Shown: one piece after another, positions 1 through 64,000 of the stretch
How the letters are laid out: each line of letters opens with the position of its first letter
Position numbering within the stretch: position 1 is the first letter of the stretch
Assembly: GCA_044892505.1 (NCBI GenBank)
Contig: CM097883.1
Coordinates: 391,406,001 to 391,470,000 of the forward strand
Source: Schmidtea nova
Lineage: Eukaryota
DNA length: 64,000 nucleotides
Direction: 5' to 3'
Position numbers and translations under genes: made by a program
Notes under the pieces: generated by a model
What the model was told of the DNA's origin: nothing
Databases searched by the model: none
What the model saw: the letters and a program-made list of their open reading frames with translations, nothing else

Positions 1-473
1 ACTTTTCTCAGAATGACAAATATTCACTACCATTATTAAAAGGGGTTTAACTGAATTAAATCAATTTATAAAGAATTTCCTTTTTCCACCTTACATAAAT
101 ATTTCAAAATATAACCTATTGAATTACATAATGTTATTTCTAACAGTCACTAATTGCCTATCAGTTCTATTATAACCAAGTTAATATTTAATGTTAATTG
201 CTCATTTTGCATTTATTCATCTGACAATAAGGCTGTTAAAAGTGATTTCCCAAAAATTATTTTAGAAGATATTTCTTTCTCGAGAATTATTCAAGCACAT
301 GAACTGTGTGAATCTTAGGCGATTCGATTAATTAGAATTTTGTCCTATAATCTTTTGATTCATTTGATCTGTCTTTTCTTTTACAAATAGATTTTGGTAT
401 TCATTTTGGCACAAACTAGGTAGTTTATTCATTTATGGTATTATTAAACAATTCCAATTTATATATAGACTAT

Positions 474-1336
474 TTATATATTGACCAAACACGTTGAATT
501 TTCACGAAAATAAGTGAAAACTTTTACCCATATATTTTCAGGAGATAGTTTGGAATCCAACCAACTCGATAAGTTATTTTCAGCATAGTTCTTAAATAGG
601 CAAAACTCATCAAACATCAAATCTCTATCAACTAATTCATTGAATTTTTCTCCGAACTTTTCCGTAGCATAATCAATTAATTTTTCAATGTCATCCCATG
701 TTGGAGAATTATACATTATCATCCACATAAAAGCCTGTGTTCCGTCCAGTGCATTTTCCCACATACTCAAGTAATAACCTCATAGAACTCAGCGACCTTA
801 ACTTTTGCTTCATTTTGGGTACGTTCATCAAGATTTTGAAATTCCAAAAGCGATTCTCTGGGTAAAAAACAAAAATTTTGGCGATTAGCCAATTTGTCCT
901 TAAGAATCTTCAACTGATTATCAATCTCAAATACTGTTATATTTGAACTTTCAATGATTTTAATTGAGTCGTTGAAATTGTATACACTCACTTGACAATT
1001 AAATAACTTAAATTACAGAAAATAATTAATTTTCACTGTTGAATCAAATATGGTAAACAATCAGAGTAATTCCTATGTAGAAACTATGCACTTTTTTCCA
1101 CCAACAGAAAATTTAAATTTCATTAGATCGTTAGAAATTTAATTTCATCAGAATATTATATTTCACATCTAAAGTATTTTTAAAAATAATTAAACTAAGT
1201 ACAAAAATAATTTGTAAAACAAAAAATTTTAAACTCTTCATGAAAAAAACGGACAAAATCTTTGCAAAAACATACAACGGACAAGTGATGAAAAAAACGG
1301 ACTGTACGTTGAAAATAGTCACATCTGGTCACCCTA
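474..1336 (-). mobile_element. Degenerate, internally deleted hAT DNA transposon (one end plus frameshifted transposase fragment)
   Basis: Minus strand starts TAGGGTGACCAGATGT (1336-1321), a hAT-type terminus, with subterminal AAAAAAACGGAC repeats. ORFs 767-991 and 474-770 join by a frameshift into a sequence resembling the hAT region upstream of the dimerization domain (FDEF..FKNY...W...F.YF). The other end is not visible. Confidence 0.55.
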
Positions 1337-2785
1337 ACTATACTAAATAAATAAGATTATCATTTCTCAAACAGAATGGGAATTTTATCTTTCTTTCACG
1401 TGCAGTTTTGACCTGACCATTCTTTGTCAACAATTTTTATTAATTAATCCTACATGTATTAGTCTCATTAGAAAAATCAGGATTAATTCTATGATCACAT
1501 TCGCACAGAAATGAAATTACTTTTCTCCTGATTTTCATTTTTTTCTAGGAATAAATACACAACAAAAGAGTCCTTATTTAGTATTGTTGTTCATAATAAT
1601 TTAAATGATGTTATAAAATAATTATATTTTAATTTAGGTTGCTTTCTGAAAAATTTTGAAAGGAATTCAGAAGTGATAGAATTATATGGAATCGTACAAT
1701 TCATTAGAAATTTGAAGTTTGTTTCCATTTGCTATATAATTAAAATATCTCGGGTCTCTATAAGTTAATAATTGCTGATAATAATATCTGAGTTTTCGTA
1801 TTATATCATTAATATGACTTGGTACATACAGAAGTGTAGCTAGGAGGCAGGGAGAGCAAGCTGCCCTGGGCGCCATCATGGGTAGCTCCAGAAGAGGATT
1901 CAATGTATTCGTGTTTGAATCAAACTTTTACAAAGTTCGCTTCAGAAGTCAATAAGAAACAATTGTAGTTTCCTTACGTCGTCAATATTACTGTTTTAGC
2001 TGATTTTGATAGCATAGGGTGACAGCAGAAAATGCTCTTATGCTCATTCGGATGTGATTATATGTGACTTAGCTGCATGCGGGAACCCCCGCATTAATGT
2101 CATTAATTAAATAAATACATCTTGCTACCTGGATGCGACTGACTTCTGGCTGAAACATGGTCTTAAACAATAGAAGTCTATAGTCTGACTCGAAATAAAT
2201 ATCTGACTCAGACTGAATCTGGGTCACCAATACCAATGTCAAGTTTCTACAAAATTGCATCTGGTATTAAAATTTAAATAATGCTGTCCCATACATACAG
2301 TGCATTCCATGCACTCAATGATTCACTTCTGTTTGTTTCGAGACTGCCCTACTTAAACGGCAGGATTATAGTATGTAGTACTAATATGTTTTAATTTTTA
2401 TGTGATTGTCGTCCTCGTTATTTTTCAGTGGCACGTGGTACTATGCTCAAATGTTTCAGTGACACGAAGGTGGCACTAAATACTGTCGATAAGTCTNNNN
2501 NNNNNNNNNNNNNNNNNNNNNNNNNNNNNNNNNNNNNNNNNNNNNNNNNNNNNNNNNNNNNNNNNNNNNNNNNNNNNNNNNNNNNNNNNNNNNNNNNNNN
2601 NNNNNNNNNNNNNNNNNNNNNNNNNNNNNNNNNNNNNNNNNNNNNNNNNNNNNNNNNNNNNNNNNNNNNNNNNNNNNNNNNNNNNNNNNNNNNNNNNNNN
2701 NNNNNNNNNNNNNNTTTAGTTTATTTTTATGATTGTTTATCACTGTTTTGATTATGGTATTATTATATGATTGTGGCAACAACAT

Positions 2786-3500
2786 TGTACCCCCCTTTTT
2801 TGTGTGTGCTAATTTTTTATGATTATTATTATTATTATTATCCTAATTTGAATTAAAATTCAACTTTCAAATTTTGAAAGCTTACTATAGTAATAAACTA
2901 TAGTAAGCTGACAATTAGAAAATTGAAAAATTGATTTTAAAAAAATAATAAATAAATTTAATTACAAGTTTAATAACTGGAAAAATTAAACTAAAAGAAA
3001 CCTTTCCAAATCGACAGAAATTAAAAGAAATCAAAATTCAAAATAATAATCCGAACATAAAAAACAGAATATTATCAATTCAAAAGAAGAACCACATTAA
3101 TTACGTTGGATTTTTCGGCAATTAACTGGCCGAACTTCAAGAATTAGTGCCTGTTGAAAGAGAGAGAACAATTTGGAAAAAAGAGAACAATCTGAAAGAG
3201 AGAGAACAATTTGGAAGAAAGAGAACAATCTGAAAGAGAGAGAACAATTTGGAAGAAAGAGAACAATCTGAAAGAGATAGTTTGGGAAAAATCAAGGGCA
3301 AAAAAAAGTGCCAGCCGGAAAATCTTAAAGAAAATCCAAAGGAATATTCAGAGAATAGCTATAAACAACTGTGAGTACGAGTTGAGTCTATCTTTTGTTG
3401 GCTAAATTTTAATAAAACTTTTTGGATATAATTTGTTAGTTAGTTGGTTCATTAATTTTATAAATCAATTATTTATTATTATTGTACTCGCACGACACAG
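2786..3500 (+). mobile_element. Probable solo-LTR-like repeat
   Basis: Begins TGT plus a C-tract and T-tract. 2790-2950 aligns by eye with the reverse complement of 16730-16886 upstream of the Gypsy gag, including a 13-bp hairpin. No TSD confirmed and the right boundary is approximate. Confidence 0.4.
3156..3275 (+). repeat. 38-bp tandem repeat, about 3 copies
   Basis: Unit GAAAGAGAGAGAACAATTTGGAA(A/G)AAAGAGAACAATCT starts at 3156, 3194 and 3232. Confidence 0.9.
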
Positions 3501-3899
3501 CATACATCTCAAGTGTCCCCACAATAATCGGGCTGACTCTTTCGGGCTCTTCACTCCTTCCATAAACACACATTCACAACTTAAACATCAAAATAAATAT
3601 TAAAAAACATAATCATCACAACATAATACTATACAATATACCCCACTATATTATAGAACTTTACATATATATGTATATATATATATATTTGAAAAAAATT
3701 TGTCGGATGACTTTTCGTTTTTAAAAAGTAAAGCTTTGTGATACCCAGTGAAAATCCCCAACAGCAGACTAGTTTCGAGCTTTTGGCTCTCATCAGTGCT
3801 ATGTTTCTATAGATATTTCAAGGGCGCTGAACTCAAAAATGTTATCCAAAATACTTTACACTTCCTTTATCTCGGACTTAAGCATTTATCAATGGCTAC

Positions 3900-4640
3900 T
3901 GCGTTCTATCCTAATGACATTTTTATTTTGAATATCCCAGATGTATAAAAAGCAGAAGTACTTTGATAACCACTTTGCATACTTGAAAGTAAGTCAAATA
4001 CTTTCAAATCACCACAAATAACCCACCCTTGTTCTTCATATTTGATCAATTTCAGTAATATGTGACACAATTAACTTATAATTATTGAAAAATATCGAAT
4101 GCAATAATATTCCGACTAACAGTATTCACATCCTAATTCATTCATTAGTATAGTGATATGTGTACCGTAACATTTGTATTATACATCTTATAAACTTAGA
4201 CAGATCCTGATGGCGAGTTCTATAGAATTAAATTTGTGTATCATGTGCTAAATCCCACTTTTAATTTTGATCCAAGTACGTCTGCACTTTCTTTAGTTAA
4301 AGATAAATTACGAACTGCATCATTTAATTCTTTTTGAGTAATAAGTAAGTTTATGTTCACACAAATTCTGAATCACTAGATTCTGTTAAACATAGCAAAC
4401 TTGTTGAATCACTTTTAGCATCATCATTAGGTTATTGTACACTATCTGGATCAGCTAATGGATTTGTTATAACAAGTGTTCATTACGCGGTGCAGGTTTT
4501 ATAGCAGAAAGTACACCAGGATATTAATTTCTTATTCTTATCTGTATATTCTTTTATGTCTGTCATGGATAAGTAGCAGTCACTGCTGTAATCTTTATGC
4601 TCATACCATACCATTGATAGGGTAATTTGCATGCTTAACC
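3900..4640 (-). pseudogene. Degenerate DNA transposase, Chapaev3/CMC-like
   Basis: Minus-strand fragments MVWYEHKDYSSDCY, LITQKELNDAVRNLSLTKEK and WVICGDLKV match recalled motifs of this family (MVWREPxDHxxDCYFC; LITQxELNDLVRDL; WxICGDLKV). Several frameshifts. Confidence 0.5.
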
Positions 4641-5211
4641 CTTTCTTGTTTAACAACTATGTTAAGCTCGACGTGCGGCTTTTGCAGCAGAATAAAACTA
4701 TTAGAGATAAACTATAGCGGATAACTATTGACAACTTATGTAACAGAAGTTACCCGCATGATTTAAACATCTTTTAATTGTTTCTGAAAAATAAGTTATC
4801 TGAACTTTAAACTTCCGAACTTTAGAATTTAAAATTTTTAATTTTATAACGTCAGTTGTAAGTATGTCGCTTTTAAAACTGATTGACATGTGAAGTTTCA
4901 GTAAAATAATTATTTAATGTTATTAACCAATGATCGACCGTGTCACTGGATGTGGCACATGTAATACTTAGTTACAATCTACAAACAAAAGATAAGAAGA
5001 TGACTTTACAAAGAGACTTTACAAACTTTTTAATTAACGAGTGATCCAATTAGGTGGCTGCTAATTGAATAGCATTTGCATTTCATTTTATCAAGGATAA
5101 TAAATTTGGTGACATGATAACTCAGAAACCTGACGTGATAGAAAATTTCCAGTCACATTTTTGAAATTAACATGACTGAATTCAATGAATTACAAATATT
5201 TGGTTGCCTAA

Positions 5212-6002
5212 TGTAATAAAAATGCTGAGGATACCTAAATAGTAAATAATATTATAAATAATTGGAAAACCTTGAGGGGAAACTGATAGATGATTGAGCT
5301 AGCATTCTGGAACTTGAGGAAGAAAACGAAAAGGCAAAAAATTGAAAGATGAGGAAGGAGTAACAAAATAAAAGAAATTAAACAATAAAACAGAGAAAGG
5401 TCACTTACAATTAATAAGTGCAAGAAAATCAACACGGAATTCCTGATTTGGGAAAACAAAAACAAAACCGGTATCTTGACAGATGTCAAAGATAACATGG
5501 GAACTGGGGAAAACATGGAGAAATGCCAGCGAGAGAAGGAAAAAAAGTAAATTTTCCCGAGTGCCGAACAACTAAGGCAATATGAGAGCAAAAAGCAAAT
5601 TGGAAATGCCAGCGGCAGGGATATAAGAAGATGTAAAGCACCACAAATGGCGGAGAATGACAAACTATAAAAAGGGAGAGACGACAGTTTTAGACAGAAG
5701 TTTTGGAAAGGAAAATTTGTGAAATAAATTATGGAGAAGACTTTTGGAGAAGTACTTGTAAACTAGTTTGTAACAGAAAAATTGTGGAGAGAATTGCAGA
5801 GAAAATTGATCGATAAAGGTTTATTGTGAAATTGATTATTGAAATTTATTGTAAGTTGATTTTTGAGAAATTTGTTGAATAGTTTGTAAGCTGAAGTTCA
5901 AGTCAAAGCAAAGAAAACAAATAGTTGGTTACCCATTATTGAATACAAATCAGTAGTTGGTGGTCGTTAGATAGAAATTATAAACGAGTGCTATTCCTCA
6001 CA
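5212..6002 (+). mobile_element. Possible solo LTR
   Basis: GA-rich block of about 790 bp with TG...CA ends and an imperfect terminal inverted repeat (TGAGGATA / TATTCCTCA). No TSD found. Confidence 0.3.
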
Positions 6003-6789
6003 ATAGTGTTGTAATAACTTATTACTAATAAGCACTGTATAATTGCATTTTGGATCTCTCTGCTGGAAATTGTTAATATTTTGTTATAAGTCGCCAACTT
6101 GCTAGATTCAGTTACGATTCATTCAAAAAATCATTAACGAAGCTGTTCTTGATTGATCTAGCTTTCTCATAAATGCCCATATCCAGATGGACTTGCCGCA
6201 GCACTTTGGTGACATAAATGCTGTAGCTTACTTTACGCTTGTGAATTTTTTTCTCTATTTGCTTTGATAGCTTTAGGAGCCATTGTGGACTTTAATCACA
6301 TTATCAATTGGTACACAATTTTAATAATCTGATAGAATCTGAAATTAAATTCTTTAGAATATATAACATGAAAAAGACCATACTCTATATATGACAATAC
6401 TATACATAATTCAGATGACTTTCCATTTGCCATTTCAGAATAAATTTCCATCAAATAAATTCGATATCGAGTCTAAATTTTACACAATGATTTGTTAAGA
6501 TCCAAAAATTAACAAGGCATATAATGGAATAGTTTAATCAATAATAACAATAATCAAATATTTCAAAATTTTATTTCCATTAAACGTTAAATTCATAACA
6601 ATTTTCAAAATCAATTTTTATCCAAAAAAACCTAAACAAGATTATCTTTAATAAAAACCCAAGTTTCAATTTTCCATAAAGATATTTGGCCGAATAAGCA
6701 AGAAAAGAGCGCACACAGACGCGAACAAAAATTAACTAGTCAAAGCATGCATGCATACGCACTTAGATTGATAATAAGCTTTCGGCTAA

Positions 6790-7560
6790 AACTAATCTAC
6801 ACACTATATTACTAATCCACGCACTATATTACTAATATAAACACAATTACTAATCTAAACACTAAAAAAACCAATACAAAAGAAAAGATTTTGAAAGGAA
6901 ATATTACAAATAGGAAATAAAAAATATAAAGAAGACTAAGTTCGAGTTTTAAAAAGTCACAGTACTTATTCAAAATAATAAGTATAACCAAAAAACGTTA
7001 CTTAAATAACGTATTGACTGGTAGTTTTTCAGAGCAGTTTTATTTTCAATTTTAGCAGTTGGTATTCCTTTTCGTTTTCTCTTCTTAACAATCAAACAAC
7101 AAATGATATTCAACTTATTAATAATTTTCAAAATATTAGATATGATTACATCTTCTATTTTTAACGAAACCAAAACACGAGAACTGAAGATCCAACTAGC
7201 TAGTTATTAGCTACAATAAACACATGTTTAAATATAAAAGCTTTCAAATCCTGTAATTTCTCAAAATCCAAATTCAAGTATTGAGATCACATCCGACATC
7301 CAATGAATGTTTAGAAATTATTACGACATTTTCATTACCAATTGCACACAAAAGAATTCATCCCACTGAATTTCGTCCTTTTTGTAGTTTTGAGTGGATT
7401 CGTCAGTTGGATGCGCTTTCATGTGGGTAATAAATTTTATTTTATTAAATTAAAAATAGTGTGTATATTAGTAATTTGGTTTATATAAATAAATGTAATT
7501 AGTAATATAGTGTTTATATTAGTAAAATAGCGCGTGGATTAGTAATATAGTGTGTGGATA
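6790..7560. repeat. Inverted pair of subrepeat arrays (ACTATATTACTAAT units), probably the arms of a non-autonomous DNA transposon
   Basis: 6797-6845 ACACACTATATTACTAATCCACGCACTATATTACTAATATAAACAC is mirrored in reverse complement at about 7505-7560. Confidence 0.55.
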
Positions 7561-8524
7561 AGTGCTGACCACAAGCTATCTATCTGAGCTCCACACCCTA
7601 ACGCAGTCAGATTTAAAGAATTTCTATCTGGCTGCAGCCGAAACAAGTAAAGTTAGCTACCAAGTGAGAAAGGGAATTAATGATTTCAGCATCGAATTCA
7701 TACTTTTTTCTATGATACACTCACGTATTCTGTACTTCAGTTTCATGTATGGTGTGCAGAATTTCTCTTACCTGCAACATGAATTAATTAGAAAAATTTG
7801 CTTATTCATTATATATGATTCAATTTATCTTTCGGTAAAGTTAATTTTTAAATTACTTTAATTAATTTTTCTAATCATTTGCCATTAATTTACTAAAACT
7901 GTGAGCATCCGTCATTGCGCCACATTGCACCGCATTGAGCGTTATTGTGTGAATTAATTGATTGATTAAGACAATCAAATTTATTTTAATTCTATTTTTA
8001 TCCAAACTCAGTGATTTTAACAATATTTTAATTTGAATTTTTACTATAATTTAAAAAAAGATATTCTCTTTATTTTAATGCTATTTTCACCTTGATCATG
8101 CTTTTTCGTATTTAAACTGCTATGATCTATCCTCATTCTATTTTCTTCCGATCCTTCGTATGTAAATTCGATCTGCAATCAAATTGTGTGCACTCTTTTT
8201 TATCGTTTTTCCCTATCTTGATGGATTTATGAAATGCGGTTTGTATGTCTACTATGTTGTGCTAGCGATCTTTTGTGTTTTATTATTTTAATTAATCTTG
8301 TTTAATGATCTTCTTATATTATTTTTTAATAAGTACCATTTTGTGTTCTTGTTGGTTTTAAATTAATTTATTACGGCGAGTGTGTATTTTCGGCGCATTT
8401 AAACAAATCAAAATTTTTACTTCACCAAACAATATATGGGTAGTAAGTTCAATAAACTCCCCAAATATTTAGACAAATAACTGCAGATTTTACTAGGAAA
8501 TTTATTCATTTTAGAATAATTTAG

Positions 8525-11500
8525 GTCGTATAACAGAAATGTCTATGAAATTTTAGATAATGAAAATATATACTACAAAAAAGTTATCATTTCCATATCA
8601 AAATCTGTGATTGTTTTCTTTTTACTCATTCCATTCGGAATTTGTGATTCTCAGGTAATTCGATTTTTAATGTAAAGATTTTTAATCGAATCCAGGAACT
8701 ATTTGCATACGAGTTCCAGTCAAACAGTTTGAAACCACTTAAGTCAAATGACTATTTTGTAAGTAAAAATTAAATTTCGTGATACTATTCCTTTTTGCGC
8801 TTTGTTTACCTTATAAAATTAGTTCAAATTGAGAATTTAGTACTTAAAGTGCTAAAATAAAAAAAGAAGCAAAATCGTTCTTTCTTATTATATATTTAAC
8901 AAATCACTACAAATTTCAAAATAATTAGATGTATTGGTTAATTTTTTGTATCAAATTATCATTTTAATATCAATAATTTCCATAATGGTAAGACTATAGA
9001 TCAAAATTTCTTTAAACAAGTACACAATATTTCGCTACAGCTTTTATAACAAACTTGATAAAGGCTCTGCCGAAATATTATGTACTTGTTTATAGAAATT
9101 TTGATCTATAGTCTTACCATTATGGGAATTATTGACATTATTATTAAAAAAAGATCAAAAGTGAAACAAAAAGATAATTATGATAAATTATCATTTGATC
9201 AGGCTGTTTCTGAATTCAAATTACACCTATACCTCGTTACACGGCCTAGGTAAATTTTTAGAAAATTGGCCATAAAGCGAAATACCGAATAACTAAGTAT
9301 GCCAAAAAATTGTTCAGTTTTTCTCTAGCAAAAGAAGAATTGCTAAAATTTTGTTAGGACTGATTAGTTATTCGGCTTGTCGATATAACACCAGTTTTAT
9401 AAGAACATACAAAGGCCGTATAACGAGCGACAGATGTATTTCAAAAAATAAAACTTTAAAATCTCTAAAAATAAAAATAATTTTTCAAATTTAATTTAAT
9501 TTCTTTATTCATTACCTTTAAAATTCTCGAAAATCTACACTTTTGGCTAAATCTATCATTTTTGAAAATTACCATTATGGTGGGTTGCTGATAGCCAATA
9601 TGACCTTGACTGTTACTATGGGTCAAAACATCAACAACTCAACTCATAAAACTTTAAATAAACATCTACAGTGTAATGTTGGTACTGCAACAAATGGGTG
9701 GACATTCGCGAAAAATGAGCCCTGAATAAATCGAAACTGTAATTGGCCGAAAATCGCGGACGTGTTCAAGGACGACCGATAGAAGGTGTTATGTCCATTT
9801 CAGTTTCGGACTCAATCTTCATTCTCTAACTATTCATTAACCCTTTGAGTCCGACAAGCCGGAAAACCGGCTTCAAAAAAAAATTTTCAAAATAATAAAT
9901 TTTCATAATCTGGCTGAATTGTTGTTTGAGACTGAGCCTGGATACCAAATTTGGCTTGATTATCTCAAGCAGTTCAAAAGTTATCGGCATAGTTAGAAGC
10001 AGATAAGTGACAATTGCTTTGGGCATGGGAGCTCAGGAAATGGGAGAAATTAGGCCAGGGAGGCAAGGGTTCAAAGAGTTAAGATTCTTATGAGAGTTAA
10101 GATTAAACAAGCTTTATAATTTTCTTATTAATTAATAAATAATCAACAAACAAAATAACTACTTAACGATTTATTAAATGTTTCGTACAACTAGACGTCA
10201 ATACAAAATTATTAACATATCGAATCCGATCATCATAAACATCAAAAAGTGAACAAAACATTCGTACTATACAAGATTTATTTCCATGTACATATTGTAA
10301 ACCCATAAACAAAACAGAAGCAATAAAATCATATTCATTAGTGTCAAATTTCTGCAAAATCTTTAAAATATTGGCTCTCACTTTCACCAAATTTTCGAAT
10401 TTAATAAATGTTTTCGCATTATTGATCAGAGTTTATGAATGAATTTTTCCTTTTTATGTTTATTTTTTATCAATGACATGGAGTTTTCAGTTAAGATAAT
10501 TTTAAATACGATATTCTAATTTAAATGAACTACAGTATTATAATAAAAATTTTACTTTTGTCTTTGAATACAGTACTGAATTTCAAAATAAAACTCAGTA
10601 AGATTCCAGACATAATTAATTTGAACAATACTTGCCCTTGGCCAACTCAACTATTCCTAATACATCAATGTATAAGATGAGGTGTACGAGGATTTATGGG
10701 CGTTGCCGTTATGAAGAAATAGGCCTGCTAAATTGCATGATTTCAACTTAACGACGATCCAATTTGGCTACCTGGTTTGCACGGCTCGTAGAACCAGCAC
10801 CAACTTCGGAAGGTATGGAAGCAAAAATTAAGTTGATAATAATATATAATAGAAATAAAATTTTAGATGATCATTTTAGCAGTATGCGAAAAATACTGAC
10901 GCAAAATAAATATTAATAAAATTTAAAAAAAATAAAGACATTAAATATAATATTATTATCAATAATTCTCATAATGACTATAGATCAAAATTTTTTATTT
11001 ATAAACAATAACACAATATTTCGGCACAGCCTTTATCAAGTGTGTATTTATATATTATCAATACACACTTGATAAAGGCTGTGCCGAAATATTGTGTTAT
11101 TGTTTATAAAAAAAAATTTTTGATCTATAGTCATTATGAGAATTATTGATAATAATATTAAAAAAAGATCAAAGGTGAAAAAAGATAATTATGATATTAA
11201 ATATAATGAATTTTAATTTTCATAATTCTAATAAAGCAATTAACCTCAATGATAAATGACATAATTGTAAAAACGGAATAAAATACCTAGTATGGTGTTA
11301 ATAAAATAAAAGAAATATAAGTATTGATAAAAGAAATAAAATACCTGGCATGGAACTATCGGGCATGATCGGACAGTTCTATGTCTATTTACGAAGACAT
11401 ACTCCTTACATTTCGATGGCTTGATTTGGATAGCTGATGTTGTTGATTGACAACCACAAAACTTTAGGAAGGAAATAATATTTTTTTTGTTTTCTTAACA

Positions 11501-14500
11501 AACTTGATAAAGAAAAACTGATGATTTCAGTTTCGATAAATAGCAACTTAAATATTAGTTCTCGCTGGTTATTTTCATTTATGTATTTAAACAAGTTTGC
11601 TAGGTCGAATTTTTAAATTTTTTCCGAAATTAAATTTTCGATTTTATTATAAATTAAATTATTATTTTATGAAATATTTTATAAGGGTTTAATATAAATT
11701 TAATTTATCAAAAACTTTTATTCTAAATCAAATATTTTGCAAATTTACCAAAATCTAATAAATTAAATTAAATTCTTTTTCTTTTATATTTTAGAGTTTA
11801 TTCTTATAAAAATGGAAAGATTTTTCCCAGAAAACATGTAAATTTTTCTTAATATGTAATTAAATTCTGTAATTAGTGTTTTTATGTTATGCTTGTATTT
11901 TTACGTGTTTATATGGTGCGTTTTTGTTCATTTTACTTTTTAAAACATGTTTTATTTAATTTTTTTGTTGTGTTTTGCCATTAATTTGTTTACTTGGTGT
12001 TTTCTCATTACAAATTTTAAATTCGTTGTGTGCGCGATCTCTACATGCTATATTTTTGCTTCAATAAAACAAAAACCTGTTTAGTTTAGATTTTTCCAAC
12101 AGTTATCTTTTACTTTATCCTTTGATCTTTTTTTATTTCAATAATTTTTACAGTAAAATTTGTAAGATTATATGAGCCGTTGATTTTGAAAGTGAGGCAA
12201 GTCCATATTAAGTTATGTTTGGACAATTAATGGTTTCTCTTTGAACGAAATAAAAATATTAGTAAACAAGTAACTAGTAAAGAATTTATATATTATCAAT
12301 AATTCTCATAATGACTATAGATCAAAATTTTTTTTATAAACAATAACACAATATTTCGGCACAGCCTTTATCAAGTGTGTATATATAATTGTAAATTGAT
12401 TAGAAACAAATTTTAAGTTAATTTCTAGTGAAAATCAGATGTAACTCTTAAAACAAAATAGACTTGCCCCACTTTTTAAATCAAAGGCTCATATATCAAA
12501 AAGATTTAACCAAATATTAATATGAAAATTAATGAAAAAAAGATCAAAGATGAAACCGAAAGATAATAATGATTAAAATAAATAATGAAATACTGCAAGT
12601 TTCTTGTAAAATATTTTAACATTAAATGTATATCTTTTAAATGATTCAACTTTAACAACATTTCAAAATCAGAAATCCAATTTTTGGTGCAATACAATAA
12701 CGGCCATGATCGTGATAATGACATTATTGATTTTGCTAAGTGCTAGATTTTTGAAAGAAAAAGAATTTGATGAGATCTATTCAAAAATTAAAGCTAAAAT
12801 TCTTTTGGGAAATGTTCTTATGATAATTTCTGTTCTGATCTGTGGATCACTTGAAAGTTATCGCTTGAGCCTGCTGTGGACAGTTAATAATTCTACGATC
12901 ACACCGAATTATAAAAATGTAACAATCGGTAAACCTTTTGTATTATATTGTTAATGAATATGTTAAATTAAAATTAAGTTAAAATTAAATTAAATTGTTA
13001 TCAAATAGCATTGAAAAATCATCTTATTTAAATGACTGAGGAGTTAATAAAATAAATATTACATTAATTAGTATTATAATAATATGTAAATATGTTTAAT
13101 ATGAATATCAACCAAATAAATGTGAGCAATTGTTTTTGAAATCATTATTATTTATTTATGAAATCTCCAGTGATAGTTGTTTAAATAATCTAGAAAAAGG
13201 CACAAAATAGAAATTTGATTAAAATAAATATACAATTTGAGAATTGTTATTATATTCTAATGCAGAACGATATCAATGACAGTTTAAAAATTTTTAATGA
13301 AAATTGTACTTACTGTTTCTTGTTTTTTTACGATCTAGTTTTAATTAAATATTCATTATTATGAAATGAATCACCAAAGTCAAAATTTTACTAAAATCAT
13401 AAATGCAACATTTTAATAATAATGGATAATAATAATTATATTTTAATAATAAATTATTATTAAAGTGTTGAAAATGTTTAATTGCATCATGTATTGCTAG
13501 GAGTTCTCTGTCAAAAGTCGAATATCTGATTTGATGTGACTTTAGTTTTTTCGAGAAGAATCCTATTGGTTGTTTTCCAAATTGATTGTCCTGGTAAATT
13601 GTTGCGCCCATTGCAAAACCTGAACAATCTGTTGTTATTTGGTATTCTAATTCTGTATCTGGATATCCAAGTAATGTTGCTTGTGATAGGCTTTCTTTAG
13701 CTTTTTCGAATACTTCGTTGTCTGTTGAGTCCAATTTATTTTGACATTTCGTTTTGTTTTTATTATGTCATTTAGTGGTGCCAATAATTTGCTACAGTTT
13801 TGAATATAAGAGTGGTAAAAGTTTACCATTCCCAGGAATCTTCTCAATTCCCTAGTGGTAATTGGCAATTTTTAATTTTGCTTATTTTGTTTCCGATTGG
13901 TTGTGTTCCTTTTTCGTTTAGGGTATGTCCAAGGAAGTTTATTTCGGTTTTCATGAATTCGCATTTTTGTGCGTTGATTTTTAGTTTTGCCTTTTTTAAT
14001 GTCTCAAACACGTTCTTTATGTCGTTTAAATGTGTTCCCTTGTCTGGGTTAGTTATTAAAATGTCGTCCAGATAGGCGATTGTGTTTTTGTTACTTTTCA
14101 TTGTTTGATCCATGAATCGCTGGAAAGTTGCTGCTGCGTTTCGTAGGCCGAAAGGCATTCGGTTGTATTCAAACATTCCAACCGGGGTTGTTATTGCAGT
14201 CTTTTTTATGTCTTCTTTCCTTATTGGGATCTGATGATATGCTTTTTGCAGATCTAATTTTGAAAAGTACTTTGCGCCCTTTATTCGGTTGGTTATGTCT
14301 TTTATAATTGGTAATGGATAGCTGTCTGGCTCTGTGATTTTGTTTAATAGTCTGTAATCACCACAGGCTCTTCATTCACCATTTTCTTTTTGTTTTAATA
14401 TCAAAGCGGAAGACCATTCTGAATTTGAATGTTTAACAATGTTGTTTTCCAGCAATTCATCGAAAATATTTTTCGTAATTTCTATTTTTTTGGGATCCAG

Positions 14501-17500
14501 TGGCCTTACTTTTGCGTGTACTGGATTTCCATTGGTTATTATTGCATGTTCAGTTATGTGTTCTGAATCATCGCTAAATTGTACTGGTTCAGTTAATTCA
14601 CTGAATTGGTTCAGTAGTTTGCAAATTTCTGGGGTTGTTTTTTTTTGTTGAAAAAGAACTTTGTTTTCATTGTTTATTAAAACAACGCCTATGTCCATCT
14701 TCGGCTTGGTTTCACATATCATGATGTGTTGTATATTTGTTGTGTTTGAATTTTCTATAAGTCTTTTGTTTTTGCAGTCGACCAGAAAATTATATTTCGA
14801 TAAGAAATCTGCACCTATTATTGCTTGTTGAACTTCGGCTATCGCGAATGTCCACTTGTAAGGTTTGTTGTTTATTGTTAGGGTTATATCCTGTTCACCA
14901 AAAGTTTTTTATGTTAGATCCATTGGCTGCAGTTAGTAGTTTGCTTTGATTTTTTTGTATTTTTGTACAAAATATGTGGTAATAGTGATATCACTGAACC
15001 TGTGTCCACTAGGAATTCTATTTTATTTGAACACACTGAAAAAGTTGTATGTTTATTGTCGAATGTTGGTGTTATTACTGGTAACGTTTTCAGTTTTTCT
15101 GTATTTGTTTGGCCAAATGTAGGAGCAACTACTGACAAACTTTTCAATTTTTCTGTATTTTTTTCGTTGTATCTACATGGTTTTGTGCATTTGAATGCTT
15201 TTTCTCCAAATTTGCAATGGAAGTAACACCATTCTTGGTTTGATAATCTGATTTCTGGTTTCCAGAATTTTTGTCTATTTCCAGATTCTTTGTTTTTATT
15301 GTTATAAAAGTTTTGGTGTTGATTTCCTGAGTTTGGTTTTGGCCTATTGAGCCTGTACGATATTTGATTTGGACAGTAGGTTTGTTTTAGATTTTTTTCT
15401 TTAATTTCTTTTAGTTCTGATTTGAACCTTTTGTTTTCAGTTGCTATTTTGTCTAGTTGACTTATCACATTACTAAGAATTTTATTTGTTTCGCTGAATT
15501 CAGTTCTTTCGGTTTCCTCTTCATCTTGTTCATGGTTGGGTATTTTATTTTTGTTATCCTGAGTACTGTTAATACTGAGGTAAGCTCCTGTATTTATTTT
15601 ATGGGCCATGCCTGTCAACATTTTATTTTCAATTTCGTTATTTTCAGTTGTCAACTTTTGCACTGTTCTTTGCTCATTTGAGTCAAAGTTTGCTATTTTT
15701 GCTTCGACGTACTCTTTATTCTGTTTTTGAGGTTTTGTGAAATTATTTTGGGTATTATCTATTTGTCTGTTATTTGGGAAAGATTCTTGTATTTGTTTTT
15801 TATTTGTTTCATCCCTATTTGCTAATATGCCGTAGAGTTTTTCAAAAGGGTTTTTGTTATTGAAAATTTCATCTATTTGATCGACTAATTCAGTGCGGAT
15901 ATGACTTGGAATTGCCGTTAAAATTTTCGAGCATATTAGTTTTGGTGAGGTTATTCTACTTAAGGATAGTGTCAATTTAGCTAGTTTTAACTAAGCTTGC
16001 ACCGAACCTTCTTCGTTGATAAAAAATTGTGGGATTGGGTTAATCATGGGATTATGTGTGTGTGTGTTTTCTGGGTTAAAATAATAATGGCTATTTTCCC
16101 TTTGCCTTTGGGTGTTTTCGTCGTTGTAATAATAATTATTGTTTTGTTGTTGGGGTTGTGTATTTTCGTTGTCTATGGGTGTTTGTGAAGTGTTTGGGTT
16201 TGCTTGGTTCGATGCCATTTAATTGTATTGCTGTTGTTTGTTCTGTTGTTTTTTACATGTGAAAACAATGAGATTGACTGAAGGATATAGCCTACTGTGT
16301 TCGGCTAAAAGTGACGTTAATCCTTATACCTCTATAATAGGTATGCTGAAGGCGTTAGCGTTTGAAAAACAATGACGATATATAGAAATGAAAAATAATA
16401 TACCAATAAAACAGTTACGCAATCTAACAAATTTTTATTAACCAATGATAACCAAAAAAGAACCACGAAAATTTTACTTTTTATAATATAGTTGTTCGGT
16501 AAGGTTTCTTTTGGAATAATACAGTTGTTTTGGAAGGTTTCTTCGGGAAAAATATAGTTGTTTTGAGGTAGGCTTCTTTTAAAATAATATCGTTATATTG
16601 GGAAGATTTCTTTGGGAATAATATAGTTGTTTTGGGATAGGTTTCTTTTAGAAAATATAGATGATTTGGAAAACTGTATAAAATTTGATAAATCTTCTGC
16701 ATAAATAAAATTGACTTGAATTTTCTTTTAGCATAATATATAATTTTTTTTTATCAATTTTTTTTTGTTGCTTACTATAGTTATTTACTATAGTAAGCAT
16801 TATTCAAAATTTTAATTTTAATAATATTACATTAATTTTAATATAATATAAAAATTAACCAAAAAAGGGGGGGGCTTCCGCCTACACCATAATATAAAAA
16901 ATAATAAAGACGATAACCGTTATCCTACATTTCTGTACATTACAATATCCATATATCTATATCCAAAGTCATTCCGCAAGAATGATCAAGTTCAATTAGC
17001 TGATGCTGGCTGGTAGAGTGTTCTCACAAAGGTAATTGAGCACCAACTTAAAATTTACTTCACATATACTTGAATTGAATAAAATTCAATATGTTCTCAA
17101 ATGACAACATAATGAATATAAAGTTATTGTATTCAATAAAATTTAAAATATATATATTTTCAGATAATAAAACCTATCATGTGGTAAATCTGTCAGTGTT
17201 TTGGATGATTCCACAATGTATTCTCTTGAGTTTCAGTGAGATTTTAGTTATTCCAACTTGTGAGTAAAATAGTCATTATTCATAAATATAGAAAATCATC
17301 AAAAATACATAGAGATACAATGACATACAAGAAATATTATCATACTAATGTGCTAAATACATACAAAATATTAAAAATACATCATACACACATTTTCAAT
17401 TTTTAAAGCTAATCTTGAGTCAATGCATATTTTTCATCAGCTCCCAATAACTTTTATTGATATTTTGACTTAAATATTTTGCATTGTAAAAAATTGTATA

Positions 17501-20500
17501 AAAATAAATTTTTCCCATTTTCGCAAGGGCCTGCTATTTGAAAAACCACATTATTTCTTAATCTCATTTTTATTTAATTAATTATTATTGTTTATAATTG
17601 TTTTATTAATCAAAGAATATGTAGCAACATCAATTATAGAAGCACATGTTTAGTTCCCGGCATGATATTTCTAAATGAAAAATTGAAACAAGTTGTAGAT
17701 AGAAGCAGTAAACAACCCATCATCTTTTTAGTACTGGAACGTGTCGGTTAATGGTATGCAAGCAACGGTAGATGTCGGAAAATTTATAAATTTATACGAA
17801 TTACAAATGAAGCATCATTGCTGGTTCGAACCTAAAATATTCCCAGCATTAAGCCTACAGAAATTGGATTCAGTATTTTCCAGTGGAAACGTTGTTATGC
17901 TTGGAATTAAAACTTTGGAATATAATAATTATGCAAAAATATTTTTAATGAAATAGATATATTAATTAATTAATTAAATTTTGTTTTATGACTTGAATGG
18001 TCGTGTGAATATCCATATATGCGTTCATAGTCAGTGGTGATCTGAAAAGGTTAAAAGAAACTTTATTGAGAAATACAGTATAATTTCTGTATGCATTTAA
18101 TAATAATTTTGTTTCTTAATGATTATTGTAGGTTATTAAAGCATTTATTTAAACTACAATGAAGCTAATGGTGAGTTTGTGAAGTCTTATTATTTTGATT
18201 TAAAAATTTTTAATTTCTAGAGCGCAAATAATGTTTCGCGCTTGGGCCATAATACATAATTGACCAGGTTTGACTTTATCAAAACTAATCTCTTAATCAA
18301 TTATTAAATATTTAATTAATGCTGTTAATAATAAACTCTCATTTTTCAAATATCTTTATGTTGATACAAAAGTGACAGTAAAAATTGTAGTAAAAAGTTT
18401 CAACGATTTAATAGGTAATATTTATCGAAAACATTTGATAACCTTTAAACATAAACATTTATAGTGGTTTCGATAGTTATAATAATCTTTACTTGAAAAT
18501 TAATTAATTAAATACATTTTGTCAATAATAACGAAATATATACAAATCGTTATAATTTAAAATTTTTAAAGACTAAATCAAAATTCTGTTGATTGTTTGA
18601 TACACGATATTTCGGCACAGCCTTTATCAAGTGTGTATTTGAATCGTTATATTAACTTGATCTTAAATAGTAAATATGATTATTTATTTTATATTTAAAA
18701 TTGATTTTATTGAATTAATATTGATTTTATTTAATTTTAATCTTTAAACATTTTTTGTGTGAATTGAATTTTGAACGATCAATGTTTTTTGATAATAGAA
18801 GATTAAGAAGCTAATCTTTGTAATGGATTTTGTAATAGATTTTTGTTTCGGATATAAATGGGATCATTTTATGCACTTTCTCTTAGCGTTCCTGATTTTT
18901 AGTGAATTCATTAAATCAAGTGTGAAAAGTTCTGTGTTTCTTTTATATAAATAGCGTCGCATTTTAAACAGATAAGTTTTTATACTATATTTTCGAAAAA
19001 AATCTACTGGTCGTAGAACAACAAATACATTTATGTTTAAATAAGTTTGATATTGGTGGCTTTTGAAGTTTTGATTTTAAATGTTTAGAAGTGATAAAAG
19101 TTGGACGGATATGGATAGGCAATTCTATTTTAATGAAAATGTCTGTGATTTTATTGCTGTAGAGTCGGCAATCTTAGATGTGTTTTATATTTGTTATTGT
19201 GTTTTGTATTTCGATCGTTTCCTATTGTTGCGTAAATTGTGGTTTTGTTCGTTAAGAAAGTATTTCGTTAAATATTCCTCAAGTTATTAATTCTAGAGGA
19301 GACGTATTTTTAAGTTTTCTAAGGTTTTTTGTATTTTCTTTGTGTCTGAATAGTTTCTTATAGCTCTTTTTCCTTTATCTATTAGAAATGCGATTTTTTA
19401 TTGAAGTGGAACGTGACATTTCCACGAGAGGATATGACTAATCTATAAACCTTTACAATATAGATCAGTTTTGGTAGTGAGCGTGTCTGAACATCTTGTG
19501 AAACTTACCATGTTATCTAAAAATAGATTTTGCCTTCTGCGTTAGGTAATTCGTACGTTCATTGTATATTGGCGTTAATTGAATTTATGTACGATAAGAT
19601 GAGATGGGGAGTGAGACTATGAAGGTTTCATTGATGAATTTCTTCCACAAAAGTATTTCTTTTTCAAAAATGACCTAATTTTAGATTCTTTTAAGTGCAT
19701 GTAGAAGATTCCTAAAAGAGAAGAAATGTAATTATCTATGACTAATTCATGAATTTGTTTGAGTGATTTTTCTTTGATTATTACAAAGCTTGGGTTTATT
19801 TCTTATTTTAGTAATTCTATAATATCTGGTTCAGATAAGTCAGTGATGTTAGTGTTTGCTTTATGAATTTCAAAGAAATAAGCTGCGATGCTAAAATTCT
19901 CTCCGCAAAGAGGGATAGATCCGTAAAGATTGGAGACATCAGGAGATCCCCAGAAGTATTGTTGTCCTGAGTTTAACAGAAGAAACATATTTCTAATTTC
20001 AAAGTTGAATTTATTTGTGTTTTAAGACGAAAAGGAACAAAAGACAAAGCTGTTTTGATGATTTCTGAAAGAACTTTAGAAATCTTTGTAGGAAATAGAA
20101 CTCTGCCGCAGATATGAGGTTTTAAATGATTTTTGTGGTCTTTATTATTAGGGAATTACTAGTCATATTACTAGGTAAAGGCTCACTAATGTTACATTTT
20201 AAAAGTAAGCCTCTGATTTGAAAGTCTGTATATTTCTTGGCAAGCATTGACAGTTTGTCATTGAATGTATTTGAGTGAATACAAATAAGATGATTTTGTC
20301 TAATGGTTCTTAGTTCAAAAGATGTACTCCAAATAAAGTGTTGCATTGTTCTGTGTCAACGGCAACTAGTTAGTTTGTTTTATCAGACGACAAAATAGTG
20401 AAATATTTGGAATTGTTAATTTTTATGTTTGAAGTGAAAGATTTTCTGTTAAAAGATGTTTTTCAAGATAGTTTGTTTCTTAATTAAGGCGTTGATTTTA

Positions 20501-21893
20501 CTTTCTAAAAAGCAAGCTTTTCTTCAAGGTCAGTCGAAAAACTGGCATATTTCGATATGTTCTACTATTTGGGTCAAGAAAAAGATTGTAAGTTTCGGCT
20601 ATACTCGAGGATTTAGTGGATAATTTTGGATAACTTTTCCTTACAAATGCCAAATTCTTTTAACACAAAAACCTGATAAAAAATAAAATCACTAATCCAT
20701 TAGTTAAAAAAATTTGAGCTCGGTAAACAACCAGAAAAATAAAATAAACAATGAATTTGGAGCAAATTAACTTTTGAATATAATGAAGAAAGCTCACAGT
20801 AGGACAAATAACATTTCTTTAAATAGAAAATTGTAAAGAAATCTCAAAGAGAAGACTGTCTAAGGACTGTCAAAGAAATATGATTAGGTTCAAATGTTAT
20901 TAATTAAATGGAATGCTTTGTTATATAAAGGAAGTGAATATCATAAACAATTGGCATTTTAGCGTCAATTAAAAATTGACAAAGAAGCAGAGAATAAAAA
21001 TAAAGAGGTTAATTATTTTTTAAATTATTAAATTAAAATTTTGATAAAGTATGGAGAAGATTATTATTAATTAATTTGTTTAGATTTGGCATATTTTCTA
21101 TTTTATTATTGATTATCCTGATTGCTGCCTGAAGAAGATTGTTATACAATCAGAATATATCGCGTTTATGTTGAATTTACTGAGTTGGCGTTTTTCTATT
21201 ATTAAATCATTGCCACGTTTTTTTGATTATTAATTATTTTATATATAAATTGAGTTAAAGAAAAATTTATTGTTTTGACGAATGGCAACTTAAAATAAAT
21301 ATTGTTGAAAATAATTCGCTCTGATTTATAGATATTGATTAAAGGTGAATATTGTTGTGGACTTATTTTCTGTGAATATAGTTGTGATTATTTGTAAATA
21401 TTGTTTTATTGAAATTACTTTCTTATTAATTAATTAATGAACTAGAAGTGTCAGATTGAAACCGGTTGTTTACTGATATATTCATTATATCCAGACGATT
21501 TTTGACTCAATTTCAGAAATTATCTTTCTTAAAAAACATATTTTCTACTTAAAATGTTTATAATTTATTTATTTTTAAGGTGTCGAATACGTTATACTTG
21601 AATCGGAAAGAAGTGTGAAATATTTCTCAATGGCACTAATAGTCAGTGCTGTAAATATTGGTGGTATTTCGGATTTCATAACAACATTTTTGGATTTTAA
21701 AGGGGTTTGTCGTTCGGAATTTGATTCAAATAGAAATTTCATCCATCGACTGGATTATGTGCTGTATATAATTTGTTCTGTCTCAGTCTTATCACTTATT
21801 GTTAGCATCTTTTTGATGGTTCGTTTTAAAGCATATTTCTCGATGAATGAATTCAGAAGACTAGATGAAGTAAACCCATTAAATACAACTTGA
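8525..21893 (+). CDS. SLC15/POT-family peptide/histidine transporter, paralogue A (3' exons; SLC15A3/A4-like)
   Basis: Exons 8525-8654, 8696-8758, 12673-12928, 17164-17259 and 21580-21893 have GT-AG borders and splice in frame. The product contains LIPFGICDSQ...FQSNSL, ICGSLESYRL and TYHVVNLSVFWMIPQCILLSFSEIL, matching recalled SLC15A4 motifs (IPYWTVYFQ, AGILESKRL, YHAADLSLWWQVPQY...SEI). 5' exons not resolved; a candidate lies near 1638-1700. Confidence 0.8.
8975..9180. mobile_element. Diverged copy of the foldback palindromic MITE family
   Basis: ...CATAATGGTAAGACTATAGATCAAAATTTC...TTGATAAAGGCTCTGCCGAAATATT...GATCTATAGTCTTACCATTATG, an imperfect palindrome related to 10951-11157. Confidence 0.75.
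9224..9436. mobile_element. Tc1/mariner-pogo-like MITE
   Basis: TA-flanked at both ends (9222-9223, 9437-9438). Imperfect TIRs CACCTATACCTCGTTACACGGCC and CATCTGTCGCTCGTTATACGGCC. Confidence 0.65.
9841..10078. mobile_element. piggyBac-like MITE
   Basis: TTAA on both sides (9837-9840, 10079-10082). Ends CCCTTTGAGTCC and, in reverse complement, CTCTTTGAACCC. Confidence 0.6.
10951..11157. mobile_element. Foldback (near-perfect palindromic) MITE with arms of about 98 bp
   Basis: Left arm TATTATTATCAATAATTCTCATAATGACTATAGATC...GCACAGCCTTTATCAAGTGTGTATT is the reverse complement of 11060-11157 except for a T/A-run length difference. Confidence 0.9.
12291..12382. mobile_element. Single arm of the foldback MITE
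   Basis: Near-identical to the left arm of 10951-11050. Confidence 0.85.
13455..14722 (-). pseudogene. pol: Gypsy reverse transcriptase and RNase H fragments
   Basis: ORFs 14372-14722, 13844-14176, 13647-13868 and 13345-13734 give successive RT and RNase H motifs in different frames. Confidence 0.9.
14914..16218 (-). pseudogene. gag-pro: Gypsy gag-protease, interrupted by one in-frame TAG
   Basis: ORFs 15991-16218 and 14914-15975 are in the same frame. The stop falls where a conserved Trp is expected (VQA*LKLA). Confidence 0.8.
16485..16675. repeat. Degenerate tandem repeat of about 33 bp, about 6 units, in the Gypsy leader
   Basis: Recurring AATATAGTTGTTTT(G/T)G...AGGTTTCTT...GG units. 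Confidence 0.7.
17600..20400. mobile_element. Decayed Polinton relic A (TBP-like fragment on +, pPolB fragments on -)
   Basis: 17650-17956 aligns to the TBP-like ORF of the intact element (QVVDRSSKQPIIF; FEPKIFPAL...FSSGNVVMLGIK). Minus-strand 18800-20350 gives ordered pPolB remnants: DVSNLYG, HYQN, KTLENLKIRL and HLY. Heavily frameshifted; lies in intron 17260-21579. Confidence 0.65.
17741..17956 (+). pseudogene. TBP-like gene fragment (relic A)
   Basis: VDVGKFINLYEL...FEPKIFPALSLQK...FSSGNVVMLGIK, matching the second TBP repeat. Confidence 0.7.
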
Positions 21894-24800
21894 AATATTT
21901 TGTGAGACTTGTTTTTAGAATCTTATTTTATTAAATAATTAAATAAGATTCAGTGATCAATAGTTTAAAATAGAGCTACGTCTAAATAATTACCCAGCTG
22001 TGTGTTTTAATAATTTGGCTGTATTAATTTTCATTTTACACCGTCTTTCACTCACTAAAAGCAGCTATAATATAAAATTAAGTTATTATATAGAAAATGC
22101 GTACACTTTTCTGTGTGTTAGCGATGTGTTTCCAATGAATAAAAGCACTATTATAGAGTCAAAATATGGGGCAGAAAAAACTAAACATACTAAATGCAAG
22201 AAATATAAAAATGCATGCTTTTATTTTTACCAATGAAAACGGCGAAAATGCTTTGGGAATATGCAAATATATTACATTTAATGCATTTTTATCTGTAAAC
22301 TTTTATGTATTTTACACGGTATAGTTTAGTAGTTACTCATAATTATATTTTGTAGAAGATTATTTCACCAGTTTTATTTTAAATGGTAAACAAGAAAATT
22401 GTTTTATAAAGATAACTTTTAGGGCTTTTATTTTGATCTCGTAATGATATGAGATCACTTTACAAAGATTTTGAAAGATTATCTTTGTCCTACAATTTTA
22501 ATTTTATTTAATTTTTAAATACTGTGTAAGAAATAATGATTTTATATGTTTTGGAAATTGTTTAGATTAAAAGTAAGTTAAGAAATCATTTTTAGCGAAG
22601 ATTTATTTTAAAGAAATATTAACTCAAAATTTCTATTTATCTATGAAATTTCTTTGTGGATATTCCAAGGAAATCTTTCAAATCGGAAGTAGTTTTTGCT
22701 ATCATACATGGCTTTGATTATTCTGATTTAGTAGATTTCGGAAATTACATCATATTTTTACTTTTTATTTCAAACATTGTCAAATTTTATTGTCCTGCAT
22801 TATCTGAAATTTCTAAAATATATCAATTGCTGTATAAATAATATTTATATTATGTTTAGTTGTCTACAAATTGAAAATAATTAGACGATATTATTTCTTT
22901 GGCGTCTGAAAATTAAAATTCTTTGCAAAATAAATTTTGGAAATATATTAAATTTTATATTAAAATTAATTAAAGTAAAACTTACTACGTTATTAATCCA
23001 TTTTCTCGACAACTCTCCTAGGAAATATTGAAAATTTTAACCCAAAAACCATATTTTAAAAATAAATAAATTTATTTTCAATCTCTTAATCGCGTAAAAT
23101 AAATTGACTTTTAAAGTTTGTATGTATTTTACAGTGTGTATGTAATATGTTTGTCTTCCACTTTTTATACGACATATTAAATCTCTTATACTATGTCAAG
23201 TCAAAATTTAACACCAACAGAAGTTTTAATTTGATATTGGTAACTTTTAACTTATACTATAGAATATCTTAATGTATGGAAACAGATGTGATACTGAATA
23301 CCACATTATATAATACTAGTTGATGTGACAGTCCGATTGTTCAGTGATTTATTTGATATTTATTTAGTACGTGAAGTACGTGATTTCAATAATAATTATT
23401 TAATTATCATTTTCATATAATTTTGTAGATATTTTTAAAATATGACAATTTAAACAAAAAATATTATAATATTGATAAAAGATAATTAGAGGCAATAGAT
23501 ATGAAAATTAATGTAACTGGCGATATATAAATATCGACTAAATGTAGAAAACCAAATTATTAATCTCAGGGATGCTGGGAAAGTGATGATACTAAAAATA
23601 GAAATTACGTATTGTACTTTAAAATAAGGGAAATTTCGCTGAGTAAACAGCATAATGGGCAAATAAAATGTGTTGACAGAGAGAGTAAAGATTTTACTAT
23701 ATATACGGACTGATTTCTCAGTCAAACCACCCAAAAATCAAAAGCCTTAAAGAAGAGTTGTAAATTCAATAAATTGATATTACAACATAATTTGAGCATA
23801 CCTATTTACACATCCGAGCTCAGGAAGCTGCAAATATTCACACACACACGCATCTATACATATATAAAATATAAGTTGAAATTGATAAATATATTTTTAT
23901 CTGTGAGGTAATTGTTTAGTTTTTATCAAATTTGTAAATTGTTATAATTTAAATAAATTTTTGAAAAGAACCAGTCTTTGACTTATTTATTAATATAAGT
24001 TCATCAATTTGAGATTCTTGGAACCTCAACACAAAGAACCACATGAAAATTCGATGGAAAAGATCACTGCTAGTATATTAAATACAAAAAAGTATGAAAA
24101 GGTATAATTTATTCAAAATTAGAGAAAAATTCCTAAATAAATATTGTTAAAATAACAGAAATCGTAAAGAAATTATATTAGGAATAAATTGTATTGTTTA
24201 AATCAATCAATTATCTTGTGGCAAATGACGCCATATTGAATACACGCATAGTTTTAATAGAAAGTATTTAAAAATTAATGAATTAATTTTTAAATTAAAG
24301 TAATTTTTTAACGACTAAACATGCAAATTGAATTATAAATGTTTGTAATTAATTCACATGGTGAACAGAATGTGTAGGCGTAACACTCTAAATGAGCATA
24401 AATACAATGCTGATAATCATTATTTCAACTTATTACTTTTAAGAACTTTGATTTACTTTTGTTAATTACTCGCTAGCCAGCCAACGTCAGTTTCATTGAA
24501 AAACATTAGTCTATGGTTGGACGATGAGGGTAGGCCCATCGACTCATTCGTTTTGAGTAAATATTATAAAACGGGCCAATAAGTACAGAGTAAATGTGTA
24601 CTCAGAAAACTCGTAATAGCTCACAATATCATAATCTGTCAACCAAATTCTTCAATCAACTCTTAAAGCTCCTAATCGATATGACAACATCAAATTTCGA
24701 AAGATCAAATCACCCTTCAGATTATTTTGTGAACTTTACATTCTGTGAATTCTATTATGATTTAAAACTAGTTTATATTGTGATTTAGTTTTAGTTTTAG

Positions 24801-24953
24801 TATTTATTTTTATTTTATTTATTTTTTAAGTATTTATTTTATTTTAGTTGTAAGAATTATTTAAATGATATTATTTTGTAAATAATTTAGTTCTATCATT
24901 TATCGATGTTAATAATTTTCAGTAGAAATAATTATCGGATGTATCATTTAATG

Positions 24954-25343
24954 CAGGGATTCCCAACCTTGGGTACGCGTACCAGAACCGGTACGCGGGC
25001 AAGAAGCTACCGGTACGCGAATTACTTTACTATATATAAAACAAAAATCTATTAAAAATCTGTTTTGCGAAACAAACATGACTACAATAACCCATAAATT
25101 TTAATATTTTAAAATTTCTTATCCATTGTTGGTGTTGTAATACTTTATTCAATAAAAGTTATTTTTAAGTCATAATTATATTTCATTTATATGTTCAGCA
25201 GTAAATATATATCCAAAGTTACTTGTCTTTATTACAAATCTCCATTGCATTTTATACCCCATTAAAAAATTAGGTTTACCGGTACGCCATCAAATTGTTT
25301 ACAACGTACAGGTACGTTACTATGAAAAGGTTGAGAACCCCTG
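24954..25343. mobile_element. Non-autonomous hAT element (390 bp)
   Basis: TIRs CAGGGATTCCCAACCT and CAGGGGTTCTCAACCT. Perfect 8-bp TSD ATTTAATG (24946-24953, 25344-25351). Subterminal GGTACGCG repeats. Confidence 0.95.
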
Positions 25344-28300
25344 ATTTAATGCATATAAATAATTGTCAAATAAATATAGTCAATTTTAAATAATTATAAT
25401 TAGAGTGTAATCGGCCAAACGAAAAGACAGTATAAATACAGTTGTTTAAAACGACAAATTCGCCAAAAACTGAAATTAACATTAGCGGATATTTCTAACT
25501 CTGTTAAGTACAAATCTTAAAAAGTTACCAAAAAGGAACAGTTGTTCAGTATAATAATGTTTTAAGATATCAAGTGTATATTTTTAAATAAATTAAAGAA
25601 ATAGCGAGTGTGAAGGTTTTATGCTGTTGTAATTTGTGTAATGGTAATCTTGGAGGTTATATTGTGTTAGAGTTGATAGAAAATGATAAAAATGAAAGCG
25701 AGGAAACCTACAAACCTAAAAATATATAAAGTACAAAAAATATTACAATTTTGGAAAAAATTAAAAATTAATATTTTCCGGGTGAAACAGATATGGTTGA
25801 AAGCAAAATAGAAAGAAGAAATACAAATATAATTATAAATTTTGGTAATGGGTCCTTAGAGAATGAAATAGAAAAAGATAAATTAATTAAAATTAGTTAA
25901 TCCCCTAATGGAAATTTCGAGCCAATGGAAAAACCGAGGATAATACAAAGTCCGTATAGTGTAGGAAACCCGAGATTTGAAGAGAACCGAGTCGTATGGG
26001 AAGGCCAGGTAATCAATAAAATAATTAATGTCATTTAGAGTAAATTGCCCATTGAGTATACCCGGGCAAGCTGCTCCGGAATTAGCAATTTTTAAAATAA
26101 AAGCTGTTGAAAGAAGAAGGACAGCAAAACCATGGTAACAGAGACTAAGAGTCAACCATTGATATAATGAGCTAAAGATTAGTAAAATTATAAGAGAAAC
26201 AAATTTGTGTGTAAATTATTAACTATATTGACGTCCTGAAAATGTGATTTACCTTTTGGTTACCTGCCTTACATCAATTAACCTTTTTGCCGAAAGATGA
26301 GTGCAAATACAGTGATTTGTTTTTTTGAAGAGTCAATAAATTTGTTCTGTGTTTTTTTCTATCAATTGATTTTAAAGAAAGGACACAAGGAGTCAGAGAT
26401 TAACCAACTTTTTTAATAATAAGCTTAAGAATAGTTTAAGAATAGTATTACACCTAACGCCGGATTTACTCGGTTTTGAAATTTAAAATAAAAAAACCAG
26501 GAAAAAACTCAGAATTTCATTGACACCAATATTATTAAAAATAAAGCTTTGAAAATTTATGAAAAATTAAGAGTCAGTTACCTTCCTCCTCTGTAACTGA
26601 AACAAAGATGTCATTTTCAGCAAGCCACCTGTCTAAAATTGTTGTAAATCTATCAGTCATTGAACCATAACCGTATGAAGTACCATCTTGCGACGAAAGT
26701 GATATCGTACAAACGAAAGTAAAGAAATTAATAGTAGTTTCTGATGACAGTGAATAAGTTTTATTACGCGTAATTAAAAATATGTAAAATGAAGGATAAT
26801 TATGTTTGTTAGTGTACTTTATGAATTATTGTATTATTATTTTTTAAATATAAAAATATTGTACGTTGAATTGTGAGTATTTTAGGGTGTTTTTCGATTT
26901 ACACAGTTTTACATGGCAAAACTTAAACCAGATTTATGCAGTTTATGCAGGAACGTATCGTCAACGTAAATTGGGGGTTAGGTATACAACAAATATTTGA
27001 GATAGATTTTATTTTTTATTATTTTATTACTCTGACTGAAATGGTTTTAATGGAATAGAATCGAGTATTCAAAGGCCTATAATTAATTTTGCACATTTTT
27101 CATTTCTATTCAATTTTTTGTAAATTTATACTCCAAAAAAATTTATTCTTTCAAAATTTACAATTCTAATAATTTACAAATCGGTCTCTACTACAATTAC
27201 ACAAATTGAAAAATAATTTAGTGAACTCGGACATGCTCAAAAACACTTTAGTAGCACTTTGATCACAGTTGAAATAGTTTTCGTGTTGAATTTTAAAAAT
27301 CAAACCTATTTAAATATATAGTAAAAATATAGTGAAAAAAATTTTTAATTTGCGTTTTATCTCGACAATTTTATTTATTTATTAAACAAGTTTATGTTAG
27401 TTTTATTAATAGTAATTAAGTAATATAAATATAATTCAAATAATTCTAAACTTATTTATTATTTTAAATTAGTCATAAAAATTAAAATTTGTAAAAAAAC
27501 TGATTAAGCTTTCTTAATTCGAAAACATGAAAAAAATTGTAATCAAATAATATTTTTGTTTGAATTGACTAAATTTATCAAATTTTAACATTCCCGTATT
27601 TCAAAAATAAGCTGAAATATTTTACAATAATGTCATCAGCTGATTTGAATAAGCGAGTTGTATTTTTATTTTTTGTGATTTATTTATGCATAAATTCAAC
27701 ATTTTTATATGTTTTTCAATTTATTGAATTAAATAAAAATACAATGAAATATTCAAATACGCCCTTGGTTCTTGTATTTGTTGACTGCGTCATATTGCTT
27801 CTAGGGGGAATAGTAGCCAGTATTTCTGTTTCAGCAAATGTTTCAATATTAATTTGTTATTTTCACAGCATTCATAATTCGTGCGCAGTATTTATTCTAT
27901 TTATCAATTGGATGTTTTGTGATTGGAGTTATAACTTTGGAATTGAAATCTCCATTTTCCGAGTCAGCCTCGTTTTGGGTACCGAATGTTCTAATTAGAA
28001 TATCATTTGGCTTGTTTCAATTTATCTATTTTGTTGCGTTGATTGATCAAGTAATTCATGCTTATTATTTGATTTGTTAATGATATTCGGATGTAGAATG
28101 ATAGAAAGTATATAAAATTTAATGCAGGCCTCTTTCTATTTGCCAACAACTGTTGTTATTTGATTGTGTACACGTTCACTCCCAATATTGATGACGAAGA
28201 AAAATTTCAAAATTTAAAATATGCGCGTCTAGTGTTAGCCGGACTGGGGGCCGTCTTGGTGACCATTGGTAAACATTTGAAAGTTTTCATTATTTTAACG

Positions 28301-29559
28301 CAGTATCTTTAGTACAGTAAAGAGTCATTGACAAACTTGAACTACCATTAGACTAAGGGACTCAATACAACTATGGTTGCTTTTAAAGATTGATTTTTAT
28401 CCATAAAATATTTTTTACATGACATATAAATTGCCTACTGTCACAAATTTTGATTGACGCTTCCATTGACGTCTAGGAATCTTTGTGTTTTTTTCATGGA
28501 ATTTTAATATGGGCAAAGTAACCTTCCTTAGCCAAATATGGTAAAAGCTGACCTTGCATTTGTTTATCTGGCAATAACGTTTTTTCCACCTATGATTCAC
28601 TCGCATATTCTCTGTGAATCCTAGAAACTTTATTTTGTCATGATTTGGTTCTTCAATATTATTTGTATAAGGCCGACTCAACGTTTTTTCGTCAATTAGA
28701 TATCTTTCAAAATACACATAATTTTTAGTAAAATATAATTAGAAAACCAAATAAACTTTTAAATCTCTTTTAGCATGATGAAAATAATAGTGCAACGGCA
28801 AATATTCGTTGATCTTTATCGATATAAAGGAATTTTTTATCTTTATATTTCTATTTATTTTCAGAATGCTTTACTCCTTTACAAAGACGTTTAGTCCCCA
28901 TACTCTTAATAATTTATATGATGCTTATAAATCAATTATAACTTAATTAATTTAATTTAGGATGCATCCTGAAGCTATTTGAAAAGGATACAGAAGTCAT
29001 AGATTTATATGAAATCATAAATTATTTTAGAATACAAAAGTTTGTTATTATATTGTGTGAAAAGTATTCNNNNNNNNNNNNNNNNNNNNNNNNNNNNNNN
29101 NNNNNNNNNNNNNNNNNNNNNNNNNNNNNNNNNNNNNNNNNNNNNNNNNNNNNNNNNNNNNNNNNNNNNNNNNNNNNNNNNNNNNNNNNNNNNNNNNNNN
29201 NNNNNNNNNNNNNNNNNNNNNNNNNNNNNNNNNNNNNNNNNNNNNNNNNNNNNNNNNNNNNNNNNNNNNNNNNNNNNNNNNNNNNNNNNNNNNNNNNNNN
29301 NNNNNNNNNNNNNNNNNNNNNNNNNNNNNNNNNNNNNNNNNNNNNNNNNNNNNNNNNNNNNNNNNNNNNNNNNNNNNNNNNNNNNNNNNNNNNNNNNNNN
29401 NNAAATCCGATAAATTAAAGATAAAAAAGTTATTAAAAATACCATGGAATTATTCTATTTTATTGTTGTAAAATGCTGAGAAAGGAGTGTAAAATATGCT
29501 TTATATATTTAACATATGTGATATTGAAGGAGAACAGTAGTAGTATGAAGGTAGCTATC

Positions 29560-31320
29560 TAGACCAACAACTTCGCCGACATTTTTAATTTTAAAAAATT
29601 CAGAAAATTGTGAAAAATGTTTTAGTCAGCTTAAAGAAGCCTTAACACAAGCTCATATTCTTGATTTCCCTCATATAGATCGGAAATTTATTTTGGATAC
29701 TGATGCCAGTTTGAAGCTATTGGAGCAGTTTTGAGTCAAATAAAAGAAGATGTTTCAGAAATAGTTATCGCATACGGTTCAATAAATCTGACGGTCCATG
29801 AAAAGGGATACTGCGTAACCAGGAAAAAGTTATTGGCGTTGCATGAGTATGTTTTATATTTTAGACATTATTTATACGGGAAAAAATTCGTGGTCCGAAC
29901 AGATCACAAGGCTTTAGTATTTATGAACACGAACAAAAACGCATTTAGTCCAGAATTTCAGACATGAATGGCTAATCTATCGGAATACGATTTCCAATTG
30001 AAATACCGGAAAGGTGAAGAACATGCAAACGCAGATGGATTATCAAAGATCGGGGGTAGTTTGTGAACAATGTCAGATAGCACATGTACAACATAAACAA
30101 GAAAGATCAAGAGTAAGATATATTAATTTAATACAAAGATCACAGACAATGTTAGAGATTATGGAAGAACAGAAGAAAGATAAATTGTTCCAGGATGCGA
30201 TGGAAATTCTTAGGAATCAGATAGATGTTCGGAAGTAATCGTTTCAAAATAGTTTTTTATTTAGATATAAAGATCGGTTAAAGATATCGGATGATATTCT
30301 TGTATTGGAAACAGACAAAATAGATCTAGTGGTAATCCAAAAAAGCTAGCAATATAAATTAGTGATTAAAATACATGAAGATTTATGTCACGTTGGAATT
30401 AAGAAACTGTTTCATTATTTGGAAGGGAGTTCTTTCTTGCCGAAAAGGCAAGAAACCGTAAAAGAGATAGTAAAACGATGTGTCACATGTAGAAGAAGGA
30501 AAATAGACCAAGGAAAGGCAAAGGAAATTTTAATTCTACACTAAAGTTCTGAATTTCTAGAACAGATTGTTATGGATGTTGCTGCCATGGAGAGAACTTC
30601 AACCAACAAAAGGTATTTTATCATTATTATTGATGGTTTTAGCAAATTAGTAAGTCTAACGGCTACAGCAAACCAAGATGAAAAAACCTATTTTGAAGAC
30701 GATAATGAACAATTGGATTTACAAATATGATAAACCTCAAAGTATGTTGACGGACAGTGCGAAATTTTGAAAGGAAAAATTTGAAGGAAAAATTAGAACA
30801 ATTCGCTACGTTGTATCAACATCAGTCGAATGGCTTAGTGAAAAGGGCTATCAGAACAATGAGAGCTTTAATTGTGATTACTATGAAAGGGGAATGTGCT
30901 GAAAAACAGTGGCACAAACTGCTGCCTCGAATTCAGTATAAATGCAACTTATCAAAGTGCTACAAAATTTTCACCATTTGAGATAGTATATGGACAGAAA
31001 ATAACATTACATATTAATTCTAGACTCAAACATCAAGTACGAAATATTTCAGAAGAAGCACAAATGAATAATAAACAAGCTGCTCAAAAGATGATGAAAT
31101 TCGAGGACGAAAAAAGAATTAAACGACATATTGAAGGGGGGAGGTACTTGTATGACGAGAACCACATAAAAGAAACAGAAATGATATTCAATATGATAGT
31201 TCACATAAAATTCTTAGATTTATGTCAGATTACCAAGTTGAATTGCAATATTCAAATACAACGAGGCACTTACGAATCGAATGGTTAGAGAGATGGCATC
31301 AATCTTAAGAAGGGGAGAGT
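29560..31320 (+). mobile_element. Ty3/Gypsy relic, 5'-truncated (RNase H, integrase, PPT)
   Basis: FILDTDAS, RKKLLAL...FVVRTDHKAL (RNase H); HEDLCH...CVTC (HHCC); HQSNGLVKRAIRT (degenerate integrase E motif); purine tract AAGAAGGGGAGAG at about 31307-31319. Many frameshifts. Confidence 0.85.
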
Positions 31321-32118
31321 AATAATATTGCATTAGATGCCAAAGACCAAATGTGAAGCAGTTCAGAATATATTACATAATTCAACCACTGTGTTAGTTA
31401 TTGCGCAATATACATGACTATTTAAGAATGATCACCCTGTTTTGATATTAAATAAATCTTTAGATGGAACCGATTTTTGTAACTCCAGTATTAACCATTG
31501 ACCTAATATATTAAAAGTAATTATAATAAATAATAAAACATTTAAGAAATAATAATAAAATGTAATTGCAATAATTAATAGTAATAATTAAAAAAATATT
31601 ATAAATTAATAAAAATAATAACAAAACTTATGAGAAATAAAATTTCCGCATTCAAAATGACTAATTTAAAATCAAAAGAGAGGGAGAAACTGATCATTTG
31701 TTGACTTAGCAAATATTTTAATTTCACCACCATTTTGACAAATAAACAAAATGACCAATATTTAGATGGTCGATTCAAAATGGCTGATAATATTGTAGTT
31801 TTTAACACCATTTGAATCTTAAAATTTAAAATGACGAAAAAATTGACCTTAAATTTCAAAAAAGCAAATCATTTTGATCTTTAATTTCAAAATAGCGAAA
31901 AAATATAACTTTAAATTCAAAATGGCTGACATTTGAATCATTAATTTATAACAAGAACTATTTACTTCATGACCTATACACGTTAGAATGGTTCCAATAT
32001 CACTTGCATTGCGTTTGTAGGGTGACATGCTATCTGTACAGATTTAAGAAGGGTTCACTTCCGGTCACCAAAACCTTTTAAATTAAAAATTATTAATTGT
32101 TCCAAAAACTTGATTTAG

Positions 32119-35100
32119 GTTGGCCGAAAATGTGAATCATAAAATATTAGAAAATACTGAGTCTGTTGACTATGGAAAGGCTATCATTTCAATATCAAAA
32201 TCTGTGATTGTCTTCTTTCTTCTCATTCCATATGGAATTTGTGATTCACAAGTAACAATTTTTACAATATTCTAATTCGAGTTGACCGCATAATTCAGGA
32301 GCAGTATGCTTATGAGTTCCAGTCAAATAGTTTGAATCAGTCAAACTATCTATCCAGCCATCTTGTAAGTTTATTATCCCTTCTGCTTTTTAACTCATTC
32401 AAATCAGATTACTTAGCAGTGAAATTAAATTGACACCAAAAGAAAATACTAAAAGTTACTTTTGTTAGTAGCATGTTCAAAAGCGAAGATAAAATATTTT
32501 CCACCCAGGGATGAACTATGACATTGGTACCGTCAGTAGGTATATGTTGGTTTTGAGGCTAAAAGGTTGCCCAACTTTGCTTTGTGTTCTTGTGCTTTTT
32601 ATGTACATATTTAAAATATCTTCATGACAACTGCTTTGTAAAATATACACAAACACAAACATAAAAAATTACATGGTCAAATACAATAAATATTAAACTA
32701 AATATTTTATTTATTTATTCACTTTATCTATTATCCTTTTTATGTGTTATCTTATGTGTTATCGTGAGCTTTGAATTCGCTTTTTTTTGTGAGCATATAA
32801 TATTTGGAGTATTAAAACAAGATTTTTTTTCAGTTCTACCAGCCCAACACCAGTAAAAATTTTTAAAAGCTTATTAATATAATTATTCAGACAACCTGGG
32901 GTTATTTTGTATAAATCGAATGATTGATCTAAATATTTCATTAAATAAATTACTAATTAAAAATTTCATACATGTATTTTGTTTTCTTGATTTTTATGCG
33001 AATAATATGTTAGTTAATTCTAATGTAACCATGCATTTATAGAACCTAAGAACTATATAATTAGATATTAATTAATACAATAGATTTTGAAATGAATTTT
33101 ATCATTAGATTGATCAACTGTGTCGTTCAATGGTTCAGTTGTTCAGGGGTTAAAAAGAAGGACGGGCGTGTGGGAGTGGGAAATACATGTGACACACATT
33201 GAGAGTGGAGTAGTAAGCGTGTAGTCATTATGTAAATAAGTAACCCTGTGTTTAAGTGGGTAGGTGTGTCACCTCTTTGCAACCAAAGGTCAATGTGACA
33301 GAAGGGTCAAAGGTCAGACATGATGTAACAAAGTAAAGATCAAATTGGGATAAAAGAAACGTATGACGTAATAGATTAAATGTCAAATATTATATAATAG
33401 GTCAATGAGTACATCATATACCAAATGTGAATTACTACATAATAGGCCTATTGTATAGAGTTTTAGTAATACGTTACACTTTGGGGAGTACTGTATCTAA
33501 CGGGGACATCTTACTACATTGGCTGAACTAAAATATTTCTCAAAAATATGTAATGTTTGTTTTAATAATACTAAATTAAAATCTCAGAAATTTTTGGATT
33601 GTTTTGAAAAGAAATATATTATTGATTTAGTTTTAATATATCGAGAACATTTAAATAATTTAAAAAACTTAAAGTAAATCATAACTACCGAGTTATTAAC
33701 ATTGTCATTAGAAAGAATCTTCATAATCCGTTCAACTATAACCAGAATATTTTCTGAATTATGCACCCTTCCAATTTACTTATTCTTCCGTCGAGTAGTT
33801 TATTTTTTTCTCAGTTTCAGTATATCACGATCTTACGTTTACACTTCTAAAAATTTGAAGATCAACTTGCCCTTATTTCTAAGCTATGATTCGAAAATTT
33901 ACAAGTAATTTTTAATGAATTGAAAACTTTGAGAAGGGGTCTGCTCTTGTTTTCATGTTTCGTTTCAAATATTTCCAAGTTAACTTTGTTCTTCAAAATA
34001 TTTATGTAGGGACCTGTACATATTTCCTATTGAAATCCCTAAGAATTCCAATAAAAATTTTCCTTTGTGTAAATCGTTAATATTCCCCAATTATCTAATT
34101 TTCAATGTTAATAGGCCAAATACAACTGGCAAAGATAATCATCCTTTTAGAAGCTTATTTTATCTCAGCTGAAGAATTTTAATGGCTGCTCGAATAATCC
34201 TCAAGGCCATTCTAGGGCACTGTATGAGGCACATTGTTGAAGCCCAGGTAGTACTCGAATGAACTCAATATAATTTATTTGAAAAATATCTTTGAAATAT
34301 GTAAACCAACAGTAAGAAGTTAAAAAGTTTAAATAAGTATTAACATGAACAAATTAGAAAATTTTTTATTTCTTTGAAAAATATTTTAGATAGTTTGTTT
34401 GCACAGATTTTTCTTTCTTCTTTTCTTAAAGAATTAATTTGTATGGAAGAACACCCTTTTCAATGATTCGGCAAATTTGCATGCCACACTCGATTTCGAT
34501 TAATAAGAAACTTATTTGCAGTTTGGTTTGGCATAATTAAGCACAATTTTAATTGCGCATTCATAAATTTCAAATATAGTTAACTTTTTTTAAAAAAAAC
34601 GAACTAATTCAAATTTTTGATCAGCTCTAATTGGGAATTGATAACTAATAAAAAACCGTACTAAATCGAATACCGCCCTAATCGATGGATTTCTGTACTT
34701 GATTCCACAGACTGGCATACAATACTTAAAGGTTTGACAGAGCTCCATTTACTTAGGAAACTTAGCTGTTGACAATGTTGGCTAAATAAAATCTGCGTCG
34801 TATTTATACCGAATTATGTGTACAGGCACGCATTCTGTTGATGGGTTATATTTGATGTGTGCGGAATTTCTCTTGTAGCAGAGGAAATTTATAAAATTTT
34901 AAAACCTAAACATGAATTTATTTTTATCGATGGAAAAGGAATTTCTTTTAATTTTTAATAAATTTAATTATTTTGTAATTTTTTCTCTTTAATCGCAATA
35001 ACACAATGTATATATCCATCACACTGTTTTCTTAGGTGTTATCGTGCATTAAATTTGGTGTTTAATACATTCAAATATAATTCATTTTTAATTCTCTTTC

Positions 35101-35962
35101 TGCTATTTTACTGATATTTTGATGTGAATTTTTTTCAATAATTCTTATTTAATTATTTTCTAATTTTTAGAACTAATTTTATGCTTTTGATACGCTTTTG
35201 ATACGCTTTTATATATATTTTTAAAGTTTTCTCAGTATATTTGGTCGCGGTCCTTTGTTTTTATATTCGACTTGTAAATAAATTGTGCTCATCTCTTGAG
35301 ATATTTCTTTTTATCGTTTTCCTATCGTGACAATCTTACCAAATGCGTGTTTATATTCCCAATATGTTGGTGCCTGCAACATCTTGTAAGATTTATATAT
35401 TTGCGTTTAACTAACCGCATGCATTATGTTCTTGATCTGATTAATTATAGCGTATTTCAAATTAACTACTTGCAGTTGCACCCCTAACCCCTGATAACTG
35501 AAATATTATTTTAAAAAATCTTTTATCCGGGTGCATAGTTATGCTCAAGCCATGACACAATTGAATGAGAATTTTTAAACTTTTTATTAAACATTCATAT
35601 TTTCATATCAAAAGATAATTTTTCCAGAGACTAACGGACTCTTTAAAGCAGCGGATTAGCATTCTGCAAGACCTGTACGCTCAGCATGCACAATTTAACG
35701 TAAAATTGAGTAAAATGCATTTTTAAAAATATATTTATTCAGCTGATTTTCAAGCACTGATCACTTAATTAATAGATTATATTTATTATCATTATACATT
35801 GGATACTCCATTTTTACTAAATATAAATATAGTTAAATATAGTTAAATTTCTGACAATCCAAATTTCATGTGACACATGATGTCAATAAAAATTGATATA
35901 TAATTATGAAATAAAAAATTTTCAAAAGGTTTAATAATATTAATATTAATAACAAAAACAAT

Positions 35963-36033
<71 letters not shown>

Positions 36034-39000
36034 CAATAATTCTCATAATGACTATAGATCAAATTTTTTTTTATAAACAATAACACAATATTTCGGCACA
36101 GCCTTTATCACTTGATAAAGGCTGTGCCGAAATATTGTGTTATTGTTTATAAAAAAAAATTTGATCTATAGTCATTATGAGAATTATTGATAATAATAAT
36201 AAAAAAAGATCAAANNNNNNNNNNNNNNNNNNNNNNNNNNNNNNNNNNNNNNNNNNNNNNNNNNNNNNNNNNNNNNNNNNNNNNNNNNNNNNNNNNNNNN
36301 NNNNNNNNNNNNNNNNNNNNNNNNNNNNNNNNNNNNNNNNNNNNNNNNNNNNNNNNNGTTAGCACAGTTTATAAATATAATAATAAGGTAAAAATATTAA
36401 GTCTTTTGTCCAGAATGTTTTTTTGACAAATAATTTTTTTTATTAATCTTCAGCAAAATACAACAATTAAAAATCTTTAAAAAATTAAAACATTATATAT
36501 AAATTCAAAATCTTTTTTAATTAAATTGTTGGAATGGTAGAAGTGAAATACAAATTTTCTATTAATTTATTGAAATATAAGTACACACAAAAAGGGGCGA
36601 ATGCAAAGCTCACGATAACACATAAGAGTATTAAGCAGTAAAATAGCACAAGAAGAATACTACATCGCAAATAATCACAGATAGTAGGTATTCGAACTAC
36701 AAAATTTGATTGCAGGTCAAATTTCCATACGAAAATCTATTAGACAATTCAAAAGGAATGATTATGGATAGTATGACAAAGTATGATCAATGTATGAAAA
36801 TATTATCAAAATAAAGAGAATAATTTATTAAAAATAATAGTAGAAATACCCATTAAATATCATTAATATCACAGAATTAAATTAACAGTGGCACGATAAA
36901 GCACATTGTTTTTGCAATTTAAATAGAAAAAGTTAGACGAATAAATAAAATTAATTAAAATCAAATAGTATCAAGTAAATTATTAAATAAATCATTTATT
37001 GAGTAAGCATTCACAGTTAAATTCTCATTATTCAAATTTTGGTGAGAGAATGCGCTAGCGTATAAATAAAACAAATTGTATAAAAACAGACACTAAAAAA
37101 TAATAACTTAATTCATACTCTTAAGTAAGTACACTTACTATGTAATAAATAATGCAATAATTTTATCACGTAATCAATGACATAATACTAAAAAATTTGA
37201 CTATTAATTTTATTTTATTTTACATAATTTTTTTAAAACCTTTCAAATTTATTATTTTTTCGAAATATTTAACAAATTAAGAAAAACAAGGAAAATTTTA
37301 AAAATGCGCGGACATAGTTGACTCTCACAATTTCAAAAAATTTTCTCAGAATTCAAAAATCTTTATACACATCTATTGAGAACTGAATGGCAAACAAAAA
37401 ATGATAAAAAAAGTCATGATTTGAAAAATTGGTCTCTAACAAATGTTTAAACGTAAAATGAGTTGACTCATAAATTTTTATACCAAAATACTGAAAATTG
37501 AATGGTGAACAATGAAAGACTTGATAAAACATATAAATTATAAAATACATCAAAGACACAAAGTATTTTAAAAGAAATTTTTATTCAAATAAAATATTGG
37601 ACTTCTGCGACATTTATTTTGAGTTTTAAATGTCCAAATAATACGTCTTTTGCATTTTGGCAACCGACTCCTGTCATTTGAAGTGATGGCAGCAAGTGCA
37701 TTCATTGGTTCACGAAACTCGCAATTTATGTTTGCATAAGACACAATTTTTGATACAGTTGACGCAAGCCCCAAGTAGAATATCATAATGCATTTCGAGC
37801 AACTCCTTTATATTGATATCAGTGAAATGGTATATTTTGTGTATCAACAATTCGGGGGCACAATAATCAAGATTACTTTGAATAGTCGAATACAACTCTT
37901 GAATCTTTTTGAGAACAACTTTGAACAAATATACTAAAGAACAAAAATAAATAAAAATGTTAAAAGAAACACGCTTTTACTTTTAGAGATTTTCAAATTT
38001 TTACAATCAAGGAATAACAATTAATGCAAACAAAATTTATTTAATTAATTAATGTATTTATTTCATTATTAATATTTTTCACATAATTTTTATAATCCAA
38101 AGTTTTGATTCCAATTATAAAAACTTTACCGCTAAAAAATATATTGACGCATACTGGATCAAATTTCTGTAGGCCTAATGCCGTGAATATTTCGGGTTCT
38201 AAACAACAATGGCATTTCTTTAATAATTCGTACAAATTATTAAATTTTCCAACATCGACCATCATGGTAATTGATTGAATCTCTAAATCTTTAATCTTGA
38301 ATTTCAAATCTCCTGGTTTTAACATTTGCTTGCATCCCTTTGTATTTCAACTTTACACAACAATGTCCTGATGATTTACATATCAGAACTGATCTTTTTA
38401 ATGAAAAAGTTATAACAATTTATAAACAATATTGAGATTGTAAAATTAATTAATTAAAATGTCATTCAAAAAAGTTATTGTTCAACCCGTTATTGGTAAA
38501 ACCGATAAGCAAGAAAAATGAAAGTATTAAACCAGGTAAAGAAAATGTCATTATAGAAGATTTCGTTAAAAAAGAAATCAAAAAACAATATATTGAGAAA
38601 GAAGAAGAAATGGATTAAATTATAAACAAAACAAATTTGCAAAAGTTGAAATAATAATGAAAATTGAATGCAGTTTACTTTGCCTTAGTAAAGACTTCTA
38701 TTAATAAATATGTCAATTTTACAGGCTTTTCCTCCATTTGTTATTGATGATTTGCTTGAAGTAATTGTCAATATGATTCGTGATAATGTAAATATTAGTA
38801 AGGCCAAAAGATTAGTACTACAAAATCACAAAAGATCTCTTTTATCACTAGTCAACACTAAAAATATTAATCTTATGCGAAATATTATTTATAAAAAAAT
38901 GGTGGTTCCCTAGAAACATTAATTCCAATAGTATTATCAGCTAAGTGCAATTTCATCGTAAAATTAATTAATTGGATCTAACAATTTAATACCCGATAAG

Positions 39001-42000
39001 CATAATTTAGATTTAAATATAATAACATCTTGTTGTAACAATAAAGGAAATATTATCCAAAAAGAAAAATCAATTGAAAATGATTTGGATGAACCCAAAA
39101 AATTTCAATGGGTTTGCTGGGGTTAACAAAATTTCAAAAAGGGTAAATAATTCAAAGAAAGATACACAAAAATTTTTATTTGATCAATTGGCATATAGTT
39201 TAAATAAACCAATGTTGAAAAGATTTCCTACACATGATCATAAAACAATTGGTGTTGATGATTTGTGGCAAATGGATTTAATGGAAATGATACCTTCAAA
39301 AATAAATAATGGATACAAGTATATTTTGACTTGTATTGAAGGGTTCTAGTCATTATGCACGTGCAGTTCTAACAAAAACTAAATCTGCAAATGAAATGGC
39401 TGAAGATATAAAAACTTTATTTGCAGATGGACAACCTCGAAATTAAAAAACTGATTTGGGCAAGAGTATAATATAATTTAAATTAATTTTATTCTAGGTA
39501 AAGAATTTTATAATAGTAAAGTGTAAAAAGTTATCAAGGGTATTATTTTAACAATTCAGTATTTTCACAATTCAAGGCAGCTGTTGTTGAAATATTCAAT
39601 CGGACTCTAAGAGATAAATTGAAAAAAATATTGAAAGATCAATAAAGAAAAAGCCAAAGTATAAGATCTGTGATCATGTTAAAATTAGTAAAATCAATGG
39701 ATCCTTTTTAATCAAGAAATTCGACAATAATTGGAGCGATGAAGCTTATCAAATTTGAAAAATAAATATAAATCAGAACCCGGTCATGTACTTAATTACG
39801 GATCCTGAAAAAAATGAAATCAGTGGAAAATTCTATGAACAAGAGTTACAAGTCATTCCAGCCTTTCAGTATTTAGAATTCATAAGATTTAAACTCAGAA
39901 TGATTGGCAAATATAAACAATATCATGTTCAATGGCATGGGTATTAAACTCCCACTTGATTATCTGAAAACCAATTGATTAAATAAATATTATGAAAGAA
40001 AGTTAGTTTTATATAATTTTACGTAGTAATGCATGTCCTTTTATTTATCCTTATAATGATATTAGTAATTTTAATATAGAATTTCAAAACCCTATTTATT
40101 TAAATAATAATGACGATTGGGAAGTTGCTTTGATTGATTTACTTTTGTGTATAATCTATTCCCATATTATAGTAATTCTTTTATTAAAATTGAAAATAAA
40201 AGAGAAATTCAAGAAATAAATTATTTGAGAATCAATAACCAAAATAATTTCTCTGTCGTAAAACTCCGTATTTTTTAAAGACTTATGCATATATACTTTT
40301 TATAACCACTTTTTAAAACAAAGCTGTCATTTGTTTGAAATGTGATAGTTCAGTCTTAACTTTGCATAATAAACAAAAGAACTTGTATCCAAATAATTGA
40401 TGGGTCATAGTTTGCCCATCCCTGATCTAAACATACAGAATCCTAATTAAACAATCTTATAAGTTTTTCTAAAAGTTAGTGTATTTAATCAGTTTTGATG
40501 TTGAATTACATAACCTTAAATTCATAAACTAACTCGACTATTAAGATTCTCTACCGTTTTACCGTAGAGACTTTATTCAATAGTTTAGTAATTCTTATCT
40601 AAAGTCGTAGAAGAAGCTGCCTTAAGCTGAGTATTAGTGAGTATTAGTAATTTTAAAAAATTGTTTTCTGTTTATATTGAACTGCGCGATGAATCCTAAG
40701 TAGAAGTGAGCTCACGATGACTCATCATTTTAGGAAAAAACTTTGGTAATACTCCTTAGACAAAGACATATATAGACTAAAAATGTTGTCANNNNNNNNN
40801 NNNNNNNNNNNNNNNNNNNNNNNNNNNNNNNNNNNNNNNNNNNNNNNNNNNNNNNNNNNNNNNNNNNNNNNNNNNNNNNNNNNNNNNNNNNNNNNNNNNN
40901 NNNNNNNNNNNNNNNNNNNNNNNNNNNNNNNNNNNNNNNNNNNNNNNNNNNNNNNNNNNNNNNNNNNNNNNNNNNNNNNNNNNNNNNNNNNNNNNNNNNN
41001 NNNNNNNNNNNNNNNNNNNNNNNNNNNNNNNNNNNNNNNNNNNNNNNNNNNNNNNNNNNNNNNNNNNNNNNNNNNNNNNNNNNNNNNNNNNNNNNNNNNN
41101 NNNNNNNNNNNNNNAAATCAATATTAAAACGATTTAGTAAAATAATTTTAATATTTTATAAATATTTCAAAATTAGAAATCCAACTTTTGGTGTAACACA
41201 ATAACTTCCTTGACTGTGATGACCACATTACTAGTTTTGTTTGGTGCTAGATTTTTCAATGAAAAGAAATTCGATGAAATCTATTCAAACATTAAAGCAA
41301 AAATAATTGTGGGAAATTCCCTTATGATTATTTCCACTCTGATCTGTGGAGTGCTTGAAACTTTTCGCCTGAGCATGCTGTGGACTGTTAATAACTCCAC
41401 GGTTATACCAAATTATCAAGATGTAAAAATTGGTAAGTATTCATTAATTAATTTATTAATAATATTTAAAATAAAAATTGACATTAATTACCATTTAGAT
41501 AACTTCACTTACCATGTAGTGGATATTTCAGTATTTTGGATGGTTCCTCAAACTGTTCTGTTGAGTTTTAGTGAGGTCCTAATCATTCCAACTTGTAAGC
41601 TGATTATTTTTAATTTTCTCTGAAACTAGTTTCACAATTTCGACAAATGAAATTTAAGACATTATTTTCCGAAAATAAAAAATTGGGGAAGATTTATGAT
41701 TTATAAGTTTTGATCATTATTGACCAAAGATCGGCAACAGGAAGGCCCACAAACACATTTTTGGCGGTCCAAGTAAATGTGTATACACATATAATAAACG
41801 ATCCGTAACACGGTGCATTCATACAAAAACAAAAGTCCTACACGCTTGGTAAAGGCTGTGCAGAAATATTGCGTATTTATTTAAGGAAAATTTGATCTAT
41901 AGTCTTACCATTATGGGAATTATTGATATTAATATTAAAAAAGATCAAAGGTGAAACAAAAAGATAACTATGATATCTAATCTTTTGTTTTTTCTTGCTA

Positions 42001-43902
42001 TTTCCCCCTATTTTTGAATGTATAAATCAACGGTGGGCAAATGCGGCTCTTCGTTGAGTAAACTGCGGCTCATTGATAATTGAATTTGAAAATTGAATTC
42101 GATTTTTTTTTCAAGGATTTTTAATTCGAGGATTTTTATTACTTTTTATTAATGGATTTTTATTATATTATATTTTTGTTTCTTAAATTTTGAAATAATT
42201 ATTTTCTTTTTGTTTTAATAGCGTTTAAGTCTTTTTTAATCAAATTAATGAAATTAAAAAAATGTGTACTTTACAATGGTGGCTCTTTAAAAAATAAATT
42301 ATCGGAAATTGTCTCTCATTGAACTCATGCGTGCCCACCCTTGGTATAAATTTATTCATTTAAAAAGGATATTTATTTACTTAATTTATTTTAATTTTAA
42401 TCATTGCAGCTCATTTATTAAACGTATAAGCTGAATGTTGCCTATATGACAGGAAAGGTTGTCGACCCCTGTTAATGACTAAAGCAATCAATTGAAAAAG
42501 TTGTAATAAATCAAAAATATTATTTCATATTTTTATCATTGACCAAGCTGTTTTATGGATAAAATTACAAGGCCAGTGACTTATGGATATTTATAAATAG
42601 TTTTTATAGTTTTCACTTTTGAGAAGAACTTCTCTGCAGATGCAATCAAAATTTGTTAGAAACGAAAGATTCTTTAGCTCCCAAATAAGTTAAGGAAAAC
42701 CACATAAACCCCTTTTGAGTGAATGAAATTTGCCAAATACATTGAGAACTTTTCCTTTTTGAATTGTTCTTACACTCATATTACATTCGTTTAACAATGA
42801 ATTTTGTCCATTTTATTTAGATCTAGTAAAATTATTGAGGAATTCAAAAGTCCTGATCCATTAATTGGTGCCTTTCTCTCAGAGAGGCCTGAATTTGATC
42901 CAACGCCGTATAAAAGCAATTTTTTACCATTTGACCTGTCTGGTTTGAATGTCTCTCTTAGAAACTTTAGTTCCTTAAGAAATATTCCAGTTTTTTTACC
43001 CAAAAACCATATTTTAAAAATAAATAATTTAATATAGATCTCTTAATCGCGTAAAATAATTTGACTTTAAAAGTTTTCATTGTGTGCTGTGTTTGTGTGT
43101 ATAATTTATTTTTCTTCCCCTTTGTCTATCACATAATAAATCTCTTAAACTATGTAAAATCAAAATTTAACATCAAGGTAACTTTTCATTTGATATTGGT
43201 CATTTTAAACTTATATTATAGAATCTTTATTTGTACGAAAACATGTTTAAATAAAATACCAAATCACTCACGGTAATACTTTTCAAAGACACTGGTGACG
43301 TAGTTATTTTTTATTGACTATGCACGTGTGTATCTTTTTTTTCACATGTGCTTAACCTTCGTAAGACCGAAGCGAGTTCTTGATGCGCCAAAAGTTTGTG
43401 TTAAATAAATAACATCATTGGTCTATAGTGTTAAAGGAAAATAATAGGAATAAAGAAAGATAATAAAATTTTAATTTTTCAAAATCTTACATAAAATTAT
43501 TGTGATAGATTAGTTAATTTAATGGAAATCTTACTTAATTTTTTCTAACCGCATATTTGACAAAATATTATTATTTTAAATTTTTAAGGTCTCGAATACG
43601 TTTTCATTGAATCTGAAAAGAGTACCAAATATTTATCAGTCGTTCTAATGTTTAGTGCAGTGAATATCGGCGGCATTTCGGATTTAATATCAACGTCAAT
43701 GGAGTTCAATGGATATTTTCATTCGGAATTTGATTCCCACAGAAAATTTATCCACCGACTCGATTATGTTCTGTATCTAATTTGCTGTATCTCAGTCTTG
43801 TCCCTTGTTGTTAGCATTGTCATGATGACTCGATTTGCGGGATATTTCTCAACCGTAAAACTCCGACGCAATGATAATAATGAGTCCGTGCATTTGAATT
43901 AA
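32119..43902 (+). CDS. SLC15/POT-family transporter, paralogue B (3' exons)
   Basis: Exons 32119-32251, 32299-32364, 41177-41432, 41499-41594 and 43589-43902 have GT-AG borders and the same intron positions and phases as paralogue A. Motifs LIPYGICDSQ, ICGVLETFRL and TYHVVDISVFWMVPQTVLLSFSEVL. Candidate upstream exon near 28961-29069. Confidence 0.8.
35966..36024. repeat. (AAT)n microsatellite
   Basis: Pure AAT run directly abutting a foldback MITE. Confidence 0.95.
36025..36198. mobile_element. Foldback MITE, near-perfect palindrome with a 2-nt centre
   Basis: Arms of about 86 bp around 36111-36112, followed by an assembly gap. Confidence 0.9.
38041..38325 (-). pseudogene. TBP-like gene, C-terminal repeat (relic B)
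   Basis: IQSITMMVDVG...LEPEIFTAL...CVNIFFSGKVFIIGIK. Confidence 0.8.
39074..39975 (+). pseudogene. INT: Polinton integrase-chromodomain pseudogene (relic B)
   Basis: Colinear with the intact integrase, with stops and frameshifts. Keeps a 38-nt intron-like segment (39460-39497, GC...AG) at the same TDLG|KEF position. Confidence 0.85.
41725..42471. mobile_element. Older non-autonomous hAT element with nested insertions
   Basis: Ends CAAAGATCGGCAAC and, in reverse complement, CAGGGGTCGACAAC. Flanks TTATTGAC and TTAATGAC match at 7 of 8 positions. Contains a foldback arm (about 41848-41975) and a younger hAT. Confidence 0.6.
42028..42343. mobile_element. Non-autonomous hAT element (316 bp)
   Basis: TIRs CAACGGTGGGCA and CAAGGGTGGGCA. 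Perfect 8-bp TSD GTATAAAT (42020-42027, 42344-42351). Confidence 0.93.
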
Positions 43903-44001
43903 TGATACTTTTGATAGTCTATATTTGTTTTTAATAAAAACTCATTGTATATTTTAAAATTTGTTTTTATAGTTGATATTCTTAAGTTTTAAATTATATG
44001 T

Positions 44002-44708
44002 AGTAGGCAGTTATGTGGAGCATGAGTCATCGCAGAACAAAGGAAATGACGTCACACAATGGTCATACCTTCGAAGGTGTATGGTGTGTGCTCAACCTTC
44101 AAGGGGTCAAAATCCTTCAAATATTTTTAAACATTACAAGTTATATATCAAACAAAAGGTAATTGAGATTTGAGTATGATGGTCAACCCTCGAAGGTGGG
44201 TGGTCGACCCTTGAAGGGTCCAAGACTCAAAATTTTAAAAACTATATAATATATGTATCAAACAAAAGGTAATTGAAGGGTGCACACAATGGTCATACCC
44301 TTAAAGGGTCCAAGGTTCAAATTTTTAAAACTATATAATATGTATATCAAACAAAAGGTAATTGTGAGATGAGTGTGTGTGTTACAATTTGCCAGACGAG
44401 TGTGTGTTACAAATCCTTATTCAAACCTTATAATATACATATCATTCGAAAGGTAATTATGGTGTGTGTGTGTGTGTTATAATTTTTTCTATTTCCTACC
44501 TGAATTACAACAAAGACATTGCAATCCATGTGCAACGAAACAAAGACTAATAAAACTTGTAATAATAAATTTTGCACACGTATCTTAGTGTTTAATAAGG
44601 ATCACAGTACGCATTGAACGCGCGTGGAACGCGCGTTCTTCTCCTCTTGTTGTTTAAGACAAATAACAGTACGCATTGAACGCGCGTGGAACGCGCGTTC
44701 TTCTTCTC
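44002..44708 (+). repeat. Left TIR (sequenced part; continues into gap 44709-45275)
   Basis: Reverse complement of 59483-60587 except for a 396-bp deletion and one fewer GT unit. The sequenced lengths (707 and 1105 bp) differ by exactly 398. Confidence 0.95.
44605..44708 (+). repeat. 62-bp tandem repeat containing a CpG-rich hairpin, running into the gap
   Basis: Units start at 44605 and 44667. Each has GAACGCGCGT-GGA-ACGCGCGTTC. Mirrored at 59483-59586. Confidence 0.9.
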
Positions 44709-45377
44709 NNNNNNNNNNNNNNNNNNNNNNNNNNNNNNNNNNNNNNNNNNNNNNNNNNNNNNNNNNNNNNNNNNNNNNNNNNNNNNNNNNNNNNNNNNNN
44801 NNNNNNNNNNNNNNNNNNNNNNNNNNNNNNNNNNNNNNNNNNNNNNNNNNNNNNNNNNNNNNNNNNNNNNNNNNNNNNNNNNNNNNNNNNNNNNNNNNNN
44901 NNNNNNNNNNNNNNNNNNNNNNNNNNNNNNNNNNNNNNNNNNNNNNNNNNNNNNNNNNNNNNNNNNNNNNNNNNNNNNNNNNNNNNNNNNNNNNNNNNNN
45001 NNNNNNNNNNNNNNNNNNNNNNNNNNNNNNNNNNNNNNNNNNNNNNNNNNNNNNNNNNNNNNNNNNNNNNNNNNNNNNNNNNNNNNNNNNNNNNNNNNNN
45101 NNNNNNNNNNNNNNNNNNNNNNNNNNNNNNNNNNNNNNNNNNNNNNNNNNNNNNNNNNNNNNNNNNNNNNNNNNNNNNNNNNNNNNNNNNNNNNNNNNNN
45201 NNNNNNNNNNNNNNNNNNNNNNNNNNNNNNNNNNNNNNNNNNNNNNNNNNNNNNNNNNNNNNNNNNNNNNNNNNNCAGCTTATAAAAACTTACAAAAACT
45301 AATACAAAAATTTTACAAATAAAAGCAATTAAAAAACGATAACAAATAAATTAAGAAATCTATTGAATGAAAATAAA

Positions 45378-48300
45378 TCAACCAAAATAATTATGATCAT
45401 TGTTAAAATCATCAATAAAATCATCTGGATTGTCTGGATCATTTCCTTCATTATTTTGATTCAAAACTGGAGAGATTGGTTGATTGAAAGGTTCTGGATC
45501 ATCATTTGGTTCATCAATAAAGGTATCACCCACCCGAAAATTGCCATAGGCTAAACTTTTATTTTTTGTTACCCAAAACCTTTTGTCGTCCATATTTGTC
45601 AGTGCTTTTTTGTTGTTCTTAATGCTATATAGCTGATGATTTTTGCTGCATATTCTAAATTGCGGTACCTTGTAAATCCTATTGTTCACATAACAATCAA
45701 GATACGACTCATGACTCAGTCCAGTATCTTTCAAATCAACTCCCTTAGCCTTCATGTTACTCGCATCACCCAACAAACTGTAACATTTAGGCCTCAGGAA
45801 CACCCACTCCTTATATAATAGTCCTTTACTCTCGTCTTTGAACTTGCCAATGACAGAGTCAAGGTTCCTATTATATAACGGATGATTAGGGTCATAATTG
45901 GATGTGTCAAGCAACTGGTCTCTAATCATAGCAGCTAAAAGAATGTCAAGACTACAATTTTTAATCTCCAAAAAGAAGGAATCAGTGTCTCCAGCAACTA
46001 TATTAATCTGACAGTTCAATTCATTACGATATTTTTGTAACTCATTGTACTGCAACTCGTACATTCTCAGTTTGGATAAATCTAGTACAGTTTGCCCAAT
46101 GTAACTAGGTCTATCCAAACACACTGATTCCTTCCTAAGCAAAACCGAAATCAAATCGTCGTCTATCCTTGTGGTTTTCCTAAATGCCGGTTTTGAGGCA
46201 TATGTGATTAGTTTTTGTGCTGAATTGCAGAGTCGCAGATTAATTCGTTTTTTCAAGTTCTCAACAGTTTTTCCATACAAACTGTTGTTGAGCAACTTGT
46301 AGTAATTTTTGTCTAATTTACTTGTCGATGTTGCTCTTAACTGTGTGTTTGTGTCAATGTAATTTTTAAATACATAGCTTTGGTCGTATTTAATTGCCCT
46401 ATGTATTTTTGTTACAAGTGCACCTAAATTAATAAAAATCTGTAGAAGCCTCCAATGAAGAACGTAGTTCTTTTTGGAGTTGTGCGTTAGCAACAGCTTC
46501 TTAACTTTGGAAAAAGGAGCGCACATCTTTTCAGCGGCAATTGGAAAATCATCCAATTTATCGTGAATAGATGTCGGTATTTCTAAATCTACTTCTATGG
46601 TATAACCATAGCTAAGCAAACTTAGATCTACCGTAGCGCATTCAATTAATAAATTAGTTAATAAATTATCATCGGTCACCCATTGAAAATTACCCTCGGG
46701 TAGCTTTTGTGATAAAGCCCATCCATACAGGTTGTTGATATCGATATACAACAACTCTGTATCCGCACTACTTTTAACATAATGTTTGTTTACAAAAGTA
46801 AGCCCCCCACGAATTCCCCCTTCAAAGAAATTGTACATTTCCATGTCGGTCAATAATGTTATCGGTTTCTCAAGAGTCATCAAAGCCGAACTCCAACTCA
46901 TACCGGGAATCCCCAAGAAATTAAGGGGCTCAAGTTTGTTATGGGCAATGCTCTTAGCCCGAAATTGCTGAAAAAAGTCAGCCAGTAAAAACACATCAAG
47001 TTTTAGATACACCATCATGTAATCCAAAAGGCAAGTACATGATGTTTCTCGCCATATTACTTTAGCCAACTCATATTCCTCTGCGTCAACACCTTTCCAA
47101 ATTGGTGGTAATTCTGATGTTGACCTTAAAACATCTAAAGAGGTCGCAACATCGTAAGGAAAAATTCCCTTGCTGTTAATTATAGTTCCCCTGAACTCTG
47201 AAGATGTTAATGGCAAAGATGTTAGTGTTGCTACAGCACCTTTTAATGATTCAGACACAAATTGACAAGAGTCAATAAATTTCACAGACAAAGAATCAAT
47301 ATTAGCAAAAAGTGAAAGAAACTTCTCGCTAGTAATTGGAATGCAGCTTATATTCCAAGATGTATACCGAGATAAGCCAAATTTGAGGATATGATGGAGA
47401 TCATACCCTCTCAAATTATGAAAGACAACAGGCAAAGTGTGTCTTATTTGCCTGCTAAGATTACACTTTTTGCAAGCTGCACCAATAAATTGACCTGAAA
47501 AATGGTCGTGATCTCTAACTGGTTCTACTAACAGTTTCTTGCACAAATGACAGTTTGTGCTGTTATTAAAAGTTATTTGATCATCGCCAGTGAAGATCAT
47601 TTTCTTATTGTAATTTTTATAAAAATAGGGACTTACAATATATTTACTTATATCTTCAATTTCATGAAGAAATTGATCTACACAATCAAGCCCTAAAAAT
47701 GATTTGTAGATTTTTTCACCGGTGAAGTTATTAATTAGTAATAAGCCAGCTGCAATCGGTAAATGTTTTTGATAATATTTGGTGTCCTTCGGTAAAATTG
47801 CCTCAAAATCGGCAAAAATGACAAAGGGAGGAGTGACAGTTTTCTTCCAATCAGTAAATTCAAGCAAAGGGTTTTTAGGCAAAGTGTACAAAGTTGTACC
47901 CAATTGATTATTTTCACAAAGACCACGATGACGATTAAAACAATCATCAGTTCGGAAACCGTTAAGACACCGAGGACACCATTGACAGCAAATACGGACA
48001 GAAGTTATTGATGCATTTCTGCAATTTAAGAATCGATTTAAATCAGTTATGGCGGTGTAATGAAAATTTTTATTATTATCTAAAAGCAGTAAGTTAATTG
48101 GTGTTCCTCCTACAACCTTACTTTTATAAATTATATCTATAAAGGGATGTTTCATTATAGAGCTGGCATTACTTATATCAATCAACGCAGTTTCATCATA
48201 CGACAAAACATTAATTGCATACCCTGGATTTTGTCGTTCAAACTTAGAAATATTTCCAAGTTTCATGGGCATATCAGCAGCATCATACTTTAGTTGTGAA

Positions 48301-49304
48301 AGGTTATAAGAGGAAGGAAGATGTCTCAACTCAGGAATAATACTATCATATTTTAAAATAGCCAAAATGCTATAAAGAAAGCAAAACTCATCCTGATTTT
48401 CAATATTAACAATGCAGTATTTACGAAGTAAAGTTTTAGGAGTTGCGAGAAATCGACGACCACTTAAGCGACTAATTTCACTATATTTTGTTAATAAAAA
48501 ACTTATATATTCAATTTTATGTATCGTCCAATTTGAACCCTTTTCGTTAATTTTAATAATTTTTTCGTTTAAAAGAGCAATACCTTCATCAATGAAGGTA
48601 TCACTCATAGTTCTGGCAGAATTTGAGATTACGAAAGATTGGAGTTCGTCATCTTTCTCAAATTCTACCTTTATACAAAACTGAATTTTTACAGAACTCA
48701 TCTGCGAAACTGTTAAATTTAATTTATTAATTAAAATATCTGGAACAACAACAATTTTTAAGTTTAAGGATGATACATCCATTTTTAAAATTATGTGGGA
48801 ATCGTTTAAGTCGGAAATAACCTCGACATTTCCGCATCCTACTTGATTAATTAAATTATTATTAATTATTTGATCATCATCATCACTGATTTCGATGATT
48901 TCATCGTCACTTATTTCAATTATTTGATATTTTTGAGGAATTGAATCCTCATTAAAACTTTTTCTTTTATTATTATTTAAATTATTAATTAAAATATTTA
49001 GGTTATTATTTAATTGTTTATTAATATTAATTAATTCATTTATTTGATTGTTATCAAGCTCTTTGTTAATATTTAGTACTTGGTCTGGTATTTGTTGATT
49101 AATTATTGTTTGTTGGTTAAGTGTTTGTTGGTTATGTGTTGAATATAATTTATTAAAAAGTGATTTTTTAGATGTCATATACTGACTCAAATGAATACAG
49201 TGTTTTTCATAAAATTGTATATATGGTATGTTATCAATAATATTACAATTAGGGCATAAAAGGTGGGTGATACCGTTATACTTATAAGAGTAATACTTTT
49301 CCAT
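45378..49304 (-). CDS. pPolB: Protein-primed family B DNA polymerase (1308 aa) with N-terminal TP/vOTU-like region and an EndoVII/HNH-like insertion
   Basis: Exonuclease motifs IFADFEA and FHNLRGYD. Polymerase motifs YIDINNLYG, KLLNNSLYGK and AGDTDS. CHLC...VRDHDHFSG...ACKKCN insertion. QDEFCFLYSI...FHYTAI is a candidate Cys-His protease dyad. Confidence 0.97.
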   Translation of the reverse strand: MEKYYSYKYNGITHLLCPNCNIIDNIPYIQFYEKHCIHLSQYMTSKKSLFNKLYSTHNQQTLNQQTIINQQIPDQVLNINKELDNNQINELININKQLNNNLNILINNLNNNKRKSFNEDSIPQKYQIIEISDDEIIEISDDDDQIINNNLINQVGCGNVEVISDLNDSHIILKMDVSSLNLKIVVVPDILINKLNLTVSQMSSVKIQFCIKVEFEKDDELQSFVISNSARTMSDTFIDEGIALLNEKIIKINEKGSNWTIHKIEYISFLLTKYSEISRLSGRRFLATPKTLLRKYCIVNIENQDEFCFLYSILAILKYDSIIPELRHLPSSYNLSQLKYDAADMPMKLGNISKFERQNPGYAINVLSYDETALIDISNASSIMKHPFIDIIYKSKVVGGTPINLLLLDNNKNFHYTAITDLNRFLNCRNASITSVRICCQWCPRCLNGFRTDDCFNRHRGLCENNQLGTTLYTLPKNPLLEFTDWKKTVTPPFVIFADFEAILPKDTKYYQKHLPIAAGLLLINNFTGEKIYKSFLGLDCVDQFLHEIEDISKYIVSPYFYKNYNKKMIFTGDDQITFNNSTNCHLCKKLLVEPVRDHDHFSGQFIGAACKKCNLSRQIRHTLPVVFHNLRGYDLHHILKFGLSRYTSWNISCIPITSEKFLSLFANIDSLSVKFIDSCQFVSESLKGAVATLTSLPLTSSEFRGTIINSKGIFPYDVATSLDVLRSTSELPPIWKGVDAEEYELAKVIWRETSCTCLLDYMMVYLKLDVFLLADFFQQFRAKSIAHNKLEPLNFLGIPGMSWSSALMTLEKPITLLTDMEMYNFFEGGIRGGLTFVNKHYVKSSADTELLYIDINNLYGWALSQKLPEGNFQWVTDDNLLTNLLIECATVDLSLLSYGYTIEVDLEIPTSIHDKLDDFPIAAEKMCAPFSKVKKLLLTHNSKKNYVLHWRLLQIFINLGALVTKIHRAIKYDQSYVFKNYIDTNTQLRATSTSKLDKNYYKLLNNSLYGKTVENLKKRINLRLCNSAQKLITYASKPAFRKTTRIDDDLISVLLRKESVCLDRPSYIGQTVLDLSKLRMYELQYNELQKYRNELNCQINIVAGDTDSFFLEIKNCSLDILLAAMIRDQLLDTSNYDPNHPLYNRNLDSVIGKFKDESKGLLYKEWVFLRPKCYSLLGDASNMKAKGVDLKDTGLSHESYLDCYVNNRIYKVPQFRICSKNHQLYSIKNNKKALTNMDDKRFWVTKNKSLAYGNFRVGDTFIDEPNDDPEPFNQPISPVLNQNNEGNDPDNPDDFIDDFNNDHNYFG

Positions 49305-49981
49305 TATGACGTGGCAGTTATTATGGGAAGTACTGTTGCAGTATTGCGGGTATAAATTGCCTATATAACAGGAAATAAAATATTAAATTCAAGTATAAAA
49401 AAAAAAAAAAAAAAAAAAACATTTTATTTACCTTTAACATAATACGTAATGATTTACAAAAACTATTACGTATTATATTAAGTTTAAATAAAAAATATTT
49501 AAAATTTTTAAAATAACTTTTGATAATATTGTGACTGTAAATTATTAAAAATAATATGTTATCATAAAATTATCGTTCATAAAAAGGTTTCTTAATCATT
49601 AATCATTTATTTTTTCATATATATAAATCATTTTTTATAAATAAATCATTTTATTTTCATAAATAAATAAAATAAATAATTTCTTCTTCATAAATAAATG
49701 GTCATAAATAAATCATTTTCATAAAAATATATAAATCATTTCATCTTTAATAAATTCATAAATTCATAAATGTTTAAAATATTATTATTGTTTTATAATA
49801 ATATTATCATTTCTAATATTATTATTATAAAATAATAAAATATTTACTTTTACTTCTTAAAATTCATAACGCATTTAATTTTCATAAAATACATAAAATT
49901 TTAAAAATATTATTATTATTTTTTAATAATATTATCATTTCTAATATTATAAATTAATAAAATATTTAATAATATATTTTC

Positions 49982-50419
49982 TTAGATATAATATAAAAAA
50001 TCATCAAAATATTTACATTTTTTCAATCCAATCGTTAATCCCGCAGCATTAAAATTTGATCCATTGCAAGTAGAACCAGCTGCATTCGGGGCATAAAAAC
50101 TAGAACCAGCAGTAATTTGAGCATCAGTTTGGCCGTAATTTATTACATTATTAATTTCTAAAGATTTTTGTCAATTAAAATTAACAATAATAAAAGTAAA
50201 TATACCATTGACTCTATTTCCGATGACTCCAGTTCCAATGACTCCAGTCCCAGTGGCAGATCCGTTGTTATTTAAGATGTTGTTCGCGATATTGTTCGCT
50301 ATATTAACTTCTAATAATATTAAAAATAAATAAGTAAATAAATAAAAAGTAAATTTACCATTGACTCCAGCTCCGTATGATTTTCGAGCAACTCGTCCTT
50401 GATTCATTAAATTATTCAT
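49982..50419 (-). CDS. Predicted 3-exon orphan protein (113 aa), N/G-rich, with an N-terminal ARKS motif
   Basis: Exons 50359-50419, 50206-50310 and 49982-50157, separated by two 48-nt GT-AG introns. Splicing removes the in-frame TGA at 50171 and gives MNNLMNQGRVARKSYGAGVNEVNIANN...GLKKCKYFDDFLYYI. Confidence 0.65.
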
Positions 50420-50479
50420 TTTTGTTTAAAAGACTTGATAATAGATTTTGTGATTAAAAGTGACGAAATAATACAAGTA

Positions 50480-50645
50480 TAGACTATATAAAGCAGATAA
50501 TTTCAAGTTTTATTAACCATCCAATCAGAATCGAGATAGGATAGGGAAATAAATGCACACATACTGCATGTTTGTTTATGTCACGATAGTTGTTATGTGA
50601 CTACATAAAGACATGTAAGTTCACGACCCCATGTGTCTTTATGTC
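50480..50645 (-). promoter_or_regulatory. Putative Pol II promoter of the spliced orphan
   Basis: TATATA at 50485-50490, CCAATCAGAA at 50521 and AAAGACATG at 50607. Confidence 0.45.
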
Positions 50646-50779
50646 GTGACTTTATCGACAAAGGCTTTGTTGATGTCATCATGCTTTATGATATACATGT
50701 GACGAATAATTTAATAATATTTATAAAATAATAATAATAATTACATTTATAAAATAAAGAGATGATAATAATATTTATA

Positions 50780-50780
<1 letters not shown>

Positions 50781-50864
<84 letters not shown>
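50781..50864. repeat. (AAT)n microsatellite inside the Polinton
   Basis: Pure AAT run of more than 25 units downstream of the nuclease-like ORF. Confidence 0.95.
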
Positions 50865-50869
<5 letters not shown>

Positions 50870-50911
50870 CATTAATACACATTATTAAAATTTATTAAAA
50901 TAACAATACAT

Positions 50912-51328
50912 TTATTGCTTTAAATAATCAATAACTGCACTCAAACATCCTTTATAGGCACACATACTATGATCCCTATATGGACATGATATATTATCTG
51001 GAACATCTTCAATTTCTTTAAAATTATATTTAATTAATCTCAATTTCGGGAAATATTTCTTCAAGACTTGGAGTTTATCAGCATCAGTGACATAGAAAAT
51101 AGCACTAGTATCTTCAATATCATTCATAATACATGTTGGGCAAAAGTAATCTTGTCCTTCATACCATTCTAATCGATCGGGAATTCCAATTCCAGCCCAG
51201 AACGGTAAATCATTGTATATATAATACTTTGGTTTAAAAATATTATTAACATTCATAATACATAATTCTTTAATAATTAATCCTCCCATATCATTATAAC
51301 CGTAAATATCAATAAAATAACAAGTCAT
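50912..51328 (-). CDS. DEDD/DnaQ-fold, Maelstrom-like putative nuclease (138 aa)
   Basis: N-terminal YFIDIYGY...IIKEL resembles ExoI with DxE changed to DxY. C-terminal CPYRDHSMCA resembles a C-H-C zinc site. Assigned by motif recall only. Confidence 0.5.
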   Translation of the reverse strand: MTCYFIDIYGYNDMGGLIIKELCIMNVNNIFKPKYYIYNDLPFWAGIGIPDRLEWYEGQDYFCPTCIMNDIEDTSAIFYVTDADKLQVLKKYFPKLRLIKYNFKEIEDVPDNISCPYRDHSMCAYKGCLSAVIDYLKQ

Positions 51329-51361
51329 TTTTTCACAACAAAATTTATTAAACTAAATTGT

Positions 51362-51738
51362 TTATAACATAGATTTTAGCCATGCAAGGCAATGTTGACC
51401 ACAAGTGGTCGAGAATGGATGTTGATACCGAATTCTATTATATACAATCGGTTTACCCATAGTCTGCAATTTTCGAACTAGTAAATTGGGATAATAATAT
51501 CCAAATGGATCAAATACATGTATTCGATCCGGTTTCACGTAAACAGCAATCCAATGCTCACCGCCCAAAGTAGATGTCTGAGTATTTACAATGATGGCCT
51601 GATTAATATCTAAATACGGAATTTTATCTAGTGGATAAACTCCAATAAATTGATTTCCCAATAGTTTTTTACCAAGTCTATATACCTGAACAGAACTAAT
51701 TTAATTAAGTATTTTAGTAATTAAAAAACTTACTCCAT
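51362..51738 (-). CDS. PRO: Adenain-like cysteine maturation protease (112 aa after splicing)
   Basis: GEHWIAV, FDPFG and CGQHC supply the catalytic H, D and C. The start requires ATG GA at 51738-51734 and a 38-nt GTAAGT...TTAG intron (51696-51733), giving MDSVQVYRLGKKLLGNQFIGVYPLD. Confidence 0.9.
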
Positions 51739-51786
51739 GACAATTATTTCTATCTTTTGGTTCATTTATACCTGCACAAACTAATA

Positions 51787-51859
51787 ATGTTTGAGCTCTG
51801 CTCAAAACATTAATTTTTGAGCTCTGCTCAAACTAATAATGTTTAAGCTTTGCTTAAAC
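51787..51859. other. Three tandem stem-loops overlapping and following the MCP stop codon
   Basis: TTTGAGC-TCT-GCTCAAA twice (51790-51806, 51816-51832) and GTTTAAGC-TTT-GCTTAAAC (51841-51859). Confidence 0.7.
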
Positions 51860-53074
51860 CAGTACAGTTCGATTCGCAGTAATTTGTACTTCATTTTCAA
51901 ACAATCCATATATTATTACATGAACCGGTTCGTCAATGGCTTTACCAAATTTGATATCTAATCGTAAATTCCCATTTTGCGGGATTTGACTTTGATTCAA
52001 ATCAAAATCAGGAGCAAGAACAAAAGTAAAGAATGGATAACTTGATTTAAATTCATCGAGACTTATACCACAATTCAAGTTTTTATCTAAATATCCTAAA
52101 TTTCTAACAAGACTTTGCATATATGTGGCACTAAAATTATCATTTTCAAAATCTTGAGTATAAGTTTCTCGATAATCGGTATTTTTCGATAATGATAATG
52201 AAGTTACATTAAAGTGTTTGAATGTAGATGAAGATTCAGCATAAGACCCGTTATATTGATTTTCTGTTTGAAAAGCTACAAGAATGAAATTAGGCATTCT
52301 TCTATCTCCAAATATTTGCTCCTTGTAAAATGATGATGCACCTTTACCAATTGCAAACGATACGATTTCTTTGGATTTTATCGGATAAATTGCATGTTTG
52401 CTATTTAAACCAATTTGATGACCGGCCAAAACTGAAGATTCACACCGAACTCTTCGAACCATTAATTTAGCGTCTACTAATTGGAGTATTGGTTTCCCAG
52501 TTGCTGATTTCAATGATAATGCAGAATCAGATCGCTTCAATCTAATATGTACATTAACTCCGGGAAGTAAGTATTTAGGTTGATCCATAAAATCGAGTTG
52601 TAATGATGAACACATGTTAAAAAGTTTCGATCCCTTGATCCACTTTTTTCTATCGTCACTTGCCGCATATCCCATTGGAGTAAGACAAGTTTCTTTTGAA
52701 TCATTCGTATAATTTAAAATAGTTTCGATTATTGCCTTGTGTGCATAAGTATTGTTTCCACCCTCGATTTTTATATTATTAAATCCAAGAATTGCATCTT
52801 TGAAAAGTGTATGAAACAGGTAATTATTAGGTACTACATCACTCGCATCAACTAAGTTCTTTTTATCTTTATCTACAACTTTGACCGTAACGGATAATAA
52901 CGTATCGTTCAAATCCAAATATTCGGTTTGTGAACCATTAATGTAAAATTCCACATCATTTCTACTATCTGTAATAGAATTCATTGGAAACACATCTTCA
53001 AACACCCCATATTCAATAACTGCTTGGGGGCTTGGTCGATCAAAAAGACATAATTCAGATTTACCGCAAATCAT
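51854..53074 (-). CDS. MCP: Double jelly-roll major capsid protein (406 aa)
   Basis: ELCLFD...P....VEFYI.GS..EYLDLNDTLL at the N-terminus and GNLRLDIKF...V.IIYG at the C-terminus are typical of Polinton MCP. Size and position fit. Confidence 0.9.
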   Translation of the reverse strand: MICGKSELCLFDRPSPQAVIEYGVFEDVFPMNSITDSRNDVEFYINGSQTEYLDLNDTLLSVTVKVVDKDKKNLVDASDVVPNNYLFHTLFKDAILGFNNIKIEGGNNTYAHKAIIETILNYTNDSKETCLTPMGYAASDDRKKWIKGSKLFNMCSSLQLDFMDQPKYLLPGVNVHIRLKRSDSALSLKSATGKPILQLVDAKLMVRRVRCESSVLAGHQIGLNSKHAIYPIKSKEIVSFAIGKGASSFYKEQIFGDRRMPNFILVAFQTENQYNGSYAESSSTFKHFNVTSLSLSKNTDYRETYTQDFENDNFSATYMQSLVRNLGYLDKNLNCGISLDEFKSSYPFFTFVLAPDFDLNQSQIPQNGNLRLDIKFGKAIDEPVHVIIYGLFENEVQITANRTVLV

Positions 53075-53451
53075 TCTTCAAATATAGTTCCATGACCTTT
53101 CATTCGTTTGTTTATACGTTTTCGTTTACGTCTTGGTCCTACTGGTACAGGTTCCGGTTCATTTTTTGTAAACATATTTGTAATTGAAGGAATCATTTGT
53201 GTTACAGCAGGTATAGCTTTATTAACTGCGGCCAAAGCATTTGTTTTCAATGACGGTAATAGTTTATTATCTTTCATGATTACATCCTTGGCAGTATTGA
53301 ATCCAAAACTACCTAGTCGCTTAAGTATTGGAAGTGCAAATCTTCCAATAGTTTTTAACCAACCTGATCCATACTGTTTACCTACAAAATACGGTAATTC
53401 GCCACCGGTTTGGCTATTACTGTACAATGAAATTATATCGGGATTACTCAT
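53071..53451 (-). CDS. Small virion protein with an amphipathic helix and basic tail (pVI/PZ-like, 126 aa)
   Basis: QTGG and QYGSG candidate protease sites, helix GWLKTIGRFALPILKRLG, and NLS-like PRRKRKRINKRMKG. Its stop overlaps the MCP start codon (ATGA). Confidence 0.7.
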   Translation of the reverse strand: MSNPDIISLYSNSQTGGELPYFVGKQYGSGWLKTIGRFALPILKRLGSFGFNTAKDVIMKDNKLLPSLKTNALAAVNKAIPAVTQMIPSITNMFTKNEPEPVPVGPRRKRKRINKRMKGHGTIFEE

Positions 53452-54490
53452 TTAATCTACGAAAATGTAATGTCAAATGCGTTTTTGAATCTTTTGGAAA
53501 ATTTATTAATTTACCACTATCGTCACGTATATTTATTTCTATATTGTTTATACATGAGGTAGAAATAGGTAAGTACATTGGATTATCCATTACTATTTGT
53601 ACAACTTCATCCTGTTCATATTTTTCGATCCATACCGATTTCAGTAGAGGAACCAGAGTATCACCGACAATTATTGGTTCAATAATGTTACTGTAAATGA
53701 ACATTTGTTGATGATGAACAAGTATTTTAGGTTTCACAGTCCCATCGACAAGGTTTCGGTCTCTATACGTTTGTTTAGCTAATCCTAAAGTATTGACCAA
53801 GTTTTTATCAAATGTAACTTCACTAATATTATCATTGAGACAGAATTGGAACCATTTATTAATCTCTAGAGTTTTAAAGATATGGGAACAATTGAATGAT
53901 AAATATTTAGATAAATCTTCCAGTTGCATTATATACAAATCATTTGCAAATGTAAATGTATCTTCAATTTCTGCATCATATGATATTGTCACTGTAAAAT
54001 CTTCTTTCAAATAACTATTCGGTTCAAATAATATGAACTTTAATTGATATTCTTTTAGTGTACTTACAATTTTAAGTTGATCACTTCCCATTCGCTTGGC
54101 TTCTTCAATATTTTTAAATGTAATTGTATATGGAGTAAAATCACAATTAATATTTAAGCAACCATTGCTGAAATACATACTACAATGAACATTCAAATTT
54201 TGGTTAGGAATAGTATATATCCTTTCAAAATTGTTGATGATGAATTGACCACTGCATGTTCTATTTTCAATTCTTTTGTAATCAATCTTACATTGACTAT
54301 AAAATGGAAATGTATTGTACACAAACGTGAAATCTTGTAATGCAACTTCCCAATTACCATCTAAATAAATTGGATTTTGAAGATTGACCATGAATTTACT
54401 GGCTTGATTGTCTGGATGTATTAGGGGACAGCTATTACTTGGTAATATAGTATAGAAATTCACTTTACTAGGTCTTTTGACGATATCCAT
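53444..54490 (-). CDS. mCP: Minor capsid protein (penton, single jelly-roll, 348 aa)
   Basis: FYTILPSNS...F.VNL..PI.L.GNWEVAL and IYSNII...VGD..VPLL...YLPI...IEINIRD...LHFRR. Confidence 0.88.
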   Translation of the reverse strand: MDIVKRPSKVNFYTILPSNSCPLIHPDNQASKFMVNLQNPIYLDGNWEVALQDFTFVYNTFPFYSQCKIDYKRIENRTCSGQFIINNFERIYTIPNQNLNVHCSMYFSNGCLNINCDFTPYTITFKNIEEAKRMGSDQLKIVSTLKEYQLKFILFEPNSYLKEDFTVTISYDAEIEDTFTFANDLYIMQLEDLSKYLSFNCSHIFKTLEINKWFQFCLNDNISEVTFDKNLVNTLGLAKQTYRDRNLVDGTVKPKILVHHQQMFIYSNIIEPIIVGDTLVPLLKSVWIEKYEQDEVVQIVMDNPMYLPISTSCINNIEINIRDDSGKLINFPKDSKTHLTLHFRRLNE

Positions 54491-55507
54491 GATGGTTCTT
54501 TATATCCATGCCACTTTACATAGTATTGTTTATCCTTACCTACCACTTTAGTTTTCAATATTTTTTGAATTCTAAATATTGTGGGAGGGGGAATAACTTG
54601 TAATTCTTGTTCATAGAATTTCCCACTGACTATATTGTTATCAGAGTCAGAAATAGTATACATGACAGGATTCTGGACTGTGTTGACTTTCGATATTTTA
54701 AATACCTCATCACTCCAATTACTATCAAAATTTTTAATGAATGGCGATGCACTAATTTTACTAATTCGAACATGATCACCTATTTTATATTTTGGTTTCT
54801 TTATTTTTGTATCATTCAAAATATTTTCAGTATCAACTACTTCAGCAGGTTTCTTTCCATTTATACCTCGATGAGCAGAATGATTATAACTATGAATCAT
54901 TTGTGGTAAAACATTAATCCATGTTTTATTCCCTTGATGCACAAAATATTTTTTGAGACGATCTCGTAATGTACGATTAAATCTTTCAACATGAGCGGCT
55001 TTGAATTGAGAGAATACTGAGTAATGATTGATTCCCTTTATAATTTCTTTGACTTTGCTATTGTAAAATTCCTTACCTAGATAAATAATTATCATTTTAT
55101 AAAATATTTATTAGCTTACCTAAATCAGTTTGTAAATTAGTTGGACGTCCACTTTTGAACATTGTTTTGATTGCGATTGCCATATCATTAGCAGATTTAG
55201 ATTTTACCGGAATAGCTCGAGCGAAACGACTGTAAACATCAATACATGTTAAAATATACTTGTATCCCTTGTTAATTTTTGAATACGGAATCATTTCCAT
55301 CAAATCCATTTGCCACAAATCATTAATTCTATATGTTTTATATGCTCGAGTCGGAAACCGTTTCAGCATCGGTTTGTTTAGACTGTATGCAAGTTGCCCC
55401 GATAACCAACTTTGAGTCTGTTTTTTCGAATTCGATACATTTTTGCTTAGCTTTTCGACTCCACCGAAACCTGCTTCGTGTTTTGGGTTGGTCCAAATCT
55501 TCTCCAT
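54460..55507 (-). CDS. INT: Retroviral-like DDE integrase with a C-terminal chromodomain (334 aa, two exons)
   Basis: WQMD (D), QTDLG|KEF (D) and HVERFNRTL (E). Chromodomain IQKIL...YYVKWHGY..PSW. A 43-nt GTAAG...CTAG intron (55077-55119) joins the two ORFs in frame, 1005 nt in total. Confidence 0.93.
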
Positions 55508-55562
55508 TACAACAAGAAGATTTAAAGTTTAAATTAAGATTAGGCAATGATTGTCCCATTGT

Positions 55563-56105
55563 TTATGACTGTTTTCCTAATAAACCAGCACCTCCTAATA
55601 GTGATAATGCTAATGGTAACAATGCTGCAATAAACCCTCCTTGTTGTTTATATATTATTTTACGCATTAATTTTCTATTTTTGGTTTTTACAAGTGATAA
55701 CAATGGTTTCTTGTGTTTGTTCAAAACTCTTCTATTAGATTCACTTATATTGATTTTACCTCTAACAACTTTAATTAAAATCATTAGTAAATCGTCAATA
55801 ACGTAATTAGGAAACGATTGTAAAATACTCATTCTTCTAATACTAGGGGCTTTAAGTAATGCATTGAAAAATGGGAAACTACGATGATGTAGTTGTTTTG
55901 GATTTGGTTTGTAAGTATTTTGAATACGATTACTTTTTGGGATATTATCAATAAGTAATTTTTTAGATGGTGTATAACTAGTTTTTGAAACTGGTTTCTT
56001 TGTTTTCTTTGTAAATACTTTCTTTGAAACTAATTTCTTTCCCGGTTTCTTCATTTTTCTAGCCTTTATCAAGCGCTCAAACTTTACTCTAGATTTCATT
56101 AACAT
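55563..56105 (-). CDS. Lys/Arg-rich core protein with an adenovirus pX-like hydrophobic tail (180 aa)
   Basis: Highly basic N-terminus. C-terminal QQGG|FIAALLPLALSLLGG resembles adenoviral pX GGFLPALIP. A homologue is present in relic B. Confidence 0.7.
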   Translation of the reverse strand: MLMKSRVKFERLIKARKMKKPGKKLVSKKVFTKKTKKPVSKTSYTPSKKLLIDNIPKSNRIQNTYKPNPKQLHHRSFPFFNALLKAPSIRRMSILQSFPNYVIDDLLMILIKVVRGKINISESNRRVLNKHKKPLLSLVKTKNRKLMRKIIYKQQGGFIAALLPLALSLLGGAGLLGKQS

Positions 56106-56125
56106 GATTGATAATATACATCTAG

Positions 56126-56749
56126 TTAACTTTGTTTATAAACCATGGCTCCTTCCTTGTTGAAAATATCTGTTCTAACTCTTAAATCATCACTACATTG
56201 TTGCGTGAAATCAAGAAAAAGATATCCATGAGGGGCTTTTGTGGCATCTTGGAATGCTTCAATCAAGAAATTACGATTAGAAGGGTATGCTTGTCTTGCA
56301 AGAAAATCAATAACTGTTGCGTCTCTAGGATTTTTGAAAACAGCAAGATATTGAACATTTAAATTACGAGTTCGATGACTGCCGCCCTGATGAAATAAAT
56401 TCTGAGTTATAAAAATGACTGTAACACCCTTGTGTCTAGCGATTTTTGTAAATAAATTATTAAAATCCTTTTCTTTATTTGCTTCTTGGTACAAATCATC
56501 AATAATAATCACATCCCCTTCTCTTAATCTTGATGACCAATTTTTATCGAAACCTTTTATTATAGTCATTTTTATTTTACAAAATTGATCTTGAGTCATT
56601 CCATGTTCATCATCCGCACCCCTATGCCAATAAATTTTATTAAACTTTGATTTGAATAATTTTGATTGTAATAATTTACAAACAAATAAAGTTTTTCCAC
56701 TCCCGCTCGGTCCAACAATTTGAAACACTGCATCATTTCTTAATTCCAT
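56126..56749 (-). CDS. ATPase: A32/FtsK-HerA-family genome packaging ATPase (207 aa)
   Basis: Walker A GPSGSGKT, Walker B IIIDD and the RH...FITQ motif. Confidence 0.95.
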   Translation of the reverse strand: MELRNDAVFQIVGPSGSGKTLFVCKLLQSKLFKSKFNKIYWHRGADDEHGMTQDQFCKIKMTIIKGFDKNWSSRLREGDVIIIDDLYQEANKEKDFNNLFTKIARHKGVTVIFITQNLFHQGGSHRTRNLNVQYLAVFKNPRDATVIDFLARQAYPSNRNFLIEAFQDATKAPHGYLFLDFTQQCSDDLRVRTDIFNKEGAMVYKQS

Positions 56750-56846
56750 TTTTCAAATTTTATTAATTTATTATTATTGTTTATATTTGTTTAAAATAAT
56801 AGTTGTTTTTATTATTGTCATTTTTAAAAAAAAAAAAATTTCAGTA

Positions 56847-57314
56847 ATGATTAGCAACATAAATTATAAGGGTAAGACTGATGTATCTCACATGAATTTT
56901 CCAAATGGGAAACCACAGCAAATTGTTGATAGATGTGGTAAATATCCGATAATATATTTTAAGACCGGGAGATATAGAATTATGGGATGTAAGGAATTTA
57001 TTAGTGATGAAAAAGTAAAGTTTTACAATTTAACAATACAATCAATCACTGTTACGACAGACTTGGGATTTAATTGTAATTTAAATGATTTGGCTAAATT
57101 AATAGAATGTGTTTACGAACCAGAAATATTTCCAGCTTTGAGATATACAAAATATAACCCCATGTGCGTTAATATATTTGCAAGCGGTAAAGTAGTTATA
57201 TTAGGTTTAAAAAACAAAGACTATTTAAATATAGTTGATATTATTATTAATGATGTAAAATCAATTATTGAAGATAAAGCCTTTGCCGATTTCATATTAT
57301 CGTGTGACTCATGA
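56847..57314 (+). CDS. TATA-binding-protein-like protein (155 aa from ATG 56847)
   Basis: Two-repeat TBP pattern: ISNI...IYFKTGRYRIMGCK and IQSI...YEPEIFPAL.Y...NIFASGKVVILGLK. The canonical TBP repeat 2 reads IQNMV...YEPELFPGLIY...LIFVSGKVVLTGAK. Confidence 0.85.
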   Translation: MISNINYKGKTDVSHMNFPNGKPQQIVDRCGKYPIIYFKTGRYRIMGCKEFISDEKVKFYNLTIQSITVTTDLGFNCNLNDLAKLIECVYEPEIFPALRYTKYNPMCVNIFASGKVVILGLKNKDYLNIVDIIINDVKSIIEDKAFADFILSCDS

Positions 57315-57339
57315 TTGCAATAAATCTACAATATTAATG

Positions 57340-57460
57340 CACGATTCTGATTGGTTCAGTGTGTATATCGATAATAAAGACATGTCATGCATGCTCGAAT
57401 TTGATTGGTTCAGTGTGTAATATTTTGTACATTCCTTGTGTTTCTATCGTATATATACAA
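57340..57460 (+). promoter_or_regulatory. Putative Pol II promoter
   Basis: GATTGGTTCAGTGTGTA twice (57349, 57403), AAAGACATG at 57376 and TATATATA at 57450, upstream of ATG 57498. Confidence 0.5.
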
Positions 57461-57497
57461 TTAACATTTTGCTATCATTTATATTCACAATCACAAA

Positions 57498-58136
57498 ATG
57501 CCAGAGATAATGAAATATGGTAAATTTTAAAGTTTACTATTTTTTCATTTTTATAATTTTTTCATTTTAGAGAAATTAATTTCCGTACTTTACGGTAAAC
57601 TTGAGGAAATCTATCCGATGCTGATGCCGAAGCTGACCTATACAGCACCGGAGCTCTTTCCCTACAAAATTCAATGCCTGACTGGGATCGATATTCATCA
57701 GGTCTTACTGGATCATCTGGCTAATCGGGACAGTGAAATGCCATATATGGCGGAGCACATCTTGTGCGCATACCAATGCGGCCATTGTATGGACCGTATA
57801 CAGAAGTATCGGGTCTGGATGTTACGAAACGCCCTCCACCAATTTGAAATGGATTCCAAGAAATTGGAAAAAATTGACGAGGAGGACGAGATTCCAAAGC
57901 AATGGACAAATTCAACACCCGAAGCGTCGGATGATGAAAAATCGCCAGATTGGGATAAATCGCATGATTGCGATAATTCACCTGATCATTTAGATGAATT
58001 GCCTGAAATACAATTATCTTTTGGTTGTTCGACTGCTATGGATCAATGCGACGAAAATAAGTGTATTGAATCGCCTCAATCGCCTGATTGCGATCAATGC
58101 CATCGCAAGCTTTCAAATATAGAGATTGCAGAATAA
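57498..58136 (+). CDS. Conserved Polinton orphan protein (about 195 aa, two exons) with Cys/His clusters and an acidic SP-rich tail
   Basis: Exon 57498-57519 and a 51-nt GT-AG intron (57520-57570) join in frame to the 172-aa ORF. A homologue with an AG acceptor at a similar position is present in relic B. Confidence 0.7.
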
Positions 58137-58559
58137 ACATTATTAATGTTATATGTTTTTATTTGTGTATTTTCTTTTTATGTAGACACATTTTATGTAG
58201 TGACATTTTATGTATTCACATTTTATTATTTAATAAATCTTTTATCATTGTTATTTTAGTTTTTTCTGTTTCAGTTTTTTATTTTGTTAATGAGTTATTT
58301 ATTAAGTTTTTAAATAATTTTAAAATAATTTTTATTTAGTTTTTTGAAATGAAATAGGTTTACTAATAATTTATATTAAGTTTAAAATAAGTTTTATTTA
58401 AATGAATTATGTTTAATAGTAATTTTTATAAATAAAGACAATTTCAATAATAAATACACATGCATGAATTAATTACAACAAAGTCATGTATTCCAAAATC
58501 AGTTTCAACAAAATAAACATACATGTATAATTAACACACGACAGACATGTAGCAAATAC

Positions 58560-58705
58560 GTGTGCAACAAAGACATGCATGCAACAAGTACTAATGTATG
58601 CAACAAAGACATGCATGCATGCATGTAACAAAGACTTGCATAACATGTGCAGTTAGAATGCGTCATTTTGATTGGACAAAGGCATTACTCATCACTATAA
58701 ATACA
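58560..58705 (+). promoter_or_regulatory. Putative Pol II promoter
   Basis: AAAGAC(A/T)TG three times (58569, 58605, 58630), TGATTGG at 58669 and TATAAATA at 58696, upstream of ATG 58740. Confidence 0.55.
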
Positions 58706-58739
58706 AAGACATTTTTCAGATGTTGTCACAATTTCAAAA

Positions 58740-59156
58740 ATGCCAGCACGTAAATCAACTTATGACATCAGTGAAGAAAGAAAAATCAATAATGAAGTGA
58801 AACCAGTACAAATGTATTACGATTACAAAATTTATTTCCTGGTTCAAGAAATACCATTTCGTTTGTCGTATCCAGTGAAATTAACAAAGTCATTGTATGA
58901 CAATTTAGCTGCAAATCTAAATAAAGAAGATGTTGTTGCACTAAATAAAGTTTTATTCAAAATCAATAACAATTTAAGTTGCAAGGAAACTATATGGATT
59001 AACAACCGGAAAACTCGTTTCCATGATGCTTTCCAATCTATCGAATACAAGGATCAAGAAAATTGGTTTATTACCATAATCATTCAGGGATATAAAATCG
59101 ATACAAAAGATGTTATAACTCCAATTTGGAGAATTGACAGTGCACGATATGCATAA
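58740..59156 (+). CDS. Orphan protein (138 aa) beginning MPARKST; C-terminus possibly OB-fold/SSB-like
   Basis: Clean ORF with a good upstream promoter. ITIIIQGYKI...ITPIWRI is a beta-rich pattern that only loosely recalls viral SSBs. Confidence 0.7.
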   Translation: MPARKSTYDISEERKINNEVKPVQMYYDYKIYFLVQEIPFRLSYPVKLTKSLYDNLAANLNKEDVVALNKVLFKINNNLSCKETIWINNRKTRFHDAFQSIEYKDQENWFITIIIQGYKIDTKDVITPIWRIDSARYA

Positions 59157-59482
59157 CTGTTATTTTATAAATGTTATATTCAATAAAATTTAGTAATTTC
59201 AATTTTAGTTTTTGATTGTTTGAATTTTTATAAGNNNNNNNNNNNNNNNNNNNNNNNNNNNNNNNNNNNNNNNNNNNNNNNNNNNNNNNNNNNNNNNNNN
59301 NNNNNNNNNNNNNNNNNNNNNNNNNNNNNNNNNNNNNNNNNNNNNNNNNNNNNNNNNNNNNNNNNNNNNNNNNNNNNNNNNNNNNNNNNNNNNNNNNNNN
59401 NNNNNNNNNNNNNNNNNNNNNNNNNNNNNNNNNNNNNNNNNNNNNNNNNNNNNNNNNNNNNNNNNNNNNNNNNNNNNNNNNN

Positions 59483-60587
59483 GAGAAGAAGAACGCGCGT
59501 TCCACGCGCGTTCAATGCGTACTGTTATTTGTCTTAAACAACAAGAGGAGAAGAACGCGCGTTCCACGCGCGTTCAATGCGTACTGTGATCCTTATTAAA
59601 CACTAAGATACGTGTGCAAAATTTATTATTACAAGTTTTATTAGTCTTTGTTTCGTTGCACATGGATTGCAATGTCTTTGTTGTAATTCAGGTAGGAAAT
59701 AGAAAAAATTATAACACACACACACACACACCATAATTACCTTTCGAATGATATGTATATTATAAGGTTTGAATAAGGATTTGTAACACACACTCGTCTG
59801 GCAAATTGTAACACACACACTCATCTCACAATTACCTTTTGTTTGATATACATATTATATAGTTTTAAAAATTTGAACCTTGGACCCTTTAAGGGTATGA
59901 CCATTGTGTGCACCCTTCAATTACCTTTTGTTTGATACATATATTATATAGTTTTTAAAATTTTGAGTCTTGGACCCTTCAAGGGTCGACCACCCACCTT
60001 CGAGGGTTGACCATCATACTCAAATCTCAATTACCTTTTGTTTGATATATAACTTGTAATGTTTAAAAATATTTGAAGGATTTTGACCCCTTGAAGGTTG
60101 AGCACACACCATACACCTTCGAAGGTATGACCATTGTGTGCACATCGGTATTACCTTTCGAATGATGTATTACACACAAGGTTTGAAAAATCTGAAGGTT
60201 TTTGACCCTTTGAAGGTTAAGGACACACCATAGACCCTCGAGGGTATGACCATTGTGTGCACCTCTCAAAGACCTTTCGAATGATACCCTTGTTTGAAGG
60301 TTTGACCTTATTTGACCTTTGGAAATTCAAATTCAAAATTTGAATTTGAAATGAGTCATCGATGACGTCATAAAATTCAAATTTGAAATGAGTCATCGAT
60401 GACGTCATCGATGAGCCATGCCGATGAGTCATCGATGAGTCATGCCGATGAGTCATCGATGAGTCATCGCGATGAGTCATCGATGACGTCATCGATGAGT
60501 CATAAAAAAAAATTTCCTAACCCCCCCGGGGGGGTGACGTCATTTCCTTTGTTCTGCGATGACTCATGCTCCACATAACTGCCTACT
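59483..60587 (-). repeat. Right TIR (sequenced part; continues into gap 59235-59482)
   Basis: Contains the 62-bp units, degenerate repeats of about 90-120 bp, the AP-1/CRE array and the terminus. Confidence 0.95.
60352..60566. promoter_or_regulatory. Array of 9 AP-1 (TGAG/CTCA) and 4 CRE (TGACGTCA) consensus sites with a C7G7 palindrome
   Basis: TGAGTCA at 60352, 60389, 60425, 60436, 60449, 60460, 60473 and 60496; TGACTCA at 60560; TGACGTCA at 60363, 60400, 60484 and 60535; CCCCCCCGGGGGGG at 60521-60534. Confidence 0.75.
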
Positions 60588-61836
60588 ATATGTGGATATT
60601 TTGTGATACAAAAATAAGAATCGAGATTATCCAAGAAAACTTTGATATCATTGAGAGACCTAAAGATTGTCTTTCCATCAGATCCAATGCGTATCGTTCT
60701 TTGAGAAAAATAGAGCATTGTCACATTGGACAAGTTTCCTACCAATAAATCCGCAACCTGTCTCGTTTGACTGATATTGAATACGAACATATCATACACA
60801 AGAATAAGTCGATTTGCTTGCTATATTTAATTTGTTTAACTATTCAGAATGATTGGCTTTATCAGTTATATTACCAGATAAATATTCAAAAGAATCGAAT
60901 TTAAATTTTTAAAATTTTTTTGAAACCAAATTCTTTTAAAATCTACACCAATTTGAACTTTACTCGAATTTGAAAAAAACAAATAATTCAAAAAAACAAA
61001 TCTCCTAATTCCTCGCAATTCCAATTTATTTTTCTTCCACTTTGTCTATCACATAATAAATCTCTTAAACTATTTTATTCCAATTTTACAAATTTCAATT
61101 AATTCTCAAAAATTAAAAAATTCGATACGATCAGTGCTTTTTTTGTAGAAAAAAAGTGTTGGAACTCATCGTTATTTGTCTTTATATGTCAAAATATGAA
61201 ATTAGCTACCAAATTATAAAATAAATTTTATAGGACCCAAACTATAAAACTATAAACTCACTTTTTTTTCGTGTTTTCCAATTTTCGCTAGACAAATCAT
61301 CTCGACTCGTTTCCTTGCTACTAGTGTCTACATCTGAACATCTTCCCCGAAGTAATCACAAATCAACATACCTTAAAGGATCGAAGAGTGTGAGTGGTGG
61401 TCCCGCTAATCTGATAAATAACAGCGATGAAACTGTTTTGGTTATCAATGAAGCTCTTGCTGGAGTGATGATCAGATTCATCCGTAAAAATCCCACTATT
61501 AGACACATAGTGCAGCCAGGCTTCCTTTTTCGAAAGCAGAGCCATTTGTTTTGGCACAAAAAGTTAAAAATGTAAAGTGTGTAAAATGTAAAACCACATG
61601 AGATTCTTTTTAATAATCACAGGTTTTTGAGAATGAAAGGTCTTATTTAACCGTGACAGATTCGTATTGTTTGAAATAAGATAAANNNNNNNNNNNNNNN
61701 NNNNNNNNNNNNNNNNNNNNNNNNNNNNNNNNNNNNNNNNNNNNNNNNNNNNNNNNNNNNNNNNNNNNNNNNNNNNNNNNNNNNNNNNNNNNNNNNNNNN
61801 NNNNNNNNNNNNNNNNNNNNNNNNNNNNNNNNNNNN

Positions 61837-61934
61837 TTTGATCTTTTTTTATTATTATTATCAATAATTCTCATAATGACTATAGATCAAAAAATTTTTT
61901 TTTTATAAACAATAACACAATATTTCGGCACAGC
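61837..61934. mobile_element. Foldback MITE arm between two gaps
   Basis: Reverse complement of about 36120-36214. Confidence 0.85.
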
Positions 61935-63529
61935 NNNNNNNNNNNNNNNNNNNNNNNNNNNNNNNNNNNNNNNNNNNNNNNNNNNNNNNNNNNNNNNNNN
62001 NNNNNNNNNNNNNNNNNNNNNNNNNNNNNNNNNNNNNNNNNNNNNNNNNNNNNNNNNNNNNNNNNNNNNNNNNNNNNNNNNNNNNNNNNNNNNNNNNNNN
62101 NNNNNNNNNNNNNNNNNNNNNNNNNNNNNNNNNNNNNNNNNNNNNNNNNNNNNNNNNNNNNNNNNNNNNNNNNNNNNNNNNNNNNNNNNNNNNNNNNNNN
62201 NNNNNNNNNNNNNNNNNNNNNNNNNNNNNNNNNTTGTTGATTTAATTATTTTTTATCCTCAGTTCTACTTTGAAATATCAACTCTTTAGCCATAAAAATG
62301 ACTTCCAAGAAAATATTATTCAAAGAAAATCAACAATATAATAAAAATGTGGAAACAGTTATTCACATATTATGATCAGCAATAATTTAATATATTTAAT
62401 TAGTAAAAAATCCCAGCAAAACAAAAACAGTTTTTAATATTTACAGACATTTTGATGAGCAGCAAAACGCATATTAAAATTTAACAGGTAAAATGAATAA
62501 ACTAAAACTAGTGAACATATTCATAAAGAAATATCAGGTCAACAAAATGTTTACAAATTATCAATATAAGCCTCGACCAAGGAGAATATGTAGACCATAC
62601 CGCCCTTCCGCTTATGTGAGAGGGTCAAAGGTTATATCTATTTATACACGTGATATTTGACTATCCTTGTACGATTTGATGTATGGATAAGAACAATTAT
62701 TATTAGATAATGCTGACAAGGATTAATTGGAATTTTCGACACATATTAAATAATTTAAAAATTATTAAAATTGCTGTTAATGCACCATTTAATTCATTAA
62801 AGACCCTGATTATTTGAATACCATTTCCATGGTTTCCATGTGATTCTCACTGTTTCATATTGTAATGAGCTTTACAATTTGCATGTGATATCTTTTGTGG
62901 TTTGATAGGAAATAGTCTTAAATAATTGTGTGATCATTTGCTCATGAGGTATTTAATTTCAGTTTATTGGGTTGTCTGGAGATTCTGACTGTATGCAACG
63001 ACTAAATATACTTGGTTTCATAGTTTAAAAGTAACTATGATACAAGTAGGTGTGTACATCTACTGGTTACTCGTAGTTACTTTGTTGAATTATTTATTTA
63101 TTCATTTAGCCATTTTTTTAAAAAGTTTATTTATTAAGATATCTTTCAATACTTCTATTTTGATCATACTATCATATAAGATCACTATAGAAGCTTTGAA
63201 AGTTTATCTGTATTCTTCAATATTATTTTGATTTTATATTTATTAGCTTTTAAGAAAAATATGATTTTTTATAAAGATTTTTGGAAGTTTTTTACATTAA
63301 ACGTAAGTAAAAATATTTGTTAACAATAGTTTATTAATAAAATTAATCAGCCTCCGAATATTTCCATTATATTTGTTCTGCACTTATTTTTATTTAATTT
63401 TTAAATATTTTCTAACAAATTATGAATTTTTTTACATTTTCTGGGAATTATTTTCATTTAAAGTAAGTTAAAAAAATCATTTTTAACCAAGAATTATTAT
63501 TATTATTAAATAAAGATTTTCTATTTTTG

Positions 63530-64000
63530 AAATATTTTTTTTTGGATATTCCAAGAAATAATTTAATTAAGCTTAATTTTCTATTTCAAGAATTGCCAAA
63601 TTTTATTGTCCTGTATTATCTGAGACTTCAAAATGATCTAAATTTCAGTGTAAATATGTTTAAAATAATTAGACTGAATTATTTTTTGGCTACTGAAAAC
63701 GGAAAAATTTTCCAAAATAATTTTTGGAAATTTATGAAATTTTTTATTAAAATAAAACTTACGATGGTATTTATCCATTTTCTTGACAACTCGCAAAAAC
63801 CAAACTATATTTTAAAAATAAATAAATTTATTATAAGCCTTTTAACCGCGTAACAAGATGTACCCTTAAAAGTTTACAAGCAATTTTCATTATGTGTTGT
63901 GTTTGTGTGTATAATTTATTTTTATTCTTACTCATTGTCTATTACATAATAAATTTTTTAAACTACTAAATATCAAAATTTAACACCAACGTAAGTTTTC
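63530..64000 (+). repeat. Dispersed repeat or segmental duplicate, also at about 22640-23230, 42960-43220 and 61030-61080
   Basis: Shared blocks such as CAAATTTTATTGTCCTG(C/T)ATTATCTGA, CAAAAACCA(T/A)A...TTTTAAAAATAAATAA and TTTGTCTATCACATAATAAATCTCTTAAAC. Confidence 0.65.

Follow-up and report, generated by a model that had tools for sequence, protein, structure and literature searches.

Three short exons in a Maverick/Polinton element of Schmidtea nova are probably the spliced leader of its DNA polymerase gene

Introduction

The window analysed here is a stretch of 64,000 nucleotides of the Schmidtea nova genome, in which an initial annotation had described a hidden three-exon gene for a 113-aa protein with an ARKS motif near its N-terminus and an Asn/Gly-rich body, read as a histone H3 mimic fused to a condensate-forming region. 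The question raised by this locus is whether such short exons make up a gene of their own or belong to a larger one. Annotation of Polinton core genes commonly takes the first ATG of a long ORF as the start, and in vertebrates these genes are described as lacking introns; intact vertebrate Mavericks are reported without introns (PMC8097293), which is a described trait of those elements and no formal criterion for a Polinton. The family B polymerases (PolB) of Polintons/Mavericks and adintoviruses have a long N-terminal region described as a terminal protein plus a vOTU (PMC8502044; 10.1101/2024.03.18.585575). The OTU-bearing PolB classes were defined in PMC8502044, whose main text contains no match for 'splic'. 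From sequence comparison, we consider it highly probable that the three short exons are the 5' exons of the protein-primed DNA polymerase gene of a Maverick, with three phase-1 introns of the host type.

Results

The element around the exons

The exons lie within an element of about 16 kb that is a Maverick/Polinton (Table 1); they are on the minus strand, immediately upstream of the polymerase ORF, which has the same orientation. The TIR arms (44053-44956 and 59235-60140) are 99-100% complementary; they are partly N-masked, the outer ends of the element are not fixed by the flanks, and the 6-bp target-site duplication is tied to the same ends. A Pfam search revealed rve (E=2e-9), chromo (E=2e-4) and Pox_A32 (E=4e-6) matches, as well as a TBP-like gene at 56847-57314 on the plus strand (TBP, E=3e-15), of which the sister families have one too. 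The 1,308-aa ORF carries the family B polymerase motifs YIDINNLY, KLLNNSLYGK and DTDS, and OTU-like N-x-D-x-x-C-F and H-Y motifs. It did not match PF03175 in Pfam at E<=0.01, and its atlas neighbours were arthropod-dominated clusters, with PF03175 clusters at lead level only (0.80-0.81); with OTU-like motifs on one side and the missing PF03175 match on the other, the element is not assigned to the Alpha adintovirus class. The putative protease ORF was recognised by eye, through its His, Asp and Gln/Cys motifs, and has no profile match. Neither the 406-aa nor the 348-aa ORF matched Pfam in the profile search, and from their size and position we take them to be putative capsid proteins.

Introns are also predicted in the integrase and protease genes (Table 1). 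Being short and at conserved positions, they suggest that splicing is a general trait of these elements, in which the intronless core genes of the vertebrate ones are not found. The split integrase ORF, read with its predicted intron, is probably not broken.

In the AT-rich genome of 1.25 Gb, scoring 40 out of 1,549 candidates gave at least 41 matches to the 651 bp around the three exons at 99-100% identity, and the coding pattern of ARKSYGAG occurs at 180 places. Decayed pieces of older Maverick families lie beside the element, at 38040-40640 and 17385-17950, and a palindromic array of short ATGAGTCATCG-type repeats (60388-60503) stands directly outside the right TIR.

Table 1. Coordinates of the element and of its proposed leader and polymerase exons in the window
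Feature	Position	Strand	Remarks
Maverick/Polinton element	44053..60140	.	TIRs, integrase, packaging ATPase, protease, capsid-like ORFs, TBP-like gene
Promoter-like block	50484..50550	-	Upstream of exon 1; reverse CCAAT box 50521-50525, TATA-like 50484-50490; putative promoter function
Exon 1, coding part, 61 nt	50359..50419	-	Conserved M-N-N start; ends in K-S-Y-G-A-G-V-N motif
ARKSYGAG motif	50366..50389	-	ARKS 50378-50389; K-S kept in 43/43 closer relatives, ARKS in 5; candidate protease site
Intron 1, 48 nt	50311..50358	-	GT-AG, phase 1; 49 nt in 7/24 copies
Exon 2, 105 nt	50206..50310	-	N/G-rich, repetitive; indels among 24 copies +24, -12, -15, -15
Intron 2, 48 nt	50158..50205	-	GT-AG, phase 1; contains stop codon of 82-aa ORF
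Exon 3, 141 nt	50017..50157	-	Ends in Lys plus one base at AAAT|GT
Intron 3, predicted, 656 nt	49361..50016	-	10.8% GC, phase 1; includes last 11 codons and stop (49982-49984) of the initial annotation
Exon 4	45378..49360	-	56 nt of conserved Cys/His-bearing frame before first ATG (49304), then 1,308-aa family B polymerase ORF
Protease intron, 38 nt, predicted	51696..51733	-	Just past start codon; same position in sister families, 38-40 nt; window and 7/9 sister loci
Integrase intron, 43 nt, predicted	55077..55119	-	Accounts for split integrase ORF; same position in family B, 39-44 nt, 9/10 loci

Short introns in the window and its sister families

Both 48-nt GT-AG introns of the initial annotation were recovered on the minus strand, in phase 1 and in the sequence contexts that it gave, and we reproduced the 82-aa unspliced ORF, the 113-aa frame left after removing the introns and the ARKS at residues 11-14. 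Introns 1 and 2 have a GC content of 8% and 15%, and the three exons of 38%, 41% and 35%. A 23-nt motif of the promoter-like block occurs 205 times in the genome and a variant differing by one base 2,762 times (reversed control, 0). The first 30 loci with the promoter variant of the window comprised 24 copies of its subfamily and 6 loci of other lineages. Of the 24 copies, all retain both acceptors, and 23 retain donor 1, as many as retain donor 2; seven share a 1-nt insertion in intron 1 that breaks the 82-aa ORF and keeps the spliced frame. Exon 2 has four indels, each of a length divisible by three, and exon 3 of one copy has gained a single nucleotide. The two 48-nt introns are almost certainly real. 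Exon substitutions in this young subfamily are mostly non-synonymous, as expected of decay after insertion, so no sign of selection is drawn from them. Pfam gave nothing for the 82-aa ORF. In the read data from four runs of unspecified kind, no joint fell on the three leader introns among the 10 joints listed, and none on the protease or integrase introns among 15 of 192 joints. The promoter block upstream is covered deeply and has one loose read end with an adapter, presumably of the Tn5 type; the four runs look like DNA and thus have no bearing on the splicing of the leader, protease or integrase introns.

The promoter variant that occurs 2,762 times marks a diverse sister family, here family C, whose capsid ORF is about 93% identical to that of the window. 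Using a parser blind to phase on 26 of its loci, we found three or four short exons in each, with phases 1,1,1 in 24. Fifty-four of the 58 internal exons are multiples of three in length, the other four being three mis-parsed last exons and one exon at L056, and the 58 short introns (39-72 nt) fall 18/23/17 over the three remainders. The leader peptides diverge widely and share an M-N-N or M-Q-N start and an Asn-rich character. In the closest active sister subfamily, whose neighbouring ORF is 96% identical, there are four leader exons, and 13 of 24 loci parse wholly in phase 1 to a Cys junction, the others being decayed or out of reach. Family B is more distant (capsid ORF 67% identical) and was at one time thought to have no leader gene; this was dropped when a different, unrelated single coding leader exon was found 1.5-2.0 kb upstream, ending in Lys + T|GTAAGT in 9 of 10 loci.

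The number of coding leader exons thus ranges from one in family B through three in the window and most of family C to four in two lineages, and by eye to five or more in L108 and L149. In the window, the contexts of donors 1 and 2 are identical at 27 of 35 nt, and their pairs with donor 3 at 16 and 13; the same comparison in 17 family C loci gave 14-22 of 35. Same-phase exon-intron units have likely undergone local duplication or conversion. The duplicated unit proposed by the initial annotation is therefore likely on the alike donor contexts and the variable exon number, but the equal length of the two introns, to which it had also pointed, is weak evidence, with a chance of 0.12 and an intron 1 that is one nucleotide longer in some copies (Table 1).

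Junction with the polymerase exon

Exon 3 of the window leads to an AAAT|GTAAAT donor at 50017/50016, after which the GC content drops to about 11% over 656 nt. This last leader donor, AAAT|GT, was found in all 26 family C loci (22 parsed directly and 4 four-exon loci located separately). On the other side, an acceptor AG at 49361/49360 lies 56 nt upstream of the PolB ATG. The distance is exactly 56 nt in all 24 subfamily copies, in 22 of the 23 family C loci that extend to the ATG (58 in the remaining copy; three further loci do not extend that far) and, in the closest sister group, in all 16 loci that do so; in family B it is 59 nt, in 9 of 10 loci. Because 56 leaves a remainder of two, it matches a phase-1 donor, and because the first two bases of exon 4 are only GC or GT, the junction codon always reads Cys. 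The 54 nt ahead of the ATG have a pN of 0.135 and a pS of 0.499, a ratio of 0.27 (14 distinct of 23 sequences, with L053 left out for its 2-nt insertion), compared with 0.24 for the first 60 nt of the polymerase ORF; in the two shifted frames the ratio is 2.05 and 0.55, with stops in 6 and 23 sequences. None of the 23 has a stop or a Met in these 18 codons. Judged by their substitutions, the codons are under purifying selection, and given an in-frame stop at 49385 the 18-codon peptide can only arise by splicing.

The full protein would then have 102 + 1 + 18 + 1,308 = 1,429 aa. Within its 1,308-aa part, a Cys/His cluster is followed by an Asn-rich linker, KRK, acidic repeats, Q-x-G-x-G, the OTU-like Cys and His, and the polymerase motifs. 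Folded as a single sequence, the first 500 residues encoded by exon 4 had a mean pLDDT of 33.7, too low for use, and the terminal-protein and OTU parts are putative. We were unable to find a homologue of PolB residues 1-300 among 7,991 candidates, or of the Cys/His cluster among longer proteins, either result being weak evidence in both directions. As side observations, the conserved KRK, at about 48800-48950 on the minus strand and in sister loci, is followed by repeated hydrophobic-acidic motifs of the I-I-E-I-S-D-D type, which we take to be SUMO-interaction-like, and the poly-Asn linker is of very variable length among loci.

The stretch 49982-50016, with which the 113-aa frame closes, is 11% GC and begins with the third donor, and sisters differ in what is read through after the last donor, both in its sequence and in its length (7 to 74 aa). 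The last 11 codons of that frame are very likely intron read-through. It appears that what had been taken for a stand-alone gene ending at 49982 is very likely the first three exons of the polymerase gene.

Other isoforms are possible, since intron 3 also contains AATAAA/ATTAAA hexamers and further sites that resemble donors and acceptors (49431, 49535); an internal coding exon from acceptor 49535 was rejected, as it hits a stop by eye. In one such scheme the locus would yield two products, the spliced polymerase and a short leader-only protein that regulates polymerase output, made by retention of intron 3 or by polyadenylation inside it. The third donor, GTAAAT, is weaker than GTAAGT, AATAAA occurs at 49655, 49611 and 49428, and in family C the read-through often yields a hydrophobic tail of about 25 aa. 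However, such tails and hexamers are expected of a sequence that is about 90% AT, the tails differ in length across lineages as given above, and one copy is frameshifted in its tail, which makes a second product improbable beside the spliced polymerase.

The ARKS motif

The initial annotation had looked to sister elements for orthologues, and orthologous exons were found there, but without the histone-like motif. ARKS, residues 11-14 of a low-complexity leader whose composition suggests disorder, occurs in 0 of 26 family C loci, all of which read [ILV]-A-G-G there with codons varying synonymously, and the closest active sister subfamily reads FGKS (22 copies). A flank-anchored search that did not presuppose ARKS, and by design excluded the Val codon of the window's subfamily, gave 44 matches, one by chance (L168) and 43 in relatives. 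K-S is invariant in the 43; the residues before it are F-G in 22, A-G in 12, A-R in 5, and F-R, A-V, A-stop and S-E once each, so that K is preceded by Arg in 6 and by Gly in 34. The Arg of ARKS is needed by H3K9/K27 enzymes, and it is this Arg that is the variable position. Our earlier view that ARKS itself is under selection was dropped on this search, the constrained part being K-S-Y-G-A-G. Compared in this way, ARKS is one subfamily's reading of the motif when an Arg precedes the K, not a conserved unit, and an H3 mimic is not supported.

Could the leader of the polymerase nonetheless have had its ARKS selected in this one subfamily, as an H3K9/K27-like decoy or docking site? ARKS-x-G does match the H3 tail, the motif is fixed in the 180 copies (21 of the 24 in the aligned set), and the older diverged copies L150, L151 and L154 retain it with other codons. 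It occurs twice in the 3,625 aa of the element against 0.033 expected, for a motif chosen after the fact: a 138-aa ORF at 58740-59156 (+) starts MPARKS. A KRK is conserved in exon 4 as well. Yet the changeable Arg beside an invariant K-S and the FGKS of a sister subfamily that is active speak against selection for mimicry, and the family C homologue of the 58740 ORF (L086) starts MNSRKQ, without ARKS. This ORF has 14,576 first-look candidates in the genome, many as inverted pairs 9-11 kb apart, which far outnumber the copies of the window's subfamily. SARS-CoV-2 ORF8 is said to carry ARKS as a histone mimic in a viral protein. Even this best-known viral case is disputed in a rebuttal (PMC10833455). 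Like ORF8, the element has a four-residue ARKS match in a protein of viral type; the difference is that here ARKS forms part of a polymerase leader, and sister elements do not conserve its A and R. Taken together, we regard a selected decoy as quite improbable. A fuller version, in which the protease site of the young 180-copy subfamily turned into ARKS, acts as the decoy on, or released from, the end-binding protein and, with the ARKS of the 58740 ORF, engages host silencing enzymes at the replicating element, seems to us remote.

Nor does the Asn/Gly-rich body fare better. A prion-like domain has at least 30 Q+N per 80 residues and few bulky hydrophobic residues; the leader reaches at most 21 Q+N per 80 aa, and I, L and V make up 20 of its 102 residues, so that neither prion-likeness nor a condensate-forming region is supported. 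By contrast, the linker in exon 4 reaches 32 Q+N per 80. A stand-alone three-exon gene joining an H3 mimic to such a body has in its favour a frame open to the stop at 49982, which is present in all 24 copies (these being 96-99% identical), poly(A)-like hexamers downstream and the two ARKS of the element. It would end, however, in a tail that past Lys-Cys is AT-rich and unconserved in sisters, it would leave the conserved frame before the PolB ATG without a start codon, and its ARKS is missing from all 26 family C loci and, among the 43 closer relatives, from 38; with the low Q+N count, such a gene is very improbable. That the region is unspliced, with the 82-aa ORF as the gene or no coding function at all, is scarcely credible: intron 1 lacks a stop codon and is divisible by three in length, but its shared insertion in 7 of 24 copies and intron lengths that are random modulo three, where exon lengths are not, go against it.

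A candidate protease site in exon 1

For the polymerase leader, a different role of the motif may be considered. In exon 1, constraint falls on [ILV]-A-G-G in one clade and on K-S-Y-G-A-G in that of the window. By analogy with adenovirus, we tentatively suggest, at slightly less than an even chance, that this Gly motif is a cut site for the adenain-like protease of the element, which would trim the leader as happens to the adenovirus pre-terminal protein (pTP). According to PMC4246237, adenovirus protease cuts at (M/I/L)XGG|X or (M/I/L)XGX|G, with Q or N also tolerated at P4, and pTP is cleaved at such sites. The family C leaders fit (M/I/L)xGG in 23 of 26, the other three having Val at P4. 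The motif of the window, S-Y-G-A|G, has Ser at P4 and is outside the adenovirus consensus, which may not be that of the element's protease; a similar K-Q-Y-G-S-G occurs in the element's own 126-aa ORF. Q-x-G-G and Q-x-G-x-G motifs are found in the basic proteins of the element, and the folded part of the polymerase is preceded by Q-x-G-x-G or Q-Y-G-G in the window as well as in 18 of 19 loci of family C and 5 of 6 of family B. We found no description of Polinton protease specificity in the literature compared, and a variable leader with a fixed Gly motif offers a simple test of it.

Discussion

In the configuration that we propose, transcription would begin at the CCAAT/TATA block, the host spliceosome would excise 48, 48 and 656 nt, and translation from M-N-N would give a protein of about 1,429 aa. 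In it, a 102-aa low-complexity leader, presumably disordered, would be followed by a Cys/His cluster, which may bind metal and whose first Cys codon would be created at the last splice junction, by the Asn-rich linker and by the terminal-protein, OTU and polymerase parts, in the order known from the literature. With a single phase shared by all junctions, leader exons could be duplicated or resized without loss of frame, which fits the fast change of leader length and exon number.

The element resembles Polintons/Mavericks and adintoviruses in its TIRs, rve integrase, A32-like ATPase, putative adenain-like protease and family B polymerase with OTU-like Cys and His. Unlike vertebrate Mavericks, it has predicted spliceosomal introns in PolB, integrase and protease, and unlike the OTU-bearing protein-primed PolB of adintoviruses, its polymerase would carry a hypervariable spliced leader and a Cys/His cluster ahead of the folded part. 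The messages for adenovirus pTP and Pol have short 5' exons (PMC11304566), and the E2B region of adenovirus is alike in joining short 5' exons of replication-protein messages to a large coding exon. In adenovirus, however, pTP and Pol are separate proteins from separate messages, where the element of the window has one fused gene; elements of the window type have from one to five or more coding leader exons and introns of the size of host mini-introns, unlike adenovirus. The viral protease cuts adenovirus pTP at xGG and xGxG, and the parallel drawn for exon 1 would extend this to its Gly motif. Spliceosomal introns within Polinton-like elements also occur in dinoflagellates, where introners are described in Maverick-Polinton-like proviruses (PMC11957031); those are mostly insertions that followed integration, whereas the introns described here seem to be inherited across families at fixed positions. 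Nothing on spliceosomal introns in PolB was found in the portions covered of 10.1101/2023.08.22.554363, PMC6431247 and PMC12220804, and our literature searches, made largely among openly accessible papers, listed none that describes a spliced coding leader for the polymerase of an animal Maverick.

When several element families are compared, the polymerase appears to start about 120 residues ahead of the long ORF, in short phase-1 exons, so that annotation based on ORFs would cut the polymerase short and create a spurious small gene. The idea of a histone mimic serves as a warning here, since a match of four residues dissolves once sister elements are counted. If confirmed, the genes for replication, integration and maturation would all rely on the host spliceosome, which would be a control point for the host or for the element.

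Some minor observations concern the organisation of the sister copies. In L023 (about 7040-7580, minus strand), a spliced gene is nested antisense inside the long polymerase intron of family B; its C-terminus is by eye like that of the 138-aa ORF at 58740-59156 of the window. In family B (L021-L025, L077, L078, L083 and L085), there are two tandem genes resembling the 348-aa capsid-like ORF. Two copies of the leader region, L002/L003 (G000:C2 ~390218600-390219950), are arranged as an almost perfect palindrome, at least 2.9 kb long, with its centre upstream of the promoter, and other copies of the leader region stand as direct pairs 9-15 kb apart.

Follow-up and report, generated by a model that had tools for sequence, protein, structure and literature searches.

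GT-AG introns, likely removed by the host spliceosome, in core genes of a Polinton of Schmidtea nova

Results

The window analyzed here, a stretch of 64,000 nucleotides from Schmidtea nova (GCA_044892505.1, contig CM097883.1, positions 391,406,001 to 391,470,000), holds a whole Polinton/Maverick element at positions 44002..60587 (16,586 nt, AG...CT ends). It is flanked by a perfect 6-bp target-site duplication (43996-44001 and 60588-60593) and carries inverted arms that are partly N and agree at 100% (44462-44956/59235-59729) and 99% (44053-44488/59705-60140). Besides these termini, the Polinton hallmarks found were a retroviral-like DDE integrase (PF00665 above cut-off in exon 1; 555 homologues of exon 2), an adenovirus-type protease (Peptidase_C5 match), a packaging ATPase without intron (56126..56749, minus strand; Pox_A32 among the matches) and a probable double jelly-roll major capsid protein, also without intron (51854..53074, minus strand). 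The latter had no Pfam match and was recognized through Atlas look-alikes with PF21738 (DJR-like, score 0.98), a domain found on 15-30% of their members. Intronless core genes, which are a described trait of intact vertebrate and nematode elements and no formal criterion, do not characterize this element as a whole.

Also on the minus strand lie a conserved 138-aa gene (50912..51328; no family assigned, no intron seen), a conserved 126-aa gene that we take by its position to be PZ-like (53071..53451), a likely minor capsid protein, so labeled on presumption from position and size and having no family match (53444..54490), and a basic 180-aa gene read as a frame, with no family match and no intron seen (55563..56105). 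A second 138-aa gene occupies 58740..59156 of the plus strand. Upstream introns were looked for in the ATPase, capsid, TBP-like, 50912 and 58740 genes, and none was seen.

The integrase ORF (minus strand) is broken into two frames, two residues past the second catalytic Asp. Exon 1 (55120..55507; PF00665, E 2.6e-9) holds the two catalytic Asp and exon 2 (54460..55076) the catalytic Glu region and a chromodomain (PF00385, below cut-off), the two being separated by a 43-nt, phase-1 intron with GT..AG ends (55077..55119) that recurs in other copies. A GT..AG insert at the same codon was returned by 10,504 genomic pattern matches vs 0 for a reversed control pattern, with intron lengths of 40-48 nt among the matches listed; since the pattern itself specified GT and AG, finding them conserved in those copies is no independent count. 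The first-pass annotation had named an assembly indel as the alternative to an intron at this site. This is ruled out, since the whole 1081-nt integrase region was covered at 99-100% identity in 40/40 scored genomic matches and the exact 43-mer intron occurs at 723 genomic places.

Twelve unbroken integrase copies carried 12 different introns of all three length classes modulo 3. An in-frame stop was present in 11 of these introns, while one intron of 42 nt was open and in frame, and the median interior identity was 0.71. The median dN/dS was 0.110 for exon 1 (58 pairs of the 12 copies) and 0.115 for exon 2 (55 pairs), the pairs sharing ancestry and not being independent, at a median dS of 0.9-1.1 between the copies compared. 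Both integrase exons are under purifying selection across subfamilies at dS ~1, with the splice ends held and the intron length drifting.

In metagenome relatives the integrase site is uninterrupted, with no insert in 36/38 loci and an unbroken motif in 112/120 proteins. Judged from these comparisons, the integrase intron was apparently gained within the lineage that has multiplied in the host genome. In a quick tree, the 21 intron-bearing integrase sequences formed one group with an SH-aLRT of 92, a value below the tool's star and not a clade test. Retrocopies of the window's subfamily were not found among five intron-free integrase matches (L043-L047), which are frameshifted copies with 57-77% protein identity to exon 2, and no integrase relative was confirmed in the IMG/VR scan. 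In the window, the integrase intron has an 8-nt repeat at either end, which was considered as a target-site duplication and rejected. Because most subfamilies do not retain this repeat and the same bases are present where intron-free relatives have the unoccupied site, it is taken as a putative proto-splice site, which is no proof of mechanism.

The introns might instead be introners, mobile elements inserted into an already integrated Polinton, as introners are described in Maverick-Polinton-like proviruses of dinoflagellates in the available part of PMC11957031. This is very improbable here. Near-identical copies at many unrelated sites were not seen for the 43-mer, which lay at the integrase site in 30/30 fetched loci (of the 723 exact matches). 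Moreover, each intron has been passed on with the element across subfamilies, which counts against present-day mobility, not against an ancient introner origin.

The adenovirus-type cysteine protease (minus strand) consists of a 5-nt coding part of exon 1 with the ATG (51734..51738), a 38-nt, phase-2 GT..AG intron (51696..51733) and exon 2 (51362..51695; PF00770, E 1.3e-6). Without exon 1, the first Met of the frame falls at residue 79 of 110, downstream of the HW (47) and FD (61) motifs. The search pattern with a GT..AG insert at this codon of the protease had 9,280 genomic matches vs 0 for the reversed control pattern, and the ATG-GT..AG arrangement was intact in 17/19 copies that had been picked independently of the junction. 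All 12 distinct protease introns contained a stop codon, and the protease dN/dS was 0.164. A 39-nt protease intron also occurs in the metagenome relatives L099 and L101, which suggests that this intron is old and common to metagenome relatives. On the plus strand, the gene starting at 57498 is likewise split into a 22-nt exon 1 (57498..57519), a 51-nt, phase-1 GT..AG intron (57520..57570) and an exon 2 without family match (57571..58136). Its intron, of 45-54 nt, was found in the same phase and place in 16/18 fetched copies, again with the junction playing no part in the choice of copies.

Another reading would make the intron-bearing copies non-autonomous, with genes broken by inserts and an intron-free family supplying integrase and protease in trans. 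The genome does contain an intron-free integrase family (177 pattern matches; L051/L052), but the L051 family retains the protease intron, and within the 30 kb retrieved for it no polymerase was seen. Among 45 intron-free protease pattern matches (control count 28), 22 were checked and none had a protease downstream. Considering also that both integrase exons have remained under purifying selection over dS ~1, supply in trans is hardly credible.

The five introns described in the first-pass annotation (43, 38, 51 and 2 x 48 nt) were checked in the sequence and have the lengths and GT..AG ends given there. The integrase, protease and 57498 introns are 86-88% A+T. Across copies, donors are mainly of GTAAG type and acceptors mainly TAG, whereas the interior is not conserved (identity 0.71-0.72). 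As in U2-type introns, the donor GT has a GTAAG-like extension and the acceptor is AG, the flanks are collinear with unsplit homologues, and the length is free of frame constraint. Copy counts, splice ends and selection on the exons together argue that these inserts act as functional spliceosomal introns in core genes, as had been proposed. The prediction that ORF callers would misread such genes was also borne out, in that the database proteins P0121 and P0128 apparently start inside the same kind of intron.

The two 48-nt introns had been assigned to a separate gene, the 'ARKS orphan'. From the comparison of copies, this frame probably belongs to the putative DNA polymerase gene (minus strand), whose spliced 5' part it would supply as the first three exons: leader exon 1 with the ATG (50359..50419, 61 nt), leader exon 2 (50206..50310, 105 nt) and leader exon 3 (50017..50157, 141 nt). 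They are separated by leader introns 1 (50311..50358) and 2 (50158..50205), both of 48 nt, in phase 1 and with GT..AG ends, and would be joined through a sixth, previously missed intron of 656 nt (49361..50016; GTAAAT..ATATAG, 11% G+C) to the main exon, a 1334-codon frame (45378..49360). The main frame and its motifs were read from the sequence, and we take the motifs to be those of a family B polymerase; its only match was a weak one to endonuclease VII, and no polymerase match was found in Pfam, PHROGs or PDB. Both 48-nt introns lie outside the interval 51362..57570 to which the earlier finding had been assigned.

The polymerase acceptor AG stood at the same offset in 16/16 fetched copies, the AG frequency in the upstream flank being 27/1728, and an in-phase donor preceded by at least 37 open codons was present in 10/16. 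A full chain from ATG to donor was recovered in the window and in 6/16 copies, a strict filter giving none in the other 10. The six copies without a convincing donor comprise two that are rearranged, two with only 9 and 13 open codons and two with none. In addition, the N-terminal Cys/His cluster of the polymerase aligns with the unsplit start of the L101 polymerase (E 7e-6), whose first Cys falls approximately at the position of the split codon.

Alternatively, the ARKS frame could be a separate small gene ending just past the third exon, with the polymerase beginning at its own first Met. Indeed, if the long splice is not made, reading past exon 3 runs into a stop after 11 codons, the main frame has a Met at residue 19, and the leader sequences diverge greatly among subfamilies. 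However, a start at this Met would lose conserved Cys and His residues and the read-through tail of exon 3 lacks conservation; with the fixed acceptor and the in-phase donors, this makes two separate genes distinctly unlikely. Within the long polymerase intron of one subfamily, an antisense gene was present in 3/3 copies examined, and it is a distant homologue of the 138-aa gene at 58740..59156. The polymerase linker was considered as the site of a further, hidden intron; this was rejected, the frame being open throughout in 7/9 copies. An interpretation of 'ARKS' as a histone-tail motif was likewise abandoned, since the other subfamilies shown do not retain this word.

The sizes of the introns had been said to match those of short host introns, which was held to suggest long co-adaptation. 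They do overlap with the host short-intron class, 15 of 26 host myosin intron candidates measuring 43-58 nt in a rough list that includes false rows; yet the protease introns, at 37-40 nt, lie below this cluster. Since the same 39-nt intron is moreover found in two metagenome relatives, the size match alone does not indicate co-adaptation to the host. Among the host SLC15 introns named for this comparison (41, 47 and 66 nt), the 66-nt one (41433-41498) was recovered, whereas those of 41 and 47 nt were not recovered by the filter.

It had further been suggested that intron retention could gate integration and maturation, and this is not supported. Four sequencing runs of unspecified kind, available as contigs, covered genes and spacers alike, so that they are DNA-like and say nothing on splicing; joints at the six introns were absent among the best 15 of 383 joints in these contigs. 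A switch under the control of the host or the element, acting by tissue or stage and limiting integration and capsid maturation, would resemble the third intron (IVS3) of the Drosophila P element. The accessible text of PMC9762592 offers a precedent, in that piRNAs and splicing factors bring about retention of IVS3, and Polintons are piRNA targets that are desilenced in differentiation in one invertebrate, according to the portion of PMC8532177 at hand. Retention would abolish the product for 11/12 integrase and 12/12 protease introns, and the enzyme genes have introns vs none in the capsid and ATPase genes. Nevertheless, chance alone would be expected to place a stop in an A+T-rich intron, and the mostly GTAAG-type donors, mostly TAG acceptors and unconserved interior speak against regulation, so that we regard such a switch as unlikely.

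Discussion

The Polinton integrase, protease, accessory 57498 gene and probably DNA polymerase very probably carry GT-AG introns that the host spliceosome removes at every expression, the introns being tolerated passengers. The argument for splicing is drawn from DNA, namely from the inserts and their ends, the number of copies, the drift in length and the conservation of the exons. Host RNA polymerase II would transcribe the integrated copy, and constitutive splicing would restore the integrase frame between the second and third catalytic residues and provide the protease with its start codon. It would also connect the polymerase, across the long A+T-rich intron, with an Asn-rich leader that changes quickly and is made of short phase-1 exons. 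Historically, the integrase intron may have been acquired a single time, in the lineage that has multiplied in the host genome, and the number of leader exons may have grown as exon-intron units were duplicated. Most likely the introns are carried along as tolerated passengers in a long existence within the nucleus, with mostly vertical inheritance, and are kept, we propose, because splicing costs little.

The Polinton is a high-copy and likely recently active element, given its perfect 6-bp target-site duplication and the 99-100% identity of 40/40 scored integrase matches. With about ten thousand copies, it ranks with the most successful repeats in the host genome, integrase matches occurring approximately once per 120 kb. 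Provided that most copies are nearly complete, as the presence of integrase, capsid and protease in 17 of 20 chosen copies would suggest, the element could account for roughly a tenth of the genome. A broader reading has a little less than an even chance, in our judgment: that of a capsid-coding Polinton clade that is fully spliceosome-dependent, with stepwise intron gain in core enzymes (protease first, integrase later), a polymerase N-terminus built from duplicating phase-1 exon modules, a long intron serving as slot for an antisense gene, and still some ten thousand copies. If so, the criteria now used for intact elements would class such Polintons as dead fossils, active animal Polintons may be undercounted, and the host may control Polintons at the splicing step. 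Such genes imply dependence on the nucleus and on a host whose splicing machinery handles introns of 37-48 nt, a requirement that could restrict horizontal transfer. With its thousands of copies and an intron gain in the integrase that can be dated, the element also lends itself to studying how new spliceosomal introns arise. The predicted 656-nt polymerase intron, the ARKS frame as probable polymerase leader and the antisense gene nested in one subfamily are new here.

The starting premise that core genes are generally intronless agrees with descriptions of vertebrate Mavericks, whose intact elements are counted by intronless ORFs (PMC8097293), and of nematode Mavericks, in which introns occur only in cargo genes (10.1101/2022.07.12.499685). 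Surveys that define intactness in this way take intron-like breaks as decay (PMC8097293), and would hence discard an intron-bearing Polinton. The present element shares with these Mavericks the TIRs, 6-bp TSD, DDE integrase, packaging ATPase, adenovirus-type protease, capsid genes, 15-17 kb class and, putatively, pPolB, but GT-AG introns under selection interrupt its integrase, protease and probably polymerase genes. Spliceosomal-type introns in full-length elements are likewise described for dinoflagellate Maverick-Polinton-like proviruses; in the available part of that source (PMC11957031) they are recent mobile insertions, mostly post-integration, whereas those studied here occupy single fixed sites and are inherited, with no sign of present mobility. 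Ginger1 DNA transposons also have GT-AG introns in a Gypsy-like integrase gene, a likeness in the presence of introns, but Ginger moves by cut and paste and lacks both polymerase and capsid (PMC2836005). In the Polinton-related adenoviruses, polymerase and terminal protein of the E2B unit come from spliced transcripts, a likeness in the use of splicing; adenoviruses do not integrate, use long-range alternative splicing and offer no counterpart to 38-51-nt introns inside an integrase (PMC9499273). The P element similarly has an intron in the transposition enzyme of a DNA element, and IVS3 retention is shown to be regulated in what PMC9762592 makes available, whereas for the Polinton introns regulation is an unlikely hypothesis. 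A further difference from vertebrate and nematode Mavericks is a TBP-like gene on the plus strand (56847..57314; PF00352, E 5e-15), in which no intron was seen.

Organization of the element

The integrated Polinton occupies 44002-60587 (16,586 nt). It begins with AG and ends with CT, has long inverted arms and is flanked by a 6-bp target-site duplication. Among its products, family matches identified the integrase, a protease of the adenovirus type, an ATPase resembling A32 and a TBP-like protein (PF00352; 56847-57314, plus strand). The TBP-like gene is retained in most copies fetched from the same genome and in metagenome relatives L097, L100 and L101. The element's capsid protein has double jelly-roll look-alikes. 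A 1334-codon frame carries motifs that we take to be those of a family B polymerase; searches of this frame against Pfam, PHROGs and PDB returned no polymerase match. A putative minor capsid gene is present as two tandem copies in metagenome relatives L094-L096 and L101.

Short introns in the element genes

The first-pass annotation had proposed five short introns, located in the integrase (43 nt; 55077-55119, minus strand), the protease (38 nt), a plus-strand gene with exons 57498-57519 and 57571-58136 (51 nt) and a small minus-strand “ARKS orphan” (2 x 48 nt). All five inserts are present at these lengths, with GT..AG ends. The integrase interruption sits two residues past the second catalytic Asp, and the protease frame by itself has no Met ahead of its catalytic motifs. 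An assembly indel was excluded as the origin of the integrase break, because all 40 scored genomic matches span the entire region at 99-100% identity.

Patterns with both exon ends, GT and AG fixed matched the 1.25 Gb genome 10,504 times for the integrase (40-48 nt among the matches listed) and 9,280 times for the protease; the reversed patterns used as controls gave no match across the genome. Twenty copies with differing integrase introns were selected within the initial 10 Mb of a single contig and fetched, together with 11 stretches surrounding intron-free matches. The protease and 57498 junctions played no part in this selection. The protease ATG-GT..AG layout was kept in 17 of 19 fetched copies, both exceptions being frameshifted; 16 of 18 retained the intron of the 57498 gene, in phase 1 throughout and 45-54 nt long. 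Copies whose exons are unbroken have introns in all three length classes modulo 3, and an in-frame stop lies inside 11 of 12 integrase introns and 12 of 12 protease introns. Exon dN/dS in these copies was 0.11-0.16 at dS ~1 (non-independent, unsaturated pairs with dS > 0.15). Because both gene halves are selected while the insert freely shifts the frame, splicing is hard to avoid as an explanation. Frameshifting or read-through is unable to account for all length classes. From these sequence patterns, constitutive splicing of the element introns is very probable and the most likely reading.

A probable spliced leader of the polymerase gene

The “ARKS orphan” had been read as a gene of its own. 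Its exons (50359-50419, 50206-50310 and 50017-50157) are now reassigned and probably form the spliced leader of the polymerase gene. In all 16 copies, an AG acceptor precedes the long polymerase frame at an identical offset (AG background in upstream positions, 27/1728). Ten of them also have an in-phase donor preceded by at least 37 open codons, and the other six have none such. Donor and acceptor are separated by 333-1144 nt of very A+T-rich DNA. In the window, the donor is the end of the third orphan exon; the leader exons (61, 105 and 141 nt) are stop-free and all in phase 1, followed by 656 nt up to the acceptor. The bases flanking the split codon are compatible with cysteine in all donor-bearing copies. 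A Cys stands at roughly this position in an unsplit metagenome relative, where it opens a homologous Cys/His cluster. The leader comprises three to five exons among the chains found, and its exon-intron units are repeated, near-identical, in one genomic stretch (L077). In one subfamily, the long polymerase intron houses an antisense gene (L090:6040-6318, L057 and L073), itself with 45-49-nt GT..AG candidate introns. This gene is distantly homologous to the one at 58740-59156 of the window (29% over 91 aa, E 3e-8).

History of the introns

Relatives from outside this genome are without the integrase intron: 36 of 38 metagenome loci lack the insert (the other two are odd), and the motif is unbroken in 112 of 120 proteins of relatives. 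A quick tree was built from 88 rows of exon 2 (frameshifted copies excluded, without a clade test). In it, the 21 intron-bearing rows form a single group (SH-aLRT 92, not starred) with the intron-free family of this genome as sister (90), the whole nested among intron-free relatives. The 43-nt sequence of the window's integrase intron has 723 loci in the genome and shows no present-day mobility, since 30 of 30 fetched loci are the integrase site.

Judging from its distribution, the protease intron is older than the integrase intron, because it is common to the genome's intron-free-integrase family and to metagenome relatives L099 and L101, where it measures 39 nt and interrupts the same codon (two close relatives among seven metagenome protease matches listed). 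The database entries P0121 and P0128 look like proteins translated out of such an intron, which would support the earlier claim that ORF pipelines misread these genes.

Many matches of the intron-free integrase pattern are inverted pairs ~7.2 kb apart. At L051/L052 (G000:C1:17244000-17264000), where the integrase lacks the intron, the ATPase-to-protease block is arranged as an inverted duplication; no polymerase was found within 30 kb in this family.

Intron size, regulation and published Polintons

In a rough list of host myosin intron candidates, 15 of 26 fall within 43-58 nt, and one intron of 66 nt was recovered from an SLC15-like host gene. The proposed size match to host introns holds in part: the short element introns overlap the 43-58-nt class, those of the protease sitting at its lower limit or beneath it. 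Intron retention as a gate on element activity has a precedent in P-element IVS3 (PMC9762592) and would be rather unlikely here.

Intact vertebrate Mavericks are reported to show no introns, in stated agreement with Kapitonov and Jurka 2006, and Genewise “introns” were handled as insertions (PMC8097293). Nematode Mavericks have intronless core genes and introns in cargo (10.1101/2022.07.12.499685). Introners are described in dinoflagellate proviruses (PMC11957031), group I introns in cryptophyte PLVs (PMC12220804), introns in Ginger1 (PMC2836005), splicing in adenovirus E2B (PMC9499273) and piRNA control of Polintons (PMC8532177). The available text on Maverick expansions in flatworm genomes leaves introns in them unmentioned (10.64898/2025.12.11.693146), and core-gene introns of Polintons do not appear in the accessible portions of 10.1101/2023.08.22.554363, PMC8502044, PMC6431247, 10.64898/2026.07.28.741278, PMC5803895 and PMC11296320. 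Within such accessible text, no published description of spliceosomal introns under selection in the core genes of animal Polintons was found; subscription papers, Repbase entries and supplements may contain some.

Promoter-like words and surrounding sequence

All 10 occurrences of the 8-mer ATAAACAA, between 49014 and 56777, are minus-strand (200 shuffles: mean 1.7, maximum 7), and 8 of them lie ~25-150 nt upstream of a start codon. It recurs through gene runs of metagenome relatives L097, L099 and L101 and is a candidate shared promoter word, presumably similar to a forkhead site. At 50521, 57349, 57403 and 58670, ahead of the putative polymerase leader and of the 57498 and 58740 genes, stand CCAAT-box words (ATTGG) with TATA-like words after them.

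The element is located ~100 nt past the stop of the second of two tandem host transporter-like genes (12650-12950, 21579-21890, 41177-41620 and 43588-43899; weak PTR2 match, E 4e-4). Between host exons lie decayed fragments of other Polinton copies (TBP-like, integrase; 17732-17953, 38044-38346 and 39330-39944), and the first host gene contains a Gypsy-like gag-pol fragment (13345-15990, minus strand). A small palindromic repeat family of ~200 nt is present in several copies (8945-9160, 10948-11160 and 36022-36201).

What the first reader, a model, noticed from the sequence alone, without database searches (positions are those of the whole stretch)
56847..57314. A Polinton encoding its own TATA-binding-protein homologue
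Seen: inside the TIR/TSD boundaries, transcribed divergently from the structural cassette, is a 155-aa ORF with the two-repeat TBP architecture. Repeat 2 keeps YEPE (the TFIIB-contacting stirrup in canonical TBP) and both DNA-intercalating Phe residues (EIFPA, NIFASG). Repeat 1 keeps one Phe (IYFKTG) but appears to have lost the other. Known: TBP homologues occur in large nucleocytoviruses, but TBP is not among the standard Polinton core genes, and I know of no description of it in this group. Inference: a specificity-shifted viral TBP that redirects host Pol II/TFIIB to viral promoters, or titrates host factors. Homologues in both relics show it is a lineage trait rather than a one-off capture.
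Basis: partly seen in the sequence, partly recalled or inferred. Interest (0 to 1): 0.92.

Follow-up and report, generated by a model that had tools for sequence, protein, structure and literature searches.

The report
Polinton-encoded shortened TATA-binding protein
A virus-like transposon (Polinton) carries its own cut-down version of the cell's TATA-binding protein, one of a large unnamed family that travels with Polinton capsid genes, and this probably lets the element start transcription of its own genes.

Summary
The ORF is real: 56847-57314 (+), 155 aa. It lies inside a 16.6-kb Polinton (44002-60587) with TIRs, a 6-bp TSD, pPolB, integrase, adenain-like protease, A32-like ATPase and a double jelly-roll capsid protein. 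It is a true TBP homologue (Pfam PF00352 E=2.8e-15; AF2 pLDDT 95; the 44 best Foldseek PDB hits are all TBPs).

It is not a full two-repeat TBP. The C-terminal lobe is complete. The N-terminal lobe is reduced to four strands with no helices. Three of four intercalating Phe and both TFIIB-contacting Glu are kept. Three central DNA-facing positions are changed.

It belongs to a large family (165 full-length members analysed, median 152 aa), seen only in metagenomes and raw assemblies. Seven contigs of 10-22 kb appear to carry both a family member and a homologue of this capsid protein. Both relics in the window keep the gene beside the ATPase.

New here: an 8-mer, ATAAACAA (usually TATAAACAA), sits 34-43 nt upstream of five minus-strand genes (59 nt for the integrase) and recurs in both relics.

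Best reading: an element-encoded core-promoter factor that recruits host TFIIB and Pol II. The link to the motif is inferred; the motif also fits a forkhead site.

The gene is not wholly undescribed: Starrett et al. 2021 label "TBP" genes on related virus maps.

The parts
43996..44001 (.). Left target-site duplication ATATGT
   Evidence: Same hexamer flanks both ends
44002..60587 (.). Polinton/Maverick element, 16,586 bp, termini AG...CT
   Evidence: TIR pairs, TSD, gene content
44002..44956 (.). Left terminal inverted repeat (runs into an N stretch at 44709-45275, which was not filled)
   Evidence: Inverted-repeat pairs I1, I2, I6; N runs
59235..60587 (.). Right terminal inverted repeat (N stretch 59235-59482). 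It holds a ~390-nt array of ATGAGTCAT / TGACGTCA palindromes with no counterpart in the left arm.
45378..49304 (-). Protein-primed-type family B DNA polymerase candidate, 1308 aa, one open frame
   Evidence: Exo and Pol motifs read by eye in the translation. No Pfam or PDB sequence hit, so the assignment rests on motifs and context.
50912..51328 (-). ORF of 138 aa, unknown function, preceded by the ATAAACAA motif
   Evidence: no Pfam hit
51362..51661 (-). Adenain-like cysteine protease ORF. It is short (99 aa) with no ATG start and may be incomplete.
   Evidence: Pfam Peptidase_C5 E=8.3e-7, 29.3 bits against a cut-off of 21.3
51854..53074 (-). Double jelly-roll major capsid protein, 406 aa
   Evidence: AF2 pLDDT 88.9, pTM 0.88. 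Foldseek top hits are iridovirus, PBCV-1 and virophage major capsid proteins, E 1e-16 to 1e-12.
53071..53451 (-). ORF of 126 aa in the capsid module, function untested
53444..54490 (-). ORF of 348 aa in the capsid module (minor capsid/penton candidate, untested)
   Evidence: a fragment is kept in relic A
54460..55507 (-). rve integrase with C-terminal chromodomain. Broken: read in two frames (one frameshift).
   Evidence: Pfam rve E=2.3e-9 on the first ORF and Chromo E=1.6e-4 on the second
55563..56105 (-). ORF of 180 aa, basic, unknown function
   Evidence: kept in relic A
56126..56749 (-). A32/FtsK-type packaging ATPase, 207 aa, divergent neighbour of the TBP gene
   Evidence: Pfam Pox_A32 E=3.9e-6 and other P-loop families
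56750..56846 (.). 97-nt divergent intergenic region. It holds ATAAACAA at 56777-56784 on the minus strand, 35 nt upstream of the ATPase ATG.
   Evidence: A 16-nt block around the motif is shared with relic B.
56847..57314 (+). The finding: shortened TBP, 155 aa. N lobe is residues ~1-50 (four strands, no helix). C lobe is residues ~57-153 (complete TBP repeat).
57319..57324 (+). AATAAA, 5 nt after the TBP stop codon (possible polyadenylation signal)
   Evidence: Read from the sequence; common by chance in AT-rich DNA
57618..58136 (+). ORF of 172 aa, acidic and Cys-rich, same strand as TBP, unknown function
58740..59156 (+). ORF of 138 aa, same strand as TBP, unknown. Preceded by TGATTGG and TATAAAT.
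51358..56139 (-). Span holding further ATAAACAA copies on the gene strand, at 51358, 53108, 53544, 54526, 55559, 55644 and 56132. Five genes in the element have a copy 34-43 nt upstream of their ATG: ORF138, capsid, ORF348, ORF180 and (at 56777, listed above) the ATPase. The integrase has one at 59 nt and ORF126 at 100 nt.
38047..40644 (.). Relic A (inverted relative to the intact copy). TBP remnant at 38047-38337 (-): N-terminal part deleted, no stops in the aligned part, 48% identity. Also fragments of ATPase, ORF180, integrase, ORF348 and pPolB. Four ATAAACAA copies, all on its gene strand.
17385..17947 (.). Relic B. ATPase N-terminal fragment at 17385-17567 (-). Divergent TBP remnant at 17619-17947 (+), broken by frameshifts (at least two), with no stops in the aligned pieces. 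ATAAACAA at 17588-17595 (-), 28 nt upstream of the ATPase ATG.
60588..60593 (.). Right target-site duplication ATATGT

Best explanation
The ORF encodes a shortened member of the TATA-binding-protein family that belongs to the Polinton itself.

Shown:
- The C-terminal lobe is a complete TBP repeat. It keeps both DNA-kinking Phe residues and the two Glu of the YEPE loop. Those are the residues that contact TFIIB/TFB in cellular TBP.
- The N-terminal lobe is reduced to a four-stranded half-sheet with no helices. It keeps one Phe.
- The same ~150-aa layout is conserved in at least 165 relatives.
- The gene sits next to, and divergent from, the packaging ATPase in three diverged copies in this window.
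- Relatives appear to share contigs with homologues of this element's capsid protein.

Inferred:
- The protein binds AT-rich DNA in the minor groove as TBP does.
- It recruits host TFIIB and RNA polymerase II through its conserved C-lobe. The element has no TFIIB-like or polymerase gene of its own.
- Lacking the N-lobe helices, it escapes or changes the contacts that host regulators make with the N lobe of cellular TBP (TFIIA, TAF1, Mot1, NC2, Brf).
- Its most likely targets are the element's own promoters. The best candidate is the TATAAACAA box that precedes the ATPase, capsid-module and integrase genes.
- TBP, the two other plus-strand ORFs and pPolB lack that box. TBP would therefore be made first from a host-type promoter, then switch on the morphogenetic genes.
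For: TBP identity:
- Pfam E=2.8e-15.
- PDB sequence hits are all TBPs.
- AF2 pLDDT 95.1, pTM 0.84.
- The top 44 Foldseek PDB hits are all TBPs, aligned over 157-178 columns, TM (query) up to 0.71.

Reduced N lobe:
- DSSP shows strands 2-10, 25-28, 35-38 and 42-48 and no helix of four or more residues before residue 79.
- Internal repeat match P=2.8e-4.
- Full-length profile alignment to a two-repeat TBP, probability 99.7%.

Constraint, as shares over 165 full-length relatives (median 152 aa): N4 160, P23 161, F38 163, M46 165, S66 158, E91 156, E93 163, F95 163, F111 165. A rough dN/dS of ~0.3 between the intact copy and relic A.

TFIIB logic: the two C-lobe Glu contact Arg/Thr of TFIIB. Giant-virus TBPs mostly lose them and carry their own TFIIB (PMC7221094). 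Here they are kept, and no TFIIB-like ORF was found in the element.

Lineage trait: both relics keep the gene beside the ATPase.

Family size: 59 representatives at E<=1e-30 at 50% clustering. 393 clusters at E<=1e-10.

Co-residence with the capsid gene: seven identical longest-contig lengths of 10-22 kb between the two families, against 0.08 expected.

Motif:
- ATAAACAA occurs 33 times in the window against 15.6 +/- 4.1 expected.
- 10 of 10 copies in the element lie on the gene strand.
- It is the top 8-mer in an unbiased scan, shared by 6 of 11 upstream windows. None of 3000 random sets reached 6.
- It occurs in different reading frames of the overlapped upstream genes, and in both relics.

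Precedents:
- Three substitutions in repeat 2 change TATA specificity (PMC10005294).
- Herpesviruses use a TBP mimic for late promoters (PMC12529657).
Against: - There are no expression, binding or start-site data.
- The N lobe has lost a strand, both helices and one Phe. By alignment, three central DNA-facing positions differ from canonical TBP. DNA binding is therefore assumed, not shown.
- The link between protein and motif is circumstantial. ATAAACA also fits the forkhead consensus RYAAAYA (PMC8034652), and TATAAA alone is an ordinary TATA box that host TBP could read.
- Several motif copies lie in coding sequence, where codons may add to their conservation.
- This copy's integrase is broken, so the element may be inactive.
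- The host organism was not determined.
Confidence: 0.55

Rival explanations
1. Decoy or repressor. The shortened TBP binds host TFIIB, or TATA boxes, without forming a productive complex. It would damp host transcription or keep the element quiet.
For: The N lobe that cellular TBP uses for TFIIA and other partners is stripped, while the TFIIB-contacting Glu pair is kept. A protein that holds TFIIB but cannot complete the complex would titrate it.
Against: Three of four kinking Phe and the DNA-facing sheet are strongly conserved, which is more than a pure TFIIB trap would need. The gene is kept in a large family that travels with capsid genes. A dedicated shared promoter motif exists for a positive factor to act on.
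Confidence: 0.15
2. The TATAAACAA box is read by host factors (a forkhead protein, or host TBP). The element's TBP acts elsewhere, for example at its own or other promoters, or as a DNA-bending accessory at the terminal repeats for replication or packaging.
For: ATAAACA matches the forkhead consensus RYAAAYA. TATAAA is a canonical TATA core. The motif is placed relative to the ATPase start, not the TBP start, in both copies. The TIRs carry other factor-site-like palindromes.
Against: Sequence similarity is to true transcription-factor TBPs, with the TFIIB-contact residues kept. This points to transcription rather than replication. The motif's tight spacing of 34-43 nt before five start codons fits a core promoter element better than an upstream activator site.
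Confidence: 0.2
3. A decaying fragment of a captured host TBP gene with no function.
For: It is shorter than any canonical TBP core, and Pfam sees one repeat only. This copy of the element has a broken integrase.
Against: The same length and the same N-terminal half recur in 165 relatives with near-invariant residues in both halves. The AF2 confidence is very high. Identity to cellular TBP repeats is only about 25-35%, so this is not a recent capture.
Confidence: 0.03

Closest known systems
Cellular and archaeal TATA-binding protein (Pfam PF00352; e.g. PDB 2z8u, 1mp9, 1ytb, 1c9b)
   Same: Homologous C-terminal lobe (E down to 1e-20), saddle-type fold over both lobes in the model, the Phe pair of the C lobe, one Phe of the N lobe, and the YEPE acidic pair that contacts TFIIB/TFB.
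   Different: About 150 aa instead of a ~180-aa core. The N lobe lacks both helices and one strand. One Phe is replaced by an invariant Pro. By alignment, central Asn/Thr positions read Ser, Leu and Met. There is no N-terminal tail. It is encoded by a mobile element.
TBP-like proteins of giant viruses (Nucleocytoviricota), as surveyed in PMC7221094
   Same: Virus-encoded relatives of TBP. They are the best matches in the viral structure library.
   Different: Those are 186 aa or longer, 10-23% identical, mostly lose the TFIIB-contact Glu, and come with viral TFIIB-like proteins and viral RNA polymerases. This one keeps the Glu pair, and its element has neither.
'TBP' genes labelled on maps of midsize eukaryotic linear dsDNA viruses with adintovirus-like PolB (Starrett et al. 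2021, PMC8502044, Fig. 5 legend)
   Same: TBP-similar genes noted in Polinton-related elements.
   Different: Only a figure label, in a section on non-animal datasets. No sequence, structure or promoter analysis is given. Whether those genes belong to this short family could not be checked (figures and sequences are not held).
Herpesvirus late-gene TBP mimic (KSHV ORF24 and its beta/gamma-herpesvirus counterparts; PMC12529657)
   Same: Works-like analogy: a virus-encoded TBP-like factor that reads a variant TATA element in viral late promoters and brings in host RNA polymerase II. There is a weak fold match to a betaherpesvirus U58 protein (E=0.016).
   Different: No sequence relationship. Those are large multi-domain proteins that bind Pol II directly within a viral complex.
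TBP-related factor 2 (TRF2/TBPL1)
   Same: A diverged TBP paralogue used for a separate promoter set.
   Different: TRF2 keeps two full repeats but has lost the intercalating Phe and does not bind TATA (PMC10005294). Here the Phe are mostly kept and the fold is shortened.

Membership tests
TBP family (PF00352) | TBP repeat sequence signature above the curated threshold | tested here: met
   56.4 bits against a cut-off of 22.9, residues 62-127; 35 TBP chains in PDB
TBP family (PF00352) | Two complete tandem repeats (S1-H1-S2-S3-S4-S5-H2 twice) forming the ten-stranded saddle | tested here: not met
   One Pfam stretch only. The model's N half has four strands and no helices. The overall two-lobed fold still aligns with whole TBPs.
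TBP family (PF00352) | Four DNA-intercalating Phe, two per lobe | tested here: not met
   F95, F111 and F38 are kept (163-165 of 165). The fourth place holds P23 in the profile alignment.
TBP family (PF00352) | Two C-lobe acidic residues that contact TFIIB/TFB | tested here: met
   E91 156/165 and E93 163/165, aligned to the YEPE of archaeal and eukaryotic TBPs. Their role is taken from PMC7221094.
TBP family (PF00352) | Binds and bends TATA DNA; nucleates a pre-initiation complex | not testable with these tools
   No binding or complex prediction is available here
Polinton/Maverick | Long terminal inverted repeats and a 6-bp target-site duplication | tested here: met
Polinton/Maverick | Protein-primed family B DNA polymerase | tested here: inconclusive
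   A 1308-aa ORF with exonuclease and polymerase motifs seen by eye, but no Pfam or PDB sequence hit
Polinton/Maverick | Retrovirus-like (rve) integrase | tested here: met
   rve E=2.3e-9 plus a chromodomain; the gene is broken by one frameshift
Polinton/Maverick | Adenain-like protease, packaging ATPase, double jelly-roll capsid protein | tested here: met
   Peptidase_C5; Pox_A32; AF2 plus Foldseek capsid hits
Giant-virus orthogonal TBP/TFIIB system | Cognate virus-encoded TFIIB-like protein and RNA polymerase | tested here: not met
   No such Pfam hit in any ORF of the element
Herpesvirus late-gene TBP mimic | Homology to ORF24/UL87/BcRF1-type proteins | tested here: not met
   No sequence hit; only a weak fold match to a U58 protein (E=0.016, TM 0.39)

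The most novel reading that the evidence does not exclude
A large clade of Polintons carries a private promoter switch. A minimal 'one-and-a-half-repeat' TBP keeps the TFIIB-docking lobe and has shed the lobe through which host regulators control cellular TBP. It specifically reads a TATAAACAA box in front of the morphogenetic genes. This would be a small-virus counterpart of the herpesvirus late-gene TBP mimic, and a natural example of how far the TBP saddle can be cut down and still work.
Probability: 0.3. Interest if true: 0.8.

Novelty: new variant of a known kind. Interest (0 to 1): 0.62.

Why it matters
Polintons are thought to rely wholly on host transcription. A conserved, element-encoded core-promoter factor paired with a shared promoter box would give them their own layer of gene control. 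That could include an early/late programme, as in larger DNA viruses.

The family is large, yet it has no named entry among the best 120 matches; all of those come from metagenomes or raw assemblies. It may therefore be an overlooked accessory gene that marks a Polinton clade.

For TBP biology, this is a natural protein that keeps the adapter lobe and strips the regulatory lobe. It offers a direct test of the proposed division of labour between the two lobes.

Tried and rejected
- Sequence searches for the N-terminal half as a TBP repeat found nothing for it. Pfam, PDB phmmer and a family profile against PDB all matched the C half only. A C-repeat HMM gives only weak second hits (E 0.02-1) on the S4-S5 part of the N half in about 100 relatives.
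- The polymerase gave no Pfam or PDB sequence hit. The capsid protein gave none by sequence either and needed a structure model.
- dN/dS between the window copies is only rough: 95 codons, pS 0.645, close to saturation.
- TGATTGG (inverted CCAAT) looked like a second promoter class but is not enriched window-wide: 8 seen against 9.7 expected. It is recorded only in passing.
- Cluster listings gave no organism names or accessions for relatives. The host was not identified.
- Longer relatives (223-388 aa) carry no further Pfam domain.
- Literature searches (polinto*/Maverick with TATA or TBP) found only the Starrett et al. figure label. The library covers open-access papers only.
- Rejected: an upstream exon. 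The TTTCAG just before the ATG looks like a splice acceptor, but relatives share the same Met start and there are only 97 nt to the neighbouring gene.
- Rejected: the motif as a polyadenylation signal of the upstream gene. The ATPase copy has no same-strand gene upstream, and the ORF138 copy lies ~490 nt past the capsid stop.

- The script printed the bounds of a relic's aligned pieces frame by frame.
- In one search I read the start of relic B.
- My working notes considered where the integrase changes frame.

Full report
**1. The observation**

The ORF stands as described. The ATG is at 56847, the stop at 57312-57314, and the product is 155 aa. The mechanical ORF list begins at an upstream TTG, but 33 relatives start at the same Met, so 56847 is the start.

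Pfam TBP (PF00352) matches residues 62-127 with E=2.8e-15 and 56.4 bits, against a curated cut-off of 22.9. A search of PDB sequences returns 35 TBP chains and nothing else of note; the best is an archaeal TBP at 1.6e-20.

**2. The surroundings**

The gene lies in a 16,586-bp element, 44002-60587.
- The hexamer ATATGT flanks both ends. The termini read AG...CT. Long inverted repeats join the ends. N stretches inside the repeats were left alone.
- On the minus strand lie a 1308-aa polymerase-like ORF, an adenain-like protease ORF (Peptidase_C5, E=8.3e-7), a 406-aa protein, two further capsid-module ORFs, an rve integrase with a chromodomain, a 180-aa ORF and an A32-type ATPase.
- The polymerase-like ORF shows exonuclease and polymerase motifs by eye, but has no Pfam or PDB hit.
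- The integrase is broken by one frameshift.
- The 406-aa protein had no sequence hit. Its AF2 model (pLDDT 88.9) matches double jelly-roll major capsid proteins of iridovirus, PBCV-1 and virophages at E 1e-16 to 1e-12.

This is a Polinton. The TBP gene is divergent from its ATPase/capsid block, 97 nt from the ATPase start.

**3. What the protein is**

An alignment of 34 relatives gave an AF2 model with pLDDT 95.1 and pTM 0.84. The 44 best Foldseek matches in the PDB are all TBPs. They align over 157-178 columns, that is, over both lobes.

The two lobes are unequal.
- The C lobe (about residues 57-153) has the full strand-helix-strands-helix order of a TBP repeat.
- The N lobe has four strands (2-10, 25-28, 35-38, 42-48) and no helix of four or more residues.
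- By sequence, only the C lobe matches TBP, and it matches either repeat of canonical TBPs.
- The N lobe is tied to a TBP repeat by an internal profile match of residues 23-49 to 96-122 (P=2.8e-4). It is also tied by a full-length profile alignment to a true two-repeat TBP from the search (probability 99.7%).
- In that alignment F38 and M46 fall on the second Phe and the central Thr of repeat 1. An invariant Pro (P23) falls where the first Phe should be.
- In the C lobe, aligned with the query's own sequence, S66 stands for the central Asn and L119 for the central Thr. YEPE-x-FP and both Phe are kept.

[quoted passage not shown] It was not tested here.

**4. The family**

A profile search of 1.84 billion representatives found 3321 proteins at E<=0.001 and 59 at E<=1e-30. 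Most of the best 150 are 100-200 aa and match the profile end to end in one stretch.

A word-indexed search found 393 clusters at E<=1e-10. The best 120 all come from ENA, Logan, JGI or MGnify. None comes from NCBI or UniRef. The only names are automatic JGI labels reading 'TATA-box binding protein'.

Over 165 full-length members (median 152 aa) both halves are strongly constrained: N4 160, P23 161, F38 163, M46 165, S66 158, E91 156, E93 163, F95 163, N109 165, F111 165. A few relatives of 223-388 aa carry no extra Pfam domain.

**5. A trait of the lineage**

Both relics in the window hold a TBP remnant next to an ATPase fragment, in the same divergent order.
- Relic A (outer bounds 38047-38337) has lost its N-terminal part to a deletion. 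It shows no stops in the aligned part and is 48% identical.
- Relic B (17619-17947) is broken by frameshifts (at least two) and has no stops in the aligned pieces.
- A rough Nei-Gojobori estimate between the intact copy and relic A gives pN 0.335 and pS 0.645, or dN/dS about 0.3 with dS near saturation.

However, the search tables list each protein's longest contig. Seven lengths of 10-22 kb are identical between the TBP family and the family of the 406-aa capsid protein: 10087, 16200, 16321, 17960, 18985, 20066 and 22064. Chance would give 0.08. The two genes therefore very probably share contigs of Polinton size in at least seven diverged elements.

**6. A shared promoter motif**

I read the 120 nt before each start codon and saw ATAAACAA, mostly as TATAAACAA.
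- The window has 33 copies against 15.6 +/- 4.1 expected. No shuffle reached 33.
- All ten copies inside the element lie on the minus strand, the strand of the genes they precede.
- The first base of the motif lies 35, 34, 43, 41 and 37 nt before the ATG of the ATPase, ORF180, ORF348, the capsid gene and ORF138. It lies 59 nt before the integrase and 100 nt before ORF126.
- In an unbiased scan of all 8-mers in the -70 to -15 windows of the eleven genes it ranks first, shared by six. None of 3000 random sets reached six, whether drawn from the whole window or from the element's minus strand.
- Where the motif overlaps the end of an upstream gene it falls in different reading frames. It is therefore a DNA signal, not a protein one.
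- Relic A has four copies, all on its gene strand.
- Relic B has one, 28 nt before its ATPase start, within a 16-nt block identical to the intact copy. The proteins of these copies are only 40-48% identical.
- TBP itself, the two other plus-strand ORFs and the polymerase lack the motif.

**7. How it most likely works**

Two facts from the literature frame the reading.
- In cellular and archaeal TBP, two C-lobe Glu contact conserved Arg/Thr of TFIIB/TFB. The N lobe is the docking site for TFIIA, TAF1, Brf1/2, Mot1 and NC2.
- Giant-virus TBPs mostly lose the Glu pair and come with their own TFIIB (PMC7221094).

Here the Glu pair is nearly invariant. The element has no TFIIB-like ORF. The N lobe is stripped.

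The simplest reading is a factor that still docks host TFIIB (or a paralogue) and bends AT-rich DNA, but is blind to, or differently seen by, host regulators of TBP.

A few substitutions in repeat 2 are known to shift TATA specificity (PMC10005294), so the changed central residues could well retune the site. The TATAAACAA box is the obvious candidate target. From my knowledge of TBP polarity, the conserved C lobe would sit on the TATA half and the altered N lobe on the unusual AACAA half. An early TBP gene switching on motif-bearing morphogenetic genes would mirror the herpesvirus late-gene TBP mimic (PMC12529657).

All of this paragraph is inference.

**8. Rivals**

- The motif also fits the forkhead consensus RYAAAYA (PMC8034652) and contains a plain TATAAA. 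Host factors may read it, and the TBP may act elsewhere.
- The protein could be a TFIIB or TATA decoy.
- A dead fragment of a host gene is all but excluded by the family-wide conservation.

**9. What is known**

- TBP-like proteins are known in giant viruses. In the viral structure library they are the best matches, but they are all 186 aa or longer and 10-23% identical.
[quoted passage not shown] 2021 (PMC8502044; also the preprint). It appears in a section on non-animal datasets and is not analysed.
- Major recent Polinton and polinton-like-virus papers in the library do not contain the terms.
- The library holds open-access papers only, so an earlier mention elsewhere cannot be excluded.

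**10. Verdict**

New relative to the found literature are the shortened architecture, the size and coherence of the family, its apparent travel with Polinton capsid genes, the retention of the TFIIB-contact pair, and the shared TATAAACAA box. I rate it a new variant of a known kind, with interest 0.62.

**11. Limits and slips**

- The host organism was not determined.
- One search printed a relic's aligned pieces frame by frame, read the start of relic B, and my working considered where the integrase changes frame. None of those places is given here.
Consensus lines printed by the tools were not used.

Noticed in passing
window 60351-60567 (right TIR); 44022-44054 (left TIR); 40717: The right terminal repeat holds an array of nine ATGAGTCAT/ATGACTCAT and four TGACGTCA palindromes, which look like AP-1 and CRE sites. 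The left repeat has one of each. About 390 nt of the right arm have no counterpart on the left. Window totals are 11 against 0.7 expected and 5 against 0.43 expected. One more copy lies at the edge of relic A.
   Followed up: partly
window 57340-57415 and 58669-58700: Between TBP and the 172-aa ORF, a 17-nt direct repeat containing TGATTGG (inverted CCAAT) occurs twice. The 138-aa plus-strand ORF is preceded by TGATTGG and by TATAAAT at -44. This suggests host-type promoters for the plus-strand genes. TGATTGG is not enriched window-wide (8 against 9.7 expected).
   Followed up: partly
TBP family alignment (residues 43, 48, 107 of window 56847-57314): Three Cys are conserved in the family (145, 134 and 156 of 165). 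The window copy has Tyr at the first. A metal site or disulfide is possible. Not examined.
   Followed up: no
window 45378-49304 (-): The polymerase ORF has a long N-terminal extension of about 600 residues. It contains a weak endonuclease VII-like match (E 0.0014-0.006, below the cut-off). A Cys-containing stretch there might be a protease-like domain. Neither was tested further.
   Followed up: no
window 51362-51661 (-): The adenain-like protease ORF is only 99 aa and has no ATG start, so it may be truncated or broken. Not resolved.
   Followed up: no
window 13345-13734 (-): Fragment of a retrotransposon RNase H domain (RT_RNaseH_2, E=6e-25). The window is repeat-rich apart from the Polinton copies.
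   Followed up: no
window 57319-57324: AATAAA lies 5 nt after the TBP stop codon, consistent with a polyadenylated Pol II transcript. It is common by chance in DNA of ~30% G+C.
   Followed up: no
window 49014-49021 and 50572-50579 (-): Two further ATAAACAA copies on the gene strand have no obvious gene start at the usual distance. One is inside the polymerase ORF. The other is in the ORF-poor stretch 49305-50911.
   Followed up: no
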